In this document: one piece after another, positions 1 through 64,000 of the stretch | Position numbering within the stretch: the first letter of the stretch is position 1 | Layout of the letters: each line of letters opens with the position of its first letter | Assembly: GCA_944389465.1 (NCBI GenBank) | Contig: CALXML010000001.1 | Span: 79,427-143,426, forward strand | Length of the DNA stretch: 64,000 bases | Reading direction: 5' to 3' | Source of the DNA: an uncultured Alphaproteobacteria bacterium | Lineage (GTDB): Bacteria > Pseudomonadota > Alphaproteobacteria > Rs-D84 | Made by a program: the position numbers and the translations under genes | The notes under the pieces: model-generated | Seen by the model: only the letters and a program-made list of their open reading frames with translations | Database searches by the model: none | What the model was told of the DNA's origin: nothing

Positions 1-118
1 ATAAAAAACGCGCTGTGTGCATTGTTTGTTGGGATTCCTAGGGATTCAAACCTGACGAAAAATGTAAAAAAATGTTATACAATGTATTTTGTAACCATAA
101 GGAAAAAAGGAGACCTTT

Positions 119-661
119 ATGAAAAACTTAATCAAAAAAATGTTAACATTGTCATCCATTTTGGGTGTAATAGTATTGTTGTCTGGATGTACAGGATGTG
201 GCCAGAAAAAAATGAAACCACAACCGCAACCGGCGACGCAATCAACAGAAACTGTTGTATTTTATCAAACTTATGAAGAAGCAGATGTAAGTCATGTTCA
301 TGCAAAAATGTATACCCACAGCAGCCGTGGTGGCGAATCCAGAATGGGGTATATCAAATTCTTTGAAACAGATGCTGGATTGAAAATGGAAGTGGATTTG
401 AAAGATTTGCGTCCGGGCAAGGTTTATACGATTCGTATCCACCAGTGCGGCAGCTGCAATAACGACAGTATGTGCTGTGACAAAACGCCAATGTCTGTGA
501 ATTTACCAACATTAAGTGTACAGACAGCGGGCCGACTGAAAGAATCTTTCATTATTCGTGGTTTGACTGCGGAACAATTGAATAATGCCAAGATTTATTT
601 GGAACGTGATGGCGGGTATAAAGCCGCGTGGGGAACGTTGGAAAAAGGTATGATGTTATAA
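119..661 (+). CDS. Lipoprotein with a Cu/Zn superoxide dismutase (SodC)-like core that lacks the usual copper-binding histidines
   Basis: Signal peptide with lipobox LSGC. The central segment YTIRIHQCGSCNND aligns with the SodC motif HGFHIHQNGSC, but only one His remains. AAGGAG RBS 7 nt upstream of the ATG. Terminator follows. Confidence 0.55.
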   Translation: MKNLIKKMLTLSSILGVIVLLSGCTGCGQKKMKPQPQPATQSTETVVFYQTYEEADVSHVHAKMYTHSSRGGESRMGYIKFFETDAGLKMEVDLKDLRPGKVYTIRIHQCGSCNNDSMCCDKTPMSVNLPTLSVQTAGRLKESFIIRGLTAEQLNNAKIYLERDGGYKAAWGTLEKGMML

Positions 662-691
662 GTTGTCCGGTGTATGAATGTGTGTTTATAA

Positions 692-719
692 CCCCGAATA
701 ATTTTCGGGGTTATTTTTG
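692..719 (+). terminator. Intrinsic terminator after the SodC-like gene
   Basis: Hairpin ccccgaa/ttcgggg followed by a T-run (ttattttt). Confidence 0.7.
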
Positions 720-768
720 TTGTTATAATTTCTTTAAGATTTTTTTCTTATGTGCTATAATTCCATGT

Positions 769-2330
769 ATGGAGATGAGATGGGCTTTTCTTTTGAACAC
801 AATCGCATCTGTTGCCGTTACTTTTAATGCCGTGGCACAGGACTTTGATTATGTCACCAATGGCAATATTGGCAGTGAATGGAATATAGAAACAAATACC
901 ATTGTTTCGGATACTGTCAGTATTGATGTTGACACTGTTAATATTCTAAATTCTGTAATACTGGTAAATAATGGCACGATAAGTGGGAACTTTAATATAT
1001 GTGATGGGTGCGATGTTTATATACGCAATTCAGGTGATATAGTTGGGGATATTTGCCTGATACAGCGTGGTTGATACATGTTATTACGTCCAGTGATGAT
1101 TTGGTGCCGGTTGGTATAAATGGTAATTATGATGTGCTGTTGTACAATGCAGACAGATTATCGTTGAGTGGAATACAGGGGATTGCCACTGGGGCAAATA
1201 AATTAACAATACGTGATTCCAGTATTTTGATTGATACTGTGGCATCTGATGTGTTAATGCCGTATACGGAATTAAGTGGCAATATAACGTTATATATTGA
1301 TGATTCGTTAAGTTTTTCACACAGTGCGGTGCTGTCTAATATTTATGATGATGGAACGGTCAGAATTAATATTGATAAAAATCCTTTATACAGGGTTTCC
1401 GCGTACATAAGGGATAATTCATTATTTGTTGATGTTGAGCGCGAAACAGATTATGACAAAGTGTTTGACGATGAATTGGGCGACTTTTTGGATACTGTAA
1501 AAGATTCGGATGAACAGGATGATTTATTGCAGGCACTGGAAAAGGCCGACAGTGCATCCGAAGTAAATAAAATTATTTCACAATCTGGACGGCTGCATCC
1601 AATCAGATTAATGGATTCTGTGCGGATGTTTAACAGGTTTGAATTACAAAATAATTTAAATGTACGTGTGTTGGATGGTGTATCATTAAGGCCAACGTTT
1701 ATGTTTTCTGATGGTGTGTATATTGGTGGAATATCTGTTGGTGGGGTGAAAAATATTTCAGATAATTTTAACGTCGGGTTGAATTTGTATACTGCATATG
1801 CAGATTTTGAAAATGATTTTGATAAATATAAATTCGCGCTGTACGGCGGAAATGTGCATGCAGCGTATTTTTATGATTGTCTGATTGCGCGTATTATTGG
1901 TGGGGTTACGTTCGCGTCCTTTGATGATATAATCGTTTTTGATGGAAAAACAAATATATCAAATCCGCATGGTATTACGGCGTATGGAATTGCAGATATA
2001 GGATTTGAATTATATGATAAAAATAATTTTTCAATTGCGCCATTTGTGCGGGCAGGGTTTGATTATGCGTCTGTGTTGAATTTTGACGATTCGGATTTTA
2101 TTTCAGGTATTGGTACGGATATTGTATTTAACAATGTGGGATATGATATTAAATATGATTACGGCCTGCGTTTATTTGCGGATGTAAATGGCGCGGTGGA
2201 TGCACTGATTCAGATGAATATGATTTCTGTGGACGATTATGTGGGCGGCACGTTGGCGGCGGGAATTATTTATGATGAAAATTTTGGCGTTGGATGCAAA
2301 TTTGAATTGGGTGTCAGCATCAATTTTTAA
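769..2330 (+). pseudogene. Autotransporter-like outer membrane protein gene, interrupted by a frameshift at a G4 tract (1045-1048). Either phase-variable or a pseudogene.
   Basis: ORF 628..1074 (frame 1) carries the signal peptide MEMRWAFLLNTIASVAVTFNAVAQ from ATG 769. ORF 1053..2330 (frame 0) continues the passenger domain and ends in a beta-barrel-like C-terminal region with alternating aromatics and a terminal ...ELGVSINF. One extra G in gttggggat joins the two frames (..DIVGGYLPDTAW..). Confidence 0.5.
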
Positions 2331-3637
2331 TTTTTATCAGTTAATAATTCCCCGCGTAATGATGCCTTGTTCGCAGCGGTAATTTTTATTTCTGCCATTT
2401 GTGGGGCGTCTTTGCCATTTGTATCAACAATACATTGTTGCATATATGGTGTGCGATATACGGCGTGTTTGCCGGTTTTATCGGGGCCCTCGTACAGACA
2501 GGTTAAATTTTTGCCGATACATGATTCGTTAAATTCGCGTTGGATTTCATTTAATAATGCATCCAATTTATACAGGCGTTGCGATTTTATTTTTTCAGGA
2601 ATTTGATTGGGCATTAATGCTGCCGCAGTATGTGGGCGCGGTGAATATTTGAATGAATATGAATTAATGTATCTGATGCGTTTTGCAATATCCATTGTTT
2701 GTTCAAAATCCGAATCGGTTTCATCCGGAAAACCGACAATAAAATCACTGGATATTTGAATATCTGGTCTGGCACGCTTTAATTTGTCAACTATATCTAT
2801 ATATAGATTCAAGGTATATGAACGGTTCATTCTTGTCAATACATTGGGCGAACCGCTTTGTATAGGCATATTCAAAAACGGTAATAGTTTAGGTTCTGTT
2901 CTGAACATATCTATTAAATCGTCGGTCATTTCTGTTGGGTAACTGGATGTAAAGCGAATACGTTTTATGGCATCCTGTGTCGCGGTGGCGCGAATTAAAT
3001 CGGACAGACGATATATATGACCATCGGGGGACGTGTATTTATAACCGTTGACGTTTTGCCCCAGAAAACATATTTCAACTGCGCCAGTGTTGGCGGCATG
3101 TATAACGTCGCGCATAACGTCATCAAATGGACGGGATATTTCGCGGCCACGTGTGTATGGTACTATGCAATATGTACAACAATGGTTACAGCCCTCTTGG
3201 ATTGGGATGTATGCCAGTGTGGGGGATGTGGTTATTTGCGGCATTTCGTCAAATTTTTCCAGTCCGCCCAAATCAATGTTTAATAAACGTGTATCTGGAT
3301 TTTCCAGAATTTCAGGCAGTTTATGATAACTTTGTGGGCCCAAAACAAAATTTAAATCAGGTACGCGACGGAACGCGTCTGCGCCGGCCTCGCGGGCGAC
3401 ACATCCGACAATCCCCATCAGGGCGTCGGGCTTTTTTTCTGTGCGAATGCGACCCAATGCACTGAATACTTTGTCGGTCGCCTTGGCCCGTACGGCACAG
3501 GTGTTTAATATGATTATGTCAGCGTCAGGTATATTGTCGGTTTGTGTCATTCCGCGGGACTGTAACAGTGCGGCGATACGCTGGCCGTCGTATACGTTCA
3601 TTTGGCAACCAAAAGTGTGTATATAAAACTGCTTCAT
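2327..3637 (-). CDS. miaB: tRNA-i6A37 methylthiotransferase MiaB (radical SAM)
   Basis: 436 aa. N-terminal FGCQMN...NTCAVR cysteines, radical-SAM CxxxCxxC (CNHCCTYC), TRAM-like C-terminus. Confidence 0.85.
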   Translation of the reverse strand: MKQFYIHTFGCQMNVYDGQRIAALLQSRGMTQTDNIPDADIIILNTCAVRAKATDKVFSALGRIRTEKKPDALMGIVGCVAREAGADAFRRVPDLNFVLGPQSYHKLPEILENPDTRLLNIDLGGLEKFDEMPQITTSPTLAYIPIQEGCNHCCTYCIVPYTRGREISRPFDDVMRDVIHAANTGAVEICFLGQNVNGYKYTSPDGHIYRLSDLIRATATQDAIKRIRFTSSYPTEMTDDLIDMFRTEPKLLPFLNMPIQSGSPNVLTRMNRSYTLNLYIDIVDKLKRARPDIQISSDFIVGFPDETDSDFEQTMDIAKRIRYINSYSFKYSPRPHTAAALMPNQIPEKIKSQRLYKLDALLNEIQREFNESCIGKNLTCLYEGPDKTGKHAVYRTPYMQQCIVDTNGKDAPQMAEIKITAANKASLRGELLTDKN

Positions 3638-3643
3638 TTGATT

Positions 3644-3817
3644 TTATTTGTTTTTTTGTTTGTTTTCACGTATGCGTTTTTCATATGTTTTTTGTACTTT
3701 TTGCACCTGTTGATATGCACGTGAATATCTGTTCATAGGGGTTGGGTCTGGAACTTCTGTGACGCCATATTTTACGCCTGTGATTTTATCATCTTCTATG
3801 ATTGTGATTATTTTCAT
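3644..3817 (-). CDS. Small hypothetical protein (57 aa) between gatB and miaB
   Basis: Hand-translated: MKIITIIEDDKITGVKYGVTEVPDPTPMNRYSRAYQQVQKVQKTYEKRIRENKQKNK. RBS aagggga 6 nt upstream. The start lies 16 nt after the gatB stop and the stop lies 7 nt before the miaB start. It is below the ORF-track length cutoff. Confidence 0.3.
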   Translation of the reverse strand: MKIITIIEDDKITGVKYGVTEVPDPTPMNRYSRAYQQVQKVQKTYEKRIRENKQKNK

Positions 3818-3832
3818 ATTTGTCCCCTTGGG

Positions 3833-5356
3833 TTATGCCAATTTGTTACGTAATATTTCGTTTACAACGGATGGGTTGGCCTTGCCACCGGTTGCACGCA
3901 TTACTGCGCCAACAAAGAATCCCAACAGTCCTGTTTTGCCGGATTTATATTGTTCAACCTGTGGTGCATTTTGTGCGATAATTTCATCAACAACTGATTC
4001 TATGGCGGTGGTATCCGTAATTTGTTGCATACCGAATTTTTCGGCAATTGCGCGCGGGGTGCCCGTTTCGCCATCCAGCATTTTGATAAATATTTCTTTG
4101 GCCTGTTTACCGTTGATTTCATTTGCAGCAATCATATCAACCAATTCGGCCAAATCAGACGGTGTGATAATCCGCGCTGTGCCGCATCCAGATGTATCCA
4201 CAGCGTTTTTTACATCCCAATTTTCAGGGTGCGCAAACAGTTCAGATATCATCCAATTGGCAACTGATTTCGCGCGTTTGGGGTTGTTGCCAACCGCCGT
4301 ATCAAACCATTTTGATATGTCTGTTGTTTCGGTCAGACGTGCCGCATCATATTCAGACAGCCCGAAATCATGCACATAGCGCGCACGTGTCGCCGCCGGC
4401 AATTCCGGCATAGTGGCACGTATACGTTCAATCATATCGTCGGAAATTTCCAATGGTAATAAATCTGGGTCTGGAAAATAGCGGTAATCCAATGCATCTT
4501 CTTTGCTGCGCATGACGGATGTTGTGCCGTCGGATTGGGAATAGCGCATTGTATCCTGTGATACTGTGCCACCGTTTTCGTATATTTCTATTTGACGGCG
4601 GGCTTCGTATTCAATTGCGGATTTTATAAATTTAAAAGATACCATATTTTTTGTTTCTGTGCGTGTGCGAAATTCTTTGCTGCCAACGGGGCGCACAGAT
4701 ACATTAACGTCCGCACGCATAGAGCCTTCTTCCATGTTGGCCTTGGACACGCCCAGTGCACGTGCAATTTCGCGAATTTCGCGCAGGTAACGTTCGGCCT
4801 CGTCAGGGGAAGATATGTATGAATTGTTTTCAGGATTTTTTGTATCCAAAAATGTTACTATTTCCAACAGGGCAACGCCTGTGCGGTTATAGTCTGCAAA
4901 AGACTTGGTTGGATGCACATCGTGTTTTAATTTTCCGGCATCCTGTTCCAAATGGGCACGTTCAATCAAAATCTTTTTCGGATTACCATCGTCGCCCATA
5001 ATTTCCACCCAGCCACGGCCAACAACTGGTGGTTCTTCGGCCGGTTGGGAAATCTGATATCCTTGGGGCAGGTCAGGGTAAAAATACTGTTTACGGGCAA
5101 ATTTACTGTGACGGGATATTTCCGCATTCAGCCCCAGTCCCATTTTAATTGCCTGTTCAACGCAATATTCGTTTAATACCGGCAACATCCCCGGCATGGC
5201 GACATCAACCATTGAAACCTGTGTATTTGGGGCAATGGTCGGATTATAGTCAGCAGACGCGCCACTGAACAGTTTGCTGTTGGACAGAACTTCTATGTGT
5301 GTTTCCAGTCCGATAACCAGTTCCCAATCTGTTGTTTTGCCCTTTATCGTAAACAT
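3833..5356 (-). CDS. gatB: Asp-tRNA(Asn)/Glu-tRNA(Gln) amidotransferase subunit B
   Basis: 507 aa. GatB-family sequence throughout (MFTIKGKTTDWELVIGLETHIEV...). Confidence 0.95.
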   Translation of the reverse strand: MFTIKGKTTDWELVIGLETHIEVLSNSKLFSGASADYNPTIAPNTQVSMVDVAMPGMLPVLNEYCVEQAIKMGLGLNAEISRHSKFARKQYFYPDLPQGYQISQPAEEPPVVGRGWVEIMGDDGNPKKILIERAHLEQDAGKLKHDVHPTKSFADYNRTGVALLEIVTFLDTKNPENNSYISSPDEAERYLREIREIARALGVSKANMEEGSMRADVNVSVRPVGSKEFRTRTETKNMVSFKFIKSAIEYEARRQIEIYENGGTVSQDTMRYSQSDGTTSVMRSKEDALDYRYFPDPDLLPLEISDDMIERIRATMPELPAATRARYVHDFGLSEYDAARLTETTDISKWFDTAVGNNPKRAKSVANWMISELFAHPENWDVKNAVDTSGCGTARIITPSDLAELVDMIAANEINGKQAKEIFIKMLDGETGTPRAIAEKFGMQQITDTTAIESVVDEIIAQNAPQVEQYKSGKTGLLGFFVGAVMRATGGKANPSVVNEILRNKLA

Positions 5357-5409
5357 TTTTATTTTTCCTTGCTTTTTGTCTTTTGATACTTTATTATTCG
5401 TTTCACGTT

Positions 5410-5485
5410 GGCTAGATAGCTCAGTTGGTAGAGCAAGGGACTGAAAATCCCTGTGTCAGTGGTTCGATTCCACTTCTAGCCACCA
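5410..5485 (+). tRNA. tRNA-Phe (anticodon GAA)
   Basis: The 76 nt sequence ggctagatagctcagttggtagagcaagggactgaaaatccctgtgtcagtggttcgattccacttctagccacca folds as a cloverleaf. The 7 bp acceptor stem is ggctaga/tctagcc. The anticodon loop is ctGAAaa. A CCA end is encoded. It is antisense to the flanking gatA and gatB genes. Confidence 0.9.
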
Positions 5486-5489
5486 TTTT

Positions 5490-6965
5490 TTATTTCCCCA
5501 TTATTTTTGTTGGACGATTGTCAACGGCGGCGAATTGCTCTATGTGTCGCGCCAATTGCAATACGCGCATATCATCAAATCTGCGTCCGACAACCTGAAT
5601 GCCCAATGGTAATCCGTTTGCGGCCAACCCCGCTGGGACACTGCATGCGGGAATGCCCGCCAGATTCATCGCAACAGTGAATAAATCCAATGCATAGTAT
5701 TCCAATGGTGATAAATCTGAATCCAATGGCATTGCAGTGCCGGCACTGGATGGGCACAGTATTAAATCACACTGTTCAAATGCCGCGTTAAAACTGTCTG
5801 CAATCATACGGCGTACGCGGGCAGCCTGCATAAAGTATACTTCATACGATTCGCTGGACAGTACCGCCGTGCCAACAATCATACGGCGTTGAACTTCGGT
5901 TCCAAATCCTGCAGCACGTGTTTTCTTATACGTATCTATTAAATCAGTGCCTTTCACGCGCAGACCATAACGCATACCGTCATAACGTGCCAAGTTGGAT
6001 GAAGCCTCGGCCGGTGCGATGATATAATATGCAGCCAATGCGTCCAAAATGTTTGGTATGGATACATCAATTATTTCTGCGCCAATTGATTTCAGGTCTG
6101 CGATACGTGCGTCAAACAGGCGTTTCATATCAGGTGATATTTCAACATTTGCAAATTCCTTGATTACGCCGACGCGTAATTTTTTACCGTCGCCCAAAAT
6201 TGGGGACAGCGGTGTATGTGCATGAAATCCGGCATCTGCACTGGTTGAATCCTTGATATCATGGCCGGCCATTGCACTTAATAATAAGGCCGCGTCATCA
6301 ACCGTTCTGGCAATTGGTCCGGGGGTATCCAGACTGGATGCAAATGCAACGCATCCCCAACGGCTGCACAGGCCATATGTTGGCTTCATACCAACCAATC
6401 CCGTAATTGCAGATGGAAAACGAATAGAACCACCCGTGTCTGTACCCGTGCCGCCCATGGCCAGACCAGATGCAACCGCACTGGTTGTGCCACCGGATGA
6501 ACCGCCGGCTGTTAATTTGCGTTCCATTTGCCATGGGTTTATTGGGGCACCAAAGTAACTGGTTTTGCTGAAAGTACCCATTGCAAATTCGTCCAGATTT
6601 GCCTTGCCCAATAAAACTGTGCCGGCATCAATAAATTTTTGTGAAACAGTGGATTCATATTGTGGTACAAAATTTTCCAGCATATGTGATGCCGCTGTTG
6701 TACGGATGTTTCGCGTTGCAAATAAATCCTTCATCGCGATTGGAATACCGTCCAATGGCAGGGACGTGCCCGCGGCATACCGTGCGTCGGCCGCCGCCGC
6801 GTCTGATAATGCGCGTTCGGGGGTTATTGTGATATAGCAATTTAAATCCGCACCATATTTTTCAATACGTTCCAAATGGGCGCGTGTCAGTTCTGTTGCA
6901 CTGATTTCGCGCGATTTTAATTTTTCCAATGCTGTGCTTATTGTAAAATCAATCATTGTGTACAT
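5490..6965 (-). CDS. gatA: Glutamyl-tRNA(Gln) amidotransferase subunit A (amidase family)
   Basis: 491 aa. Amidase signature region GGSSGGTTSAVASG and overall GatA-like sequence. Confidence 0.95.
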   Translation of the reverse strand: MYTMIDFTISTALEKLKSREISATELTRAHLERIEKYGADLNCYITITPERALSDAAAADARYAAGTSLPLDGIPIAMKDLFATRNIRTTAASHMLENFVPQYESTVSQKFIDAGTVLLGKANLDEFAMGTFSKTSYFGAPINPWQMERKLTAGGSSGGTTSAVASGLAMGGTGTDTGGSIRFPSAITGLVGMKPTYGLCSRWGCVAFASSLDTPGPIARTVDDAALLLSAMAGHDIKDSTSADAGFHAHTPLSPILGDGKKLRVGVIKEFANVEISPDMKRLFDARIADLKSIGAEIIDVSIPNILDALAAYYIIAPAEASSNLARYDGMRYGLRVKGTDLIDTYKKTRAAGFGTEVQRRMIVGTAVLSSESYEVYFMQAARVRRMIADSFNAAFEQCDLILCPSSAGTAMPLDSDLSPLEYYALDLFTVAMNLAGIPACSVPAGLAANGLPLGIQVVGRRFDDMRVLQLARHIEQFAAVDNRPTKIMGK

Positions 6966-6982
6966 CCAAAATTTTTTAATGT

Positions 6983-7276
6983 TTATTCGTCCATAACTTT
7001 TGGTACTGCGAAATAACCACGTGATACACCGGCGGTGTCGGGGTCATTGGCCAAAACCGCATCGCGTATATTTCCGTCGGTTACCACATCCGCACGGCGG
7101 GGTAATTTGTGTTCCGCAGGATTTAACATTGGGGTAACACCGGTGGTATCTATTTGTTGTAATTTATCCAACCAATCAATTACCGAATCAATATTCATTT
7201 GTTCCAGTTTTTCATCAGAAATATCAATTCGTATTAAGTCGGCAAATTTTTTTAATTGCTGCTTGCTAAATGCCAT
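6983..7276 (-). CDS. gatC: Glutamyl-tRNA(Gln) amidotransferase subunit C
   Basis: About 97 aa from MAFSKQQLKKFADLIRIDISDEKLEQM... The longer ORF-track start looks like a spurious extension. It sits immediately upstream of gatA. Confidence 0.85.
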   Translation of the reverse strand: MAFSKQQLKKFADLIRIDISDEKLEQMNIDSVIDWLDKLQQIDTTGVTPMLNPAEHKLPRRADVVTDGNIRDAVLANDPDTAGVSRGYFAVPKVMDE

Positions 7277-7325
7277 ATCGTATCCTATTCTGTTTATATA
7301 AAAATTTAACAAGGGAAATTATACA

Positions 7326-7778
7326 ATGATTTTGCCGAATTTCAACGATTTTCCGCGCGTTGGGCGTATAATTGGAATTGATTGGGGTGCGCGTCGCACG
7401 GGGGTGGCGGTATCAGACGCGTCGCGCGAATTTGTGTTCCCGCGTCCCGTAATTTTGGCACGTCGGGGTGGGGCGTCCATTGCACGACAAATTGCAGATG
7501 TGGCGATTGCTGAACAGGTGGTTGGAATTGTGTTTGGATTGCCGTGTCATTTGGATGGGTGTGAGTCTGAAACCGCGATGTCTGTCCGTGCGTGTGCCAC
7601 GGAATTGTGCACATACACCGATTTACCGATTGCTTTTATTGACGAAACATTAACCAGTCATGCGGCCCAAGATGAAATGGGACGTGTACGTGTTTCTGAT
7701 ATAAAACGTGAATTAGATTCTGAATCTGCGCGTGTTATTTTGGAAAATGCAATTGCGGTAATTCGGCGATTGAAATAA
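7326..7778 (+). CDS. ruvX: Holliday junction resolvase-like protein YqgF/RuvX
   Basis: 150 aa. The N-terminal IIGIDWGARRTGVAVSD matches the RuvX/YqgF motif. Confidence 0.8.
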   Translation: MILPNFNDFPRVGRIIGIDWGARRTGVAVSDASREFVFPRPVILARRGGASIARQIADVAIAEQVVGIVFGLPCHLDGCESETAMSVRACATELCTYTDLPIAFIDETLTSHAAQDEMGRVRVSDIKRELDSESARVILENAIAVIRRLK

Positions 7779-7792
7779 ATAAAAAAACGCAG

Positions 7793-7820
7793 AAACGGTG
7801 CATCCAGCACCGTTTTTTAT
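7793..7820. terminator. Bidirectional intrinsic terminator between ruvX and the convergent transporter gene
   Basis: Stem acggtgc/gcaccgt flanked by an A-run upstream and a T-run downstream. Confidence 0.7.
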
Positions 7821-7838
7821 ATGCGTTTGATTGTTGGT

Positions 7839-8885
7839 TTATTCGTCACTTTTGTCTGGAATTTTTCCGTCCGCAGACAGCAGTACTGCAATCCAGCGTG
7901 TGGAATCAAATTGTGCGGTAATGATAAATATTGCAACCAATAATGGAACACTGAAGAACATTCCTGCAACACCCCAAATCATTCCCCAGAATACCAAGTT
8001 TATTAATATTGCCAATGTTGACAGGTTTAATGTTTTTCCTGTTAATTTTGGTTCCAATATGTTGCCAAATATAATTTGTAATGCGATTAATCCAGCCGCG
8101 GTTAATAAGGGTTGCTGTAATGATGGGGCGGTTACCAATGAATACAATATCGGCAGTGCGCATGCAATAATCGCGCCAATTGTCGGAATGTAACTGGTGA
8201 TGAATACGATAAATGCCCAGATGCCAGCAAATTCCACGCCAATCATTTGCAGCCAGAAATATGACAATACGCCTGTAATGCCAGATAATAATGTTTTCAT
8301 AAACAGGTATTTCTTCATATTGTCGTCAATGCTGTCCACGATATAGCGGGCTTTTTTATATTCTTTTTTATTTGGAATCAATGCTGAAAATTTTTTATTA
8401 AATGTACTTTGTTCAACAAACATAAATATCATATATATTAAAATCATACCAGTTGAAGTAACCAGTCCTGCCACTGATGCGCCGATTCCTGCCGCGATGT
8501 TTGCAATGTTTGGTATCATACTGGCATCAAAGTGCAGGCCAACGGATTGGGACAGATAATTTCCAAATTGCACAAATTTATGTTGTAATTCCGGCAGGGC
8601 AATCAACAATTCACGGAACATGGGTTGAATTTGTGTCGCAAAGAAATACATTAATCCGCACATTGCCAAAACCGCCAATATGTTTGATGTCCAATCAAAT
8701 GTGCGGGCAACAATTGGACGCGTTGCGCGTGCATTATCGGAATTAAATGGAAACAGTTTTCGCACGTATGTCGCGGTGGCATTAATCAAATACCATAAAA
8801 ACGTTGCAACCAACAGGGGAATTAAAATTGAACGTCCCAACCACAGAAATAAAATTAATGCAACGAATAAAATTATGCCGTTCAT
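7839..8885 (-). CDS. Polytopic inner membrane protein, possibly AI-2E/UPF0118 transporter family
   Basis: 348 aa with about 8 hydrophobic segments. The size and topology resemble PerM/YhhT. No diagnostic motif was verified. Confidence 0.45.
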   Translation of the reverse strand: MNGIILFVALILFLWLGRSILIPLLVATFLWYLINATATYVRKLFPFNSDNARATRPIVARTFDWTSNILAVLAMCGLMYFFATQIQPMFRELLIALPELQHKFVQFGNYLSQSVGLHFDASMIPNIANIAAGIGASVAGLVTSTGMILIYMIFMFVEQSTFNKKFSALIPNKKEYKKARYIVDSIDDNMKKYLFMKTLLSGITGVLSYFWLQMIGVEFAGIWAFIVFITSYIPTIGAIIACALPILYSLVTAPSLQQPLLTAAGLIALQIIFGNILEPKLTGKTLNLSTLAILINLVFWGMIWGVAGMFFSVPLLVAIFIITAQFDSTRWIAVLLSADGKIPDKSDE

Positions 8886-8929
8886 AAAAACCTCCTGTGC
8901 TTTGATTTAATGCATATACAGCGTTTTTT

Positions 8930-9826
8930 CTATATTGATGTTGGTGCAATATCACTGATGTTAACAGCGATATTTCCAATGTTGGCAATTGTGTTACTGT
9001 ACCATATTGACAATGTGATAATAATGGCGATGTTTATCACAATTGCAAAGTATGCAAATATACCGTTTTTCTGTTGGTTGAATTTTGCGCGGCCCGCCAT
9101 ACGAAACCACAGTGCGGATATAATTGCCAATATTAAGGTTAAAGTTACTGATTTAAATCCATAAAAGAATCCTGAATATATTGTTATTATGCAAAACAGT
9201 AATGTGGTGTATGCAGGGCTGGAAACAATCCAGTTGGTAAATTTAGAATACCATTTTGTACGTATTACAACGGATGAATCTGATTTTTTATCATCTGCGA
9301 TTAAGTATCCGCCCGTCCACAGCAAACCAAACCCAAATGGCATAGAGCATATTATTTTCCAAGGACTGATTCCCATTTCGCGACAACGTATATATTTTAC
9401 GTATAAATTTGTTACAAACAGCCCGCACAGGTACATATAGAACAGGCCAGCCATTATGATAATTCCTGTGAACAGGGTGCTTTTTAATGTGCTGAAAATT
9501 ATCAATTTGGTTGTTATTTCATTTTGGTATGTTGCGATAAAATATGCGGAAATAATGAATGCTGTTGCAGCAGTTATCATTTGAACATTATTTAACGCCA
9601 CAAATCCGCGCTGGGTCATATTTTTATTTGGCAGTTTATATAACGTCAATATTGCTGCACAAATCATGGCAATTAATACGGCCAATGTCATCGGCAGGCC
9701 ATAATTACTGTTAAATGTGGCCAAAATCACCGTGAACAGCATTGTCAGTATTAATGAAATTAATGCAAACTTTAATGGTTGCCACAACAGCCAGTTTAAT
9801 ATTGATTGTGATGTTTTACGTGCCAT
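8930..9826 (-). CDS. Hypothetical polytopic membrane protein
   Basis: 298 aa, multiple TM segments, long ORF, coding-like composition. Confidence 0.45.
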   Translation of the reverse strand: MARKTSQSILNWLLWQPLKFALISLILTMLFTVILATFNSNYGLPMTLAVLIAMICAAILTLYKLPNKNMTQRGFVALNNVQMITAATAFIISAYFIATYQNEITTKLIIFSTLKSTLFTGIIIMAGLFYMYLCGLFVTNLYVKYIRCREMGISPWKIICSMPFGFGLLWTGGYLIADDKKSDSSVVIRTKWYSKFTNWIVSSPAYTTLLFCIITIYSGFFYGFKSVTLTLILAIISALWFRMAGRAKFNQQKNGIFAYFAIVINIAIIITLSIWYSNTIANIGNIAVNISDIAPTSI

Positions 9827-9856
9827 ATTTTCCCCCTGTATGAAAATTTATAGTGT

Positions 9857-10546
9857 TTATTTTATCACAATTTTGCCATGTGACAAAGTTGTTATATCTG
9901 TTGGTTGTACCAGTTCAGTAAAATTTTTTTGATGACTGATGAATAAAAATGTTGTGTTGGGCATTTCATGTATGGTGTCAACAATTTGTTGTTGAACAGA
10001 TGCATCCGCACCGGAATCTGGTTCATCCAGAATGGCCAGTTTTGGTTTGGTTAAAATCAAACGCAGTAACATTAAACGTTTGCGTTCACCACCAGAAAAG
10101 CCGACATTAATGCTGCGGTTCAGCCAATCTTTTGGAATGTCCAATTTTGTACGGGCGTTTTCCAAATTTTCCAGAAATTCGCCCATTGATAAATCGTGGC
10201 CTGTTTCAAATGATTTATGTGCAGCCATGGAATGTTTCAGAAAACTTAACACCGTTAATCCAGATATTTCAGGAACATTTTGTGCACCCAGAAATATTCC
10301 CAACAGTGCACGCGTTGTTGTGTTTTCGTTTGTAATATCGCGACCGTCAAATATGATTTTTCCGCAATCAATTGTGTATTCTGGATTGCCAGAAATTGTT
10401 TGTACCAATGTGGATTTGCCAGAACCATTATGGCCTGATAATAAATGGCGTGCATTTTGGTGAACGGTCATATTTATGTCTGTCAGTAATTGTTTGCCGT
10501 TCATTGATACTGATAAGTTTTGTATTTCCAACATTTTGTTTTCCAT
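9857..10546 (-). CDS. sufC: Fe-S cluster assembly ATPase SufC
   Basis: Walker A GHNGSGKST, ABC signature FSGGERKR, Walker B ILDEPDSG. Adjacent to sufB. Confidence 0.9.
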   Translation of the reverse strand: MENKMLEIQNLSVSMNGKQLLTDINMTVHQNARHLLSGHNGSGKSTLVQTISGNPEYTIDCGKIIFDGRDITNENTTTRALLGIFLGAQNVPEISGLTVLSFLKHSMAAHKSFETGHDLSMGEFLENLENARTKLDIPKDWLNRSINVGFSGGERKRLMLLRLILTKPKLAILDEPDSGADASVQQQIVDTIHEMPNTTFLFISHQKNFTELVQPTDITTLSHGKIVIK

Positions 10547-11886
10547 TATTTATCTGTTGACAATGCCATTTGAATAAGTTGTTTGGATTCAACCAAAAAT
10601 TCCATTGGCAGGCGTGATATAATTGGCGCGGCTGCGGCCCCTATTATTAATGCGATGGCGGTGTCTTTGGCAATGCCGGCCTGCATTAAAAATTGCAATT
10701 GGTTGGCGTCAATTGCGCCGGTGGTGGCCTCGTGACTTTGCAGGTTATCGCCATTATTGTGTACGATTGTCGGCAGGGTGTTTGCAATTGCACGGTTGCC
10801 TATTATTTTTGTGTCGCATTTTGAAGCATTTTTGCAGTTATGACCAGAAAAACTGACCAGACTGCGAAATGTTTGGCGTGATGTATCCAGTGCAACGCCA
10901 TATGATACGATGTTTGATATTGTGTTATCGCCAATGTGTATCATTTTTGTGCCGGTGTCGGCCTGTTGACCACCGCGGGTTATTGCCAATGAATAAAAGT
11001 CAGATGCCGCGCCGTTACCCACCAATATGGTTGATGGATATTTCCATGTCATTGATGAACCTATCTCTACCTGAGTCCAATCAAGGCGGGCGTTTTTATA
11101 ACATTTTCCACGTTTTGTTACAAAATTTAGTATTCCACCACTGTATTCGCGCTGTTTATTATCAGAATAATCGCCAGCATACCAATTTTGTACAGTGGCG
11201 TATTTTACAGTTGCGTTGTCGTGTACAATAATTTCAACAACCCCACTGTGTAATTGGTGATTTGGGCGGCGGGGGGCACTGCATCCTTCCATATAACTTA
11301 ATTCTGCGCCAGTGTCTGCAATAATTAATGTGCGTTCAAATTGGCCGATTTTGGCGGTTTCTATTCTGAAATAACTGGCCAAATCAATGGGGCATTTGGT
11401 GTTTGGCGGAACATAGACGAATGTGCCGTCTGAAAATGTTGCAGCGTTCAGGGCCGCATAGAAATTATCCGTGGCCGGTACAACCGTTCCCAAATATTTT
11501 TTTACTAAATCAGGGTATTTAACAACCGCATCAGAAAATGGCAGGAATATGATTCCGCGCTTGTTTAATTCATCTGTGTATGATGTGTGTACAGAACGGC
11601 TGTCAATAACGGTGTCGGTTGCCATTCCCAATAATGCGCGTTGTTCATTTTCTGGCAGACCCATTTTTTGATAGGTTTCCCGCAGGTCAGAATTATCAAC
11701 AGGTTTTGATTCGTTGTAATAATTTAAATCATCATAATTTATGGGGGCATAATCTATTTCTGCCCAATGGGGTTCAGTCATTTTGCACCACGCATTAAAT
11801 GCGTCAATACGCCATTGTAACAGCCAATCTGGTTCGTGTCGTTTGGCAGAAATATCCCTGATAAGATTTTCTGATAATTTAGGCAT
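10546..11886 (-). CDS. sufB: Fe-S cluster assembly protein SufB
   Basis: 446 aa. Contains the SufB-type core with the conserved Cys in ...ADTGAELSYMEGCSAP... No sufD or sufS follows within the window. Confidence 0.85.
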   Translation of the reverse strand: MPKLSENLIRDISAKRHEPDWLLQWRIDAFNAWCKMTEPHWAEIDYAPINYDDLNYYNESKPVDNSDLRETYQKMGLPENEQRALLGMATDTVIDSRSVHTSYTDELNKRGIIFLPFSDAVVKYPDLVKKYLGTVVPATDNFYAALNAATFSDGTFVYVPPNTKCPIDLASYFRIETAKIGQFERTLIIADTGAELSYMEGCSAPRRPNHQLHSGVVEIIVHDNATVKYATVQNWYAGDYSDNKQREYSGGILNFVTKRGKCYKNARLDWTQVEIGSSMTWKYPSTILVGNGAASDFYSLAITRGGQQADTGTKMIHIGDNTISNIVSYGVALDTSRQTFRSLVSFSGHNCKNASKCDTKIIGNRAIANTLPTIVHNNGDNLQSHEATTGAIDANQLQFLMQAGIAKDTAIALIIGAAAAPIISRLPMEFLVESKQLIQMALSTDK

Positions 11887-11896
11887 ATAATATTAT

Positions 11897-12442
11897 TTAT
11901 TCGCTTGTTTGGGCGGCCAATTGTTTTGCCTGTGCAAAGAATGTTAATGATTGCCCCAGCAGACCGTCTGTAAATGTCGCAGCCAGTATGCCATCTGGGT
12001 CGGTCGTCGTCAAATGATTTAAAAATGCGTCTGCACGGTTCATATAGTTATCAATACTGCGGGCAACTTCGGCATCTAGTTTAATGCAGCGGCGTAATTT
12101 TTCTAATGCAAATGGATTTTTTGCATATTCGTCCATTATTCCGCCCAATGCGCGCCACAGGGGGTGTTCATTCGTATTTCGTGGCATAACATCAATTGCC
12201 GCCATAACAGGTATCAGGTTTTGTAATAAATCTTGGTATATCATTTCGGCGTTTTCAGCAACTGCGTTTGTGGCGGATTTATTTTTTAATGTTGATTGGA
12301 TTTTTACAATCAGATTATATTGATGTGTCAATGTTTTCCCCAATTCACGTGTGCGTGAATTTGACAAATACATAAAATACAATATAACAAGTTGAACCAA
12401 TAAAATAACCGCAATTCCGATAATTATAAAAGTGTTTTGCAT
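11897..12442 (-). CDS. Hypothetical membrane-anchored protein
   Basis: 181 aa. Single N-terminal TM segment (IIIGIAVILLVQLVILYFMYL) followed by a helical soluble domain. Confidence 0.4.
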   Translation of the reverse strand: MQNTFIIIGIAVILLVQLVILYFMYLSNSRTRELGKTLTHQYNLIVKIQSTLKNKSATNAVAENAEMIYQDLLQNLIPVMAAIDVMPRNTNEHPLWRALGGIMDEYAKNPFALEKLRRCIKLDAEVARSIDNYMNRADAFLNHLTTTDPDGILAATFTDGLLGQSLTFFAQAKQLAAQTSE

Positions 12443-12643
12443 ATGTTGTTCCTGTCTGATTTTTTAATACTGTACTGTTTTGGATTTCAGTATAGCATTT
12501 TTTACCGATTCGTGCGATTTTATCTTTGAAAGCCGTAAAATTTTGTTGTGTTGGGTGGTGTTATTTGGCCTTGCACAGATTCGGTCAAGTTGATATAATA
12601 ATATGTAATAAATATAATAACACATTCAGGAAAGGAAGTTTTT

Positions 12644-13555
12644 ATGTTCCGTAAGTTTTTGATTGTTGCAATGTTTGCCACCGCGGCGGGGTATTGCTTT
12701 GCTGCTGAAAATCTGCCACAGGTTGTCACGTCAGAGGTGTATTATTCCACTGAACCGGTTGTCACCGAACAGCAAGAGATTGTTCAAACAGATGTATCCA
12801 TGCAGGAACAAATCCCTGTTTGGCCGATTGCGGGGTCTGATGCGGATGTTCAGGTTGCATGTGATGATGGGGCGTGCACTGGGGATAAAAACAAAGACAA
12901 TATTCGCATAGTGTCAAAAATAGGTGCGGATTTGGTTGTTGAAAATAATTTTAATTTGGGTGGTGCGTCTGATGGTGATTTTAATGGCTGGTCTGGTGGG
13001 GCAAATATGCTGCATGGAATGCAGGTGCCGGCCGGTTTTGATGACCCATGCAAAAGCGGGGCGGAAATGCCGTTGCTGACCCGCGAAATGCTAGAGGATG
13101 ATGGTGGTTCTGTTTTGGCCGTGTCGCGCAGCAGTCGTCAGGATTGCAATGAATATCGTGATGGATATACCGCATTTATGGCAAAATTTGGTATGAGCGA
13201 GGAAGAAATCGCCGCCGCCAATGAAGAGGCTGCATCACTGGATGCTGAAATTGCAGTTGATGTATCCGCAGATGCCGAAGCACCAGTTACATTAACTGAC
13301 CAAGTGCGTTCATGGGTTGTTGCCAATGGTCAGACTTTGCGTGAGGTATTACAGGATTGGTGCAATAAAGAGGGCTGGGATTTAGTATGGGCAACATCGC
13401 GCGAATATCCAATAGAGGCCAGTGCCGTATTCAAGGGACGCTTTGTTGATGTGGCATCTGCATTGGTGCGTAATTTTGCGCGCGCAACACCAATTCCATA
13501 TGCCAAGTTTTATAAAGGAAACCGTGTGTTGGTAATTTCTACAACAGAAGAGTAA
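12644..13555 (+). CDS. Secreted protein with a TcpQ/PilL-like C-terminal domain, putative secretin partner (pilotin-like)
   Basis: Signal peptide MFRKFLIVAMFATAAGYCFA. The C-terminal ...LREVLQDWCNKEGWDLVWATS...PIPYAKFYKGNRVLVISTTEE resembles the TcpQ-type domain found in PilL/TcpQ proteins that partner type IVb secretins. AGGAAAGGAAG RBS. The secretin gene follows immediately. Confidence 0.5.
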   Translation: MFRKFLIVAMFATAAGYCFAAENLPQVVTSEVYYSTEPVVTEQQEIVQTDVSMQEQIPVWPIAGSDADVQVACDDGACTGDKNKDNIRIVSKIGADLVVENNFNLGGASDGDFNGWSGGANMLHGMQVPAGFDDPCKSGAEMPLLTREMLEDDGGSVLAVSRSSRQDCNEYRDGYTAFMAKFGMSEEEIAAANEEAASLDAEIAVDVSADAEAPVTLTDQVRSWVVANGQTLREVLQDWCNKEGWDLVWATSREYPIEASAVFKGRFVDVASALVRNFARATPIPYAKFYKGNRVLVISTTEE

Positions 13556-13585
13556 GTCACCATTCGGACCGAGGAGAGTATAAAT

Positions 13586-15214
13586 ATGACCAAACCGATA
13601 AAATTTTTATTTATGTGTGGTATTTTGGGGGCGATGGTTGCCGGATGTGCCACCAAGGAATCGGCCAAGGTTGCTGCATCTGTGGACCAAGATTTTATTA
13701 ATGCGTATGATGCATTTGAAATGTCTAAAAATCCACCGGCCAAGGTTGCCAGTGGCGATACTGTCACTATGTCCGAAGGGGTGTGGTTGGGTGCTTCGTC
13801 CACGTTGTTGGAACATCGCAATAATTTGCCATCACAATATGAAACTGATACGGGTATTACTATTTTATTAAATGAACCTGTAACGCTGCAATCTTTGTCC
13901 AATAACATTACATCTATTACGGGAATACCGGTTAAAATTGATAATCAGGTTAATTCTGAAAAATTAAAAAAGACAATTAATATTGCATATACCGGCAGTT
14001 TGTCTGGGTTATTGTCCCAAATTGCAACGGATTTAGATTTGTTGTGGTATTATGATAAATCTGCGGTTGTGTTTTATGAAACAGAAACAAAGACATTCAC
14101 TTTATATGCGTTGGGAACGGATGTTTCATATCAAACGGCCGTTGAAACAGATGATGGTAACACCGTGTCTTTGGAATCCACATTAAAAGAATGGGATGAA
14201 ATTGAAAATGCGCTGGAAACAATTATTGGTGATGTGGATAATGCCAGTTTTACTGTTTCACGCAGTTTGGGTACAATAACTGTTACTGCGCCACCATCAG
14301 TATTGGCCCGTGTATCTGATTATATTGATAAACAAAATAAACGTCTGTCACAATTGGTAACCATTGATGTCAAGGTTTTACAGGTATCAATATCCAATGA
14401 TTCTGCATTTGGGTTGAATTTGGCAGCGGCGATTAATTCGGCATCTGGATTGAATATTGTGGCCAATCCGAAAAATAATTTGGCCAGTACCGAGGCCAGT
14501 TCTATGAACATTGCGGTGTTGTCTAATGCCGTGTCGGCAATGACCGGTGCCACCCATCAAGAGGGCAGCAGCACCGTAGAGGGCGCATATACACAGGACC
14601 AGATTCAAAATGGTTCTTTGTCTGGGTTGGCCGGAACGGATGCCTTGATTCAGGCTTTGGCCAAGCAGGGCAAGGTATCGTTGGTTACAAACGTTGGTGT
14701 TACAACGCGTAATAACCGTGTCGCGCCAGTAAACAACACGCGTACAACCGGATATATTAAACGTTTTGAATCGCGTAACTTTACAACTGTTGAATCCAGC
14801 ACGGTTGACCAAGATGATTTGGAAACAGGATTTTCAATGCAGTTGTTACCGAATGTATTGGAAAATGGTAAAATATTGTTGCTGTTCAGAATGACTGTGC
14901 GTGAATTACTGCGTATGTCCACACAGACAATTGGCGAGGTTACATTACAATTGCCAGAGGTTGAAGAACGCAGTTTCATGCAAGAGGTTATTATGGAATC
15001 TGGCCAAATGTTGGTGGTTTCCGGTTTTGAAAAACAGGAAAGCAACGATACACGTTATGGTTTGGGTGACCCTGACTTTATGGCGTTGTCTGGGTCGCGT
15101 GAAACATCGGCCACCCGTGATGTGTTGGTTGTTATTCTGACACCACAGGTTTTGGTCAGCCCAATGGATGCGGAACGCACAATTCAGCAGCATTGGGGCG
15201 CGCCATTGAATTAA
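13586..15214 (+). CDS. Lipoprotein secretin (type IVb-pilus PilN/BfpB/TcpC-like)
   Basis: Lipobox VAGCAT. The C-terminal half carries the secretin domain (VTIDVKVLQVS...GLN...LLPNVLENGKILLLFRMTVRELL...QMLVVSGFEKQESNDTRYGLGDPDFMALSGSRETSATRDVLVVILTPQVL). GAGGAG RBS. Confidence 0.75.
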   Translation: MTKPIKFLFMCGILGAMVAGCATKESAKVAASVDQDFINAYDAFEMSKNPPAKVASGDTVTMSEGVWLGASSTLLEHRNNLPSQYETDTGITILLNEPVTLQSLSNNITSITGIPVKIDNQVNSEKLKKTINIAYTGSLSGLLSQIATDLDLLWYYDKSAVVFYETETKTFTLYALGTDVSYQTAVETDDGNTVSLESTLKEWDEIENALETIIGDVDNASFTVSRSLGTITVTAPPSVLARVSDYIDKQNKRLSQLVTIDVKVLQVSISNDSAFGLNLAAAINSASGLNIVANPKNNLASTEASSMNIAVLSNAVSAMTGATHQEGSSTVEGAYTQDQIQNGSLSGLAGTDALIQALAKQGKVSLVTNVGVTTRNNRVAPVNNTRTTGYIKRFESRNFTTVESSTVDQDDLETGFSMQLLPNVLENGKILLLFRMTVRELLRMSTQTIGEVTLQLPEVEERSFMQEVIMESGQMLVVSGFEKQESNDTRYGLGDPDFMALSGSRETSATRDVLVVILTPQVLVSPMDAERTIQQHWGAPLN

Positions 15215-15230
15215 AAAATCTGATTAATAA

Positions 15231-15261
15231 TGGACACCATCGTTTGATGGTGTCTTTTTTA
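15231..15261 (+). terminator. Intrinsic terminator after the secretin gene
   Basis: gacaccatc/gatggtgtc hairpin followed by tttttt. Confidence 0.75.
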
Positions 15262-15468
15262 CTTGTGTAAAAATTGCAAAATTTTTATAATACATTTGCG
15301 AGTCTGGTTGAAAAATATGCCGAATAAAAACGGACGTTTTTTTAACGACTTTTTTATGTCAAAAAACTAATATTTTTCCGTGTTTTTATGTTATGAAATA
15401 TGCCGAAATAAAACGTCCGTTTGTTTTTTTGTTATTCAAACCAGTGGAAAGGGAAGTTCACAACAGGG

Positions 15469-15853
15469 TATGTGGCGTTTTGTTGTTTTGATTTTTGTAT
15501 GCTGCGTATTTTGCGCCACTGGTGCGCGTGCTGATATTGCCAGTGCTGGTTATGTTAATGATATTGTCAGTGCGTTGGATGTGCAATCTGATTGGGCACA
15601 AACAGACAGCAATGCTCGCGATTTTATTCGTAATAAGCCGGAAATCCCATCGCCCGATGCGGTGGAATATATTGATAACAAGGTTTTGGAAATATCGGAT
15701 TCTGTGACTGATAATCAATATCCGTCTGCGCGGGCTGTTAATAATGCGCTGTCAACCAAGGCCGATGTTAACGATGTTCGTTTTAATACCGTGCCAACCA
15801 GTCAACCCGTTGGAATGCCACCCGCAGGTCAGGTATTTATATGGTTTAATTAA
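15469..15853 (+). CDS. Small secreted paralogue of the large fibre proteins (carries the YPSA(K/R)AV motif)
   Basis: ATG at 15469 gives the signal peptide MWRFVVLIFVCCVFCATGARA followed by DIASAGYVNDIV... This matches the xIASKGYVD N-terminal box of the 57-62 kb genes. It also contains NQYPSARAVNNAL. The longer ORF-track start at 15380 would run through the upstream GCCGAA box. Confidence 0.6.
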
Positions 15854-15855
15854 AT

Positions 15856-16833
15856 ATGCCCGCGATATATATTGGTGATATTCAAATTCCTGTTCAAATG
15901 GCGCAAAATACAACGCCGTCACTGAAAGTTATGGATGCGTTCGGTGTGGTTTATTATGCTGATGCGATGTTGGGGGCGTGTCCCAATGCCGTAAAGGTTT
16001 CAGACGGCGCAGATGTATACAGCATTGGTGCAAAAACATTGGTGTATCAGGCGGATGCAATTAATTCCTGTGAAATGGTTAATTTGCCCGCGGGATGTTA
16101 TTTCGCAGAAATTCGCGGTGGTCGTGGCGGGGACGGCGGGAATAATGCGGGCAGTGGTATGGATGCCATCGTTCAATCATACAGTTTTACAATTACGCAG
16201 CCCACGGATGTGTATGTTTTTCGTGGGGCGGACGGTAATGCCGGCGCGGTAAATATTGATGGCAACATTGCAACCGGTGGTGGGGGCGGGGCGTCTGGGA
16301 TGCCCAGTATGTTGGTGGTTGGTGAAAATGTAATTATTTCAGATGGGGGCGCGGGTGGTCGCGGCGGTCTGGCATCTGATAACAGTGGCGCAACGTATGA
16401 ATGTGGTTCTGGGGGTGGTGGAAATGGTGGCGAAAATGCAAATGGGTTAAATGCGGTTGCACACTATACATGGAATTATAATTTTTTAATGTGTGGTGCG
16501 GGTGGTGGTGGTGCACCAAATGGCGCATCTGGGGTCAGTGCTGATGCATTAAGCGGTGGTTATGGTGGTGATGCATCTGATGCGGGCAGTCCGGATTCTG
16601 GGGGCAGGGGCGGTGATGCGTGGCGTCTGGTTTCAACAACAACCGGCGGGGCGGGTGGCGCCAGTGTTTCAATGTCTTGCGCGGGACAAACCTTGACATC
16701 GTATGGTGGTGGGGGCGGTGGTGCGGTTCAGGCTAAATTTACGTTGCCGGTAAATATGGATGGTGGAAATGGCGGCAGTGGCACAACCGGCAACAGCGAA
16801 ACCAGTTTCGTGCGGATTTTCAGATTCGGATAG
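15856..16833 (+). CDS. Glycine-rich repeat protein (GGxGG tracts), no signal peptide; possibly tail-fibre-like
   Basis: 325 aa. Starts 2 nt after the previous stop, which suggests translational coupling. Long GG(A/R/D)GG runs. Confidence 0.5.
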   Translation: MPAIYIGDIQIPVQMAQNTTPSLKVMDAFGVVYYADAMLGACPNAVKVSDGADVYSIGAKTLVYQADAINSCEMVNLPAGCYFAEIRGGRGGDGGNNAGSGMDAIVQSYSFTITQPTDVYVFRGADGNAGAVNIDGNIATGGGGGASGMPSMLVVGENVIISDGGAGGRGGLASDNSGATYECGSGGGGNGGENANGLNAVAHYTWNYNFLMCGAGGGGAPNGASGVSADALSGGYGGDASDAGSPDSGGRGGDAWRLVSTTTGGAGGASVSMSCAGQTLTSYGGGGGGAVQAKFTLPVNMDGGNGGSGTTGNSETSFVRIFRFG

Positions 16834-16848
16834 TTACGATTTTTTGCC

Positions 16849-16877
16849 TTGCAGAATTTATAAAAAGTCCATATAAT
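16849..16877 (+). promoter_or_regulatory. Candidate sigma70-type promoter (TTGCAG-17-TATAAT) upstream of the 17036 cysteine-rich gene
   Basis: ttgcag at 16849-16854, a 17 nt spacer, and tataat at 16872-16877. Confidence 0.45.
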
Positions 16878-16975
16878 ACTGGGCGTGCAGGGCAGAAAAA
16901 CGTGCCTAATTAAAAGGGTGGATTTTTTTCAAAGCGTTTTTATGTCTTGAAATCCACGTTTTCTGCCACATTTGG

Positions 16976-16983
16976 CCCCCCCC
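16976..16983. repeat. Poly-C tract (C8) in the leader/promoter region of the 17036 gene, immediately 5' of the GCCGAAATAAA box
   Basis: ggcccccccc read directly from the sequence. Confidence 0.9.
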
Positions 16984-17035
16984 ATTTTTGCCGAAATAAA
17001 CCGACCACTTTTTTTTCTCTTTTACAATTCTGACA

Positions 17036-18913
17036 TTGTTTGTGTCGTCTGCATTTGCGGCCGGATATTCGTGCCCTGCATATAAAAAATATACATCTTG
17101 TAATGCCGGATATTATTTGAATGGAACAGGGGCGGGAAATTCTTGTTCGTCGTGTACGGGTGTGTCGTTTACCAATTATGGTACTGATACCACAACAGAT
17201 TACAGTGGATGCACCGCCACATCACAAACGGTTAGTGGCAGTATCAGTGGTGGTGGTTCGTATACGCAATACCAAACGCGTACCGGTTCGCGTACAGGTA
17301 CACGCAGTAAAAGCCAGACCTGTTATCGTACTGGTGGGGCGGGTGGAACCAGTGGTTCATCTGCTTGTACAGGTATGGGGAATTGCGGGGCGTGGTCATA
17401 TGGCAGTTGGTCGTATGGGGCGTGCAATTACACTGCGTGGGCAAACAGTGGTGCGCGAAAAATAACCTGTCCGGCGGGAACCTATTGGAATGGTTCTGGG
17501 TGTGCGTCCTGTGGCACGGGGTATTATTGTGCGGGCTTTAACAGCGTTGACGAATCGTCATTATTAAATGGTTATGGGCGTAAATCTTGTACAAATGCGC
17601 CGGCAAACGCCAATTACACCGGCAGTGCAACAACAAATTCATGTGCGTGGTCATGCAAGGCGGGCTATTACGGTTCATCCGTCGCGGGCAGTACATCTTG
17701 TGCGGATTGCGGCAGTGGTAATTATTGTACTGGTGGAACACATCGTGCAACATGTGCGTCAACTGTACTGGCCAGTGCGCCAATCCCCACTAACATTATA
17801 TCTGTGTCCAGTGGCAGTTGGTTGGATTTTAATCATGCAACCAGTACATCTGATTGTGTATGTGAATGGTATTTTAGTGATGATGTCAGAACGCAATATA
17901 TGAATCAACGCTTATGCAGTGAAGGGCCGGGGGGAAATAATTATACGCATTATAATTGGTGCAGAACAGGATATTATGCAACTGAACCACTGAATTTTAA
18001 CAATTGGTATAACAACTGTGCGGCGTGCACGAATGGACCGGCTAATTCCACGTACACCAGTTACAGCACCCCATCACAGATGTATGCAGTGGAAAGTAAT
18101 TGCCCGTGGCAATGTAATGCCGGTTTTTACAAAAATGGTAACAGTTGTGTTGCGTGTCCAAGTGCATATCCGTATTCAGATGCGGGTGCAACATCGGTAA
18201 CCCAGTGTTACAGTGGCACAAAAAAACGTGCATGGAACGGCAGTCAAATACCATGTGCAAAGCCATCGGGGTGTGCCACGGTGCAATGTAATGCATGTTC
18301 AAAATCAACGTGTGATTATGTTGCATATGCAAACAGTGCGGGCACTGGTGATGGCGAGGTTAAATCAGGCTGTACCACTAATAATGCGTCGTGTAATCAA
18401 ACGGTTGCGTCGGTTACTGCGGCGTCCGGATATTATGTTAATGGCGTATCCTGTCCGGCGTGCAGTGGGGTGGGGGACGGTTCGTATACTTTGTCTGAAA
18501 ATGGCAATACCGGTGGCAATGCCCAATGTTACAAGATTTGTTCGCGTGCATGTACGCAACAGGCGTGTCCTGCAAATGCCACGTGTACGCATGGCACAAC
18601 CAGTACGTCGGGGGTTCAATATTATGGGGGCGCATGCAATGCGGCCGCGTCAACATGCACCATGTCTTTTGAATGTAATAATGGGTATAACTTAACGTCT
18701 GGCAATATTTGTGCCCAGTTATGCACCGCCGGTGCAACACATTTGAAAACGGGTACTGGGGTCAGTATACCATTATATTCCGCACCGCAATCGGTGCCCG
18801 CAATAAATGTCGGGTATAATGGCGATGTGTGTTATGGCACATTGGCAACCGGCGCGGCCAGTGGGGCATTTAATGTAAAGTACGGCGGTTCAACATATCA
18901 CGCAGTTCAATAA
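17036..18913 (+). CDS. Large cysteine-rich secreted repeat protein (family member; GYYC/CxxC-rich)
   Basis: 625 aa with more than 60 Cys and recurring CxAGYYxxG/CTGG motifs. The ORF-track start is a TTG. The N-terminal LTLFVSSAFAA would be a short signal-like segment if an upstream CTG start is used. The start is uncertain. Confidence 0.6.
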   Translation: MFVSSAFAAGYSCPAYKKYTSCNAGYYLNGTGAGNSCSSCTGVSFTNYGTDTTTDYSGCTATSQTVSGSISGGGSYTQYQTRTGSRTGTRSKSQTCYRTGGAGGTSGSSACTGMGNCGAWSYGSWSYGACNYTAWANSGARKITCPAGTYWNGSGCASCGTGYYCAGFNSVDESSLLNGYGRKSCTNAPANANYTGSATTNSCAWSCKAGYYGSSVAGSTSCADCGSGNYCTGGTHRATCASTVLASAPIPTNIISVSSGSWLDFNHATSTSDCVCEWYFSDDVRTQYMNQRLCSEGPGGNNYTHYNWCRTGYYATEPLNFNNWYNNCAACTNGPANSTYTSYSTPSQMYAVESNCPWQCNAGFYKNGNSCVACPSAYPYSDAGATSVTQCYSGTKKRAWNGSQIPCAKPSGCATVQCNACSKSTCDYVAYANSAGTGDGEVKSGCTTNNASCNQTVASVTAASGYYVNGVSCPACSGVGDGSYTLSENGNTGGNAQCYKICSRACTQQACPANATCTHGTTSTSGVQYYGGACNAAASTCTMSFECNNGYNLTSGNICAQLCTAGATHLKTGTGVSIPLYSAPQSVPAINVGYNGDVCYGTLATGAASGAFNVKYGGSTYHAVQ

Positions 18914-19223
18914 ATTAAAAAACTTGTTTTTATTATCGTCTTAAAATATACTGATTTATGAATCCAAAGGGATTTGGGTTCGGGACCTGAAAAATCCTGT
19001 ATTTAGGCGATGCGGAAACGTATCGTAATCCGACTGAAAAAAACGTCGGCGCGTGTGTTGCGCCGTGTGTTTATATCACCCGATTTAAAAGGTCGGGGAT
19101 TCGCGATTATACAACAGTGGGAAACCATAAAAGTCGCGGGGTCATTCCTAAATATGATTTTTCAATCCCCGACCGCCAATTCCGTGGCGGTTTTTGTTTA
19201 ACAAAAGCAAAAGGGAATTGAAA

Positions 19224-19774
19224 ATGAAAAATCGTGTGTTTATTTGGGGCGTGGCTTTTGCGTGCGCCTGTGTTGGCAATGTTGTTGGGCGAACATGCAC
19301 CAGTTCTGTAAATATACAATGTCCGGTTACAGCGGGTGCAGCAAGTTGTTGCCGTATGTTGAATGAAACCTGTGCAGAGGCGGGCTGTGGCGGTACATCT
19401 GGTGGGGGGATGTGGAAGATTGCGACCCGTGTCCTGCGGCTGAATTGACATGGACGGTAAATCGCTTGTATGGCTTTCAGTACAGAATTTCTGGGTATAT
19501 GCAGGATGCAATAACATGCCGTTGTACACCACAATATATCACGCAATGCATAGCAGGCCGATACGGATTAAGCGTGATAACCACGAACAATATACCAACG
19601 GCTGATGAGGTGGATTGTAAATTTTGTCCGTCTGCTGGTGGGCGGATAAATCCGGCAACATCTGTGGCGGGGAAAAATAATCTTATAACGTCTTGTTATA
19701 TACCGGCCAATGCAACGGGCAGTGATGATACGGGCACGTTTACGGTCAGTAATGATTGTTATTATACAGAATAA
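19224..19774 (+). pseudogene. Cysteine-rich family member with the conserved CYY tail, interrupted by a frameshift in a G6 tract (19404-19409). Either phase-variable or a pseudogene.
   Basis: ATG 19224 with aaaggg RBS encodes the signal peptide MKNRVFIWGVAFACACVG... and the frame closes at 19448. ORF 19412..19774 in another frame ends ...CYIPANATGSDDTGTFTVSNDCYYTE. Adding one G to ggtgggggga gives a continuous ...SGGGDVEDCDPCP... protein. Confidence 0.55.
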
Positions 19775-19778
19775 AAAA

Positions 19779-19803
19779 ATCGCCCAATTGGGCGGTTTTT
19801 TAT
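19779..19803. terminator. Bidirectional intrinsic terminator (between the cysteine-rich gene and convergent rpsT)
   Basis: cgcccaattgggcg palindrome flanked by A-run and T-run. Confidence 0.8.
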
Positions 19804-19826
19804 TTCAGAATCCTGTGGCGAATAAT

Positions 19827-20087
19827 TTACGCCATTTTTGCAACGCGTTTGGTCAGACGTGAAACCCGACGTGCGGCACGCTTTTTGGGCATAACCTTGC
19901 CCACGGATTTCATAATACGACTTTCTGCGTTACGAGCAGCGATTGTTGCCGCGGCCTTATCGCCAGATTCAACAGCAACCAATACCTTTTTCGTCGCTGT
20001 TTTAACAGCACTGCGACGTGAATTATTAACGGCGTTTTTCTTTGCCGTTACCAGAATTCTTTTTTTAGATGACTTGTGATTTGCCAC
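19827..20087 (-). CDS. rpsT: 30S ribosomal protein S20
   Basis: 86 aa, basic. MANHKSSKKRILVTAKKNAVNNSRRSAVKTA... is a typical S20 sequence. Confidence 0.9.
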   Translation of the reverse strand: MANHKSSKKRILVTAKKNAVNNSRRSAVKTATKKVLVAVESGDKAAATIAARNAESRIMKSVGKVMPKKRAARRVSRLTKRVAKMA

Positions 20088-20160
20088 TTTATTTTCCTTT
20101 TATTTAGTCACGTTTTCTGATATTTTATAGAAAACAAACATAAAATCAAGGAAAAATAAA

Positions 20161-20769
20161 ATGATAACTGATGGTTTTTCTGTTATTGCCATTGTCGCAA
20201 TAATTATTTCTTATCTGTTGGGTTCAATTCCAATGGGATTAATTTTAACAAAACTGATGGGCAAGGGTGACCTGCGTCAGGTGGGCAGTGGTAATATTGG
20301 CGCAACAAATGTTATGCGCGTCGGTGGTTTGCGTGCTGCCGCATTAACATGGGTTTTAGATATGGCCAAGGCAATCGCCGCTGTTTTAATTGGTATTGCC
20401 GTTGGCGGAACTGCGTTTGGTGCGTGGTGTGGATTTGCCGCAATTGTGGGGCATTGTTATCCAGTGTGGCTGCGTTTCCGCGGGGGCAAGGGGATTTCTT
20501 CGCTGTTTGGGGTGTTGTTATCTGTGTCACCGTTGGCGTTTATTACGTGCGGGGTTGAATGGTTAATTGTTGCGTTGACATCTGGGTATTCTTCGCTGGG
20601 GGCGGTGGTTGCGTTTTGCCTGATGCCGGTGTTGGGATTTGTTATTGATGTTCAGGTGGGGTGGCCATTTTTGGCAATTGCGTTATTATGTTTGTGGCGG
20701 CATCGTTCAAACATAGGACGGTTAATCCATGGCACTGAATCCAAGATAGAATGGAAGTGGAAAAAATAA
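20161..20769 (+). CDS. plsY: Glycerol-3-phosphate acyltransferase PlsY
   Basis: 202 aa membrane protein. LGSIPMGLI...GSGNIGATNVMRVGG matches the PlsY family. Confidence 0.85.
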   Translation: MITDGFSVIAIVAIIISYLLGSIPMGLILTKLMGKGDLRQVGSGNIGATNVMRVGGLRAAALTWVLDMAKAIAAVLIGIAVGGTAFGAWCGFAAIVGHCYPVWLRFRGGKGISSLFGVLLSVSPLAFITCGVEWLIVALTSGYSSLGAVVAFCLMPVLGFVIDVQVGWPFLAIALLCLWRHRSNIGRLIHGTESKIEWKWKK

Positions 20770-20775
20770 AAATAA

Positions 20776-20801
20776 AACGTCGCTTTGTGCGACGTTTTAT
20801 T
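20776..20801 (+). terminator. Intrinsic terminator after plsY
   Basis: aacgtcgc/gcgacgtt hairpin followed by tttt. Confidence 0.65.
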
Positions 20802-20878
20802 GTGTCTGATGCGTATTTATTCTTTATTTTTTATGCTGTTTATGGTATAATGGTGGCAAATAAAACAGGGAAAGAGAG

Positions 20879-21799
20879 ATGAAAAATTTTATTGCCATCG
20901 CGACAATTTGTTTGATTTCTGTGCCGGCATTGGCGTTAACGCCGGCCGGTCAATCCAGACGTTCCATGGCGTCACAAATGGTTATGGCCGCGCCACGGGC
21001 AACAAATCAAGATGTGGCAAATGCTGATGTGTCCGCTGATGAAGCGGCACGCGCAACCGCGTCAACAAATCAAATTACCGCCATGGCAAATGCAAATGGG
21101 GTTACAACTGCGGGGATGTCCAGTATTCGTGTGCCGGTGCCTGATAATTTTGGCGATAATAATTCCGGTGGTGATGATGGCGATGACAATGATGATGACG
21201 CCCAATGGGAAAAACAAAAGCAGGCCTGTTTAAGCAACAATATTGGTATGAGTAATACTTTTGTTTGGGCATCGCGTTACAGCAATACTAATAATTACGC
21301 CACAATGGTAGAGGATGTAAGCAACCCTGAAAACAATGTATGTTTCGTTTTAGTAGAGGTAAAGTCTGCGGATTCTAAAATCAATGTTTCTGATGTGCCG
21401 ACAAAATATTTCCAAATGGGGCAAAATATTACCTGTGGCAGTTGGGCGGACGAAGAAACATTGCGTCAAAGAATTTTGGATGCCAAGAAAACTGGTCGTA
21501 CATGGGCAACTGTGGGCGGCGCGGTTGGTGGGGCTGGTATTGGTGTTGGTTTAATGGAATTGTTTGGTAACCGTCTGATTGGTGGTGCGGTTATGGGACA
21601 AAAGCAATATGACACAGGCAGTGATGAACAAATACTGGCACAATTACGTGCGTTAAGAAATCAACATCCTGCTGAATTTGACGAATTTATTGACGCGTTA
21701 AAGATTGTGGAAAAAGAATGTGAAAATTGGACTGGGGATAATAAACCAGAAGAATGTGATGCATTTAATTATGAATATCTGAAAAATGCGGCTAATTAA
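20879..21799 (+). CDS. Hypothetical secreted protein with an acidic tract and a glycine-zipper segment
   Basis: Signal peptide MKNFIAIATICLISVPALA. Contains GGDDGDDNDDD and a VGGAVGGAGIGVGL segment. RBS gggaaagagag. Confidence 0.5.
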   Translation: MKNFIAIATICLISVPALALTPAGQSRRSMASQMVMAAPRATNQDVANADVSADEAARATASTNQITAMANANGVTTAGMSSIRVPVPDNFGDNNSGGDDGDDNDDDAQWEKQKQACLSNNIGMSNTFVWASRYSNTNNYATMVEDVSNPENNVCFVLVEVKSADSKINVSDVPTKYFQMGQNITCGSWADEETLRQRILDAKKTGRTWATVGGAVGGAGIGVGLMELFGNRLIGGAVMGQKQYDTGSDEQILAQLRALRNQHPAEFDEFIDALKIVEKECENWTGDNKPEECDAFNYEYLKNAAN

Positions 21800-21824
21800 T
21801 TCTGTACAAATTTGGTCAATTTAT

Positions 21825-21853
21825 ATCCCACGATGAAATCGTGGGATTTTTTA
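21825..21853 (+). terminator. Intrinsic terminator
   Basis: tcccacgat/atcgtggga hairpin followed by tttttt. Confidence 0.75.
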
Positions 21854-21900
21854 TAAAATAATGCTTTTAATATATGTGCTTATTTTCTTATAGTGAAATT

Positions 21901-22929
21901 ATGAATGATAAAGATTTGTTTAATAAACTGTTGATACTGCGTACGCCAAAAATAGGGCCGGTAAAGTATAATGATTTAATACAAACCTTTGGTGGAATTG
22001 ACGGGGCAATTGATGCGATGCGACCGGATGGGACTTTACGTGATTCGGTGCTGCGTGAAATGGAACGCGCCCAAAAATTAAATATACATTATATATCTGA
22101 TGATATGGATGAATATCCGGTGATGTTGCGGAAAATAAAAAATCATCCGCCTGTTATATCTGTGCGGGGAAATGTGGACACGTTGCGACAACGCAGTGTT
22201 GGAATTGTTGGTACGCGTCATGCAACAGCAACAGGGCTGCGATTCGTTGCAGATATGGGGTGTGCCTTTGCTGCGCACGGGGTGGCGGTTGTTTCCGGTA
22301 TGGCAATGGGGACAGATACGGCCGCGCATGTGGGTGCATTGCGTGCGGATGGTAATGCGCAAACAATTGCTGTTTTGGCCGGTGGTGTTGATAATGTATG
22401 GCCACTGGAAAACGAATCGTTGTATTGGGAAATTGTTGCGCGTGGTGCGGTTGTCAGTGAAATGCCGGTTGGCTTTTCGCCCAAGGCGCAAAATTTCGTG
22501 CAACGAAATCATTTAATTGCAGGTATCGCAGAACAATTAATTCTGGGCGAAGCAGATATGAAATCTGGCAGTATGACAACTGCGCGATTCGCAATAGGGG
22601 CGAATCGCCCATTATGGGCAATTCCGTCGCATCCCGCAGATTTACGGGCCGCCGGTCCAAATTCGTTAATAAAATCGGGCGCGGCAAAATTATGCAGTGG
22701 TGTTGCAGACTTTTTTACAGATGAAAAAAATTCATCTGATAATAAAAAAAATGAAAAAATTTCTGATTCGGAAAATCCTGTTTTGGATGCATTGGGAACA
22801 ATTCCTGTGTCTGAATCTGTATTGTCAGAAATTGTCAAAAAAACAATTTCGGAAATAAAATCAATTCTGGTTGTTATGGAATTGCAGGGATTGGTGCGTA
22901 AAGTTGACGGTGGATATGTTCGTGTGTGA
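21901..22929 (+). CDS. dprA: DNA processing protein DprA (Smf)
   Basis: Rossmann-like core GIVGTRHAT...VVSGMAMGTDTAAH...GGVDNVWP is typical of DprA. The start is taken at MNDKDLF. The ORF-track start at 21874 abuts the upstream terminator. Confidence 0.8.
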   Translation: MNDKDLFNKLLILRTPKIGPVKYNDLIQTFGGIDGAIDAMRPDGTLRDSVLREMERAQKLNIHYISDDMDEYPVMLRKIKNHPPVISVRGNVDTLRQRSVGIVGTRHATATGLRFVADMGCAFAAHGVAVVSGMAMGTDTAAHVGALRADGNAQTIAVLAGGVDNVWPLENESLYWEIVARGAVVSEMPVGFSPKAQNFVQRNHLIAGIAEQLILGEADMKSGSMTTARFAIGANRPLWAIPSHPADLRAAGPNSLIKSGAAKLCSGVADFFTDEKNSSDNKKNEKISDSENPVLDALGTIPVSESVLSEIVKKTISEIKSILVVMELQGLVRKVDGGYVRV

Positions 22930-23301
22930 AAAAAATCTTGTCTATACATTGTATATACAAAGCGCGGAAAACTGGCAAAAAAACGAATCGTTGTCAAAAA
23001 ATAAATGTTCAAAAATTGTTTAACAATTGGTTGCAAAACGGGATTAATCATTTAACTTAAGTGACGTATCCAAAAACGATTGAGAGTAAATCCCAATCAA
23101 AAAACAAAACGGTGGGTAACAACAGTTATTCATCACCACAAAGCGAGAGAGTTAAAAGTAGGGCAAATACATAAACACTAAATTTTTATGTCGCGAATTT
23201 AAATATATATCGCAGTAAAATTTAGCGTTTATGTGCAGGTGATTTTTATACTCTGACGCATATGGACACTCTTTTGAGAAGGGAAGGAAAGGAGAAAAAA
23301 T

Positions 23302-24594
23302 ATGATGCAGGCAGCGGCGAAAAAAGTAATGACAAACTTGGATGAAATCAAGGGGGCCATCGCCGCGAAAATGGATTCTGCTGCATTTACTTCTTGGATT
23401 GCGCCGTTACAGTTTGATGTTTGTGATGATGTATTGGTGTTGACTGCGCAAAATCAATTTTCTGCTGATATTATTGGTTCTGTACATAAAAATGTTTTAA
23501 CATCCGTTGCCGCGCAATTTGGTTTGGCGGTAAAAATTGCAGTACGTGGCGCAAATGTTTCAGCCACGCAAATTGCAAATGATAATAACGTTCAATCCTT
23601 TGCACCGGCGGCGTCTGTTGCAACCACACACAATGCGTCCGCCACCGCGTTTGATACGTTCGTATGTTGTGATGAAAATGCGTTTGTGTTATCAGCATGT
23701 AAAAAATTAGCGGCGGGCACGGTATCTTTTTCCCCGCTGTTTATTTATGGGCCGGCCGGTTGCGGCAAATCATTATTGGCGGATTGCATTGAAAGTGCAT
23801 CTGCGGGTCGCACAATTAAAATGTCTGGTGGGCAATTTGTTTCTGAATTTACACGCAGTTTGCACGACAGAACCGTTTTCGCATTCAAAGATTTTTGCCG
23901 TAATTGCGAAACTTTTATTCTGGATGATGTTCAGGCATTGGCCGGAAAACGTGCAACATGTGAAGAATTTGCCCAATTGGTTATGGATTTGCGCGCGGCG
24001 GGCAAAAACATTGTTTTGACTGCAAATGTCGCGCCCAGCAATTTGAATGGTTTTGACCGTCGTATTCAATCGTTGTTGGCGTCTGGTTTGGTTGCAGATG
24101 TTGCCGCGCCAAATCAAAATGTAAAACGCGTTATGTTGATGCGTGCGGGTGTGGCGGCGGATGTCGCAGATGCAATCGCGGCACGTATTGCGGGTGATGG
24201 GCATTTGGTCGGTGGCGTTGCAATGAAAATCAAAACATATGCTGAATTGATGGGAACAAATGTTACAATGGATGTTGCCCAGCATTTGTTGGCTGATACA
24301 TTGCAGAAATCAAAAACACCAATTGCAATGGTAAAGGTAATGTGTGAAAAATTGGGCGTTTCATATGATGCAGTATGTGGCAAGGGGCGCAGCCGCGCGG
24401 TTGTGTTGGCACGTCAAATGATGATGGCAACGTTGAAAATCGCAACAAATATGTCACTGACGGAAATTGGTCGTGTATGTGGTGACCGTGACCATGCAAC
24501 AGTTGTATATGCGATTTCACAAATTGAAAAATTAAAAACTTCTGATTTGGTTTTGGCCGCACAAATTAATCAATTGGTTGCCGAATGCAAATAA
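23302..24594 (+). CDS. dnaA: Chromosomal replication initiator DnaA (divergent Walker A)
   Basis: 430 aa. AAA+ domain with LFIYGPAGCGKSLL and Walker B FILDDVQ. The C-terminal DnaA DNA-binding signature region (RSRAVVLARQMMMA...LTEIGRVCGDRDHATVVYAISQIE) is present. GGAAAGGAG RBS. Confidence 0.7.
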   Translation: MMQAAAKKVMTNLDEIKGAIAAKMDSAAFTSWIAPLQFDVCDDVLVLTAQNQFSADIIGSVHKNVLTSVAAQFGLAVKIAVRGANVSATQIANDNNVQSFAPAASVATTHNASATAFDTFVCCDENAFVLSACKKLAAGTVSFSPLFIYGPAGCGKSLLADCIESASAGRTIKMSGGQFVSEFTRSLHDRTVFAFKDFCRNCETFILDDVQALAGKRATCEEFAQLVMDLRAAGKNIVLTANVAPSNLNGFDRRIQSLLASGLVADVAAPNQNVKRVMLMRAGVAADVADAIAARIAGDGHLVGGVAMKIKTYAELMGTNVTMDVAQHLLADTLQKSKTPIAMVKVMCEKLGVSYDAVCGKGRSRAVVLARQMMMATLKIATNMSLTEIGRVCGDRDHATVVYAISQIEKLKTSDLVLAAQINQLVAECK

Positions 24595-24748
24595 TTAAAT
24601 ATCAATGCCGCAAATGCGGCACTTGTTTTTGTATTGGTAATTTCATTGTTGGAATTACGCAGAAAATATGATAAAATGTACACAATGAATGTAATGTGAC
24701 AATGCCAAAATAACCCAACCTTTATTTTCGGCATGAATGGGGGGACAT

Positions 24749-26212
24749 ATGAAAAAAATATTATTATTCATAGTGGCGTTTTGCGGTGTTACAGTGTTAT
24801 CGCATAATGCGGATGCAAAATGTACTTTGTTAAGTTGTGGTGATACAAGTTTTTTTGACCCTAATGGCTGGATTACCGCAGATGTTGGTCATAATCAGTG
24901 TTGGTTTTGCGGGCCTGGGCCAAATTCTTGCAGTGATGGCGACGTTGTCCCGTATCTTGATGGTGTTGGGGATGTAATTGGGTTGTCCCAATGTGCAACT
25001 GGTTTTACAAATAGATTTGAAAATTATGAGCCCGGATATTTTTGTAGTAATTCAGAATTGCAATCAGGCGGTGGCCTTAGTGGCATTAGTTTAGATAATG
25101 CAAAGAAAACATATCGTATTGATGGTGATGCGACTTCTTCGTTTAGTTTGGGTGATTTGGATGCCTTTATTGGTCGGGCATCTTGCATATATATAAAATG
25201 TAATGATGGTTATATGCCGAATGCTGATAAATCTGCTTGTATAAAGGATAATCGTGAATCGCGTTGTACATCAACTGGTGGAACGTGGAATGGCAGTGCA
25301 TGTACTTGTGCCACATCAAAAAATCTTAAGTTGACATCTGATGGGGCGGCGTGTGAATGTGTAAGTTCTGATTATGAATTTGATTCCGCGACCAAGCAAT
25401 GTAATAAAAAGAAATCTGTCATAGACGAAGAGAATCGTCGTCGCCAGCAAGAGGAACAAAACCGCCTGAATCAACAACGCAAGGCCGCGTGTGAACAATC
25501 TGGTGGCACGTGGGCAAACAATCAATGCTCTTGCGACGGGACCAAGAATTTACGTGTGGAAAACAATGTTTGCGTATGTTTAGACGATGAAAACTATGTA
25601 CGCAATGGAGACAGATGTGATTTAACATCTGCGGCCGCATTGCAACAAAAATGCACATCACCGGACAGTCTGGCATCAGGTGCATATTGGGATGATGTTA
25701 ATAAACAATGTCGCTGTACAAATCAACAATATACTTGGAACGGCAGTGTATGTGCAATGAACCCAGCAATACAAAAGTGTTTATTGATTACTGGGGCAAA
25801 TTGGAATTATACAACTGGCCAGTGTTATTGTATGGAAGTTGGAAAAACATTTAATCCCGAGGGTACGGCCTGTGTGGATGCTACATCCGGTGGTTCAACA
25901 GTACCAAGCCCATCACCAGATGATGGCCAAGCCGCATCGCGGGCAAAGATAGAGCAAGCAGTTGCCAAGATGGAAGAAATAGCATCTGGCATGAAACTGA
26001 CGGTGTGGCGTAATGACGAGGGCAAGTTTAACACATCGCGTCTGTTATCAGATTCTATTGCAGGTGTTGTATTGGGAACGGCAGGAGGATTAATAACCAG
26101 TAACGTAGTAAAAAAGAATAACATAGAAGACGGATTTGAAGATATACAATGCACCATAGGAGGCCAAGTAGTTGCCGGATGGGGTGATGAGTTCCGCGTC
26201 GGTATCCAATAA
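24749..26212 (+). CDS. Cysteine-rich repeat secreted protein with a coiled-coil insert and a C-terminal hydrophobic anchor (family member, different tail)
   Basis: Signal peptide MKKILLFIVAFCGVTVLSHNADA. Repeated TWNGSxCxC modules. EENRRRQQEEQNRLNQQRK coiled coil. C-terminal IAGVVLGTAGGLITSNVV hydrophobic segment. The G6 run serves as the SD sequence. Confidence 0.6.
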   Translation: MKKILLFIVAFCGVTVLSHNADAKCTLLSCGDTSFFDPNGWITADVGHNQCWFCGPGPNSCSDGDVVPYLDGVGDVIGLSQCATGFTNRFENYEPGYFCSNSELQSGGGLSGISLDNAKKTYRIDGDATSSFSLGDLDAFIGRASCIYIKCNDGYMPNADKSACIKDNRESRCTSTGGTWNGSACTCATSKNLKLTSDGAACECVSSDYEFDSATKQCNKKKSVIDEENRRRQQEEQNRLNQQRKAACEQSGGTWANNQCSCDGTKNLRVENNVCVCLDDENYVRNGDRCDLTSAAALQQKCTSPDSLASGAYWDDVNKQCRCTNQQYTWNGSVCAMNPAIQKCLLITGANWNYTTGQCYCMEVGKTFNPEGTACVDATSGGSTVPSPSPDDGQAASRAKIEQAVAKMEEIASGMKLTVWRNDEGKFNTSRLLSDSIAGVVLGTAGGLITSNVVKKNNIEDGFEDIQCTIGGQVVAGWGDEFRVGIQ

Positions 26213-26235
26213 GAAAGTAAGATGGGGAAAACGTA

Positions 26236-26269
26236 AACACCGGACATAAAGTCCGGTGTTGGTTTTTTG
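26236..26269. terminator. Bidirectional intrinsic terminator
   Basis: acaccggac/gtccggtgt hairpin followed by tggtttttt. Confidence 0.75.
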
Positions 26270-26283
26270 TAATTGTAATACGC

Positions 26284-26775
26284 TTATTTTTGTTGTTCCT
26301 TGACAGCGCGTAAAATTCTGTCACGGATTAACATTTGACGTGTTAAATCCTTGCGCGAGGCATGATTTAAACGTGCAACAAAATCAACAACGTCGCTGCG
26401 GCACATAATTTCATTTGTTGGGAACAACATTGCAACGGGTTCAAATGTATCCTTGTCCAGATATTCAATGATTGTACTGGCCAATTTTTCGCCCATAATT
26501 GGTTTTAATGTATCAAATGCAGAAATCATATTTTGGGCTGCTGGGTTTGGAAATTGGTCACATTCCATCCAACCCGTGGTATTTTGAACGGGTTTGCCGT
26601 TCAGTGTTATCACAGGCAGTGGTGTGGAACGGCACATTTCAAAAGATTGCAGGTTGGCTATAATGCCGGATATTTTTACAACGTATGTGTTCTTTTTCTT
26701 TTTGGTTTTGTGTTCTGGTTGGGTGGCTGGGGCTGGTTGTTCAGCCGGTATCAATGCACCTTGGGTTTTTGACAT
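26284..26775 (-). CDS. Hypothetical protein (163 aa), Lys-rich N-terminus
   Basis: Long ORF upstream of parE on the same strand. No family recognised. Confidence 0.45.
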   Translation of the reverse strand: MSKTQGALIPAEQPAPATQPEHKTKKKKNTYVVKISGIIANLQSFEMCRSTPLPVITLNGKPVQNTTGWMECDQFPNPAAQNMISAFDTLKPIMGEKLASTIIEYLDKDTFEPVAMLFPTNEIMCRSDVVDFVARLNHASRKDLTRQMLIRDRILRAVKEQQK

Positions 26776-26881
26776 AATTTATCCTTATTGTTTGTTTCGG
26801 TTAAAATATAATACAAAAAATTAAATTGTCAATATTATATTTGGTGGTTCGGTCCAGTATAAAATATTTATGTTGGGTTTA

Positions 26882-28861
26882 CTATACGAATAAATCCTTT
26901 ACAAATTGGGCGTGTTCAGTGATGAATTTAAAACGAAATTCAGGCTTTTTACCCATTAATTCGGAAACAATTGTGCGTGTTTTTTCGGTATCTTCGGCAC
27001 CGTCATCTGTGCGTGGGGGCAAATCCACACGTATCAGTCGGCGCGTTTTGGGGGACATGGTGGTTTCCTTTAATTGATTAGGCATCATTTCACCCAGTCC
27101 CTTGAACCGTGATATTTCAACTTTTTTATTTTTGTATTTTGTGTTTTTTAATTGTTCCAATTGTTCATCAGTATCAACATAAACCGATTCGGTGCCACAT
27201 GTTAATTTATACAGTGGTGGACAGGATAAATACAGGTGGCCGCCATAAATCAGTTGTGGCATAACCTGATAAAAAAACGCCATCAACAGGGATGCAATGT
27301 GACTGCCGTCAACGTCGGCATCGGTCATAACGATTATTTTTTCATAACGTAATTTATTTTCATCCCAATCGCGGGCGGTGCCGGCACCAATAATGTCAAT
27401 TAATTCATTTAATTCCTTGTTCGCGCTGAATCGTTCGTCGGAATTAGATATAACATTTAATACCTTGCCACGCAGGGGCATAATAGCCTGAGTTGTGCGG
27501 TCGCGTGCCTGTTTGGCGGTGCCACCGGCGGATTCGCCCTCTACTATAAACAATTCTGTGCCGGCGATACCATGTTTGGAACAGTCCGCCAATTTTGCCG
27601 GCATACGAATGCGTTTGGTTGGGGTTTTGCGGGCAATTTCCTTGACCTGTTTGGTTTTTATGCGGGCGTTCGCCAAATTTACAACGAAATCCAAGACTGC
27701 ATTTGCGGTCTTTGGGTCGGATGCCAAAAATATTTCCCATGGGTCACGCAATGCATTTTCTGTAAAGCGTGCAATTTCTGGGTTGGATAATTTTTCCTTG
27801 GTCTGGCCCAAGAATTGTGGTGTTTTATAAAATACTGATACGATTGCCGCAACAGAATCAAATACGTCATCGCTGATAATGGATGCGGCGGATTTATTAT
27901 TTACCTTGTCCCCGTATGCCTTTAGGCCGCGGGTTATTGCGGATTTGAATCCTGTTTCGTGGGTGCCGCCATCAATTGTTGCGATTGTGTTACAATATGA
28001 TGCAAAAAATCCATCGTCTGATGCCGCACCATTTTCATCTGTTAAAAATGTTAATGCCCATTCAACGCGACCGGAATCATCAGGAAAATCAACCGTGCCA
28101 CTGAATATTTTGGGTAAAATGCGTGGTTTGTCGCGTGTTTTTTCATCCAGAAAATCGGCCACACCATTTGGATAGTAAAATTCAGTTTGTGCGGGGATGT
28201 TCATATCATCGGTTAATAATTCCGGATTGCAAATCCAATCAACACGCACCCCGCGTGACAAAAATGATTTGGCCCGCGCCATACGATAAATTTTTACAGG
28301 TTTAAACACGGCGTTTGCGCCAAAAATTTCATCGTCAATTGTAAATCTGATTTTTGTGCCGTGGTTTTTGGTTGGTGCACCACGGGTCATTTTACTGGTT
28401 GGTTTGCCACGTGAAAAAGTTTGGCACCATTCGTACCCGTCGCGTGAAATAGTCACAATCATTTCAGATGACAGGGCGTTTACAACTGAACTGCCCACAC
28501 CATGCAGACCACCACTGGTTTTATACACATTGTTATTAAATTTTCCGCCCGAATGCAGGGTGGTTAAAATAACCTCTAGTGCGGATTTTCCGGGGAACTT
28601 GGGATGTTCGTCAACCGGAATACCACGACCATCGTCGGTTATTTCAATTGTTTTTGCGTCTATTAAATTAACTGTGATTTTTTTGGCAAAGCCGGCGACA
28701 GCCTCGTCAATAGAATTATCCATAATTTCAATAGGCAGGTGATGCCATGCCTTTTCATCTGTGCCACCAATGTACATACCGGGACGCAGGCGAACGGGTT
28801 CCAGACCCTCTAGTACCTGAATGTCAGACGCATCATAAGAATGTGTATTTTGTTCAACCAT
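26882..28861 (-). CDS. parE: DNA topoisomerase IV subunit B (ParE; a GyrB paralogue is less likely given the length)
   Basis: 659 aa. GHKL ATPase N-terminus (LEGLEPVRLRPGMYIGGTD), Toprim region with EGESAGG and PLRGK(V)LNV. The size fits ParE rather than GyrB. Confidence 0.8.
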   Translation of the reverse strand: MVEQNTHSYDASDIQVLEGLEPVRLRPGMYIGGTDEKAWHHLPIEIMDNSIDEAVAGFAKKITVNLIDAKTIEITDDGRGIPVDEHPKFPGKSALEVILTTLHSGGKFNNNVYKTSGGLHGVGSSVVNALSSEMIVTISRDGYEWCQTFSRGKPTSKMTRGAPTKNHGTKIRFTIDDEIFGANAVFKPVKIYRMARAKSFLSRGVRVDWICNPELLTDDMNIPAQTEFYYPNGVADFLDEKTRDKPRILPKIFSGTVDFPDDSGRVEWALTFLTDENGAASDDGFFASYCNTIATIDGGTHETGFKSAITRGLKAYGDKVNNKSAASIISDDVFDSVAAIVSVFYKTPQFLGQTKEKLSNPEIARFTENALRDPWEIFLASDPKTANAVLDFVVNLANARIKTKQVKEIARKTPTKRIRMPAKLADCSKHGIAGTELFIVEGESAGGTAKQARDRTTQAIMPLRGKVLNVISNSDERFSANKELNELIDIIGAGTARDWDENKLRYEKIIVMTDADVDGSHIASLLMAFFYQVMPQLIYGGHLYLSCPPLYKLTCGTESVYVDTDEQLEQLKNTKYKNKKVEISRFKGLGEMMPNQLKETTMSPKTRRLIRVDLPPRTDDGAEDTEKTRTIVSELMGKKPEFRFKFITEHAQFVKDLFV

Positions 28862-29020
28862 AGCACAATATTATTAGTACATTTTGGCCAGTCTTGCAAG
28901 TGAAACTATTTATTTTATATGTGTTTCAGGCGGTTTTGTCAGGATTTTATTTTTATAACCTTGATTTTTATATTATTATATCTATATATTTGTGGACATA
29001 AGAATTATGGAATAACGAAA

Positions 29021-30154
29021 ATGAATAAAAATCCGTATGAAGTTTTGGGTGTTGCACGCGATGCGTCTGATGATGAAATTAAAAAGGCGTATCATAAACT
29101 GGTTATGAAATATCATCCTGACAGAAATGCTGGGGACAAGGCTGCAGAAGAAAAGTTCAAGGAAGTTAATAATGCGTTTGATATTTTAAAAGACCCGCAA
29201 AAACGCGCGGCGTATGACCGGTTTGGTGACGCGGCGTTTGCAGGTGGTAATGCGTCGGGTGCAAATCCTTTTGGGGCGGGCGGCAATCCATTTGGTAATG
29301 GTGCGTTTCACTTTAATATGGGTGGCGGCGCAGGTATGGAAGATATACTGCGCGAGGCCATGCGTGGATTCGGATTTGATATGGGTGGGGGTAACGCCCG
29401 TGGCAATGCGCAACGCCGTGGCCGCGATTTGTTGGACGAGGTTTCAATAGATTTACGTGATGCTTACTTTGGCACAACGCATACGGTAAAATTTACAACA
29501 AATGTTGAATGTGATAAATGCCATGGTTTCGGCACGGCTGATGGTAAAGAGGCCCCCGTATGCCCACGTTGTGGCGGGTCGGGATATGTGCGTTCCGCAC
29601 GTGGATTTTTTGCAATGGAAACACCATGTCCAGACTGTAATGGATTGGGACATAAAATTGATAAAAAGTGCACCCAATGCGATGGTGCGGGGGTGTTACG
29701 CAAAACACGCACGTTGGATGTTAAAATTCCCGCCGGTATAGAAGATGGGGCGCGTCTGCGTTTGACTGGCCAAGGCGAGGCTGGTCAAAACGGTGCACCG
29801 GCGGGGGACTTTTATTTGGATGTACATATTCGTCCGGACAAAAGATTCGTTCGCAATGGTTCTGATTTAATAACGCGTGTTGATATACCATTTACAACGT
29901 TGGCGTTGGGCGGTGATATAGAGGTTGACACTATTGATGACAAAAAATTATCAGTCAAAGTGCCGGCCGGTACGCAAATTGGTGAAAAATTGCGGGTGCG
30001 TGGACATGGAATGCCATCTGGACGGCGCAGTGGCAGTTTTGGCGATTTGTACATTGAAATAAATATGCCTGTGCCAACAAAATTGACCGAAAAGCAAAAG
30101 AAAATTTTGTCTGAATTTGCAGAAACAAAAAGTGCCAAAAAGGGATGGTTTTAA
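29021..30154 (+). CDS. dnaJ: Chaperone DnaJ
   Basis: J-domain with HPD (KYHPDRN). G/F-rich linker. Four CxxCxGxG zinc-finger repeats (CDKCHGFG, CPRCGGSG, CPDCNGLG, CTQCDGAG). Start taken at MNKNPYEVLGV. Confidence 0.9.
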   Translation: MNKNPYEVLGVARDASDDEIKKAYHKLVMKYHPDRNAGDKAAEEKFKEVNNAFDILKDPQKRAAYDRFGDAAFAGGNASGANPFGAGGNPFGNGAFHFNMGGGAGMEDILREAMRGFGFDMGGGNARGNAQRRGRDLLDEVSIDLRDAYFGTTHTVKFTTNVECDKCHGFGTADGKEAPVCPRCGGSGYVRSARGFFAMETPCPDCNGLGHKIDKKCTQCDGAGVLRKTRTLDVKIPAGIEDGARLRLTGQGEAGQNGAPAGDFYLDVHIRPDKRFVRNGSDLITRVDIPFTTLALGGDIEVDTIDDKKLSVKVPAGTQIGEKLRVRGHGMPSGRRSGSFGDLYIEINMPVPTKLTEKQKKILSEFAETKSAKKGWF

Positions 30155-30177
30155 TAAAAAATAATTAATGTGAAAAA

Positions 30178-30217
30178 CGCGCTGTGTGCATGATTTCCTG
30201 CATACAGCGCATTTTTG
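30178..30217 (+). terminator. Intrinsic terminator after dnaJ
   Basis: gcgctgt...acagcgc hairpin followed by ttttt. The 5' arm, aaaaacgcgctgtgtgcat, is repeated verbatim at window positions 3-22. Confidence 0.65.
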
Positions 30218-30218
30218 T

Positions 30219-30506
30219 TTAGTTGCTGTAATAGCAATTTGACGTATATGTATATGTGCCGGTTGAATCAGAACCAGTGGTGCCGGACCGAATATAGCAT
30301 GACGTAATTGATGTCGCGCCTGATGCAGATGTGCCGCCATCGGGGCACAGTGTGCATGCGTTGCCATTTTTATAATATCCTGCATTACATGAAAATGAAT
30401 TTGCATTATAGCATGTGCTGTTTGCAACGGGGCATTTCAGACAACTGCATTCTGATTCGCTGCCGAACGCTGTATTTCGGGTTTCGACACCCCGAATTGG
30501 GAACAC
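30219..30506 (-). pseudogene. Truncated cysteine-rich family member: a C-terminal cassette only (95 aa, no signal peptide)
   Basis: Ends ...CPDGGTSASGATSITSCYIRSGTTGSDSTGTYTYTSNCYYSN, the family tail. GTG start with no leader sequence. Only about 55 nt separate it from the next terminator. Confidence 0.45.
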
Positions 30507-30557
30507 CCCAATTCAATTAATTATTTAACCTAAATTTTTATGCTAAATCAAGATAAT

Positions 30558-30592
30558 AAAAAATCCCGCGGTGGCGGGATTTTATTTTTTGT
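30558..30592 (-). terminator. Intrinsic terminator after pgsA (minus strand)
   Basis: atcccgc/gcgggat hairpin with T-runs on both strands. Confidence 0.7.
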
Positions 30593-30600
30593 AACAGTTA

Positions 30601-31200
30601 TTATTTCTTTATCTGTTTTAATTTTTGAACAAATGTAAACGTGTATTGGGTGGCTGACCACAATGATGCCAGTAATGCCAACCATGTGCCACAAATACCA
30701 ATGTATGACAATATGTTCATTGTTTGCATAATTGGTTCGCTGATTGTTTCTGTGATTAATGTTGTTAATGCAAACAGCAACAGAAACGCAGTGATTGTAA
30801 TCATTTGCAGGGTGGTTTTAATTTTGCCCATTGAAAAGCGTGCCTTTGGTACAGGCATTTCTATTTTTTGTGTGCCCAAAAATTCACGCAGGCCACTGAT
30901 ATACAATTCGCGGGCAATCATTAATATTACTGGTACAACAATAAACCATGTTGGCATCATGGCGGACAACATAATTAACGTATTCACAACCAATAATTTG
31001 TCACCAATATGGTCCATGACCCCGCCCAGTTTTGTGCAAACGTTATATTTGCGTGCCAAAAAACCGTCAAACCAATCGGACACCGCCGCCAAAACAAATA
31101 ATATAAATGTTGTCCAATACAGGCCAAACATCATTGTTGGGATAATCGCAAATGCGGCCGCAATGCGAAAGGCTGATAAAAAGTTTACAAAGAATTTCAT
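30601..31200 (-). CDS. pgsA: CDP-diacylglycerol--glycerol-3-phosphate 3-phosphatidyltransferase
   Basis: CDP-alcohol phosphatidyltransferase motif DWFDGFLAR...G...DHIGDK. 199 aa membrane protein. Confidence 0.75.
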   Translation of the reverse strand: MKFFVNFLSAFRIAAAFAIIPTMMFGLYWTTFILFVLAAVSDWFDGFLARKYNVCTKLGGVMDHIGDKLLVVNTLIMLSAMMPTWFIVVPVILMIARELYISGLREFLGTQKIEMPVPKARFSMGKIKTTLQMITITAFLLLFALTTLITETISEPIMQTMNILSYIGICGTWLALLASLWSATQYTFTFVQKLKQIKK

Positions 31201-31239
31201 AATGGTTTCTCCTTTTAATTTTATATATCAATGGTTGTA

Positions 31240-32664
31240 TTATATCACTTCTGTATGAAAATGGGCATATATTTTTTCAGCGGCTGATTTTCCCAGATTT
31301 GGAACGTGCATTAATGCGTCCAGACTGGCATCTGTTATTGCACGCACAGAACCAAAATGGTTCAGCAGGGCGCGTTTGCGTGTTGGGCCAATGCCATCAA
31401 TTTCATCCAGCACAGATGATGTCATTTGTTTTGCACGTACCGTGCGGTGAAAGGTTATTACAAAACGGTGCGCTTCGTCACGTACGGCGCGCAGCAATAA
31501 AAATAATCTGGAATCTTTTGGTATGTCGCGGCAAACAGTGCCGTCCGGTAAAATAAAATGTTCGTCACCGTTGCGCACTGTGCCCTTGGTCACACCAAAT
31601 ACGGGAATGTTGGGGGCTGTTTTATGTGCAATGTTCCATTGTGCAGGTCCACCATCAACGATTATTAAATCCAATTTTGGACCACGTTGTGTGGCGCGTT
31701 CAACAAATTCATTCATCATTGCAATGTCATTGCCGGCGGCTGCGTTGTTACGTAATTTAAAGTGTCTGTATCCTGATTTTATAAAACCGTCATGGCCAAA
31801 TGTTATCATTGCGCCAACGGGGCTTTTGCCAAACAGGTGTGAATTATCAAATACGCCAACGCATTCCAATTTTAATCCCAATAAATTTTCCAAATCTGTG
31901 ACAGATGCGTTCCAATCAAAATTTGCGCTGTATGCACGATTCCGCCGTATACCGCGTGTTGATGTTTGCGTTAAAGCAGTAATTTTGTCGCGCACCGCGG
32001 CCGCAGATTCAAAATCCATTGCATCAGAATATTTTTTCATCTGTTTGGTTAAATCAGCGATTATCGGTTCACTGTCGCCGGTTAAAATTCTGCGCGCCAA
32101 TGCAACATTTTCAGCGTAATCTGTTTGCGGCAATGTGCATGGTGCGCTGCAACGACCAATTTGATACAACAGGCAGGGGCGCGTTCTGTTGTGCATAAAA
32201 GTATCTGTACAGGTGCGTAATTTACAAACCTTTTGAATTGTTTTGATGGTTTCGTTTAATGCGGTAACTGATGGGTACGGGCCGTATACGTCACGACGTT
32301 GGGATATTTTGCCACGGAATTTTAACAGGCGTGGATATTCTGATTGGGTCAATGCAATCATTGGGTACATTTTCCCGTCAGTCAGCATTATGTTATATTT
32401 AGGCTTTAACGTTTTTATTAAATGTTGTTCCAGAATTAATGCGTCTGATTCAGTTGGTACAATTTCCCAATCAACGCGGGCAACCAATGTGCGCATAACC
32501 TGTTTGTGTGGTTCCAGTTTTGATATGTCCAAATATTGCTTTAGTCTGTTGGACAAATTTTTTGCTTTGCCAACGTATAACAGGTTGCCATCGGCGTCAT
32601 ACATTTTATAGACACCGGGGGCACTGGGACTGTTTTCAATCAAATCAGAAAATTGAATATTCAT
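31240..32664 (-). CDS. uvrC: Excinuclease ABC subunit C
   Basis: N-terminal GIY-YIG (PGVYKMYDADGNLLYVGKAKNLSNRLKQY). C-terminal HhH (HFGSVRAITDASLDALMHVPNLG). Start at MNIQFSD with aaaagg RBS. Somewhat short for UvrC. Confidence 0.8.
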   Translation of the reverse strand: MNIQFSDLIENSPSAPGVYKMYDADGNLLYVGKAKNLSNRLKQYLDISKLEPHKQVMRTLVARVDWEIVPTESDALILEQHLIKTLKPKYNIMLTDGKMYPMIALTQSEYPRLLKFRGKISQRRDVYGPYPSVTALNETIKTIQKVCKLRTCTDTFMHNRTRPCLLYQIGRCSAPCTLPQTDYAENVALARRILTGDSEPIIADLTKQMKKYSDAMDFESAAAVRDKITALTQTSTRGIRRNRAYSANFDWNASVTDLENLLGLKLECVGVFDNSHLFGKSPVGAMITFGHDGFIKSGYRHFKLRNNAAAGNDIAMMNEFVERATQRGPKLDLIIVDGGPAQWNIAHKTAPNIPVFGVTKGTVRNGDEHFILPDGTVCRDIPKDSRLFLLLRAVRDEAHRFVITFHRTVRAKQMTSSVLDEIDGIGPTRKRALLNHFGSVRAITDASLDALMHVPNLGKSAAEKIYAHFHTEVI

Positions 32665-32714
32665 ACCTTTTATGATAGAATATAAAAAAATAAATAGCAA
32701 ATAGAGGTTATAAA

Positions 32715-33179
32715 ATGAAATGTGAATCTGGACGTTCTATGGTTGAAATGATGGGTGTATTGGCAATTATGGGTGTGATTACAGTTGCCGCAATTGCCGC
32801 AATTTCCAGTGCAATGAATATGCAAAAACATAACGAAGTTAATGATGAAGTTTTGCAAATGGTGACACAAGTACGCCAGACATTTACTGAATACGATGAT
32901 TATTCAAACATAAATAATGCAACAATATTTGGTGCAATTGGAATGTCTAATAAAAATCCGTATGGTGGAACATATGAAATATCTGTTAATCCATCAAATA
33001 CGCGTCAGTTTATAATATCTATTACAGGATTATCAAAATCTGATTGTGAATATTTTATAACCAAGGGTTGGGATGGTTCTGTTGGGTATGAAATGTCGGG
33101 GCGTACGGAAAGTGGCGCAACGGGAAACTGTAATAATGCAAATGGCGAAAATGTCGTAAGTATTACTTATGGTGAATAA
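32715..33179 (+). CDS. Type IV pilin/pseudopilin-like protein (class III signal peptide)
   Basis: MKCESG|RSMVEMMGVLAIMGVITVAAIAAI: Gly at -1 and Glu at +5 fit prepilin peptidase substrates, followed by a hydrophobic helix. Two C-terminal Cys (SDCEYF...GNCNN) could form a D-region disulfide. RBS agagg. Confidence 0.55.
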   Translation: MKCESGRSMVEMMGVLAIMGVITVAAIAAISSAMNMQKHNEVNDEVLQMVTQVRQTFTEYDDYSNINNATIFGAIGMSNKNPYGGTYEISVNPSNTRQFIISITGLSKSDCEYFITKGWDGSVGYEMSGRTESGATGNCNNANGENVVSITYGE

Positions 33180-33194
33180 GCGGGTGGTGGCATA

Positions 33195-34166
33195 ATGGCG
33201 GAAATGGTTGAAATTTCCAAAGTAGAAGATGGTACGCGATTATTGCGCTGGTTTTTGCGTAAATTTCCATCTATGCCACAACGTGAATTTTATAAACTGT
33301 GTCGGGGCGGGCAAATTCGTGTTAATTCATCGCGTGCACGTGGGCAAGAAATTCTGCGTGCGGGCGACGTTGTGCGTGTGCCGCCAACTTTGGCCAGTTA
33401 TGCGACCAGCAATGTAAAAAAAACGGAAAGTGGTGAACATTTTTCTTTGGTTGATTTAGAATCTTTGCGCCAGTGTATAATTCATAATGATGCGGATATT
33501 GTTGTGTTTAACAAGCCTGCTGGTTTGGCTGTTCAGGGTGGGACAGGTATTCGCAAATCTATTGATAAAATGGCGGCGGCGTTATTTCCATATGATAAAA
33601 TATCGCTGGTTCATCGTTTGGACAGGGAAACCAGTGGAATATTGGTTGTGGCAAAAAATCAGCATGCTGCACAAATATTGTCTGATGAATTTCAAAATAA
33701 AATTGCACACAAAGAATATTTGGCATTATTAAATGGTGATGTGCGTCCGCCACGTGGGGTAATTGATAATTATATGGTAAAGGGTCAGGTTTTTGACAGT
33801 GCCGCGCGTTTGAATGGTGGAACAGGGCAACGTCCACAACGTGCCATTACGGAATACGAGGTTTTATCAACCGCGGGCGGACATTTGTCATGGGTATTGT
33901 TTTCGCCAAAAACCGGTCGCACACATCAATTACGCGTGCACAGTGCGTTATGTTTAAATGCCCCGATTGTTGGCGATATGTTATACGGGGTGAATAAAAA
34001 ACTGGACAGCACATTGCAATCAGTATTTGCAACAAATAACTTGTTTTTGTTGGCATATAAGTTAACATTTCGTCATCCAACAACTGGCAAAACGATTACT
34101 TTGCGGGCCACGATTCCTGAATTTATGCAGCCCGTAATAAAGTTTTTGGAATTTAAGTTGCCGTAA
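33195..34166 (+). CDS. RluA-family 23S rRNA pseudouridine synthase (RluC/RluD-like, with S4 domain)
   Basis: Catalytic motif HRLDRETSGILVVAKN. N-terminal S4-like region. Confidence 0.8.
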   Translation: MAEMVEISKVEDGTRLLRWFLRKFPSMPQREFYKLCRGGQIRVNSSRARGQEILRAGDVVRVPPTLASYATSNVKKTESGEHFSLVDLESLRQCIIHNDADIVVFNKPAGLAVQGGTGIRKSIDKMAAALFPYDKISLVHRLDRETSGILVVAKNQHAAQILSDEFQNKIAHKEYLALLNGDVRPPRGVIDNYMVKGQVFDSAARLNGGTGQRPQRAITEYEVLSTAGGHLSWVLFSPKTGRTHQLRVHSALCLNAPIVGDMLYGVNKKLDSTLQSVFATNNLFLLAYKLTFRHPTTGKTITLRATIPEFMQPVIKFLEFKLP

Positions 34167-34181
34167 AATAGCAGACTGACA

Positions 34182-36281
34182 ATGGTAAAAAAAAAGAAAA
34201 AGCAGAGCACTTTTTTAAAAATTATGCGCGTATTGGTCTTGTTTGTATTGGGGCTGGTGGTTGCTGTTGTGATTGCGTTGTCACAAATTAATTTGGAAAC
34301 GCTGCGTGGTTCTGTGCTGTCCGTGTTACAGGATGCGACCGGTTTGCCGGTGGAAATTGATGGGACTGTGTCGTGGAAATTATCGTTGCGGCCACAAATT
34401 GAATTGAATCAGGTGCGTGTGCCAAATGCAGATTGGGCCAATCATGATGATGCATTCAGTGCTGAAAAAATAGACGTGACGCTGGATTTATTTTCTTTGT
34501 TTCAAGACAGGCCAACAATTCAAAGTATAAAAATTTATGATGCCAGTATTTGTATAGAACAAAATTCTGATGGCGAATTTTCAATCGCGCCGGTTATAAA
34601 ATCAAAAGAAAAAAAGTCTGATAGCGTGCAAGCGGTCAGTTCCGGACCAACGGATTTCCCGTTTGTTGATATGGGACTGGGTGGATTGGAAATACAAAAT
34701 TTATCAGTGGATTTTCTGGGGGCAATGTATTCTTTGTCTGGATTTCAAATCAGATATATGCCGCATGATGATACGCGTGAATACAGCGGGTGGATAAAAA
34801 ATGGGAAAAATGTATTTCCTTTTATATTGGCTTTTTCAAAATATAATGCAGAACGCAAGGTTTATCCAATGCGGATTGCATTTGCAACAGGTGGGGATGC
34901 ATTGATTGCCAATGTCGCATTAGAGGGCACAAGCAAGGCACCAATAGATTTTGTTATCAAGGGCGATATTCCGGACATTGCGGAATTGGGCAGGATTTTT
35001 AATTTGAATTTGGAACCAATGCCAACAATGAAAGTTAATATTTCTGGGGGGTATGATTGGCAAAAATTAACGCTGCGTAATTCGTCGCTGACCGTGCGGG
35101 GGAATACGTTGGCTTTTTCAGGGGTTATTGATTGGTCTGGGGATTTGCCACAAATAAATGCGACATTTGAATCCAGTTCTGTAAATTTATTAGAATTGTT
35201 TCCTGATTTGTATGATGGTGTTTGGATTCGGCCAAACAGGGAATTAAATGTTTTTCATGATATTCCATTATATGGAACAGAATTTCTAAAGTTTAATGCT
35301 GATTTGCATGTGATGCTGGATAACTTTATCGTTTATCGTGATTTTAATTTGCGTGATATGAATGTCACCATCAAATTAGTAAATGGCCGTGCAGATGTTG
35401 ATGCAAAAACAGTTATTGCAGATGGTGATGTTCACGCAGTTGGCAATGTAAACATTGATTCTGATGGTCGTATGTATGCCCGTGTTGCAGGAATGGGACG
35501 TAATATGGTAATTGGTAATTTATTAAATCAATTACATATAAACGATTTTATTTCTGAATTGCCTGTTAATTTTGATATGTATATAGAGGCCACCGGCAGT
35601 AATTTATCTGAATGGATGCAGACAATCACAGGGCCAGTACAAATTTATTCTGCGGCATCTGGGTATGCGCATTCTGCGTTGGTGTCAAATATGTATGGAA
35701 CAGATTTTCTGACGACATTGCGGCACAGTATTCAGGATTTATTCAGTTCTGAAAAAAAATACAATCAAATGAAAATATCGTGCTTGGCAATTAATGTCAA
35801 ACTGCGCGAAGGATTAATTGAAACGCAAAATGGCGTTGCAATTGAAACAAATGCAATAAATGTTCGCTTGGCCGGCAGTTTGGATTTAGGACAGGAAACG
35901 ATTCAGTTGTCTTTGACAACAGTGCCTGTGCGTGGGTTAAAATTATCGCTGACGGGAAATGTTGTTAATTCAATTGAAATTACCGGCAATTTGGCAGAAC
36001 CAACAATTCAAATCAGTGGTGCGGCTGTTGCGGGCAAGGTTGCATCCGCAACCGGAATTGGTTTGTTGTTGGCACCGTTTACCGGTGGAATAGGACTGGT
36101 CGCGGGGGCGGGCGTTGGCCTGTTGGCGGGGGATTTGTTGGAAAATTGGTTGGCGGATGATAATCCGTGTGAAACAGCGATGAAACGCGGTGCGCCAAAT
36201 CGCCGTGATGATGCGGAATGGATGAAAACGCCAGTGGCTGATTTGGTCAGCAATATGTTCAACAATAATTCTGTAAATTAA
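34182..36281 (+). CDS. AsmA-family outer-membrane assembly protein
   Basis: 699 aa. N-terminal TM anchor after a poly-Lys stretch, then a long beta-rich periplasmic domain. Size and architecture are typical of AsmA. Confidence 0.5.
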   Translation: MVKKKKKQSTFLKIMRVLVLFVLGLVVAVVIALSQINLETLRGSVLSVLQDATGLPVEIDGTVSWKLSLRPQIELNQVRVPNADWANHDDAFSAEKIDVTLDLFSLFQDRPTIQSIKIYDASICIEQNSDGEFSIAPVIKSKEKKSDSVQAVSSGPTDFPFVDMGLGGLEIQNLSVDFLGAMYSLSGFQIRYMPHDDTREYSGWIKNGKNVFPFILAFSKYNAERKVYPMRIAFATGGDALIANVALEGTSKAPIDFVIKGDIPDIAELGRIFNLNLEPMPTMKVNISGGYDWQKLTLRNSSLTVRGNTLAFSGVIDWSGDLPQINATFESSSVNLLELFPDLYDGVWIRPNRELNVFHDIPLYGTEFLKFNADLHVMLDNFIVYRDFNLRDMNVTIKLVNGRADVDAKTVIADGDVHAVGNVNIDSDGRMYARVAGMGRNMVIGNLLNQLHINDFISELPVNFDMYIEATGSNLSEWMQTITGPVQIYSAASGYAHSALVSNMYGTDFLTTLRHSIQDLFSSEKKYNQMKISCLAINVKLREGLIETQNGVAIETNAINVRLAGSLDLGQETIQLSLTTVPVRGLKLSLTGNVVNSIEITGNLAEPTIQISGAAVAGKVASATGIGLLLAPFTGGIGLVAGAGVGLLAGDLLENWLADDNPCETAMKRGAPNRRDDAEWMKTPVADLVSNMFNNNSVN

Positions 36282-36314
36282 TCTTTTAATTATTTCAAAT
36301 GGGGGAAATCAGAT

Positions 36315-37073
36315 ATGTTCAGTTGGTTGGGTTTGGTGCAAATTTTAATAATAATTGTTATGTTGCTGGTATTTTACAAAAGTTTTATACAAAATACTGC
36401 ATCTGAACGATTGGTGCGTGGTTTGTTGGGGTTGGCACTGTTGTGGGGATTAAGTTTTGTTTTGTCATGGGCCGGTTTGGATTTATTAGGGGCGTTTTTA
36501 CATTGGACTGCGTTGTTTTTATCCATCAGTTTGGTAGTTGTCTTTCAGCCAGAATTACGTAAGTTTATGGCGTTGATGGGAAATATTGATGAATGGAAGC
36601 GCATTTTTAAAAATGGCACTGCAAAGTCACATGATACAAAATCTTTGGATGCAATTGTTTCATCGGTTGAATATATGTCTGCCAAACATACTGGGGCGTT
36701 AATAGTTTTTACCAGTACGTTGGACGAAAGTGCAATTGATAAAACAGGGGTGGTGGTGAATGCAGATATTTCCAGCGAATTATTATTAACCATATTTTTT
36801 AATAAAACGCCATTGCATGATGGTGCGGTTATTATTGAAAAAAATCGTATTGCATATGCGGGGGCAATATTGCCACTGTCAAAAAATAATCTGAATTGGA
36901 AATATGGCACGCGCCATCGTGCTGCGTTGGGAATGTCAGAAGTTTCCGGTGCAACTGTTTTGGTTGTATCAGAAGAAAGCGGGGATATTTCCATCGCTGA
37001 AAAAGGTAAATTTACAAAATTTGATGATATGAAAAAATTACGTGCCAAATTAGAAAAAGTTATGTTCAAGTAA
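36315..37073 (+). CDS. cdaA: Diadenylate cyclase CdaA (c-di-AMP synthase)
   Basis: Three N-terminal TM helices plus a DAC domain (PLHDGAVII...GTRHRAALGMSE...VVSEESGDIS). Confidence 0.75.
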   Translation: MFSWLGLVQILIIIVMLLVFYKSFIQNTASERLVRGLLGLALLWGLSFVLSWAGLDLLGAFLHWTALFLSISLVVVFQPELRKFMALMGNIDEWKRIFKNGTAKSHDTKSLDAIVSSVEYMSAKHTGALIVFTSTLDESAIDKTGVVVNADISSELLLTIFFNKTPLHDGAVIIEKNRIAYAGAILPLSKNNLNWKYGTRHRAALGMSEVSGATVLVVSEESGDISIAEKGKFTKFDDMKKLRAKLEKVMFK

Positions 37074-37236
37074 AATAAACAAACAGTTGCCAACAGGCAA
37101 CTGTTCGTTTGTGTACATAATTTTTATTTTGTCCATAATGATATGCTTTTGAATAACCCTTGCACCGAATCGGCATTTTTTGATAAAGTTATTTAGAAAG
37201 AGTGTAGGACGAAAATAGATTTAACAGGAGCACATT

Positions 37237-38355
37237 ATGGAATTTTCAGTATTTCGTCAGGTTTTAATTCGTGCGCTGGGGCATATGCAATCAATTGTTG
37301 AAAAACGTGCAACTTTGCCGATATTGATGAATGTTAAGATAGAGGTTGCAGATGATTTGGTTTTGTCCGCAACGAATGTTGATTTGGAATTGGTTGAACA
37401 TGTGGCGGCGGATATCACATTGGGTGGCCGTACAACTGTGCCGGTTCAAATGTTGTATGATATTGTTCGTAAATTGCCTGATGATGCGGAAATATCGTTC
37501 AAGCAGTCTGGGGACCAATTGGTTGTGTCCAGTGGGCGCGCAGTATTTCATTTGCCAACATTGCCGGCTGAAAACTTTCCGGCGATGGCGGGCAGTAATT
37601 TAACAACAAAATTCCAAATGACAACTGGTGATTTGGCGCATTTAATTAATCAAACTAAATTTGCCATTCCAACAGATGATGTGCGTTATCATTTGGGGGG
37701 AATTTATTTCCATATTTCTGATGATGCCAAAGAAAAAATGTTAACTGCGGTTGCCACCGATGCCCAGCGTATGGCATTGTGTGCAATGCCGGCCCCTGCG
37801 GGCAGCGGCGAAATGCCGGCTGTGATTTTGCCACGCCGCGTTATTGGCGAATTGTCCAAGTTATTAGAGGATGCAACCGTTGACGATGTAACCGTTGAAT
37901 TATCTGATACCAAGGCACGCTTTACCGTTGGGCCTGCAACATTGACCAGCAAATTGGTTGATGCGCAGTATCCAAATTATCGCGTTGTTATTCCAAAGGG
38001 CAATGACAAGATTGCTGTTTTGGACAGAAAACAATTCTTGAATGCTGTTGATTTGGTATCTGTTGCCAGTGTTGATAAAACAAAATCAGTACAATTGACA
38101 TTTTCAATGAATAAGTTGGTTGTTAACGCGTCCAGTCCGGATGCCGGAACCGCAACCCAAGAATTGGATATTGAATACAATGGCGACAGTTCGTTTACAG
38201 TTGTGTTTAATGTAAAATTCCTGATGGATGTTGCAGGACAGGTAGAGGGCGAAAAATTCCAAATGGAAATGCAGGACCCATTGTCCCCAACCATTATTAA
38301 ATCAACTGATAAAAATACAGATGCATTGTTCGTATTAATGCCAATGCGTATGTAA
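37237..38355 (+). CDS. dnaN: DNA polymerase III beta subunit (sliding clamp)
   Basis: 372 aa. DnaN-like sequence throughout, with a three-domain architecture. Confidence 0.9.
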   Translation: MEFSVFRQVLIRALGHMQSIVEKRATLPILMNVKIEVADDLVLSATNVDLELVEHVAADITLGGRTTVPVQMLYDIVRKLPDDAEISFKQSGDQLVVSSGRAVFHLPTLPAENFPAMAGSNLTTKFQMTTGDLAHLINQTKFAIPTDDVRYHLGGIYFHISDDAKEKMLTAVATDAQRMALCAMPAPAGSGEMPAVILPRRVIGELSKLLEDATVDDVTVELSDTKARFTVGPATLTSKLVDAQYPNYRVVIPKGNDKIAVLDRKQFLNAVDLVSVASVDKTKSVQLTFSMNKLVVNASSPDAGTATQELDIEYNGDSSFTVVFNVKFLMDVAGQVEGEKFQMEMQDPLSPTIIKSTDKNTDALFVLMPMRM

Positions 38356-38388
38356 AATATCATTGTATGTTACAATTAGAATAACTAA

Positions 38389-38413
38389 AAATGCCCCGTG
38401 TGGGGCATTTTTA
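38389..38413. terminator. Bidirectional intrinsic terminator (dnaN / convergent cysteine-rich gene)
   Basis: atgccccgtgtggggcat hairpin flanked by A-run and T-run. Confidence 0.8.
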
Positions 38414-39082
38414 TTCTGTATAATAACAGTTTGACGTTATTGAATATGAACCGGTCGTGTCAGAATACGAACCAGTTGGTATATAACATTCGGTTATTTT
38501 GGATGCACCACGTGGGGTTGTGCCGGGGGTATATGTATGCGGCCCCTTGTTATAATCCGGACACCATGTCAGACCGCGTTCTGTACTGCCCGCTGTAAAC
38601 GTTCCGCCGGCGCAATAATAACCACTGCGGCATTGTGCGCATTCATTATTGTTGGTTATATAATATCCCGCATTGCACATTATGCTGCTGGGAACACAGG
38701 TATTAAGTTGTGTTTTATAAAATCCATTTTTACAATAAAAAGTATCGTTATAATATATATCGCATTCGGCATTTGCCGGACATGGTGTGCATTGTCCCGT
38801 TGATGTTGTATTGGTTGGTATGCCATATGTTCCAGTGTTGCAAACTAAACCGGCTGTTCTGTTACATTGGCACCAATTACCAGCTTGGGTTACATAAAGC
38901 ATATTATAACCGGTACATACCGAAGTTGTTGGGTTACACTTTATTTCTAGTTGTTGAAATGATTCTTCTTTGCCACTGCAAGTTTCGTATAATTCGTCTG
39001 TACAAAGTTGCAACGCCCCAAAAGCCGATATTTCTGAAAAAACAAACACACATAATGCCGTGCCAATTAATCGTATATTCAT
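38411..39082 (-). CDS. Cysteine-rich secreted protein with the conserved CYY tail (family member)
   Basis: Signal peptide MNIRLIGTALCVFVFSEISAFGA. Ends ...ECYIPTGSYSDTTGSYSITSNCYYTE. RBS aaaaaggga. Confidence 0.7.
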   Translation of the reverse strand: MNIRLIGTALCVFVFSEISAFGALQLCTDELYETCSGKEESFQQLEIKCNPTTSVCTGYNMLYVTQAGNWCQCNRTAGLVCNTGTYGIPTNTTSTGQCTPCPANAECDIYYNDTFYCKNGFYKTQLNTCVPSSIMCNAGYYITNNNECAQCRSGYYCAGGTFTAGSTERGLTWCPDYNKGPHTYTPGTTPRGASKITECYIPTGSYSDTTGSYSITSNCYYTE

Positions 39083-39094
39083 TGTATTTCCCTT

Positions 39095-39230
39095 TTTGTT
39101 GTCTAAAACAAATGACCGATTTTTTTCGGCAAAATTGGGAATCAGAAAAATGCAAAAATCTGGGATTTTTATTAAAATAAAAACACCGATGTTAATCGGT
39201 GGTTTGTTTTCGGCATACTTTCATACGTAA
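39095..39230 (-). promoter_or_regulatory. Conserved 5' leader cassette of the cysteine-rich gene
   Basis: Read on the minus strand: atgccgaaaacaaaccaccgattaacatcggtg, then tttttatttt (hairpin plus T-run), then ttttgccgaaaaaaatcgg, then the RBS and ATG. About 85% identical to 50215-50335. Confidence 0.5.
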
Positions 39231-39349
39231 TTATTATATATTGTTTTAATTATACGGGGCAAGTGGAAAAATTCTGTGTTTTCTGATTTAAATTTGATTT
39301 TTCATTTTTTTATGCTAATATTGCGCCGCAAAATAAAGGATATACGATA

Positions 39350-39895
39350 ATGACAGCATTGGAAGAAATTGCCCCCGGCAAAGAACCACCAAAAAAAATG
39401 AACGCGATTATAGAGGTTCCTGAAAACGGGCATGTAAAATATGAAATAAGTAAAGAAACAGGCCTGTTGCGCGTGGACAGAATTTTACATACACCAATGG
39501 CTTATCCGGCAAACTATGGATATTTCCCGGGGACATTGGGTGACGATGGCGACCCATTGGATTGTGTTGTTGTTTGTAATGCGCCACTGCGCCCCGGTGT
39601 TTTAATAGAGGTTCGCCCAATTGGCGCATTATTGATGGAGGACCAAGCCGGTGGTGACGAAAAAATTATTTGCGTACCACGTGACAATATTGACCCTTTT
39701 TATACTAAAACAGAATATATTGAACAATTGCCAGCAATTTTGCGTTCAAAGATTGAATACTTTTTCCAGCATTACAAGGATTTACAACCAAATTCTTGGT
39801 CGCGTGTTACGGGGTGGGCCGACCGTGCAACTGCTGATAAATTGATTTTGGACAGTATTGACAGATATTGGGCGCACAAGCGTGCAGCACAATAA
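39350..39895 (+). CDS. ppa: Inorganic pyrophosphatase
   Basis: 181 aa. Family I PPase motifs (IEVP...YE...DGDPLD). Confidence 0.9.
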   Translation: MTALEEIAPGKEPPKKMNAIIEVPENGHVKYEISKETGLLRVDRILHTPMAYPANYGYFPGTLGDDGDPLDCVVVCNAPLRPGVLIEVRPIGALLMEDQAGGDEKIICVPRDNIDPFYTKTEYIEQLPAILRSKIEYFFQHYKDLQPNSWSRVTGWADRATADKLILDSIDRYWAHKRAAQ

Positions 39896-39956
39896 ATGCT
39901 TGCTTTGACCGGCGCGAAATTTATAATAAGAACAGAAAAAACCAAGGGGTATTATT

Positions 39957-40526
39957 ATGGCATCATATATTGCAAATGATATGCGTGTGGGATGGGTTAT
40001 TTCCTATAACGGCAAACGTTATTCTGTTATGTCTATTACCAAGGTTAAACCGGGCAAGGGCGGTGCATTTGTTCAGGCGGACCTGCGCGATATTGATTCA
40101 GGAAACAAGGATAACAATCGTTGGCGTGCCGAAGATAAAGTTGAAAAATTAATGGTGGAAGATATTGAATGCCAATATCTGTATTCTGATGGTACGGACG
40201 CATACTTTATGAATTTGACCAGTTATGAACAGTTCACTGTATCTGTTGAATCATTGGGTGAACAAATGAAATTTTTAGCACCTGAAATGTTGGTCAAGGT
40301 TAATTTTGTAGAGGGCCAGCCCGTATCCGTTTCACTGCCCAAAACAGTTGTTGCAACCGTTGAAGAAACAGAACCCGCATTAAAGGGCCAAACTGTTTCC
40401 AGCAGCGGTGGCAAACCTGCAATTTTGGACAATGGTGTACGTGTTCAAGTTCCGCTGTTCATTGAACAGGGTGAAAAAATCGTGGTAAATACTGAAACCT
40501 TGGAATACGTTGAACGCGCAAAATAA
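39957..40526 (+). CDS. efp: Elongation factor P
   Basis: 189 aa. EF-P family (KPGKGGAF loop region). Confidence 0.9.
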   Translation: MASYIANDMRVGWVISYNGKRYSVMSITKVKPGKGGAFVQADLRDIDSGNKDNNRWRAEDKVEKLMVEDIECQYLYSDGTDAYFMNLTSYEQFTVSVESLGEQMKFLAPEMLVKVNFVEGQPVSVSLPKTVVATVEETEPALKGQTVSSSGGKPAILDNGVRVQVPLFIEQGEKIVVNTETLEYVERAK

Positions 40527-40550
40527 ATTATAATGGCACATCTGCAAAGA

Positions 40551-40850
40551 TTGGCGGGTGTTCATGTAGCGTTTGTACACTTCACACCCGCCAATTTTTG
40601 CATCTATACCATTCTAATTTATTTTATTAATGCTATGTTTTAGCAACTTATGTAACGCTTGTACACTACGCAAATTTTTTGCCGTCATCTATATTATTCT
40701 AATTCATTTTACATAACTGTGCGTATCTGTACCATTCTAATTTATTTTATAAAAGGTACATTTATAAATAATGGCGATTGCTCATGTAACGCTTGTACAC
40801 TACGCAATCGCCATTGTTTACATCTATATCATTCTAATTTATTTTTGTCG
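40551..40850. repeat. Intergenic tandem repeat array with two alternating units. Unit A is roughly catgtaRcgYttgtacac, present in 3 copies. Unit B is catctataYcattctaatttatttt, present in 4 copies. Two A copies are embedded in hairpins with covarying stems.
   Basis: Direct reading: A copies near 40564, 40649 and 40783; B copies near 40601, 40685, 40725 and 40821. Hairpin stems ggcgggtg/cacccgcc and ggcgattg/caatcgcc enclose similar loops. Confidence 0.7.
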
Positions 40851-41135
40851 GCGGAATTTTTCGCAGATTTTTTCTCCCGTCATTTTGGCGGGCGTTTTTT
40901 AATCTTGCATAGTATTTGTGTGTGCGGTAACATACTTTTGCCGGCGGGTGTTCCGCGGGCGGGGTGTGGAAACCCTTCTTTTGCGTCGCATTTTGGCGAT
41001 GATAAGTTAATCCCTGATTTTTGGTCAGGGGGGTCGTGAATATATTGAATAAGCGACACAATTCAAAAGATTGTTTCCAACCTCCTGACCACCAAAATTT
41101 TGGTGGTTTTTGTTTAACAAAAACAAAACAGGGGT

Positions 41136-41735
41136 TTGAAAATGAAAAAAATATTTGTGCCGGCGTTATTGCTGGGGGTGATTGTGCCCAATGCGGTGTA
41201 TGGTGCTGTAAAACCACCAGTTTCAGGTGAAGAAAATGCCTATGTTGGCAAAGAGATGGGGTGGGCCACGTGTCAGTTATGTATGGATAGTGCACTGTCG
41301 TTGCGCGATTGGATATTATCCATGGGCTTTGCGGACGAGTCGTGTTTAGGATTGTCATCTAACCCAGATTACATAGCATACAAAGGCACATTGAGTGAAC
41401 ATGTTACTTATGATGCACAACAATTAGGAATGCCACAAGCAGGCGAGATTGTGAACAGTTATATGGATTCCGTGGCTGCAGAGGTGTGTAATGGCGTTCC
41501 GCCGGCAGGTTCGTGTATGTATTACGGTATGTGTATGTGCGCGGCGAATTATTATCCATATGCTGGTGATGATTGGTACGGTGCGTTAGAGTGTGTGGCG
41601 TGTCCCAGTGGCGGAAAATCCAATGAAAATTCACAGTTTGGTATTACAGATTGCTATATTCCGGCCGGAACAACGGGTTCTGATGAAACAGGAAAATTTA
41701 CGTATTCGTCGGACTGTTATTATACAACGAATTAA
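41136..41735 (+). CDS. Cysteine-rich secreted protein with the conserved CYY tail (family member)
   Basis: Signal peptide MKKIFVPALLLGVIVPNAVYGA. Ends ...DCYIPAGTTGSDETGKFTYSSDCYYTTN. The leader is conserved with that of 19224. Confidence 0.7.
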   Translation: MKMKKIFVPALLLGVIVPNAVYGAVKPPVSGEENAYVGKEMGWATCQLCMDSALSLRDWILSMGFADESCLGLSSNPDYIAYKGTLSEHVTYDAQQLGMPQAGEIVNSYMDSVAAEVCNGVPPAGSCMYYGMCMCAANYYPYAGDDWYGALECVACPSGGKSNENSQFGITDCYIPAGTTGSDETGKFTYSSDCYYTTN

Positions 41736-41738
41736 GCA

Positions 41739-41764
41739 AAATCCCCCAGTCGGGGGATTTTATA
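41739..41764. terminator. Bidirectional intrinsic terminator
   Basis: atcccccagtcgggggat hairpin followed by T-run. Confidence 0.8.
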
Positions 41765-42704
41765 TTTTATTATCTGAACCCATGATGTTTTTTATTTCAT
41801 CAACGCAATTATCATAGATATTTTTACGGCCCAATCCCAGATAGTCGCGTGGGTTAAAGTTTTCTGGTTTTGTTGCCAATGTTTCACGAACGCCCGCGGT
41901 GAATGCCAGTCTGGAATCACTGTCCACGTTTATTTTGCAGATATTTTTTTGTGTTGCGCGGCGCAGTTGTTCGGGTGCAATTCCGCGTGCGTTTGTCATT
42001 TTGCCACCGTATTCGTTTATTGTTTGGACAAAGTGTTGCGGAATACTGGACGCGCCATGCAAAACCAGCGGAAAATCCGGCAATTGTTTTGCGATTGCGT
42101 CCAGAATATCAAAGCGCAATTCTTCGTCGTCTGATTTACGTTTGTATGCGCCATGACTGGTGCCGATTGCAATGGCCAATGAATCAATGCCGGTTGCATT
42201 TACAAAATTTACAACATCGTCGGGGTTGGTGTAACTGGATGTGGTGCTGTGTGTGGTTTCGTCCTCTATACCGGCCAAGATGCCCAATTCAGCCTCTGTG
42301 GAAACATCGTATTTGTGTGCGTATTCTGCAACGGTGCGGGCCAAATTTACATTTGCATCAAATGGTAATTTAGAACCGTCAATCATTACGGATGAAAAAC
42401 CAATTTCAATTGCGTGCACGCATGCCTCAAAGGATGAACCGTGGTCCAGATGCAGCGTTACGGCATCGCGGTCGTGCAGATTTAATCCCCAAATCATTCC
42501 GCGCAGTAAATCATCACCCATATATTTAAGGGCTGATTCCGATACTGCTAAAATGACGGGACTGTGCGTGTCGCGGGCGGCGGCGATAATTGCAGACAGT
42601 GTTTCCATATTATAAAAATTAAATGCTGGCACGGCATAATGGCGTGCAATTGCGTCCGCAAATATTTTTTTTGTGTTTACCAAACCGAAATCTTTGTAAT
42701 CCAT
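41760..42704 (-). CDS. fba: Class II fructose/tagatose-bisphosphate aldolase
   Basis: 314 aa. Class II aldolase motifs (HLDHG, ...GTSHGAYK...). Confidence 0.8.
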   Translation of the reverse strand: MDYKDFGLVNTKKIFADAIARHYAVPAFNFYNMETLSAIIAAARDTHSPVILAVSESALKYMGDDLLRGMIWGLNLHDRDAVTLHLDHGSSFEACVHAIEIGFSSVMIDGSKLPFDANVNLARTVAEYAHKYDVSTEAELGILAGIEDETTHSTTSSYTNPDDVVNFVNATGIDSLAIAIGTSHGAYKRKSDDEELRFDILDAIAKQLPDFPLVLHGASSIPQHFVQTINEYGGKMTNARGIAPEQLRRATQKNICKINVDSDSRLAFTAGVRETLATKPENFNPRDYLGLGRKNIYDNCVDEIKNIMGSDNKI

Positions 42705-43119
42705 ATTATGTGTCCTTTTATTTTTTTTATCACGTCAATTATATCACAATAGGGTGGGGTGTGTCTGATAAATTTATAGGAATATTTGTTGTATGCAATA
42801 TGCTTGACAATACATGTATTTTGTCATATATTTATAAAAGAACAAATAACCGATACAGAATGTATCAGGCGGTATAATAAAATGATTTTGAATAAAAATC
42901 TTTGTTATATTGATTTTGGGGATATTCCCGATTGGCCACCATGTGACGGATGTCACGTGGGGGGGATAATGGGGAATGAATTTTCACCAGAATCAAATGC
43001 CGCAGATGATGATTTTGTGTCATATAAGGGATAAAAGTCCGGAAATTTTTCCGGACTTTTTGTGTTTTATTGGTGAAGAAACGAATAAACACATAACGCC
43101 AAACCAAAGGGGGCAAAAA

Positions 43120-43578
43120 ATGCGCTTTAAAAAAATAGTGCCATATAAAATAAAAAGAATCCTGCCGATGTTGGGCATTGCCGGTGCATCGTTATTTATG
43201 GGCGGGTGCGAGAAAGATGAACCGTTGCGTGATGTGGAACTGCATTTTAATTGCGATAATTTGTCCGCCATAACAAGTGAAGACCATGGGGATTATTCTG
43301 TCAGTGAATTGGCAAAGGCGTATGCAAATGAACCAACCGTTGGTACAATATATATAGTGCCAGATGGTGATTGGGGAACGTATGAATCCAGTAATATAAA
43401 TGATTTGCGTAAATTGTCATTAGAGCCCTTGTTTGACTATTCGCCAAAATTTAGGGGCAAAGGCGATTTTAATTTTTCCCCCGGTGCGGCATCCAAAGTG
43501 CCCCAAGACAGTTTATGGTTTGTCAGCAAGGGATTTACAATTAATAAATATCGCCCAGCAAATGACTATCAGCGTTAA
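43120..43578 (+). CDS. Lipoprotein, first of two tandem paralogues
   Basis: MRFKKIVPYKIKRILPMLGIAGASLFMGGCEKDEP (lipobox). The C-terminal KFRGKGDFNFSPGAASKVPQDSLWF is shared with the neighbouring gene. RBS aaaggggg. Confidence 0.6.
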   Translation: MRFKKIVPYKIKRILPMLGIAGASLFMGGCEKDEPLRDVELHFNCDNLSAITSEDHGDYSVSELAKAYANEPTVGTIYIVPDGDWGTYESSNINDLRKLSLEPLFDYSPKFRGKGDFNFSPGAASKVPQDSLWFVSKGFTINKYRPANDYQR

Positions 43579-43613
43579 TACCAATAAAATCCTATAAACC
43601 CAAGGAGTCCAAA

Positions 43614-44045
43614 ATGAAATTCGCAAAAACAATACCATACAAGATAAAAAGAATCCTGCCGATGTTGGGCATTGCCGGTGCATCATTGTTTATGGGTGGG
43701 TGCGAGAAAGATGAACCCATTACCCCGACCCGAGATGTGGAATTAATGTTTGTAAAAGAGGATTTTAATATATTTGAATCTGGGGTGATAAGGGACTTGG
43801 CCGAACAACCGGATATACGAACTGTTTATTTGGTCCCTGATGGCTCTTGGGTTGCATATGGACATCTTAACATTTATGATTTAGTTAATGATTATCTGCG
43901 TCCAGCAATAAATATATCCCCCAAAGTTCGTGGCAAGGGTGATTTTAATTTTTGGCCGGGTGCAGCATCATTGGTGCCCCAAGACAGTTTATGGATAACC
44001 CAACAGGGGTGGACAATAAATTCACATTTACAAAATCAACGTTAA
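43614..44045 (+). CDS. Lipoprotein, second tandem paralogue
   Basis: MKFAKTIPYKIKRILPMLGIAGASLFMGGCEKDEP. The signal region is nearly identical to 43120's at the nucleotide level. RBS aaggag. Confidence 0.6.
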   Translation: MKFAKTIPYKIKRILPMLGIAGASLFMGGCEKDEPITPTRDVELMFVKEDFNIFESGVIRDLAEQPDIRTVYLVPDGSWVAYGHLNIYDLVNDYLRPAINISPKVRGKGDFNFWPGAASLVPQDSLWITQQGWTINSHLQNQR

Positions 44046-44072
44046 AAAATCCGGCAATGCCGGATTTTTTTA
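44046..44072 (+). terminator. Intrinsic terminator
   Basis: ccggcaatgccgg hairpin followed by ttttttt. Confidence 0.8.
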
Positions 44073-44192
44073 TGCTGAAAATAAACCTTGGTTTGGATTT
44101 GTTGTTTTTATTAATTGACAGTTTGGCGGGAAACGTGCAAAAATTTAATAATAAATATGCCGAATCTAACCCAACATTTATATACGGCGGGG

Positions 44193-45425
44193 ATGAAAAT
44201 GAGAAAGATTTTTCTGTTAATACCGTTATTATTCATATGTACAATTACAACGCATTCATATGCTATTGACCCGACATTATGTAATAGTTATACCACTAAA
44301 GAAGAATGTCCTGCAGGTTGTTTTTACAAAGATGGCAGATGCACTGCATGTGATGTTGGTACATATAGTGACCAAAGCGGGCAAACAGGGTGTAAAAAAT
44401 GTTATCATCCAACCAAGGGCATTTGGGATTGGGCGGACGAATCTGTTGGTCATGAATCAAACGAGTGTCCATGGATTGCAACATGCGCATATAACGAATA
44501 CTGGGATATATCTGGAATTATTGACGGCAGTAATTTTGGTTGTACACAATGTGGCACCAATTATAATTCCAAACTGACAGAAAGTAGTACGTATGAAATA
44601 TCTGGTCAGGGTATAGTGGCTGTTGATGGATTGAAATATTTGCAAGATGCGGTTTGTGATGGAAAAGTGTATAAACTGACATTGGTAAAAAATTTAACTA
44701 ATTTTTTAGAAAAGGATAAATATGCATATGTAAAATATAATGAGGGTTTTTCTGACAGTGAAAATGGTGATTTTCTGTTTGATGGTACTGCACCAAACGT
44801 TACGCCGACGTTTAAGTGGTGGCAGAAATTTGAAGGATATTTTACTGAAAAGTCTGGTGGTTCTATACGATTTAATTCAGATGGTGGAACGGCGCGGACG
44901 CAAACCACACCGACAACATTTACGGGTGATACGACTTTGTACGGTCATTGGGATGAAACGCCTGTGGAATATAAAGTTGAATATTATACTGATTCCAGTA
45001 TGACAACCAAGTTTAGTACAACACAAACCTGTGAAATGGGAATGGAATGTCCTGTCAAAACAGATAAACCGTCGCAATCTGGAAAATTATTTGACCATTG
45101 GGTTTGCGGGGCCGGATGCAGCGGTACTGTTACAGATAATATTCCAGAACCCACAGAAAGTTATTATGACACTGGCCAGCCAATAAAATTATATGCCGCA
45201 TATGCCGATTGTCCAGACGGATATTATTGTTCTGGGGGAAAGCAAAATCCGTGTCCGGCCGGTACAACCAGTGCCGGTGGCGCGTCATCAGACAAGGATT
45301 GTTATATGGTAACAGGAACGAATGGTACGAAATTTTGCGACACCAGTAATGGCAATGAAAAAAGATGCTTTTATTTGCCGTTGGCTACTACATCGGGTGG
45401 AAATATAACTTTTAATCCACAATAA
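44193..45425 (+). CDS. Cysteine-rich secreted protein (family member, variant tail)
   Basis: ATG 44193 after ggcgggg gives the signal peptide MKMRKIFLLIPLLFICTITTHSYA. Cys-rich with CPAGTTSAGGASSDKDCYMVTG... The tail diverges after the CY box. Confidence 0.6.
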   Translation: MKMRKIFLLIPLLFICTITTHSYAIDPTLCNSYTTKEECPAGCFYKDGRCTACDVGTYSDQSGQTGCKKCYHPTKGIWDWADESVGHESNECPWIATCAYNEYWDISGIIDGSNFGCTQCGTNYNSKLTESSTYEISGQGIVAVDGLKYLQDAVCDGKVYKLTLVKNLTNFLEKDKYAYVKYNEGFSDSENGDFLFDGTAPNVTPTFKWWQKFEGYFTEKSGGSIRFNSDGGTARTQTTPTTFTGDTTLYGHWDETPVEYKVEYYTDSSMTTKFSTTQTCEMGMECPVKTDKPSQSGKLFDHWVCGAGCSGTVTDNIPEPTESYYDTGQPIKLYAAYADCPDGYYCSGGKQNPCPAGTTSAGGASSDKDCYMVTGTNGTKFCDTSNGNEKRCFYLPLATTSGGNITFNPQ

Positions 45426-45427
45426 AA

Positions 45428-45453
45428 ATATCCCGCCGTGTGCGGGATTTTTG
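45428..45453 (+). terminator. Intrinsic terminator
   Basis: atcccgccgtgtgcgggat hairpin followed by ttttt. Confidence 0.8.
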
Positions 45454-45575
45454 TTGGCAAATAAAAATAATTTTTTGTAACAAAAACTTGACAACTGTGA
45501 GTTTTGTGCAACAATTAAAGTACGAATCGGGGAGCAGGTCAGGGAACAACAGAGTTAAAGTTAAGGATACGAGAT

Positions 45576-45965
45576 ATGAAAAAAGTTCTGGTTTCTGTAA
45601 TCGCACTGACATCTTTGGCCGGATGTGGCGCATATTATGATTATTACAAGGGCAATGTAAGATATACCCAAGATGGTCAAGACTGCATTTATTACGCCGG
45701 TGAACATGGTCGCAATTATTCACACTATGTGGGCGGTTTGGATACAGGCAAAAAGATTGTTTATCGCAATACCCGTTGCGAAGATTTGTATGCGATTGAT
45801 AACTTTGGCCAAGAACCACGTCATGACCGTCAGATAATTGTTCCTGCTGCACAGGTTATGCCATGTGATACATGTGGCGCACAGGTGGAAAAAGTTTCCT
45901 GTAATTCTTGTGCCAAGGCACAGCCAGTTCTGAAACGCAGATATATTATCGTTCCTGCTATGTAA
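45576..45965 (+). CDS. Hypothetical lipoprotein (Cys-rich, 129 aa)
   Basis: Signal peptide with lipobox LAGCGAY. RBS aaggatacgag. Confidence 0.55.
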   Translation: MKKVLVSVIALTSLAGCGAYYDYYKGNVRYTQDGQDCIYYAGEHGRNYSHYVGGLDTGKKIVYRNTRCEDLYAIDNFGQEPRHDRQIIVPAAQVMPCDTCGAQVEKVSCNSCAKAQPVLKRRYIIVPAM

Positions 45966-45989
45966 TCTGAAATTGATGCATAGAAAAAA

Positions 45990-46023
45990 TTCAACGGTGC
46001 AAAATTTGCACCGTTGTTTTTTG
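45990..46023 (+). terminator. Intrinsic terminator
   Basis: caacggtgcaaaatttgcaccgttg hairpin followed by tttttt. Confidence 0.8.
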
Positions 46024-46094
46024 TTTTGTGTTTATGTTGCTTGAATGCCGGTATTTTTTATGATAAAATTATATAAAAAGAAAAGGGGATTTAT

Positions 46095-46475
46095 ATGAAA
46101 AAACTGTTAAAGAAATTCGGTTTTGCTGGGGTTGCTGTACTGGCTGGGGCGACGGCGGCGATGGCTGCTGCTGCACCTGCGGCTGGGGGACTGAATGCGA
46201 ATGGTATTTGTGGCATAATTGGTCAAATGTATGATGTGTTTAAAATTTTGCGTACGTTGGCGTTTGTTGGTGCTGCATTTATTATTGCCGGTTGGGCGTG
46301 GGGTTATATTTCCAGCGGCAAGGGCGTTGATATGGAAGATTTGCGCAAAAAAGGCACTGGTATGTTGGTCGGGTTTGTGCTGTTGTTCGGTATCGGCGTT
46401 GTGTTACAGGTGTTCTTGTTCACAAACAATGGATTGTCGTTGATTGGGTGTCCGGAACTGATTACACATTGGTAA
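46095..46475 (+). CDS. VirB2/TrbC-family type IV secretion pilin-like protein
   Basis: 126 aa. Long signal peptide, then two hydrophobic helices. The layout and the NGICGIIG...AGWAWGYISSGK segment resemble VirB2 (NNICTFILG...ISWMFGR). RBS aaaagggga. Confidence 0.55.
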   Translation: MKKLLKKFGFAGVAVLAGATAAMAAAAPAAGGLNANGICGIIGQMYDVFKILRTLAFVGAAFIIAGWAWGYISSGKGVDMEDLRKKGTGMLVGFVLLFGIGVVLQVFLFTNNGLSLIGCPELITHW

Positions 46476-46481
46476 TAAAAA

Positions 46482-46508
46482 AAACGGCCGTTTGGCCGTT
46501 TTTATTTT
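46482..46508. terminator. Bidirectional intrinsic terminator
   Basis: acggcc gttt ggccgt hairpin followed by tttttatttttt. Confidence 0.75.
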
Positions 46509-46519
46509 TTATTTGTTTA

Positions 46520-47509
46520 TTATCGCAATGTTTGGAATGCGTATTGCTTTACAAACTGTTGTTGTAATTTTTTAAATTCACTGGCTATCTGTGCAATTGG
46601 GCGGCGCGATATGTCGTGTTCGGGCGCGATGCCTGTTTGCTGAATCATTCTGATGCGGGCGTTGACCAATTCTGCATATAATATATCTGTAAAGCGTGCA
46701 AATTTTATTTTGGAATTTTCATCCAATTGTTTGATTGCCCTGTACATTGCGTTTTTGCGGTATGTTAATGAACGTGCGCCCATATGGTCGTATATTTTAC
46801 CAGATATGTCGTAATTTTCTTTGATTGAATTTATGTCTGATGAATAAAAGAATGCGCGATGTAACAAGTTATTAAATTGACGCATATCGGCATGGTTTCT
46901 GTTGGCAATGCCGTTTACTATTTTATTGGCGCGTGCCAATTCGTTGCGCTGGTAAATTCTGGAATATTTATATGCGGTGGTATACAAATCGGTAAATGAT
47001 GCGTGGGGAATTAAAAAGTACAATTGGGCAAATAATGTTGCGGGCCATGGACTGATAATTTTCCAACAGGCATAACGACTTAATTTTGCATCAGGGCCAT
47101 TCTTTTTGGCGATTGTGCCCGATGGATTTTTAATTGCATAGTTGTTTGTAATTTGTATACAGTGGCTGTCACAAAATTGGGCGAAACTGATTTGTTCGGA
47201 TTGTGGTGTTTTTTTATTGTTGGTCAGTTTTTTAAATTCTGGGAAAGAAATATTTTCTTGGACAGTGGCATAAATGCTTTGGTGGTTGCCGACATATGCG
47301 CCATTAAATATATTGTACAAATCAGAAAATAACCAATATTCAGAATTGTTTATATTTTGTGTGTCGCCAAATAATGGCAGAAATGCATTTTCGCCCACGC
47401 TGTGTGTGGATTGTTTTAATTTGTTGAACATAAGTTCATGGAAATTTGATGCCATTGCTTTATACCAATGTTTGCGGTTGTGGTTGTGGGGTGGTTTGGG
47501 CGTCGGCAC
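46520..47509 (-). CDS. Hypothetical protein (about 310-329 aa), possibly phage- or plasmid-associated; start uncertain
   Basis: Long ORF with coding-like composition. No family confidently recognised. An alternative start at MASNFHELMF is possible. Confidence 0.4.
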   Translation of the reverse strand: MPTPKPPHNHNRKHWYKAMASNFHELMFNKLKQSTHSVGENAFLPLFGDTQNINNSEYWLFSDLYNIFNGAYVGNHQSIYATVQENISFPEFKKLTNNKKTPQSEQISFAQFCDSHCIQITNNYAIKNPSGTIAKKNGPDAKLSRYACWKIISPWPATLFAQLYFLIPHASFTDLYTTAYKYSRIYQRNELARANKIVNGIANRNHADMRQFNNLLHRAFFYSSDINSIKENYDISGKIYDHMGARSLTYRKNAMYRAIKQLDENSKIKFARFTDILYAELVNARIRMIQQTGIAPEHDISRRPIAQIASEFKKLQQQFVKQYAFQTLR

Positions 47510-47720
47510 TGACCAATGAATACAGTACAGACGATATTAATAATTGATATGGCACATGCTGTTGTTCGGCCAGTTTTTTTATACTTTCCAATATTTGGTG
47601 TGGAATACGCATATTTATTACACTGTCAGATTTATTGAATGCACGATATGCGGCATATTCTTTCAGCAGTGCTTCTATGTTCATAATGAATAATTGTTGC
47701 ATTACGTTTGGCATACACAA
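47460..47720 (-). CDS. Ribbon-helix-helix (CopG/BrnA-like) antitoxin-like protein; start uncertain
   Basis: The C-terminal MRIPHQILESIKKLAEQQHVPYQLLISSVL resembles BrnA/CopG antitoxins. No toxin partner was detected. Confidence 0.4.
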   Translation of the reverse strand: MCMPNVMQQLFIMNIEALLKEYAAYRAFNKSDSVINMRIPHQILESIKKLAEQQHVPYQLLISSVLYSLVSADAQTTPQPQPQTLV

Positions 47721-47770
47721 TCTCCTATACTGGCGACAATACTGCCGTACTTACAAGTGACTATATCATC

Positions 47771-47790
47771 GTATTGACAATTGTCAATAC
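47771..47790. promoter_or_regulatory. Perfect 20 bp palindrome gtattgacaattgtcaatac, a candidate operator upstream of the RHH gene
   Basis: Read directly. It lies about 50 bp upstream of the RHH ORF start. Confidence 0.4.
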
Positions 47791-48054
47791 ATTTGTAAAT
47801 GCGGTAATCAATACGGTTGTAATTACCGATGTAATGGCGGCTGTGATGACGATTGTGTTGGTTGGTTTTTTGTGGGTGGGGATGTGTTTGATTGCGGAAT
47901 TGTTGGGGGTTAAATATTGGATTGCATATATGGGGGTGGTGATGTATTCGTGTATTTAGTGGGAATTTTTGGTGTGGATTCTTGCTTTTTTATTATTAAA
48001 CATATAAAATATTTTTTGTTATATATTGATTATATTTGGAAAGGATTTTTTATT

Positions 48055-49374
48055 ATGTTTAAAAAGATTTTATCTGTGCTGGTTATGTGCGCGGCCGTTA
48101 TTGTGCCGGCGCGCGCCGAATTAAAGGTTGATATTATTGCGGGGGCCACCGAGCCAATTTCAATTGCTGTGCAGAAACTGGAAACGGTGGGAAACGTGTC
48201 GGCAACAGATGCGCAAATGATACGTGATGTTGTGGATGCTGATTTAAAATCTACGGGATTGTTTCGCATAGTTTCACGTGATGCGTTGCCTGAATTTGTT
48301 GAAATGGGTAAAATGCCTGATTTTAAGTTATGGTCCGCGGTCAAGGCACAGGTTTTGGTTCAGGCAAAATTATCTGCTGAATCGGGTGGGCGATACAATT
48401 TGGAATTTTATGTTTGGGATGTAAATGGGCGTGAACAGATAGAGGCACAAAGTCTGGTTTCGTCCAAAAAATCTGTGCGGCGATTGGCGCATATTATGGC
48501 TGATGCGATTTATGAACGTTTGACGGGCGAAGTGGGATATTTTGATACCCAAATTGTGTTTATCGCGGAAACTGGACCTGTGAAAGAACGGGTAAAGCGT
48601 ATGGCCATTATGGACCAAGATGGGTATGGCCTGCGTTATTTGTCAGACGAGGATACTTTTGTTATGTCACCACATTTTTCGCCAAATATGCAGACTATTG
48701 TGTTTCTGTCGTTCCGTGATGATGACCCGATGGTTTGGACGCTGGATTTGGAAACAGGGGAACAGCGACGCTTGGGTCAGTTTGGTGGAATGAATTTTGC
48801 ACCGCGTTTTTCACCTGATGGGACAAAGATTGCTTTGTCATTGGTAAAAAATGGTATTACGCACATATATGAATATGATATTGCAACAAAAAAACTGCGT
48901 CAGTTAACGTTTGGTTATTCGCTGAATACCAGTCCGTCTTATTCACCGGATGGCAAAAAGATGGCTTTTAATTCTGACCGCAGTGGTAACCAGCAAATAT
49001 ATATTCTGGATTTAGAATCAGGCGAAGTTGAACGTATAACATATGGGGCAGGGCGGTATGCAACACCGGCATGGTCGCCGGATGGGCAATTTATCGCGTT
49101 TACAAAAATGGCTGATGATACGTTCTATATCGGGATTATGGACCCGCGGGGACGGAATGAAAAAATTCTGGCTGGTGGTTGGTATATGGAGGCCCCATCA
49201 TGGGCCCCCGGTTCGCGCCGTGTTGTGTATTACGAAACTGAAAAATCGCTGGATGGTATGGAACGGATGAGTCATATTCGCAGTGTTGATATAACAGGGC
49301 AAAATGTTTATGACATTGAATTACCTGATGGCGTGTATGGGGTTGAACCAACATGGTCGCCAAAATTGCCATAA
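48055..49374 (+). CDS. tolB: Tol-Pal system beta-propeller protein TolB
   Basis: Signal peptide MFKKILSVLVMCAAVIVPARA. N-terminal TolB domain plus a WD-like propeller with repeated SP(D/S)G motifs. No tolQRA lies upstream in this window. Confidence 0.9.
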   Translation: MFKKILSVLVMCAAVIVPARAELKVDIIAGATEPISIAVQKLETVGNVSATDAQMIRDVVDADLKSTGLFRIVSRDALPEFVEMGKMPDFKLWSAVKAQVLVQAKLSAESGGRYNLEFYVWDVNGREQIEAQSLVSSKKSVRRLAHIMADAIYERLTGEVGYFDTQIVFIAETGPVKERVKRMAIMDQDGYGLRYLSDEDTFVMSPHFSPNMQTIVFLSFRDDDPMVWTLDLETGEQRRLGQFGGMNFAPRFSPDGTKIALSLVKNGITHIYEYDIATKKLRQLTFGYSLNTSPSYSPDGKKMAFNSDRSGNQQIYILDLESGEVERITYGAGRYATPAWSPDGQFIAFTKMADDTFYIGIMDPRGRNEKILAGGWYMEAPSWAPGSRRVVYYETEKSLDGMERMSHIRSVDITGQNVYDIELPDGVYGVEPTWSPKLP

Positions 49375-49781
49375 GATTTTTGTTTGGTTTATTCGGTGTT
49401 TGTTTTGCATGGGGCGGGGCATTTGCCACGCCCGCAATTGTTGATTATGTAATAGATGGCGATACGTTTGGGGCGCGGGTATTGTTGCCCGATGATATAC
49501 AGGTTAATGTTCGCGTGCGTATTGCAAATATTGATACGCCGGAATTACATGGACAATGTGATGCTGAAATTAAAATGGCTAATCGCGCACGGGACAGGTT
49601 GGTTGAACTGATTCCTGTTGGGGTGATGGTGGATTTGCGTGATATAACAGATGATAAATATCTGGGGCGGATTGATGCGCTGGTTACATTGCCGGATGGA
49701 CGTGATGTGTCGCAAATTTTGTTAAATGAAAAATTGAGCCGGCCATATGATGGCGGCCGGCGTGGTTCGTGGTGTGAATAA
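49353..49781 (+). CDS. Secreted thermonuclease (staphylococcal nuclease-like, SNase family)
   Basis: Signal peptide, then DGDTFGARV...RVRIANIDTPEL, which are SNase motifs. Overlaps the tolB 3' end by 22 nt. Confidence 0.7.
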   Translation: MVAKIAIRFLFGLFGVCFAWGGAFATPAIVDYVIDGDTFGARVLLPDDIQVNVRVRIANIDTPELHGQCDAEIKMANRARDRLVELIPVGVMVDLRDITDDKYLGRIDALVTLPDGRDVSQILLNEKLSRPYDGGRRGSWCE

Positions 49782-50288
49782 TTATTCTGAATAATAGCAG
49801 TTATTCGTATATGTGCATGTACCGGATGTGTCAGAACAACTGCTGCCACTGGGCAGATAGCATGATGTTATGCTGGTGCTGCCGGTGGGGGATGTGCCGC
49901 CCCCCGGACATTCTGTGCATTGACCTGCAAGAAAGGATGTTGGGGTGCCATAATATCCGGCCGCGCATTTATATGAATATCTGCGTGAACAGGTACATGT
50001 GATTGTGCCGGTCATACCAGTTGGACAATTTGATAGTATGGATGCGGTCCCTGTGGTTATAACACCATTTCTGGTGGTGGTGGTATTTTTGCAGTTACGG
50101 CAAGAGTCGCCCTCGCACGATGAATCAACTGTCCAGTTTGCACCGACAGGCATTTGTGGACACATATAGCATATAATATCCGCATTTGCCGTTGGAATAA
50201 ATATTGTCAGAAAACCACCGATTTTTTTCGGCAAAAAAGGGGAGTAAAAAAATGCAAAAATCTGGGATTTTTTCAAAATTAAAAACAC
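49782..50288 (-). CDS. Cysteine-rich family member with the conserved CYY tail; N-terminus unclear (no obvious signal peptide)
   Basis: Ends ...CPGGGTSPTGSTSITSCYLPSGSSCSDTSGTCTYTNNCYYSE. The ORF-track GTG start lies inside the conserved leader cassette. The first internal ATGs give MCPQMPVG... without a signal peptide. It may be a 5'-degenerate copy. Confidence 0.45.
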   Translation of the reverse strand: MFLILKKSQIFAFFYSPFLPKKIGGFLTIFIPTANADIICYMCPQMPVGANWTVDSSCEGDSCRNCKNTTTTRNGVITTGTASILSNCPTGMTGTITCTCSRRYSYKCAAGYYGTPTSFLAGQCTECPGGGTSPTGSTSITSCYLPSGSSCSDTSGTCTYTNNCYYSE

Positions 50289-50335
50289 CGATTATAATCG
50301 GTGGTTTATTTTCGGCATTTATTTATAATATATGT
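50215..50335 (-). promoter_or_regulatory. Second copy of the conserved leader cassette (GCCGAAA box, hairpin, T-run)
   Basis: About 85% identical to 39095-39230, including the caccgatNNNNatcggtg hairpin. Confidence 0.5.
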
Positions 50336-50392
50336 TACATAAAAAGGCGCGTAACGTCAAACAAAATATCCCGCAAATGCGGGATGTTTTGT

Positions 50393-51100
50393 TTATGCAC
50401 TGTGGCGGTTTATGGCGTCACCAATTTCTTCCAGTGATGCATTGCACGGCAACATTGGTTCAAACCATAAATTTGCAGTACCGCTGTGCATTTTTCCATG
50501 CTTTGGCCAAAATTTACCCGTATCAGTACCAACCGGTAAAATTGGTAATTTTAATTCGTGGGCCAAAAACAGCAATCCGCGCTTTAACTTTACTGGATGG
50601 TTTGGTTTTGTGCGTGTGCCTTCTGGGAATATAATCAGGTTTTGCCCATTCATAATTTTTTTTGCAACTGCGTGGGTTAACTTTTTCATATTTGTTGCCC
50701 CACGTGCGCGATTTACAGGCTGCAGGCCCATACGCCAAAATGCCCAACCGTAAACAGGAATCCACAGTAATTCACGCTTAATAATAAAAAAGAAATTTGG
50801 TATGTGAACGGTTAATATGGCAACCTCTAGGATAGACATATGTTTGGCCGCAATAATGGATTTGCCGTCAAAGCGTATATTTTCATTGCGTGCGACTGGG
50901 ACACCGTTTTCTTCCATTGGGGGATAGTGTATTTCGTATTTTATGCCTGCAATCCAATGGGCCAATCCCAATACACCCATGGCGCATACGCGAATTAAAA
51001 ATCGTATCAGTTTTTTTGATATTAAACCGATAACCAATATTGGTGCCCATAAAACAAAGTATGTGTACAGTGCAATTTTAAAAGTAATGGTTCGTAACAT
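50393..51100 (-). CDS. plsC: 1-acyl-sn-glycerol-3-phosphate acyltransferase family protein
   Basis: FPEGTR motif (LIIFPEGTRTK) and an N-terminal membrane anchor. Confidence 0.7.
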   Translation of the reverse strand: MLRTITFKIALYTYFVLWAPILVIGLISKKLIRFLIRVCAMGVLGLAHWIAGIKYEIHYPPMEENGVPVARNENIRFDGKSIIAAKHMSILEVAILTVHIPNFFFIIKRELLWIPVYGWAFWRMGLQPVNRARGATNMKKLTHAVAKKIMNGQNLIIFPEGTRTKPNHPVKLKRGLLFLAHELKLPILPVGTDTGKFWPKHGKMHSGTANLWFEPMLPCNASLEEIGDAINRHSA

Positions 51101-51122
51101 ATCTGCTTTCCCTTTTTTATGT

Positions 51123-51632
51123 TTAACCTTCTTTTACCCCAAATAATGTGGCGATGTATTTTATATATTCTATGGCCCATCTTTCAAGTCTTTTTGTAAC
51201 GGGCATATCAGACAGCGGTACAGGGCAGGCGACTATTTCTGAATATGGTAATTCATGTTCTATCAGGTATTTGGCGCGATTCATATGGTCTTCGGTTGTG
51301 ATGATTACAATTCTGTCCAGACCCGTTCTTTCTGCGATTTCCTTTATCGCCAATGCGTTTTGGTATGTTGATTTTGATTCTGATTCAATTGTAACGCGGC
51401 GTGCCATATCGTATGAACCAGTTGCGCCCGCACCGATAATATACAAATCTGTGTTTGGATGTTTTTTTAATTGGCGCATTGCAAACGGAATACGGCGCAT
51501 ATCGCCAGTTAATACAAATATAGTATCGTCCGGCAAAATAGTTGCACATCTGCGCGGCGCCATTGATTTAAATATCATTCCACCAATGACAAACAATGTT
51601 ATAACCAATAAAGATGGGGTCAATAACTTCAT
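51123..51632 (-). CDS. DUF218 (YdcF/ElyC/SanA-like) family protein
   Basis: Motifs ...STYQNALAIKEI...ITTEDHMNRA... Start at MKLLTPSLL (ATG 51632). This shares one nucleotide with the upstream ftsX stop codon (ttaATG on the minus strand). Confidence 0.65.
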   Translation of the reverse strand: MKLLTPSLLVITLFVIGGMIFKSMAPRRCATILPDDTIFVLTGDMRRIPFAMRQLKKHPNTDLYIIGAGATGSYDMARRVTIESESKSTYQNALAIKEIAERTGLDRIVIITTEDHMNRAKYLIEHELPYSEIVACPVPLSDMPVTKRLERWAIEYIKYIATLFGVKEG

Positions 51633-52474
51633 TAACTGTTTTTTAAAATACTGATTGTTGTGCGACGTGTAATCCAAATTGCAAAGATTATTATTGCAAT
51701 TGGCAATAATAACAGTGCAATCCAACCCCATCCAGAAATTCCCAACATTGCCATTAATCCAACGCGCGCACTGTGTGCCGCCCCCAGTATTAACAACAGT
51801 ACCGGTGCGGCAACAATAAATCCTGCACCGCCAGCCATAATGCAAATTTTACCAATTATTATTTGCATTTGATGTGCGACATATGTGTCTGTTGCACCAA
51901 TTTGATTTAATATTTCCAGTTCACGCCGGTGTAATAATGCAGTGTTTCGGGCAATGTATGAAATACACAGGCCGATTGCACCCAACGTTAACAACAGCAC
52001 AAAAGACGATATTAAGATCATTTTCCAACCGGCGGATGTTGAACTTTTTAATGCCTGTGCATGTGTTAAAAATCGTGCATTGTCACCAATTTGTTGTTTT
52101 ACAGATTCTAAATCATCAGATGTATTAAACTGTAATTCATACATTGTTGGTAAATAATTTTCCAATGCAGTCCCACCGCCAGACATCCATGGTCGCAACA
52201 AATCGTGCATTTGTTCCGTTGTGATTTCGGTTATGGATTCTATTTTTTCAGTGTTGCTGTCCAGTATTTTTTTGACGGCATCTGCGTTTTTATTATCCAT
52301 TACCTGTACAGTGGCGGTTAAATCCCATTGGGCATTCCAACGAATAACCCCCGTGCCGATTGCCAAAACAATACCAAATGCCAAAACCGCCAAGAAAGTT
52401 AACAGCGACATAATGCCCGTCATAAATATTGACTGGTCACGAACCAATGAAAATACAATCGGTTTTTTAATCAT
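51632..52474 (-). CDS. ftsX: Cell division permease-like protein FtsX
   Basis: 280 aa. TM1, a large periplasmic loop, then 3 TM segments. Immediately downstream of ftsE. Confidence 0.75.
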   Translation of the reverse strand: MIKKPIVFSLVRDQSIFMTGIMSLLTFLAVLAFGIVLAIGTGVIRWNAQWDLTATVQVMDNKNADAVKKILDSNTEKIESITEITTEQMHDLLRPWMSGGGTALENYLPTMYELQFNTSDDLESVKQQIGDNARFLTHAQALKSSTSAGWKMILISSFVLLLTLGAIGLCISYIARNTALLHRRELEILNQIGATDTYVAHQMQIIIGKICIMAGGAGFIVAAPVLLLILGAAHSARVGLMAMLGISGWGWIALLLLPIAIIIFAIWITRRTTISILKNS

Positions 52475-53269
52475 TTATACATTTCCAATATCATCAAATT
52501 GTTTTGACAGTTCAGAAAAATAGTTTTGTGGTTTTGGACCCTTCCATACCTTTTTAACGGTATCGGTGGTGGTGGGTTTATTAGTATTTGTTCCAATGAA
52601 ATTTACACGATGGTTTTCAACACGAATAACTGGGAATTTATAAGTTTCCATTAATTTGGTACTGTGCGTGGCCAAAATAATTGTTGTTCCAAAAGTTTTA
52701 TTCATTTGAACAAATAATTCCATTAAACGCGATGCGTTTTCGTCGTCCAAATTACCGGTGGGTTCGTCGGCCAGTAAAATTGCAGGTTGGATAATAATGG
52801 CACGCGCAACAGATACGCGCTGTTGTTGGCCACCTGATAAAGTTTTAGGATTGGCATCCGCATATTTGGCCAAACCAACCCATTCCAAAACCTTGATAAC
52901 CAGTTTTTTTATTTTTGATTCAGGCAGTCCGCGCACACGCAGTGGTAATGCAACATTATCAAATACCGACATATGTGATAACAGTGAATATTCCTGAAAT
53001 ACAATTGCCATTTTATGACGCAGGCGTGCGATTTCATCGCGTGTCATATCGTTTGTTACGCGGCCAAATAATTTTATTTGTCCGCGACATGGCTTGTGCA
53101 ACTGATATATTAATCGCAACAGTGTTGTTTTGCCCGCGCCCGATGCACCAGACAGGAAATAAAACGCGCCGGCACTGATGTTAAAAGATACGTCGGATAA
53201 AACCTCGCGCGCATTATCATCATATCGTGCGCCAACATTTGCAAAAGATATAGATGTGTTATCTTCCAT
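52475..53269 (-). CDS. ftsE: Cell division ATP-binding protein FtsE (with C-terminal extension)
   Basis: Walker A GASGAGKTT, signature LSGGQQQR, Walker B LLADEPTGNLD. Confidence 0.8.
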   Translation of the reverse strand: MEDNTSISFANVGARYDDNAREVLSDVSFNISAGAFYFLSGASGAGKTTLLRLIYQLHKPCRGQIKLFGRVTNDMTRDEIARLRHKMAIVFQEYSLLSHMSVFDNVALPLRVRGLPESKIKKLVIKVLEWVGLAKYADANPKTLSGGQQQRVSVARAIIIQPAILLADEPTGNLDDENASRLMELFVQMNKTFGTTIILATHSTKLMETYKFPVIRVENHRVNFIGTNTNKPTTTDTVKKVWKGPKPQNYFSELSKQFDDIGNV

Positions 53270-53319
53270 AGTGAAAATAATATTAAAAAAACATTATATG
53301 GTCAAGTGTACATAAAAAT

Positions 53320-53348
53320 AAAAATGCGCCGTTGGCGCATTTTTTTAT
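53320..53348. terminator. Bidirectional intrinsic terminator (ftsE upstream / pal downstream)
   Basis: atgcgccgttggcgcat hairpin with flanking A- and T-runs. Confidence 0.75.
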
Positions 53349-53749
53349 TCGGCTTCAACAGTTTTGGTTGTTGAATTACGGTTCAGGGCCCAAACCTCTT
53401 CACCGGTGCCGGCGTATTGTGGGCGTTCCTTGCCATACGAAATGGTTTTAACCCGTTCCGGTTCAATTCCATCAGCAATCAAGACGTGTGCCGCGTTACT
53501 CGCACGCAATGCGCCCAATGCCAAATTGTATTCTGTTGAACCGCGTTCGTCACAATGTCCCTCTAGTACGACGTTAACGTTTGGATTCTTTTTCATATAT
53601 AAAGATTGTTGTTCCAAACTTTCGCGTGATTCATCTGATATTTCAGCAGAATCAAATGCAAAAAATACCTTGTCATCATTTATATCGCTGGGCACGCCAC
53701 TGCAGGCGGCTAATGCAAGAATGGCAAAGCCTGAAAGAATTTTTTTCAT
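53345..53749 (-). CDS. pal: Peptidoglycan-associated lipoprotein Pal (OmpA-like)
   Basis: Lipobox LAACSG. OmpA_C motif (NVVLEGHCDERGSTEYNLALGALRA). Confidence 0.9.
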   Translation of the reverse strand: MKKILSGFAILALAACSGVPSDINDDKVFFAFDSAEISDESRESLEQQSLYMKKNPNVNVVLEGHCDERGSTEYNLALGALRASNAAHVLIADGIEPERVKTISYGKERPQYAGTGEEVWALNRNSTTKTVEAE

Positions 53750-53880
53750 ATCATTTCCCCATTTTCCTTACATATTAAAACGTAGCAAATTTTATAAAAA
53801 GTTGTCAATATATGATTTTCTACTTTTTTTGAATTGGGTGTTTGTGATATAATAAACGCGATATAAAAAGGAAGGAAAAT

Positions 53881-54600
53881 ATGAAAAGATTAGTTTCTTT
53901 GGCTGTTTTGCTGGGGTTGGCGATGCCGGCCGTGGCTGCACCCAGTTATTTAACCCGTGACAATAATGGTGGGTATGTTGTCACATATGATTATACGGAC
54001 AAGGCAAAGACCGGTTGGTATGTTGGTGCGCGTGCTGAATTGGGATTCTGGAACTGGGAAAACAAATACAGTGCAGATGATGATTTAACCGGTTTGGACA
54101 ATAATTACAACAGTGATAAGTATTCTTTTGAACCTGTCTTTGGTGGCAGCATATTTGGTGGTACACGTTTTGCTTATTTCTGGCGTGCAGAGCTGGAGGC
54201 TGGATATCTGGGCTATTTCAAGGATAAAGATGCCGCCGCAGAATTTACCATGCAAATTCCGTATGTAATGTTGAATGGATATTACGATTTTACAAATGGT
54301 TTATATTTGGGTGCGGGTGTTGGTGTCGCGATGCCAATAACAACCATTGATATGATTTGGGCGGATGGCAGTGACCGCACAGAATACGGCGTTGCGCCAA
54401 TGGCTGGTGTAATGTTGGGGTATTCATATGAACTGGATGATAATCTGGTTTTGGATTTGCGCTATCGCTTGGCAGGGATGACCGGTGTTGACCAAAAAAT
54501 AGATATGTTTGACACTGATGGGGCACCACACTGGTTCCAAAATGATATAGATTTTATACTGGATAATTCTGTATCAATTGGTATCAGATATGAATTTTAA
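53881..54600 (+). CDS. Outer membrane beta-barrel protein (Omp25/OmpA-like barrel family)
   Basis: Signal peptide MKRLVSLAVLLGLAMPAVA. Alternating amphipathic strands. C-terminal ...GIRYEF with terminal Phe. RBS aaaaaggaagg. Confidence 0.7.
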   Translation: MKRLVSLAVLLGLAMPAVAAPSYLTRDNNGGYVVTYDYTDKAKTGWYVGARAELGFWNWENKYSADDDLTGLDNNYNSDKYSFEPVFGGSIFGGTRFAYFWRAELEAGYLGYFKDKDAAAEFTMQIPYVMLNGYYDFTNGLYLGAGVGVAMPITTIDMIWADGSDRTEYGVAPMAGVMLGYSYELDDNLVLDLRYRLAGMTGVDQKIDMFDTDGAPHWFQNDIDFILDNSVSIGIRYEF

Positions 54601-54662
54601 CATAAAATGCTATTGACCCGATTCGCATAAATATGATATTATTGTTTAGGTAGAGAGAATTG

Positions 54663-57218
54663 ATGAAAAAAGAACTGAAAATTTCAAGGTTGGCAATAAT
54701 TTGCGTCTTGTGTACGGCGGTGTCTGGTGCGTATGGTGCATCGTCGGTTCGGTCGTTGGGTGGCAGTGGCACATATTCCAGTGCGTCTGATGCGGCGGCT
54801 GCGAACAGTGGTTCTGCCGGTTCAACTGCTGCTGTTCGTGGCGGGTCTGTGCGTGTAACGCCGTCGTCTGGTGTTTCTGGGACCGGTACAACAATAAATG
54901 CCGGAACAACAACCAGTGGCCGTGTTGCGACAACGCCGCGTTTATCAATTGGTCATTATTTGGGTGGTGGTACGTCTGTCAGTGGTGGCAGTTCGTTGCG
55001 TCCGCAAACACCGTCAACCGGTGGTGGCAGTATGAATCCGGGGGAATCCGGTGGTGCCAGTGGCTGGCAGGATGCTGTTGACGAATTGTGGGATGAAATT
55101 GATGGGTTGTATGCGGCCGATACTGATATCAGTGACCAATTACAAAACAAGCAAGATGTGCTGACTGCGTCTGATGGTTTGATAACCATTGAAAATGGTG
55201 AAATTTTCATTGAAACAGATAATTTGGCTGGCGCAATAGAAGATAAACTGGGGACATCACGCCAAATTGAATTGGGTGTTGATGGCGGTTATGTTGTGTG
55301 GCGTTATGCCGGTGATGCAGATTGGCAGAATTTGGTCGCACTGGATGATTTACGTGGTCCACAGGGCGAGGCCGGCGAATCCGTCACAGTAGAAGATGTT
55401 ATCAATGGCATAGAAGATGACCTGCAGGCGGCGGTTAATACCGCGGTATCTGCGGCGGTTGCGGCCGAAATTGAAAAGGCTGATTTGGTAACAAATACGG
55501 AGTTAGAAAAGTTTGCGACGGATGTAGTGGAACGTGGCTTACAGGCCAAGGCAAACGCCGCCGATGTTTACACCAAGGCCGAGGTTTATAATAAAACCGA
55601 GGTTGACAGCAAGGTTGCAGACATTGTTGCCGGCGATATGGACGAGGCATTGGCAAACAAAGCAGACAAGACGTATGTTGATACTGAATTATCAAAGAAA
55701 GCGGATAAAACAGAATTAGCAAATTATGCAACAACCGCCAGTGTGTCTGCATTGGGAACAGAAATTGATGATGTAGCCCAAGCGGCCGGTGGCGCGGCGG
55801 CAACTGCAACCGCGGCGGCATCTGATGCGGCGCGGGCGTTAAGTGGTCTGGATGCCAAGGAAAATGTTTCTAATAAACAGCAAACTGTAACAAACAGTGC
55901 GACGGATTATCCGTCCGGTGCGGCGGTAACCGCGGCGTTGGCGGACAAGGCCGATAAAACGGAATTGGCGGGTTATGCCACGACTGATGATTTAGATGCC
56001 AAGGCTGACAAGGCAACAACATTGGCCGGATATGGTATTACCGATGCATATACCACAACACAGATTGATGAAAAGTTAGAAGCCGTAACCGTTGGTGGTA
56101 TGGAGGGTATGGAACAAGTTCTGGCCGGCAAGCAAGATGTTGCCAATATGGCGCAAACTGTTACCGATGATGACACAAAATATCCATCTTCTGCGGCGGT
56201 ATATGGTGAATTGGAAACCAAGGCCAATGCATCTGATTTAAAAACCACAAATGAAACGGTAAATCAGATTGAACAAAACGTTACAAATGTAACGGAAACT
56301 GTTAATGAATTGGATGAAACAATTAATAATGCCGAAACAGGTTTGGTTAAACAGGTTAATGAAATAAACCAAAATGTTACCAATGTGACGCAAAGTGTTA
56401 CAAATATCACAGAACAGGTAACTGAAATTACAAATCCTGAAACCGGTTTGAAATCACAAATAGACGCGGTGGCCACAACGGCTGAATCTGCTGCACAGAC
56501 GGCGCAAACCGCACAACAGACGGCGCAAACCGCACAACAAACGGCGGAACAGGCCCAACAAACAGCCACCGGCGCACAAAGCGCGGTGGAAGCATTGGGG
56601 GCAACTGTTGGTAATGCAGAATCTGGTCTGGTCAAGGATGTTGCCGATGCAGCGGCCGCGGCCAATGATGCCAAGACAACCGCCGGTGCAGCACAGGAAA
56701 CTGCAAATACCGCACAGGAAACAGCCAATGCAGCAAAAAGTGCGGCTGATGCGGCAACTGCGGGATTGGCAAATAAACAGGATAAATTGGAATACACACC
56801 TGAAAATCAGGCATTGAAAACACAGGATATTGAAACCAATGCGGGTTCAACAACAATGTATCCATCGGCCAAGGCTGTTGTGGATTATGTTGCGAATGCT
56901 GTGGCCGAGGGCGTGGACATTAACACCGATAAAATCCAAAACGGTGCGGTTACCATGGAAAAATTGGGTGAAGATGTCAAGGCGGAATTAGATGCCAAGG
57001 CCGATGCAGATTCATTGGGTAAGTTGGCGCAAAGGGACGAAATTACGAATGCCGAGGTTGCGGCCAATGCCGCGATTGAAAAGTCTAAATTGGCGTCTGA
57101 TGTTCAGGCGGCATTGGACAAGGCTGAAAAAGCGGTCAGCACTGATGGTGCGGCTGGGAATAGTGTGCTGGGTACTGATGGTGACGGAAATCCAGTATGG
57201 TACGAAATAGCAATGTAG
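54663..57218 (+). CDS. Large secreted fibre protein 1 (851 aa; Ser/Gly-rich N-terminus, coiled-coil and phage-tail-fibre-like repeats)
   Basis: Signal peptide MKKELKISRLAIICVLCTAVSGAYGA. Repeats include KADKTELAGYATT, LAGYGITDAYT, NAESGLVKDV, KYPSAKAVVDYV and DKIQNGAVTMEKLGED. RBS gagag. Confidence 0.65.
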   Translation: MKKELKISRLAIICVLCTAVSGAYGASSVRSLGGSGTYSSASDAAAANSGSAGSTAAVRGGSVRVTPSSGVSGTGTTINAGTTTSGRVATTPRLSIGHYLGGGTSVSGGSSLRPQTPSTGGGSMNPGESGGASGWQDAVDELWDEIDGLYAADTDISDQLQNKQDVLTASDGLITIENGEIFIETDNLAGAIEDKLGTSRQIELGVDGGYVVWRYAGDADWQNLVALDDLRGPQGEAGESVTVEDVINGIEDDLQAAVNTAVSAAVAAEIEKADLVTNTELEKFATDVVERGLQAKANAADVYTKAEVYNKTEVDSKVADIVAGDMDEALANKADKTYVDTELSKKADKTELANYATTASVSALGTEIDDVAQAAGGAAATATAAASDAARALSGLDAKENVSNKQQTVTNSATDYPSGAAVTAALADKADKTELAGYATTDDLDAKADKATTLAGYGITDAYTTTQIDEKLEAVTVGGMEGMEQVLAGKQDVANMAQTVTDDDTKYPSSAAVYGELETKANASDLKTTNETVNQIEQNVTNVTETVNELDETINNAETGLVKQVNEINQNVTNVTQSVTNITEQVTEITNPETGLKSQIDAVATTAESAAQTAQTAQQTAQTAQQTAEQAQQTATGAQSAVEALGATVGNAESGLVKDVADAAAAANDAKTTAGAAQETANTAQETANAAKSAADAATAGLANKQDKLEYTPENQALKTQDIETNAGSTTMYPSAKAVVDYVANAVAEGVDINTDKIQNGAVTMEKLGEDVKAELDAKADADSLGKLAQRDEITNAEVAANAAIEKSKLASDVQAALDKAEKAVSTDGAAGNSVLGTDGDGNPVWYEIAM

Positions 57219-57229
57219 GGGGAATTTAA

Positions 57230-58951
57230 ATGAAAAAATCAAATATTGCATTTTCTGGATTTATGGCGGCGATTTTAATTAGTGCCGGCGCGGCAAATGC
57301 TGCAACAACCCAGATTGCCAGCAAAACATATGTGGATAACAAGGAAACATCAATCCTGCAAACGGTTGGTGACACATATGAAACCAAGGCGAATGTCCAA
57401 ATAATTCAACAAAATGTGAACAAATTGGGCGATACTATTAATAATGAAGAATCCGGTCTGAAGGCACAAATAGAAGACGCGGCCGCCGCGGCGCAAACCG
57501 CACAACAGACGGCGGAATCGGCCCAGCAAACGGCCACCGGTGCACAAAGTGCGGCCACGGCATTGGGGGTAACTGTTGGTAACGCTGAATCTGGATTGGT
57601 CAAGGATGTTAATGATTTGGAGGCAACAGTTGGTGGGTTGCAAACAACGGTCAGTGGTTTGGATAAAGAACTGGATTCCAAATTAGACAGCGCAACCGCC
57701 GCAACAACATATGAAAAAGTGTCTAATAAATCACAGGATTTGGCAACCGATGCGGGCAGTACAGATAAATATCCATCGGCCAAGGCAGTTGTGGACTGGG
57801 TCAGCAATACTGTGACCGAGGGCATAGAAATTAATACTGATAAAATCCAAAATGGCGCAATCACGACTGAAAAAATTGGGGATGATGCGGTAACGGCGGA
57901 TAAAATTGCACCTGATGCGGTTGGAAATGAACAAATTGCTGATGGCGCGGTATCATCTGATAAATTGGATGAAACGTTGGCCGGACAAATTGCCGATATT
58001 TCTGGCAAGCAGGACATTGCAATGGGTGTCGGTCACGAAAATCATATCGTGACAACTGATGCGTCCGGTAATATTACATCCGCCGCGACAATCGGCCAGG
58101 ACAAGGTTACTGGATTGACCGATGCCTTGGCGGGCAAGGCCGATGCATCCGCGTTGGAAGAAATTGAACAAAATGTGGAACAGGTTCAAAATCAATATAC
58201 AACAATTAATGAAACAGTAACGAAATTGGGCGATACAATTACCAACGAAGAAAGTGGTTTAAGCACCCAGATTACAAATATTACACAACAAATTGGTAAT
58301 GCAGAATCCGGTTTGGTCAAGGATGTCGCCGACGCGGCGGCCGCGGCTGAAACTGCGCAACAAACGGCCACCGGCGCACAAAATGCGGTTGATGCATTGG
58401 AAACGGTTGTTGATGGCAAGGCAAACGCATCCACAACACTGGCGGGATATGGCATAACCGATGCGTATACCAAGACCGAAACAGATGGTCTGTTGGATGC
58501 CAAGGCCGATGAAAGTGCTTTGGCTGGGTATGCAACAACGGGTGCGTTGACGTCTGGATTGGCAGGCAAAGAAGATACATCTAATAAGACCAAAATAATC
58601 AATGATGGCAATAAATCGTCTGAAACACTGTTCCCGACAATTGGCGCAATCACCACGTGGACAGATCAACAGATTCAACAGTTATCGACCGAGGGTATTC
58701 CTGTTAATCCAGATAACATTGGTTCAAATGCAATTACAACCGATAAAATTGCCAATGGTGCTGTTACAACAGAAAAATTGGCGGACGATTCCGTGACAGA
58801 AGACAAGCTGAGCAATGATGTTGTTGCATCTATTGATGCAAAGTTACCGGCGCCGGATGCGGATTGTGTTGCGGATTCAAATCTGTGCGTATTGACAGTA
58901 ACGCCCAGTGGTGATTTGGCGTGGGTTGCGGTAACACAGCCGGCAGAATAA
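57230..58951 (+). CDS. Secreted fibre protein 2 (573 aa), paralogue
   Basis: Signal peptide ending ...ANAATTQIASKTYVD. Shares ESGL/NAESGLVKDV, KYPSAKAVVDWV, DKIQNGAITTEKIGDD and LAGYGITDAYTKTE with protein 1. The C-terminal CVADSNLCVLTVTPSGDLAWVAVTQPAE is shared with protein 3. RBS aggggg. Confidence 0.65.
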   Translation: MKKSNIAFSGFMAAILISAGAANAATTQIASKTYVDNKETSILQTVGDTYETKANVQIIQQNVNKLGDTINNEESGLKAQIEDAAAAAQTAQQTAESAQQTATGAQSAATALGVTVGNAESGLVKDVNDLEATVGGLQTTVSGLDKELDSKLDSATAATTYEKVSNKSQDLATDAGSTDKYPSAKAVVDWVSNTVTEGIEINTDKIQNGAITTEKIGDDAVTADKIAPDAVGNEQIADGAVSSDKLDETLAGQIADISGKQDIAMGVGHENHIVTTDASGNITSAATIGQDKVTGLTDALAGKADASALEEIEQNVEQVQNQYTTINETVTKLGDTITNEESGLSTQITNITQQIGNAESGLVKDVADAAAAAETAQQTATGAQNAVDALETVVDGKANASTTLAGYGITDAYTKTETDGLLDAKADESALAGYATTGALTSGLAGKEDTSNKTKIINDGNKSSETLFPTIGAITTWTDQQIQQLSTEGIPVNPDNIGSNAITTDKIANGAVTTEKLADDSVTEDKLSNDVVASIDAKLPAPDADCVADSNLCVLTVTPSGDLAWVAVTQPAE

Positions 58952-59003
58952 AAAACGGATTTTGAAACTGAAAATAAAACAAACTAAAAGAAAGGAAAGG
59001 AAA

Positions 59004-60404
59004 ATGAAAAAATTAACAGCAGGTATATTTGCAACATTGTTGGCAGTTGTATCCACAGGTGCCGCAAATGCAGAAATCGCATCCAAGGGATACGTTGACC
59101 AACAGGTTGACACTGTGGAGGCAACAGTCGCGAACAAGGCTGATTCCGCAACTGTTACTGCGTTGGACACGCGTGTTGAAACGGCCGAGGGCGAAATTGA
59201 CGCGTTACAAACAACAACTGGTCAACATACAACCCAGATTGGCACAATTAATACAACATTGGCGGGTAAAGTTGATGATGCAGATATCGCAGATATGCAG
59301 GTAAAAGCAAATTTAACAACATCCACAGGATGGAATACAGATAAAACATCTGAAACCAAATATCCATCCAATGCCGCGGTTGATGCAGCAATTACCGCCG
59401 CAACAACAGGTATTGCCACTGATACAGAAGTTTCTGCATTAGGGAAACGTGTTGAAACATTGGAAACAGCGTCCGCAACACACGCAACAAAAACTGAATT
59501 AACAGACGGGTTGGCAGCCAAGGCAAATACCGCTGATTTGGGTGATTTGGCAACATTGGATGCCGTTGGCAGTGCACAAATTACAGATGGCGCTGTTGCG
59601 ACCGCTGATATTGCAGATAAAGCAGTAACCGAAGCAAAATTGTCTGATACAGTTAATGCATCTTTGGACAAGGCTGATACCGCATTACAACAGACTGATT
59701 TGGCAGCATATCAAACCAAGGAAGCGGCCGATGAGGCATATGCTGTAAAATCAACTGAACAAACCGCAAGTACAGCCAGCACAAATGCACAAACAGCATT
59801 AACAAACATTGGTACTTTGACAAATTTAACAACAACTGCCAAGGCTAATACCGTTGTGGCAATCAATGAAGTAGCCAGTGAAGCAGCCGCCGCCGCCAGT
59901 GCCGCATCCACAGCAGATGGCAAGGCCGTTGCAGCACAGAGTGCAGCAGAAGCCGCACAGGCGGATGTTGATGCGTTGGAAACAACTGTTTCAGGACAGG
60001 GCACACGTTTGACAACGGCCGAGGGTGAAATTGATTCCATCCAGTCAGAAATGGAAAATATGGCAACATCTGAAACTGTTTCTGGTTTGCAATCAACAGT
60101 AACAAATCTGCAAAGCACAAAGCAGGATAAAACAGATAATACATTGACCACAACCAGCAAGACTGTTGTCGGTGCTATTAATGAAGTAAAGACACAGGCC
60201 GACAAGGGCGTTTCTGATGCGGCAACTGCAAAATCAGCAGCAGACGCAGCCCAAGATGCCGCCGATGCAGCGCAGAAAACTGCCAATGCAGCAATTCCAG
60301 CACCAACAGATGCTTGTGCGGATTCCACAAACAAGTGCGTGTTGGTATCGTCCGGTGCGGGTAACTATTCTTGGGAAGTTATTGCCCGTGGCGATGCCGA
60401 ATAA
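59004..60404 (+). CDS. Secreted fibre protein 3 (466 aa), paralogue
   Basis: MKKLTAGIFATLLAVVSTGAANAEIASKGYVDQQV. The C-terminal CADSTNKCVLVSSGAGNYSWEVIARGDAE is shared with protein 2. RBS aaaggaaaggaaa. Confidence 0.65.
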   Translation: MKKLTAGIFATLLAVVSTGAANAEIASKGYVDQQVDTVEATVANKADSATVTALDTRVETAEGEIDALQTTTGQHTTQIGTINTTLAGKVDDADIADMQVKANLTTSTGWNTDKTSETKYPSNAAVDAAITAATTGIATDTEVSALGKRVETLETASATHATKTELTDGLAAKANTADLGDLATLDAVGSAQITDGAVATADIADKAVTEAKLSDTVNASLDKADTALQQTDLAAYQTKEAADEAYAVKSTEQTASTASTNAQTALTNIGTLTNLTTTAKANTVVAINEVASEAAAAASAASTADGKAVAAQSAAEAAQADVDALETTVSGQGTRLTTAEGEIDSIQSEMENMATSETVSGLQSTVTNLQSTKQDKTDNTLTTTSKTVVGAINEVKTQADKGVSDAATAKSAADAAQDAADAAQKTANAAIPAPTDACADSTNKCVLVSSGAGNYSWEVIARGDAE

Positions 60405-60515
60405 TAACGGCGTAACAATATGTGTGCGGTGTTAAATGTGCACCGCACATATAAAAACAGGTAAATGCGGAACAAAGTGATACTGAAAAATAATATTTGT
60501 AGGTAGATAACAGCA

Positions 60516-62093
60516 ATGATGAAGTCAAAAGGTCTTTTCGCAGTTTCATTTATGGCCATAATGGCGGTCAGCGTGGCGAATGCAGAAATTGCATCGCAGG
60601 GATACGTTGACGAGCAGGTCGCAACCAAGCAGGATGCGGGTGATTACGCAACCAATACTGCATTGGGGACGGTACGCACAACTGCAACAAATGCAGCCAG
60701 TGCCGCAGCAACCGCGCAATCTGCTGCTGATGCCGCAAAAAAGGCCGCTGATGCCGCACAGGATACAGCGGATGATGCCGCCGCCGCCGCGGCCACGGCA
60801 CAATCAACCGCCGCAGGCAAATTGTCCAGCATTTCTGGGTCAACCGGTGGCACGGGGAATGTGGTGACCAGTGTTTCGGCATCGGGTTCAACTGTTTCCG
60901 CGACCAAGGGTATAACTGCAGAAGAAACCAAAAATAAAGTTACATCTGTTCGTGCCGCAGCCAGTGCAACTGATACGGCATATCCATCTGAAAAGGCGGT
61001 GGCCACCGCTTTGGCGGCCAAGGCCAATACGTCTGCACTGTCCGGATATGCAACAACAACTGCATTGGGTGCAGTAGAGGACAAGGCCGAAGCCGCGCAA
61101 TCTGCGGCCAGTGCGGCCCAGACGGCTGCCGATGATGCCGCTGATGCCGCCAGTGCAGCGCAAAGCACCGCCAATGCCAAGGTGTCAACCGCCCAAGGAA
61201 CTGGGGCGGCAAACAAGGCCGTGATTACAAATGCGTCTGGGAATATTACAACTGGTACGATTGCAACGGGAATGATTACGGATGGCGCGGTGACAACAGC
61301 CAAGATAGGTACAGGTGCGGTTGGAAATGGTAATTTGGCTAATAATGCCGTGACCAGTGCAAAAATAGCAGATGGCACAATTGTAAATGCTGATATTTCC
61401 GATGATGCCGCCATAGATGCCGCCAAAATTGATGGGTTGGCGACGGTTGCGACATCGGGTTCTTATAATGATTTGGCGAACAAGCCGACAATTCCGACGG
61501 TAAATAATGCAACGTTGACCATTCAGAAAAATGGCGCAACCGTTGACACGTTTACTGCCAATGCGTCTGCAAATAAAACGATTAATATTACTGTGCCGAC
61601 AACAACCAGCCAGTTGACCAATAACAGTGGGTTTATTACATCGGCTGATTTGCCGGATGAATATGTGCTGACGGCCGCGACGGCGTCTGCATTGGGTGGT
61701 GTGAAATCCGGTGGTGATATTACTGTTGGTACGGATGGTGTGGTAACGGTTAACAGCGCAACCAAGGCTGACAGTGCGACAACGGCAACAACAGCGACAA
61801 ACGCAACCAATGCAACGAATGCCACAAATGCAGACCATGCCGATACAGCGGACAGTGCAACCACTGCGGCATCCGCGACCAAGGCAACACAGGATGCGTC
61901 CGGCAATGTGATTACAACCACATATGCGACCAAGGCACAAATAACCGCTTTGAACAGCGCTTCTACGGGAACGGGTGCGGTTGTGACGGCCGTGTCGCAA
62001 ACAGGTGGTAAAGTATCTGTAACCAAGGGAAATGTTCAGATTCCTGTTGGTGGTGAAAATGCAACGTCGTATGCGACAATTTGGATAGAATAA
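60516..62093 (+). CDS. Secreted fibre protein 4 (525 aa), paralogue
   Basis: MMKSKGLFAVSFMAIMAVSVANAEIASQGYVDEQV. Ala/Thr-rich with ITDGAVTTAKIGTGAV..NAVTSAKIADG repeats. The downstream terminator ends the cluster. Confidence 0.65.
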   Translation: MMKSKGLFAVSFMAIMAVSVANAEIASQGYVDEQVATKQDAGDYATNTALGTVRTTATNAASAAATAQSAADAAKKAADAAQDTADDAAAAAATAQSTAAGKLSSISGSTGGTGNVVTSVSASGSTVSATKGITAEETKNKVTSVRAAASATDTAYPSEKAVATALAAKANTSALSGYATTTALGAVEDKAEAAQSAASAAQTAADDAADAASAAQSTANAKVSTAQGTGAANKAVITNASGNITTGTIATGMITDGAVTTAKIGTGAVGNGNLANNAVTSAKIADGTIVNADISDDAAIDAAKIDGLATVATSGSYNDLANKPTIPTVNNATLTIQKNGATVDTFTANASANKTINITVPTTTSQLTNNSGFITSADLPDEYVLTAATASALGGVKSGGDITVGTDGVVTVNSATKADSATTATTATNATNATNATNADHADTADSATTAASATKATQDASGNVITTTYATKAQITALNSASTGTGAVVTAVSQTGGKVSVTKGNVQIPVGGENATSYATIWIE

Positions 62094-62095
62094 AA

Positions 62096-62123
62096 AATCC
62101 CCGCCATCCGGCGGGATTTTTTA
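62096..62123 (+). terminator. Intrinsic terminator after the fibre gene cluster
   Basis: ccccgcc atcc ggcggg hairpin followed by tttttt. Confidence 0.8.
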
Positions 62124-62165
62124 TTAGAGAACAGAGAGCAGAGTAGAGAACAGAGTATAAATGTT

Positions 62166-62197
62166 GTCCGCGTCTGAATAGACGCGGTGTTTTTTAT
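62166..62197 (+). terminator. Second hairpin/T-run about 45 nt downstream, following a purine-rich repeat
   Basis: ccgcgtct gaata agacgcgg followed by tgtttttt. Confidence 0.5.
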
Positions 62198-62203
62198 TTA
62201 CTG

Positions 62204-62778
62204 GATTGCTTCGCTGTGCTCGCAATGACAAGAGGAGGGGATAATTATTTACTTAAACCAGAACATATCTTGTTCGGACAAATCAAGCCAATTTGGATTT
62301 ATTGATTCTATTAGTTTGATTTTTTGTGTGCGTGAACCAGATTTTAATTTCTTTTCACGCTCCAAGGCGTCATTTACGTATTTGAAATTTTCGTAATATG
62401 CTAACTTGTTGCAATTATACTTTGCGGTAAATGAATTTTTATATGTTTTGTTTTTGTGTTCGTATACACGGCGACGTATATCGTTCGTAACACCTGTATA
62501 TAATGTGCCGTTTTTACGGTTGAACATTATATAGACGTAAAATTCATAATTTTTCATATTGAAATTATACATTATAAATGTGATAAAAGTGAATGTTTTT
62601 GTCATCGCAATTTACTGGATTGCTTCGCTGCGCTCGCAATGACAAGAGGGGGGGCTGTATACTGGTGTCATCGCGAGGGAGTGCAACGACCGTGGCGATC
62701 CATGGACAATATGTCGCGCATATGCGCGGGTATTATTTACTGGATTGCTTCGCTGCGCTCGCAATGACAAGAGGGGGC
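62204..62778. repeat. Three copies of a 45 bp direct repeat (tttactggattgcttcgctgYgctcgcaatgacaagaggRgggg) flanking a small GIY-YIG gene
   Basis: Copies at 62204-62245, 62611-62655 and 62736-62778. The cgcgcatatgcgcg palindrome lies between copies 2 and 3. Confidence 0.8.
62249..62557 (-). CDS. Small GIY-YIG nuclease superfamily protein
   Basis: MKNYEFYVYIMFNRKNGTLYTGVTNDIRRRVYEHK carries the GIY...YIG...R..EH motif. About 102 aa. The longer ORF-track start is an N-terminal extension. Confidence 0.7.
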   Translation of the reverse strand: MKNYEFYVYIMFNRKNGTLYTGVTNDIRRRVYEHKNKTYKNSFTAKYNCNKLAYYENFKYVNDALEREKKLKSGSRTQKIKLIESINPNWLDLSEQDMFWFK

Positions 62779-62789
62779 CTATTTTAACC

Positions 62790-62818
62790 TTGATTTATTA
62801 TCAATGGTAATTTAGAAT
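62790..62818 (+). promoter_or_regulatory. Candidate sigma70-type promoter TTGATT-17-TAGAAT
   Basis: ttgatt at 62790-62795, a 17 nt spacer, and tagaat at 62813-62818. Confidence 0.45.
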
Positions 62819-62825
62819 TTTTATG

Positions 62826-63040
62826 TGGTTTGGCGGTGCCGAACTACATAGAACATCAGTGTTAGTAGACGGGTTTAGTCACCTGAATATAACGCAATAA
62901 CTAACCTTTGTGTTCCCGACATACTAGTTGTCGGGAAGTCGTTCGCTATACAACAGCCCATTGGGTAAAGGCGACGGATTCATCGTTATATTTGAATGAC
63001 TAACTTCCCGACACCTGAACACTGGTCAGGTGTTTTTTTT
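62826..63040 (+). ncRNA. Candidate structured small RNA or cis-regulatory leader of about 215 nt ending in an intrinsic terminator, upstream of the PAP2 gene
   Basis: No ORF. Perfect hairpin ttcccgaca/tgtcgggaa (62922-62946). The cccgaca segment recurs at 63005-63013, next to the terminator cacctgaacactggtcaggtg followed by tttttttt (63011-63040). Confidence 0.4.
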
Positions 63041-63055
63041 ATCAAGGGATTAGTA

Positions 63056-63616
63056 ATGTCACGATTTTTGTTTGTGGGAATGGTCTGTGTCGCTGTGTCG
63101 TGTGGGGCGGTGTCCGATGCGCGCGCTGGGGATGTTATTGCCAAAATGGGGGATTTTATTTCTTTTAAAATTTTGCCTGTGTATTCTTTTGGGGCAACTG
63201 TATATAATTCTGATTGGAACAAGTGGTATGATTATGATTGGAATGGATTAAAACAATTAATAGTAGTTAATTTGATAAAATCAACGGTTGTTGACGGCAT
63301 AAAGGAAAATGTTTTTGAAATGCGTCCCAATGGCAGTGGGGGCGACAGTTTCCCGTCCGGTCATACTGCGAATGCGTTTGCACAGGCGGCCTTTATTCAT
63401 CGGCGTTATGGTATAAAGCAGGCGATTGTGCCGTATGTGTTGGCAACCTTTGTTGGGTTTTCGCGGGTAGAGGCGCGTATGCATTATACACACGATGTGT
63501 TGGCGGGGGCCGCAATTGGTTTTTTATCTGCGTGGATTTTTGCTGATGAAAAAAAGCAAGTTGTTGTCAGCGCAGATACAGACAGTGTGGGGTTACGGTT
63601 TAATTTCGTTTTTTAA
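63056..63616 (+). CDS. PAP2-superfamily lipid phosphatase (secreted or periplasmic)
   Basis: Signal peptide MSRFLFVGMVCVAVSCGAVS. PAP2 motifs PSGHT and SRVEARMHYTHD. RBS aaggga. Confidence 0.7.
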   Translation: MSRFLFVGMVCVAVSCGAVSDARAGDVIAKMGDFISFKILPVYSFGATVYNSDWNKWYDYDWNGLKQLIVVNLIKSTVVDGIKENVFEMRPNGSGGDSFPSGHTANAFAQAAFIHRRYGIKQAIVPYVLATFVGFSRVEARMHYTHDVLAGAAIGFLSAWIFADEKKQVVVSADTDSVGLRFNFVF

Positions 63617-63623
63617 TATCGCA

Positions 63624-63992
63624 TTAAAACAGCGATATTAATCCGATGCCAAAAAATGCCGCAATAATTGCGCCAATGGTCAATGGCCAGAAATATTTTT
63701 TCACGATTGCGTTGGCGCGTTCTTGGAAAAAATACAGCAATGTTGCAATTATTGCAAAGCGGCCCGTGCGGAATATTGCAGAAACTGCGACAAATATCCA
63801 CAGTGGATAACCAATAAAGCCCAACCAGATTGCCAACAGTTTATATGGTATTGGGGTGACCGCGGTCAATACTATGATTAATATTCCATATTTGGAAAAC
63901 ATTGGCTTAATTGCCGTTTCAATTAATTCCGGATTTGTAAATGTATTTATTATCCATTGTCCCAACGAATCCCACAGCCATGCACCAATCAT
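63624..63992 (-). CDS. DedA/YqaA-like inner membrane protein; the 5' end may lie beyond the window edge
   Basis: 122 aa with 3-4 hydrophobic segments. The ORF is still open 8 nt from the window end. Confidence 0.4.
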   Translation of the reverse strand: MIGAWLWDSLGQWIINTFTNPELIETAIKPMFSKYGILIIVLTAVTPIPYKLLAIWLGFIGYPLWIFVAVSAIFRTGRFAIIATLLYFFQERANAIVKKYFWPLTIGAIIAAFFGIGLISLF

Positions 63993-64000
63993 ATATGCCA

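Follow-up and report, generated by a model that had tools for sequence, protein, structure and literature searches.

A conserved array of four module-shuffled genes encoding putative trimeric surface contact fibres in Candidatus Enterousia

The stretch of DNA analysed (the window; 64,000 nucleotides) belongs to the core chromosome of an uncultured gut bacterium, Candidatus Enterousia (Alphaproteobacteria, order Rs-D84). It contains four consecutive genes on the same strand, designated P1 to P4, all of which are present at the lengths given in the earlier note, and a mini-paralogue, P5, located elsewhere in the window (Table 1). The array is situated in an envelope locus containing Tol-Pal (pal, tolB), FtsEX (ftsEX) and an outer-membrane protein (OMP) gene, adjoins a small GIY-YIG open reading frame, and is flanked within the window by the housekeeping genes for DnaA, DnaN, GyrB, GatAB, UvrC and DnaJ. 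The OMP gene lies immediately upstream of P1, as the earlier note described, and in every genome examined (loci L002-L017, L023 and L025) it adjoins the fibre genes and is co-directional with them. Its product matches the Pfam families OMP_b-brl (5.7e-6; 27.0 bits, just below the 28.7-bit cutoff) and OmpA_membrane (2e-4). The gaps within P1 to P4 are 11, 52 and 111 nt, and no + strand terminator comparable to the one following P4 was found between P1 and P4. The promoter-like site, the short gaps and the strong terminator suggest that P1 to P4 are probably one operon beside the OMP gene; the promoter is a consensus match only, in a region where promoter-like sites are no more numerous than in shuffled sequence.

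Table 1 Features of the fibre gene array and of the P5 cluster, in window coordinates
Feature	Position	Strand	Description
TcpQ-like protein	12644-13555	+	Pfam TcpQ 4.7e-18; upstream of P5
Lipoprotein secretin	13586-15214	+	Pfam Secretin 6.3e-14; directly upstream of P5
P5	15470-15853	+	127-aa mini-paralogue between secretin and Gly-rich protein; signal peptide; N box DIASAGYVN; one YPS module; end ...AGQVFIWFN
OMP gene	53881-54600	+	239-aa outer-membrane beta-barrel protein; signal peptide; end ...IGIRYEF
Sigma-70-like promoter match	54613-54642	+	TTGACC-18-TATTAT, extended TG; 20 nt upstream of P1
P1	54663-57218	+	851 aa from ATG, TTG one codon upstream; signal peptide; conserved Gly/Ser/Thr/Arg-rich segment (~26-135); coiled coil; small beta module (~190-240); hexad beta-layer repeats (KANAADVYTKAEVYNKTEVD); three YPS modules; long heptad coiled coil (519-590); C-terminal hairpin ...NSVLGTDGDGNPVWYEIAM
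21-nt tandem repeat	56495-56563	+	3.3 copies (TRF); encodes QTAQTAQ-type heptads within the P1 coiled coil
P2	57230-58951	+	573 aa; signal peptide; N box; coiled coil; YPS module; decapeptide repeats (residues 206-245, 497-526); GHENHIVTTDASGNIT hairpin module; second coiled coil; LAGYGITDAYTKTE; Cys-bracketed hairpin
P2 N box	57314-57337		IASKTYVD
P2 Cys-bracketed hairpin	58847-58948		C-terminal
P3	59004-60404	+	466 aa from ATG; signal peptide; N box; coiled-coil segments; one YPS module; Ala/Thr-rich stalk; Cys-bracketed hairpin ...CADSTNKCVLVSSGAGNYSWEVIARGDAE
P3 N box	59076-59099		IASKGYVD
P4	60516-62093	+	525 aa; signal peptide; N box; Ala-rich coiled coil; YPS module; NKAVITNASGNIT hairpin; decapeptide repeats; SGSYNDLANKPTIP-type beta-rich half; conserved end ...VTKGNVQIPVGGENATSYATIWIE
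P4 N box	60588-60611		IASQGYVD
Intrinsic terminator-like hairpin	62100-62125	+	CCCGCC-ATCC-GGCGGG then TTTTTT; 7 nt past P4 stop

All four proteins begin with canonical Sec signal peptides consisting of 2-4 Lys/Arg residues, a 12-residue hydrophobic core (Kyte-Doolittle mean 2.2-2.7) and an AxA-type site, with predicted cleavage (at the slash) at ANA/A, ANA/E, ANA/E and AYG/A in P1 to P4, respectively. The earlier note had allowed that wrongly chosen starts might mimic such peptides; this is ruled out, since N-termini of identical type recur in 14-16 orthologues per gene and purine-rich Shine-Dalgarno-like sequences precede the ATG codons of P1, P2 and P3, with a weaker one ahead of P4. The open frame of P3 begins at a TTG (58962), and its orthologues start at MKKLTAG. 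No further transmembrane-like stretch was found in the mature proteins. The C-termini of P2 and P3 are Cys-bracketed and those of P1 and P4 differ, as the earlier note described; the two Cys residues of the bracket (C-x6/7-C, around a short C-terminal loop) are the only ones in mature P2 and P3. The Cys pair is a probable disulfide clamping the C-terminal hairpin, as expected outside the cytoplasm, and together with the signal peptides, which are genuine, it supports export of P1 to P4.

No known outer-membrane anchor or transport signal was recognised in P1 to P4, the search covering the YadA anchor, autotransporter barrel, lipobox, and T9SS and T1SS signals, and both the S74 domain and the N-domain of the MAT fibres of Bdellovibrio are absent. 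These results bear on a type Vc reading, in which P1 to P4 would be trimeric autotransporter adhesins with a C-terminal barrel either overlooked, a case raised in the earlier note, or provided in trans by the upstream OMP. Such a reading is suggested by beta-layer motifs typical of autotransporter stalks, by a match of P1 residues 226-348 to the NadA stalk (4cjd; E 2e-6) and by the constant presence of the OMP gene. It is scarcely credible, however, as no YadA_anchor or Autotransporter Pfam match was obtained at E<=1, and each of the four C-termini is a short hairpin closed by E in three proteins and by M in one, whereas a barrel would have four amphipathic strands and an aromatic as the last residue. 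The open reading frames also close at genuine stop codons, beyond which comes either the next gene or a terminator, and the OMP is a small OmpA/Omp25-like barrel. To our knowledge, there is no split type V system with a separate small OMP barrel of this kind.

The four proteins are paralogues that share modules, as proposed in the earlier note, with BLASTP similarity far beyond chance (P1-P2 8e-36, 46 % over 218 aa; P3-P4 7.5e-8; P2-P4 1e-5) and 122 nt of P1 and P2 DNA at 86 % identity. All of the motifs quoted there were recovered. NAESGLVKDV[AN]D occurs once in P1 and twice in P2, DKYPSAKAVVDWV in P2 with a near copy in P1, and ADKTELA[GN]YATT twice in P1, while DKIQNGA[IV]TxEK[IL]G[ED]D and LAGYGITDAYT are common to P1 and P2. 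Two descriptions needed amendment. The N box xIAS(K/Q)GYVD is present in three proteins, but the P2 copy has T in place of G, and the box in the form IAS..YV[DN] is found in P2, P3, P4 and P5. The repeats described as GAVTTAKIADGAVT-type heptad runs exist, but are decapeptides with a hydrophobic period of ~5/10 rather than 3.5; true heptad periodicity occurs at residues 519-590 of P1, 99-130 and 302-330 of P2, and 43-57 and 309-323 of P3.

This periodicity and the long helices modelled by AlphaFold support a fibrous form for P1 to P4. The AlphaFold models are of monomers and have low confidence overall (pLDDT 57.6 and 54.2); that of P2 has helices at residues 53-152 (moderate confidence) and 306-406 (pLDDT 80-92 over ~310-390), and hairpins at 272-287 and 553-567. 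P3 residues 44-103 match the P22 gp26 trimeric needle coiled coil (E 1.4e-3), and the P2 profile matches reovirus sigma1 (0.008) and the decapeptide region of orf16 from Legionella phage LME-1 (7e-4). The N box IAS(K/Q)xYVD fits the consensus of an N-capping beta-layer, [aliphatic]-A-T-K-polar-[DE], a structure known to occur where trimeric coiled coils begin, and is near-identical to the 'AATKAYVD' of the HylP trimeric prophage tail fibre (PMC4786415). The shared N box appears better explained as such a structural cap than as a family-specific signature, and it is from motifs only that P1 to P4 would be taken as trimers. No foldon-containing PDB chain was retrieved by the C-terminal profile, and no globular C-terminal receptor-binding tip is evident in P1 to P4.

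The resemblance to phage tail fibres noted earlier holds at the level of modules, which, as the NadA match indicates, also occur in adhesin stalks. Matches to PHROG families were obtained with P2 (tail-fibre family phrog_892, 7e-11), P1 (tail-fibre family phrog_19976, 3.3e-10, residues 197-240) and P4 (phrog_7660, 7.6e-6), and short tblastn matches fall in phage fibre or appendage genes. Tail fibres of a prophage, gene transfer agent or tailocin, remnant or functional, would account for these tail-fibre, tail-assembly and minor-tail matches, for the likeness to phage structural proteins in the PDB and for the neighbouring GIY-YIG frame. Such an origin is nevertheless very unlikely, given the cleavable signal peptides on all four proteins, an identical position in 16 species genomes and two deeper relatives, and flanks with no capsid, portal, terminase, tail tube, baseplate or integrase genes. 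The genes belong to the bacterial chromosome rather than to a prophage, which supports the bacterial nature suggested in the earlier note. Its further suggestion of derivation from tail-fibre domains is weaker than it may seem: similarity to known phages is limited to modules of 40-100 aa, the only kind of match for P2, P4 had no match in 50,697 phage genomes, and no relative of the fibres was found in IMG/VR.

The order Pal (- strand), OMP, P1, P2, P3, P4 is syntenic in these 16 species genomes and two deeper relatives. Gene number is fixed at four within the genus (the two deeper relatives have four and two fibre genes), so that array length, which the earlier note had suggested comparing between strains, does not vary there, and it is gene length that varies, with orthologues of 324-595 aa for P3, 293-992 aa for P4 and 293-1063 aa overall, up to three-fold. 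Identity across species is 67-94 % for the flank proteins and 34-76 %, with large indels, for the fibres, whose alignments are most conserved at the ends and gap-ridden in the middle. In other species, modules are found in different paralogue slots. The 98 %-identical strain variants P0295 and P0296 lack residues 612-618, exactly one heptad, in the 21-nt repeat of P1, and in P2 variants of 98 % identity the changes are concentrated at residues 263-302. Shafts diversify fast by whole-module gain, loss and exchange between orthologues and paralogue slots and by heptad slippage, while the ends stay fixed.

It is improbable that P1 to P4 are periplasmic trimeric coiled-coil tethers or rulers (Lpp-like or CpoB-like) acting with Tol-Pal, the OMP and FtsEX. 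Sec export without a recognisable outer-membrane translocation signal would fit this role, and the array adjoins pal, tolB, ftsEX and the OMP gene, but adjacency to pal carries little weight because the synteny comes from one genus and close relatives. All four proteins have weak Alanine_zipper (OprI/Lpp) matches, but at 10.7-17.1 bits these are below the 23.1-bit cutoff, and the N-termini have no lipobox. The range of lengths is at odds with a fixed periplasmic width, and divergence far above that of neighbouring envelope genes, together with module shuffling, is atypical for housekeeping envelope parts.

The same variability would suit released fibres, or a fibrillar coat without specificity (S-layer-like or glycocalyx-like), serving as a shield against phages, IgA, bile or proteases or as spacers and not for attachment to any particular partner. 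P1 to P4 have an extreme composition, with Ala+Thr at 28-41 %, Arg at 0-1.5 % and hardly any aromatics, shaft length is unconstrained, as the range for P4 illustrates, and hypervariable shafts between conserved ends without an evident globular tip, with the clustered P2 changes, resemble antigenic variation of an exposed shaft. A coat is a possible but doubtful reading, because four distinct paralogues, each with a strictly conserved C-terminus, are kept in every species, a pattern more in keeping with four separate roles for the ends than with bulk coat material, and searches revealed no domain for S-layer anchoring (SLH), T1SS or lattice formation. Surface exposure is needed by the coat and by contact fibres alike.

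The small paralogue P5 lies directly after the secretin gene, as noted previously, although it starts at 15470 and not 15469. It is similar to P1 (2e-4) and P4 (4e-4), and to orthologues by phmmer down to 6e-8, and the order TcpQ, secretin, P5, Gly-rich protein is kept in other Enterousia contigs (L018-L021). From the position of P5 only, the fibre family might leave through the outer membrane by way of the TcpQ-like protein and secretin. In a genome survey of this group, type IV pili are reported for a different lineage only (PMC12306168).

Taken as a whole, P1 to P4 and P5 are read as Sec-exported, anchorless, module-shuffled homotrimeric surface contact fibres, with a probability of roughly 0.55. 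The mature chain of P2 to P5 would begin 1-4 residues before the N-capping beta-layer IAS[KQ]xYVD, which would cap a parallel three-stranded coiled coil. The shaft would then alternate heptad coiled coils, hexad beta-layers (KADKxE / VYTKxE) and ~35-aa 'YPS' modules, with decapeptide (IxDGAVTxxK) beta repeats and small beta hairpins, and the chain would end in a short conserved hairpin with an invariant Trp that may register the three chains in the manner of the fibritin foldon. It is proposed that the fibres pass through the outer membrane and extend outwards from the cell, where they would serve in contact or adhesion. We infer surface display, adhesion, an export route and a ligand for P1 to P4, which are probably surface contact fibres, and the adhesin- or S-layer-like surface role put forward in the earlier note is likewise a prediction; the OMP is a candidate but unproven anchor.

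Known here from sequence, the Enterousia fibres are proposed functional analogues of trimeric-autotransporter stalks, of the Bdellovibrio MAT fibres, which are signal-peptide-bearing, mosaic, trimeric and surface-displayed (PMC10769870), and of Legionella Lcl, an anchorless trimer exported by Sec/T2SS that re-binds its own surface via a short N-terminal coiled coil (PMC11162425). Both ends of the Enterousia fibres are conserved, the shaft is variable and no tip is evident, a pattern that sets them apart from most phage fibres and MATs and weakens a simple adhesin model in which the tip binds a receptor. Enterousia and Rs-D84 have genomes of <1 Mb in which biosynthesis and respiration are missing, and an obligately symbiotic or parasitic lifestyle has been proposed for them (PMC12306168). 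Contact fibres, if that is what P1 to P4 encode, would suit an organism with so small a genome, thought to live off partner cells.

The fibre array spans 54663-62093 (about 7.4 kb, roughly 0.8% of the genome) and consists of four consecutive plus-strand ORFs, designated P1 to P4. An earlier note, made from the sequence alone, had described them as tandem paralogous fibre genes with signal peptides, and this is borne out by the ORF lengths, the N-termini and the similarity of P1 to P2 (8e-36); every motif quoted in that note is present in the sequence. Each N-terminus carries two to four Lys or Arg residues, a 12-residue hydrophobic core (Kyte-Doolittle mean 2.2-2.7) and an AxA-type cleavage site, and none of the four proteins has a second hydrophobic stretch. 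The ATGs of P1, P2 and P3 are preceded by purine-rich Shine-Dalgarno-like sequences, the P4 counterpart being weaker, and the signal peptides are taken as real because the N-termini are conserved in 14-16 orthologues per gene. The proteins are rich in Ala and Thr (28-41% together), poor in Arg (0-1.5%) and contain few aromatic residues; mature P1 and P4 have no Cys, and the only Cys residues of mature P2 and P3 are a single C-terminal pair. The paralogue comparison also linked P3 to P4 (7.5e-8) and P2 to P4 (1e-5), and at the DNA level P1 and P2 share a 122-nt stretch that is 86% identical. A promoter-like site upstream of P1, short intergenic gaps (11, 52 and 111 nt) and a strong terminator directly after P4 suggest that P1-P4 form a single operon. 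The P3-P4 spacer holds a perfect 12-bp inverted repeat, ATATGTGCGGTG ... CACCGCACATAT, without a T-run, which may be a partial attenuator or a processing site separating expression of P4 from that of P1-P3. The small fifth paralogue reported next to the secretin, here P5, also exists, although its true start is 15470 and not the position first assigned.

Features of the fibre array, the secretin cluster and neighbouring ORFs in the window
Feature	Coordinates	Strand	Description
TcpQ-secretin cluster	12644-16833		TcpQ-like protein, lipoprotein secretin, P5 and 325-aa Gly-rich protein; conserved four-gene cluster, also at L018-L021
Cys-rich ORF	17036-18913	+	625 aa, CxxGYY-type repeats
Cys-rich ORF	19412-19774	+	CxxGYY-type repeats
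Cys-rich ORF	49782-50288	-	CxxGYY-type repeats
OMP	53881-54600	+	outer-membrane barrel gene
Promoter-like site	54613-54642		upstream of P1
P1	54663-57218	+	851 aa ORF
P1 N-segment	54738-55067		residues about 26-135
P1 tandem repeat	56495-56563		21-nt repeat
P2	57230-58951	+	573 aa ORF
P2 decapeptide repeats	57845-57964, 58718-58807		I-x-D-G-A-V-T-x-x-K
P2 variable patch	58016-58135		residues 263-302
P3	59004-60404	+	466 aa ORF
P3-P4 spacer	60405-60515		12-bp inverted repeat
P4	60516-62093	+	525 aa ORF
P4 decapeptide repeats	61275-61415		I-x-D-G-A-V-T-x-x-K
Strong terminator	62100		directly after P4
GIY-YIG-type ORF	62249-62605	-	118 aa, directly after the array terminator

Elsewhere the window carries ordinary chromosomal genes (DnaA, DnaN, GyrB, GatA/B, UvrC, DnaJ, SufBC, PlsY, DprA, AsmA, TolB, FtsEX, Pal). 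A scan of species-representative genomes gave 16 loci, each belonging to Candidatus Enterousia or to a MAG named 'uncultured Alphaproteobacteria', and the order TolB ... acyltransferase-DUF218-FtsX-FtsE-Pal on the minus strand, then OMP-P1-P2-P3-P4 on the plus strand, was found in all 16 genomes with a long enough contig. Two deeper relatives (FtsE 77-84% identical) retain the layout of Pal followed by OMP and fibres, one with four fibre genes (locus L025) and one with two (L023), which brings the syntenic total to 18 genomes or contigs. An identical copy of the region is carried by a metagenome contig, and metagenomic homologues number >1,100 for P2 and 868 for P1; the source names of family members and of giant decapeptide-repeat proteins hold nothing past 'hypothetical protein'. 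Contigs reaching beyond P4 continue with PAP2 or a small GIY-YIG ORF. In the window this place is taken by the 118-aa ORF, a GIY-YIG-type nuclease judging from its sequence, of which a 69%-identical copy lies in the equivalent place at L011; its absence from L005, L008 and L016, where PAP2 follows P4, suggests a mobile homing-endonuclease-like gene.

Across the 16 syntenic genomes the flanking proteins are 67-94% identical to those of the window and the fibres only 34-76%, with large indels. The array length, which the earlier note proposed to compare between strains, is constant at four fibre genes within the genus, and copy-number variation at that level is ruled out. It is the proteins that vary in length, orthologues measuring about 850-1063 aa for P1, 505-670 aa for P2, 324-595 aa for P3 and 293-992 aa for P4. 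Column conservation peaks at the signal peptide and N box (the IAS(K/Q)xYVD motif near the mature N-terminus of P2-P5) and in the C-terminal 25-50 residues, and is lowest mid-protein, where 30-60% of positions are gaps. Modules also occur in non-orthologous positions: the P2 hairpin module (residues 248-310) is found in the P3 orthologues of L007 and L009, and a P4 segment in the P2 orthologue of L005. Variants of P1 with 98% identity are exactly one heptad apart, within the 21-nt tandem repeat, and in 98%-identical P2 variants seven of nine substitutions (I263K, A264N, A278E, S279T, D291A, K292Q and G302A) fall within residues 263-302, a pattern suggestive of gene conversion over a short stretch. 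The module of this segment, MGVGHENHIVTTDASGNITSAATIGQDKV, is nearly invariant among species-level orthologues, and its HENH motif may bind metal by analogy with some phage fibres. A periplasmic ruler, with the fibres kept inside the envelope, is argued against by the three-fold length variation between species and the module exchange among paralogues, and by a fibre divergence far above that of neighbouring envelope genes; all three favour exposure to outside selection.

Pfam and NCBIfam scans of P1-P4 returned no family above threshold, only sub-threshold coiled-coil noise. The proteins lie outside every curated family, yet are built from well-known trimeric-fibre parts, and at the sequence level every match that is informative points to a trimeric fibre. 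Such matches comprise the PHROG tail-fibre or tail families phrog_892 (7e-11), phrog_19976 (3.3e-10) and phrog_7660 (7.6e-6), the stalk of the trimeric autotransporter NadA (PDB 4cjd; E 2e-6 on KANAADVYTKAEVYNKTEVD, with the direct match KANxADVYTKAEVYxKxExD), the P22 gp26 needle coiled coil (1.4e-3), GCN4-fusion constructs from beta-layer work (7.7e-3), reovirus sigma1 (0.008) and, over the decapeptide region, orf16 of Legionella phage LME-1 (7e-4); Pfam Fibritin_C reached only 0.089, under its cutoff. In alpha/beta coiled coils, N-capping beta-layers follow the pattern [aliphatic]-A-T-K-polar-[DE] and can act as a stable start for a coiled coil at the N-terminus of a protein, and the trimeric Streptococcus prophage fibre HylP (2C3F) carries 'AATKAYVD' and 'KADKETVYTKAE' (PMC4786415). 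The N box occurs as IASKTYVD, IASKGYVD, IASQGYVD and IASAGYVN at mature residues 2-12, 1-4 residues past the predicted cleavage site of P2-P5. With the beta-layer motifs KADKTE, VYTKAE and IASKxYVD, the proteins belong, at the level of sequence motifs, to the alpha/beta coiled coils with N-capping beta-layers (Hartmann et al. 2016). The N box fits such a cap and the P1 hexads fit the HylP KADKETVYTKAE motif, and the main reinterpretation is that what was first read as a family signature is probably a generic structural cap specifying a parallel trimer.

An AlphaFold2 monomer model of P2 (56-sequence alignment) had a mean pLDDT of 57.6 and a pTM of 0.24, its only credible parts being helices at 53-152 and 306-406 (pLDDT 80-92 over about 310-390) and two hairpins; heptad periodicity and the predicted helices agree on segmented coiled coils. 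Residues 120-300 of P1, which include a small beta module, were modelled at pLDDT 54.2, and a Foldseek comparison of that model with the PDB gave nothing at E<=0.001. The GAVTTAKIADGAVT-type runs, earlier taken for heptads, are decapeptide repeats with a period of 5/10, present in P2 and P4. The decapeptide module is found in 23,975 cluster representatives, including proteins of 1,000-5,000 aa; in some the N-terminus is a signal peptide with 'QVPRTISYQGLL' after it, and in others it is phage-like. A search of 1.84 billion proteins was swamped by this module and has little bearing on the spread of the whole architecture. No Pfam model covers the module, and Pfam was uninformative for seven of the giant proteins; orf16 of phage LME-1 (PDB 9eg4) appears to be one solved example.

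The ends of P1, P2 and P3 share the pattern (I/L)PxP...(Y/C)VL...G...W..(I/V), in which the Trp is invariant and preceded by a turn, and the loop between PxP and VL is Cys-bracketed in P2 and most P3. The proteins terminate in ...WYEIAM (P1), ...VTQPAE (P2), ...ARGDAE (P3) and ...TIWIE (P4), and the P2 model has a hairpin at 553-567 with no larger C-terminal fold. The aligned ends suggest that this hairpin may keep the chains in register much as a foldon does; searching the PDB with a profile of these hairpins returned chance matches only (hirudin, subtilisin) and no foldon chain, and the likeness to the fibritin foldon, a short C-terminal hairpin with Trp, is without statistical support. The probable disulfide supports an extracytoplasmic location. 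Small conserved tips combined with variable shafts make a shielding or spacer coat, in place of a specific adhesin, a serious alternative to contact fibres.

Several known systems resemble the Enterousia fibres in part. T4 fibritin, the P22 gp26 needle and HylP are segmented trimeric coiled coils with beta-layers, as predicted for the Enterousia fibres; the two HylP motifs are nearly the same as the N box and the P1 hexads, and fibre modules are shared with phages in the PHROG, tblastn and gp26 matches. In contrast to phage fibres, the Enterousia genes are cellular and encode signal peptides; phage structural genes around them and a virion-attachment N-domain were not found. In tblastn searches of phage genomes P2 gave only module matches of 40-100 aa, P4 had no match in 50,697 phage genomes and an IMG/VR scan with the P2 family found no relative; given also the lack of phage genes nearby and the fixed position across species, the reading of the locus as a prophage was rejected.

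Trimeric autotransporter stalks (NadA, YadA/UspA class) share the signal peptide, the coiled-coil stalk (parallel and trimeric, presumptively so in Enterousia) interrupted by beta-layers and the repetitive, recombining stalk, and a signal peptide with a coiled-coil stalk bearing beta-layer motifs, as in type Vc proteins, is present here. The Enterousia fibres differ in having no C-terminal YadA-type barrel anchor, head or neck domains. A missed barrel, which the earlier note named as a possible objection, was looked for in P1-P4 with Pfam, and neither YadA_anchor (PF03895) nor Autotransporter matched at E<=1; there is no terminal aromatic residue and the ORFs end cleanly, so membership of this class was rejected. 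An Lpp/OprI-type lipoprotein was also rejected, as the AxA cleavage site has no Cys at +1 and Alanine_zipper scored 10.7-17.1 bits against a cutoff of 23.1 bits, and so was a lipoprotein anchor for P1, whose signal-peptide Cys residues lie outside any lipobox.

The mosaic adhesive trimer (MAT) fibres of Bdellovibrio bacteriovorus are surface-displayed, mosaic and signal-peptide-bearing, with an unknown anchor to the producer, and the hallmarks of the family are a conserved N-domain, beta-rich and about 130 aa in length, and tips that are either S74 or globular (Caulton et al. 2024; PMC10769870). Both systems comprise several chromosomal, signal-peptide-bearing, mosaic paralogues per genome that are phage-fibre-like trimers (presumptively so in Enterousia), in a bacterium dependent on other cells, and both evolve as mosaics with one end conserved. 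They differ in that a MAT shaft is beta-helical for the most part and finishes in an S74 chaperone-protease or a globular adhesive tip, whereas the Enterousia fibres consist largely of alpha/beta coiled coil, end in a hairpin of about 25 aa without an S74 domain, and vary in the shaft and not the tip. Compared by description only, the MAT N-domain has no counterpart in P2-P5, which pass from the cleavage site directly into beta-layer and coiled coil, and P1 has a conserved Gly/Ser/Arg-rich segment in its place. P1-P4 had no Pfam match to Peptidase_S74 or a lectin, and PDB searches gave no sequence match to the solved MAT tips at E<=1. Without the beta-rich N-domain and an S74 or globular tip (Pfam, AlphaFold), membership of the MAT family was rejected.

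The best precedent for a possible mode of display of anchorless fibres is Legionella pneumophila Lcl, an anchorless trimer with a Sec signal peptide that is exported via a secretin-based T2SS and re-bound to its own surface via a short N-terminal coiled coil (PMC11162425). Lcl shares the Sec signal peptide, short N-terminal helix or coiled coil, long trimeric stalk and lack of a membrane anchor, but its stalk is a collagen triple helix, it ends in a globular DUF1566 binding domain and it has no sequence similarity to the Enterousia fibres. In function, P1-P4 would resemble known surface fibres.

Three candidate partners in export or display can be named. The first is the OMP, always adjacent to the fibre genes. 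The second would be the conserved Arg-containing N-segment of P1, which is Gly/Ser/Thr-rich and linker-like, yet has many positions at least 90% conserved among 25 homologues (for example ASSVRSLGGxGTY and GRVATTPRLSIGHYLGG), including several Arg, a residue that is scarce in the rest of P1; the segment may serve for anchoring or threading. The third candidate is the TcpQ-secretin pair, always followed by P5 and the Gly-rich protein, which has GGxGG runs and no signal peptide and starts 3 nt past the P5 stop. The genes adjoining this cluster include no ATPase, platform or pilin gene of a pilus or T2SS, and type IV pili are reported only for a different lineage in a genome survey (PMC12306168). 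The slot downstream of the cluster holds the 625-aa Cys-rich ORF in the window, an 869-882 aa protein with a Pfam Autotransporter domain at L018-L020 (9674-12283 in L018) and nothing at L021 (about 9370-9535). The three Cys-rich ORFs have no Pfam match, and those at 49782 and 19412 share the ending ...C(Y)YY[ST]E; the 168-aa copy is present in only some syntenic loci (L001, L002 and part of L010). They may constitute another variable family, again of secreted or surface proteins.

The sequence evidence shows that the Enterousia fibres carry export signals, consist of fibre-type modules, are paralogous, belong to the core genome and combine conserved ends with rapidly reshuffled shafts. The proteins would form homotrimeric rods with lengths of tens of nanometres that fold either in the periplasm or beyond it and are exposed on the cell surface, where they would serve in contact or adhesion. 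Genomes of Enterousia/Rs-D84 are <1 Mb and without biosynthesis and respiration, metabolites being proposed to come from partner cells (PMC12306168), and such partner-dependent biology is compatible with contact fibres. A more specific reading, to which we give a probability of roughly one in five, is that of a new cell-contact apparatus in which P1-P5, as anchorless alpha/beta-coiled-coil trimers, leave through the stand-alone TcpQ-secretin in a genome without T2SS or type IV pilus machinery and dock back via the N-terminal beta-layer cap, the P1 Arg N-segment and/or the OMP, for obligate attachment to a bacterial or host partner. It would be the third time, independently of trimeric autotransporters and MATs, that phage-fibre and stalk modules were domesticated for contact between cells, and would offer the first molecular handle on partner finding by a widespread uncultured gut lineage.

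Overall, the observation in the earlier note was confirmed and its interpretation as surface fibrils was borne out in part. The aspect rated as novel is the occurrence of secreted anchorless alpha/beta-coiled-coil fibres, in a conserved putative operon, in a gut alphaproteobacterium with a reduced genome. If the fibres are periplasmic or merely a coat, they are of local interest only. Candidatus Enterousia (Rs-D84) is common and uncultured in the guts of humans, livestock and poultry and has no biosynthetic autonomy (PMC12306168). All species examined retain the fibre genes, whose evolution is much faster than that of the flanks of the locus, a profile that fits an interface with a partner, the host or phages. 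As surface fibres they would be obvious candidates for fishing out a partner or receptor and natural strain-typing markers, and would extend the reuse of phage-fibre modules known from MATs and trimeric autotransporters to an architecture without a recognizable anchor, which poses a concrete question of secretion and anchoring. The components would not surprise a specialist; the value lies in a concrete opening for tests of how an uncultured lineage makes contact with its partner.

Follow-up and report, generated by a model that had tools for sequence, protein, structure and literature searches.

In the window, the whole 64,000-nt stretch of DNA analyzed here, a gene for a PAP2-family phosphatase with a signal peptide (63056-63616, plus strand; Pfam PF01569, E = 9.2e-18) is preceded by an RNA unit of about 217 nt that has its own promoter and no ORF. 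The promoter is of the sigma-70 type (62790-62818, plus strand) and consists of TTGATT (62790-62795), a spacer of 17 nt and TAGAAT (62813-62818), giving 9 of 12 matches and a predicted transcription start near 62825. Promoter-like sites as such are not enriched in the region (4 seen compared to 7.0 expected). In the alignment of nine orthologous loci (A2), however, invariance upstream is confined to the -35 TTG and the -10 TA...T, which keep a fixed spacing while the spacer itself varies, and this phylogenetic footprint backs 62790-62818 as a conserved, if predicted, promoter.

At its other end the unit is bounded by an intrinsic terminator (63011-63040, plus strand) whose stem of 8-9 bp (63011-63018 / 63026-63033) closes a 7-nt loop and is followed by a T8 run ending at 63040. 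Terminator-like sites number 9 in a 2-kb scan (62000-64000) compared to 2.2 expected, and all type A orthologues carry a hairpin and U-run at this position, with a stem sequence that differs each time. The initial annotation of this DNA had put a strong terminator about 15 nt before the ribosome-binding site (RBS) of PAP2; the strong terminator is present, but the spacing is tighter, about 4 nt to the RBS and about 15 nt to the ATG. Since no promoter-like site was found between the terminator and the ATG, where there is no room for one, PAP2 would be transcribed by read-through only. The ends of the 217-nt transcript given here are those that we infer.

The approximately 217-nt stretch is a real, conserved, structured RNA under selection. 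This follows from its fold (62825-63042, -73.3 kcal/mol, z = -4.16, with none of 200 shuffles folding equally well), from an RNA body more conserved than coding DNA (78-96% identity among orthologues, compared to 65-89% for their PAP2 coding DNA) and from the promoter footprint. The unit is kept upstream of nine PAP2 orthologues of 60-99% amino acid identity, and in 10 of 13 orthologous loci it lies 15-45 nt before PAP2 while the upstream neighbors differ. Its first element in the minimum free energy (MFE) fold is a 10-bp 5'-terminal hairpin, H1 (62825-62847, plus strand); a hairpin at this position is present in all nine orthologues, in completely different sequences. Leader-peptide attenuation or another coding role was considered and rejected: the small frames of 25 and 31 aa within the unit are located where the sequence is unconserved, and extension from an in-frame ATG at 62996 runs into a TGA stop in orthologues L001 and L002. 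The promoter-to-terminator unit without an ORF, coupled to PAP2, was thus described correctly from the outset, every feature being present, and the comparison upstream of PAP2 orthologues that had been proposed finds the unit conserved, with covarying helices, in nine of them.

Relationship to sRNA-Xcc1

sRNA-Xcc1 (RF02221), an sRNA of 88 nt in Xanthomonas campestris, is borne by integrons, phages and transposons. It is widespread, with members in Stx phages, in islands of Xylella and Xanthomonas, in Aeromonas and in Haemophilus. Annotations list it routinely and tie it to "virulence", but we know of no mechanism for the family. An Rfam scan of the window at the gathering threshold returned only a tRNA. 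Below that threshold, RF02221 matches the 3' 91 nt of the unit (62930-63020) over model positions 1-87 of 87 with 38.6 bits (E = 3.1e-5 in a 601-nt local scan, 0.0033 in the whole window). The gathering score is 53 bits, and both copies in the window fall short of it, the other being copy 2 at 19091-19182, a full-length match of 49.6 bits. Orthologues score 35.7-38.2 bits and relatives found by a shared motif 32-38 bits, compared to 65-86 bits for canonical members. A permissive scan of 62550-63150 (E <= 10) gave no riboswitch or leader family; weak matches to RefA5, cyano_het_sRNA, sR035, Leu_leader (19747) and anti-hemB (62098) were dismissed as terminator-like or chance. By the initial annotation's own measure this result tells partly against it: riboswitch families are absent, but the 3' half is recognized, as a full-length, sub-threshold sRNA-Xcc1. 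Its alternative of an sRNA was close to the truth.

The matched region (62930-63020, plus strand) would form a three-way junction. P1 comprises 9 bp (62930-62938 / 63004-63012) and is followed by the 3' tail ACC (63013-63015), P2 spans 62939-62977 and contains a UAUACAACAG / UAAAG internal loop, and P3 comprises 5 bp (62978-62982 / 62993-62997). All nine orthologues keep 9 of 9 P1 pairs and 5 of 5 P3 pairs, both invariant, and three pairs of the P2 outer stem show compensatory changes. The P2 inner loop is an AUU triloop in the window, without the GNRA loop of the family, which is found as GAAA in L032 and copy 2 and as GCAA in L037. Where P2 of RF02221 has AAUACAA ... GAAUA, the window has UAUACAACAG ... 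UAAAG, and the scanned members of this subgroup all score 32-38 bits or lie under the reporting cut-off.

Judged by sequence and predicted structure, the element is a diverged relative of sRNA-Xcc1. It shares the 9-bp P1, the P2 with an AUACAA internal loop, the P3, the RCC tail and the alignment over the full model, as well as a position directly upstream of a co-oriented protein gene and upstream complementarity to the P3 loop and J3/1, a feature that is derived here and lies outside the Rfam definition. It differs in its score, its loop subgroup and its P2 triloop, in a distinct type A 5' domain, in the canonical intrinsic terminator that comes after the junction, and in its gene, which is a chromosomal exported PAP2 phosphatase of an uncultured gut alphaproteobacterium and not a mobile-element antirepressor or symE. 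The diverged subgroup, which the Rfam threshold misses, appears to have been recruited, in uncultured Alphaproteobacteria of gut and marine origin, to chromosomal genes for exported or envelope proteins, and a rebuilt model or a lower threshold would recover this hidden subfamily. By BLAST, the element found nothing in the window past chance matches of 10-15 nt, a 221-nt element query against phages and plasmids gave chance matches only, and a Nitratidesulfovibrio plasmid leader matched only itself.

The junction also has features compatible with RNase P, namely U at -1 and G at +1 (62929/62930) and ACC after P1, and in most members a U precedes P1 and RCC(A) comes after it. In Xanthomonas, sRNA-Xcc1 has been seen as a discrete RNA of about 88-100 nt, and RACE gave 88 nt with a 5' end at the first base of P1 (PMC2996969). 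The precursor of C4, the antisense RNA of phage P1, is described as an RNase P substrate (Hartmann et al. 1995, as cited in PMC4919922). The U before P1, the RCC(A) after it and the Xanthomonas 5' end are consistent with an RNase P-type, tRNA-like processing, which would take place at the 5' end of P1.

Alternative folds of the leader

The 5' part of the RNA can pair with the junction. Its segment GACGGGUUUAGUCACCUGAAUAUAACG (62868-62894, plus strand; inverted repeat I3), which we call the decoy domain and which resembles a1/b1 of C4, forms the 5' strand of a predicted long-range helix. The 3' strand (62984-63012, plus strand) is made up of the a'/b'-like P3 loop, J3/1 and P1 3' arm, the candidate antisense surface. 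The helix covers 25-30 nt with 23 pairs, 98% of alignment cells are paired, and two pairs have changed on both sides (UA to CG in four sequences and UA to CG in L038). Complementarity between the 5' domain, with its blocks AATATAACG and TTAGTCA, and the 3' half of the core exceeds that of windows from the same locus (z = -2.6, p = 0.007). Over 25 loci, z for the upstream region against the core 3' half ranges between -0.4 and -5.7, and 19 of these loci have p < 0.03. The partner sequences of the type A, type B, marine and phage members are wholly different from one another. The GGGG...CCCC of marine relatives, which might be taken for a hairpin, is by folding and comparison of loci the 5' strand of this same helix.

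Pairing of the 5' 100 nt with the junction's 3' half, which two compensatory changes back, means that the RNA is predicted to be able to adopt two mutually exclusive folds, one rod-like and one with the open junction. The rod-like fold is favored over the junction fold by 8-10 kcal/mol, and among the nine type A sequences P1 and P3 show no covariation, there being no variation in them, so that the junction fold is without covariation support in this lineage. Positions common to both folds (P1 arms, P3 stem) are invariant, and the P3 5' arm is invariant too, although it is unpaired in the rod-like fold. The complete RNA would then be bistable and 200-250 nt long, and the 87-nt Rfam model would represent just its 3' part.

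A second element, P0 (62913-62937, plus strand), is the perfect 9-bp hairpin singled out in the initial annotation, with TTCCCGACA at 62913-62921, TGTCGGGAA at 62929-62937 and a 7-nt loop. That its 3' arm also pairs with CTTCCCGAC holds as well, at 63004-63012, and this second pairing is junction P1. All nine orthologues keep a P0 hairpin of 7-9 bp, and copy 2, L024, L034 and the marine relatives have comparable anti-P1 hairpins with a different sequence or register; in the folding model P0 sequesters the 5' arm of P1. A further, third copy of TTCCCGACA lies at 63005-63013, and the 9-mer occurs 4 times in the window compared to 0.38 expected, a count reached in none of 100 shuffles. The triple repeat was also considered as a mobile-element boundary or attC-like site. 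This was rejected because the three copies are accounted for as helix arms, namely the 5' arm of P0, a shared 5' arm of P1 and the 3' arm of P1, and because relatives form the same helices with other sequences.

The terminator, too, may have a competitor. A candidate antiterminator strand, CAGUGUU (62857-62863, plus strand), is complementary to AACACUG in the terminator loop (63018-63024), and the pair CAGUGUU/AACACUG of the window type becomes CACAGUU/AACUGUG in L035, L036 and L038, an apparent compensatory change, while L037 has only CACAG/CUGUG. The duplex is worth about -12 kcal/mol, with p of about 0.05 per sequence in 7 of 9 sequences, and the folds with antiterminator pairing and with the terminator are near-isoenergetic (-73.2 and -72.2 kcal/mol). 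We regard the sequence support for antiterminator pairing at 62857-62863 as modest. P1 itself shares 2 nt with the terminator stem, or 6 nt when extended, and the fold with extended P1 is 5-9 kcal/mol less stable than those with the long-range helix. The initial proposal of exclusive terminator and antiterminator folds therefore stands in that exclusive folds are possible, but the alternative that evolution has demonstrably kept is the long-range helix of 62868-62894 with 62984-63012 and not the hairpin against the terminator.

This layout raises the question of whether the unit is a transcription attenuator or riboswitch, in which a ligand, a protein or a physical signal picks the fold and thereby decides termination, with no antisense targeting. 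Promoter, structured leader, intrinsic terminator and gene follow in the order of such leaders, the two mutually exclusive folds of the unit are evolutionarily maintained, the terminator and antiterminator states are only 1 kcal/mol apart, and PAP2 needs read-through. Moreover, 62850-62866 is able to base-pair with the loop and 3' arm of the terminator, a pairing favored in equilibrium folding of the nascent chain as long as the terminator is incomplete, and P2 offers a possible binding site in its conserved AUACAA internal loop. However, the antiterminator complementarity is marginal (not significant in 2 of 9 sequences, and the sequences are related), the terminator wins the MFE in L035, L036 and L038, and neither a riboswitch or leader family at E <= 10 nor a conserved leader peptide was found. 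Many relatives are without any U-tract terminator, and the genes behind relatives are functionally unrelated (antirepressor/BRO/ORF6N/KilA-N, lipoprotein, Cys-rich exported protein, PAP2), a context too diverse for one metabolite. Unlike a ligand pocket, the most variable parts of the junction, the supposed sensor loops, covary with the ribosome-binding regions of the downstream mRNA. The unrelated genes and the covarying loops make a metabolite riboswitch improbable; an attenuator or riboswitch of any kind, the main idea of the initial annotation, we consider unlikely, and orphan leaders of this type should not be labelled riboswitches.

Antisense layout and proposed control of PAP2

The canonical relatives point to a different logic. 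In eight loci of canonical sRNA-Xcc1, blocks complementary to the P3 loop and J3/1 sit about 100 and about 90 nt upstream of P1, and the same two blocks recur at -30 to +1 of the downstream AUG. The blocks covary between loci (CTCGAAA/CCAAAG, TCAGAA/CTAAAG, TCGAAA/CAAACAG, TTCGAAA/TCAGTG). Locus L043, with a true C4 RNA (RF01695, 74.3 bits, with c4-a1b1), has the identical layout before a homologous gene of the ORF6N type, with TTGGCGT standing upstream as well as downstream. Genes behind canonical members are annotated as antirepressor (Ant), P22AR-C or BRO, and symE is also known among the genes behind sRNA-Xcc1 relatives. For copy 2 of the window, its own downstream gene carries TGAAAAATCGTGTGTTTA at +1 to +18, a repeat of TGAAAAATCCTGTATTTA (18988-19005; p < 0.002). 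These sequence comparisons show in the sRNA-Xcc1 relatives the a1b1/a'b'/a2b2 arrangement of C4, the antisense RNA of phage P1, which regulates ant (PMC8201110, citing Citron & Schuster 1990). Because a Q gene directly precedes one relative, processive antitermination of the lambda pR'-6S-tR' / Q type or the put type was considered as well; nothing else speaks in its favor.

The likeness to C4 of the P1/P7 immI operon (RF01695; c4-a1b1, RF03163) extends to an antisense RNA upstream of the controlled gene under one promoter, to a junction hairpin loop (b') and 3' junction strand (a') complementary to upstream a1 and b1 and, in relatives, also to a2 and b2 over the downstream RBS, to a tRNA-like closing stem followed by RCCA, and to downstream antirepressors in relatives, as in P1. 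There are differences as well. RF01695 gives no match either within 62550-63150 (E <= 10) or across the whole window (E <= 1), Rfam keeps sRNA-Xcc1 out of the C4 clan (no clan is given), and the controlled gene in the window would be a PAP2 phosphatase instead of a phage antirepressor. A strong terminator stands between the RNA and its putative target, which is not known as part of the P1 C4 paradigm, and the a2/b2 target in the window is down to about 9 nt.

This last point bears on PAP2 itself. Its translation-initiation region (63044-63058, plus strand) contains the Shine-Dalgarno (SD) sequence AAGGGA (63044-63049), an a2 remnant GGGAUUAGU (63046-63054) and the ATG (63056), which lies 44 nt past P1. 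Against 63000-63010 it can form GGGA/UCCC plus UUAGU/ACUAA, but the duplex with the core 3' half (-14.3 kcal/mol, p = 0.17) is not above chance in the window. The a1b1/a2b2 direct repeat is not significant at this locus either (p = 0.39), with GGGA plus UUAGU, about 9 nt, left, and the nearest relatives, L001 and L002, have lost UUAGU as well. By target energy, the PAP2 initiation region ranks 19th of 140 in the window. In sister orthologues the pairing is strong: the duplex reaches about -25 kcal/mol in L035-L037 (z from -2.7 to -3.8) and -20.8 kcal/mol in L038 (z = -1.9), with p from 0.000 to 0.067 over the four, all of which have TTAGTCA and AACATAAC upstream and again across the PAP2 AUG. 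Clear a2/b2 is absent from L034, L024 and the marine loci among the alphaproteobacterial relatives. Predicted target pairing is thus weak at the window locus and strong in sister orthologues and copy 2. Energy-based ranking in the window singles out neither PAP2 nor the copy-2 gene, and the antisense claim for the PAP2 locus therefore rests on orthologues and family architecture.

In the MFE fold of 62825-63085, 62900-62910 pairs with 63043-63054, and the first five SD bases (63044-63048) have a probability of being unpaired of 0.05-0.19 in the read-through transcript. The strand involved is the linker AACUAACCUUUG (62899-62910, plus strand), whose predicted partner in read-through transcripts is the SD region of PAP2. 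It contains a conserved ACUAAC motif, found in 7 of 9 orthologues (L032 has ACUGAC and L035 GCUAAC), and the rest of the linker is variable.

We propose that the leader encodes an antisense RNA cassette of the sRNA-Xcc1 / phage P1 C4 type and that this cassette gates expression of the downstream PAP2 gene, a reading to which we assign a probability of about 0.5. Transcription would begin near 62825 at the conserved sigma-70 promoter, and most transcripts would probably end at the terminator (63011-63040) as the RNA of some 217 nt. Its 3' 90 nt could fold as the sRNA-Xcc1 junction and expose the P3 loop together with J3/1 and the P1 3' arm (62984-63012), while the 5' domain (62868-62894) would act as a built-in decoy for exactly those exposed segments and P0 (62913-62937) would hold the other P1 arm, so that the RNA could toggle between a masked rod-like fold and an open junction fold. 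In relatives, the open RNA would block translation at the downstream RBS, in cis on read-through transcripts or in trans, like C4 acting on icd/ant in P1. In the window, PAP2 would be transcribed by read-through alone, with its SD predicted to be paired with the leader, and the net effect would be low PAP2 expression unless read-through happens and the leader stays bound to its decoy. Repression of PAP2 at the window locus is what we infer from this scheme. The C4-type architecture together with the antirepressor context would give sRNA-Xcc1 a concrete mechanism with experimental precedent.

sRNA-Xcc1 has also been called trans-acting, and the unit might be a free-standing sRNA with targets elsewhere in the genome, its adjacency to PAP2 reflecting a shared promoter region or leaky termination. 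Its own promoter and strong terminator, a U-rich 3' end as typical for Hfq/ProQ-dependent sRNAs, the weak pairing with the PAP2 initiation region in the window and the discrete Xanthomonas RNA of similar kind (PMC2996969) would all fit such an sRNA. Yet the unit stays tied to the PAP2 start while its neighbors change, PAP2 has no other promoter, the best target in sister orthologues and copy 2 is the adjacent downstream gene, and no lookalikes of the a1/b1 blocks were found elsewhere in the 64-kb window. We therefore consider independent action in trans somewhat unlikely. More improbable by far is that the unit is the decaying relic of a mobile antirepressor-type cassette that now serves PAP2 only as promoter and 5' UTR, with no switching. 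The eroded a2/b2 target in the window lineage and the lost P2 GNRA loop would suit a relic, as would the otherwise typical residence of the family on prophages, integron cassettes and transposons, but the RNA body is more constrained than the adjacent coding sequence among orthologues of 60-99% amino acid identity, compensatory substitutions are present and both fold-specific elements are preserved.

The antisense cassette that we favor could have a further role, although we think this quite improbable: the open junction may also be a sensor, in which a factor shifts the balance between rod and junction and so sets read-through and SD access. Such bistable leaders would make up a new class resembling riboswitches, derived from phage immunity cassettes and controlling envelope genes in uncultured Alphaproteobacteria; the envelope genes meant are those for PAP2, the exported Cys-rich protein and lipoproteins. 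The factor might be a small molecule, an enzyme of tRNA processing (RNase P, for instance) or a protein recognizing the invariant AUACAA loop.

Parts of the unit and its relatives

Every feature listed in the initial annotation is present in the sequence: a promoter (TTGATT at 62790-95, 17 nt, TAGAAT at 62813-18), a perfect 9-bp hairpin, here P0 (TTCCCGACA at 62913-21 with TGTCGGGAA at 62929-37), an intrinsic terminator (stem 63011-18/63026-33, T8 run to 63040) and a PAP2-family gene with its SD AAGGGA at 63044-49 and ATG at 63056. The 9-mer TTCCCGACA, a third copy of which lies at 63005-13, occurs four times in the window versus 0.38 expected, and the 218-nt stretch folds with z = -4.16. The description of the unit as free of ORFs also stands, a conserved ORF being absent and the small ORFs falling in non-conserved sequence. 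An in-frame ATG at 62996 was rejected as a coding start: a stop codon follows it in orthologues L001 and L002. The unit is very probably a functional structured RNA.

At gathering thresholds, an Rfam scan of the window returned tRNA only. Under permissive settings, the 3' 91 nt (62930-63020) of this unit, copy 1, which could not be matched by eye to the riboswitch, SRP, RNase P or tmRNA signatures considered, align with the entire sRNA-Xcc1 model RF02221, below threshold at 38.6 bits versus a gathering score of 53 (E = 3.1e-5 locally, 0.0033 for the whole window). Copy 2 (18924-19242, plus strand), marked by another match over the full model at 19091-19182 (49.6 bits, E = 7.9e-6), has the same layout: promoter (TTGTTT, 16 nt, TATACT; 18924-18951), a 5' domain with a hairpin from 18960 and upstream blocks a1/b1 at 18982-19007, an anti-P1 hairpin segment at 19076-84, the junction, a terminator at 19173-19195, and the RBS and ATG (19224) of a gene for a small Cys-rich exported protein. 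Scanning metagenomes with a motif common to both copies revealed more relatives in gut and marine samples; all those scanned score 32-38 bits or less, which places the window elements in a diverged UAUACAACAG/UAAAG subgroup below the Rfam threshold. Scores of 65-86 bits were obtained for canonical members, which came from collections of plasmids, phages and E. coli. The family relationship of the unit is likely.

Competing folds and their conservation

The proposed competition between hairpins is correct insofar as P0 and the closing stem of the three-way junction, P1 (62930-38/63004-12), contest one strand, but the more important competitor is a long-range helix in which GACGGGUUUAGUCACCUGAAUAUAACG of the 5' domain (62868-94) pairs with CGUUAUAUUUGAAUGACUAA...CCCGAC (62984-63012), that is, with the P3 loop, the P3 3' arm, the P3-P1 junction strand J3/1 and the P1 3' arm. 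In this helix 98% of cells are paired, and independent compensatory double changes, both U-A to C-G, occur at two pairs (the first in four sequences, the second in L038 alone), located at loop or junction positions of the sRNA-Xcc1 fold. Invariance extends to the positions required by both folds and to the P3 5' arm, a strand left unpaired by the rod-like fold containing the helix; dual constraint would predict this pattern. The 5' hairpin H1, P0, the junction stem P2 and the long-range helix appear in the MFE structure of every orthologue. For the window RNA, the rod-like fold with terminator reaches -72.2 kcal/mol and the junction fold with terminator -64.9 kcal/mol. Extending the rod onto the terminator loop (62857-63 with 63018-24) gives -73.2 kcal/mol, yet the statistical support for this antiterminator extension is marginal, and an attenuator that senses a signal is an unlikely reading of the locus.

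Upstream pairing is seen in all subgroups. Across 25 elements, the 110 nt 5' of P1 complement the 3' half of the junction more than control windows of the same locus do (z -0.4 to -5.7; p < 0.03 in 19 of 25). The pairing partners are wholly different sequences among type A, type B (copy 2, L024, L034), marine and phage members, which is large-scale covariation. Hence RF02221 models no more than the 3' portion of a larger RNA. In six marine loci (L009, L019, L020, L021, L023, L025) an extra conserved element lies between decoy and P0 and resembles an H-type pseudoknot in which CGGU...ACCG interleaves with a stem of 6-8 bp that covaries; the marine relatives precede lipoprotein or exported-protein genes and lack a U-tract terminator.

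By its PAP2 protein, the window belongs to uncultured gut Alphaproteobacteria near Candidatus Enterousia. Thirteen orthologous PAP2 loci (60-99% amino acid identity) were fetched. The type A unit is found in nine loci (L001, L002/L003, L032, L033, L035-L038 and the window), 15-45 nt 5' of the start codon; one of the 13 (L034) has the related type B unit and three of the 13 have none. The RNA travels with PAP2, as the upstream neighbors differ between loci (a GIY-YIG gene with repeats, a surface-protein gene, thymidylate synthase, RNase E/G). In alignment A2 (n = 9) the upstream columns without variation are the -35 TTG and -10 TA...T. Identity between orthologues is 78-96% in the RNA body versus 65-89% in PAP2 coding DNA, and the stems of H1, P2 and the terminator change in sequence with pairing kept. 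That the unit is a relic without function is accordingly improbable.

Canonical sRNA-Xcc1 loci and the C4 RNA

Canonical copies lie directly 5' of genes with an antirepressor annotation (in phage TL-2011c, and ant of Aaphi23), of BRO or Bro-N genes and, in an E. coli genome (L045, below), of a P22AR-C gene; the family has been placed 5' of symE and an ORF6N gene (bioRxiv 10.1101/2025.06.18.660453; bioRxiv 10.1101/2020.03.17.996009). C4 of phage P1, the classical antisense RNA co-transcribed with its target, regulates ant (PMC8201110, citing Citron & Schuster 1990). RNase P cleaves the C4 precursor (Hartmann et al. 1995, cited in PMC4919922). Locus L043, from an Stx2a phage, contains a genuine C4 with a1b1 element (RF01695, RF03163) that precedes an ORF6N-type gene; this C4 lies some 560 nt 5' of an sRNA-Xcc1 copy. 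TTGGCGT and GAAAAAGG blocks complementary to its hairpin loop and 3' junction strand flank it on the upstream and the downstream side, and the downstream GAAAAAGG block overlaps the SD.

In eight canonical sRNA-Xcc1 loci, a pair of blocks with complementarity to the P3 loop and J3/1 lies some 100 and 90 nt 5' of P1 and reappears between -30 and +1 relative to the AUG of the gene downstream, with locus-specific sequences: CTCGAAA and CCCAAAAG/CCAAAGGAGG (L042), TCAGAAC and CTAAAG (L043), TCGAAA and CAAACAG (L044), TTCGAAA and CTCAGTG (L045), TTGAAC and CACAAAG (L006), TCGAAAC and TGAACAC (L005), and for L007 CAAGCAG as block 2, with no block 1 listed. Because all eight share this block layout, sRNA-Xcc1 is built like C4, although Rfam joins the two in no clan; a link between them was not found in the literature searched. 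The ends of P1 resemble the RCCA RNase P determinant of the C4 precursor and the tRNA acceptor end: nearly all sRNA-Xcc1-like elements have U before P1 and RCC(A) after it (62929/62930 and 63013-63015 in copy 1, 19175-19178 in copy 2), the 3' flank being ACC in copy 1, GCCA in copy 2 and ACCA or GCCA in phage members. Together with the 5' end of the Xanthomonas RNA, exactly at P1 (PMC2996969), these flanks would fit a candidate RNase P-type maturation.

A further conserved hairpin separates the a1/b1 blocks from the junction in canonical leaders; its loop is CCCGUCAG, and U7-AUGCC comes after it. Stx2a-type phages have tandem cassettes, C4 plus sRNA-Xcc1 (L043, 446-641 and 1199-1282) or two sRNA-Xcc1 (L042, 660-749 and 1199-1284), with one gene behind each; where checked, these are antirepressor or ORF6N-type genes, and the gene behind the second cassette of L042 encodes an unannotated hypothetical protein. 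In L045 (E. coli GMM060 chromosome, 193836-199934), sRNA-Xcc1, an antirepressor-like P22AR-C gene and an ISL3 transposase are inserted together in bcsE, and this genome holds 13 sRNA-Xcc1 matches. If copies travel on such a unit, this could explain multi-copy genomes such as Aeromonas salmonicida J223, with 15 reported.

Pairing at the downstream genes and neighboring DNA

For copy 2, an 18-nt block in the 5' domain, TGAAAAATCCTGTATTTA (18988-19005), is found again as TGAAAAATCGTGTGTTTA over positions +1 to +18 of the gene (p < 0.002), and in L035-L038 second copies of TTAGTCA and AACATAAC span the PAP2 start codon (duplex about -25 kcal/mol in L035-L037, -20.8 in L038; p 0.000 to 0.067). Judged from these repeats, the C4 logic applies to both. 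At copy 1 it applies only weakly: pairing of GGGAUUAGU (63046-54) with ACUAA..UCCC (63000-10) is possible, but this duplex at the PAP2 start (-14.3 kcal/mol, p = 0.17) is not above chance and ranks 19 of 140 TIRs in the window, and UUAGU is lost in L001 and L002. A trans-acting sRNA with other targets is a doubtful alternative, if less so than the attenuator. In the read-through transcript the SD is predicted to pair, in the MFE structure with the conserved ACUAAC linker (62900-10), leaving its first five bases with P(unpaired) of 0.05-0.19. We favor, at a probability of roughly 0.5 for the mechanism at this locus, a diverged, chromosomally recruited leader-encoded antisense RNA of the sRNA-Xcc1/C4 type, which would contain a built-in decoy and an added intrinsic terminator; PAP2 would depend on read-through. 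The main value of these observations is the likely mechanism and the hidden subfamily they expose for an orphan Rfam family.

The PAP2 N-terminal region reads MSRFLF... in the window lineage and MKNIT... in L035-L038, a difference that coincides with loss of the a2/b2 target blocks over the ribosome-binding region. The C-terminus of the protein (63056-63616, 186 aa), ...GLRFNFVF, has an aromatic end reminiscent of outer-membrane beta-barrel signatures and unusual for a PAP2 phosphatase of this size. Behind copy 2 the gene (19194-19774, plus strand) is split into overlapping ORFs (19194-19448 and 19412-19774) and its L024 orthologue is a single intact 183-aa ORF. A frameshift is thus indicated, from decay to a pseudogene or from faulty assembly.

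Just upstream of copy 1, a 45-nt repeat, TTATTTACTGGATTGCTTCGCTGYGCTCGCAATGACAAGAGGRGG, is present in three copies 91-100% identical (62194-62238, 62608-62652, 62733-62777). A small GIY-YIG nuclease gene (62249-62605, minus strand) lies between two of them, with the third about 130 nt beyond; L002 and L003, both closely related, have no such insertion at this site, which gives it the look of a small mobile or repeat element. Further upstream (54660-62093, plus strand), four large ORFs in a row (852, 573, 480 and 525 aa), rich in Ala and Thr, have starts that resemble signal peptides and match nothing in Pfam significantly; they probably encode repetitive surface or fiber proteins.
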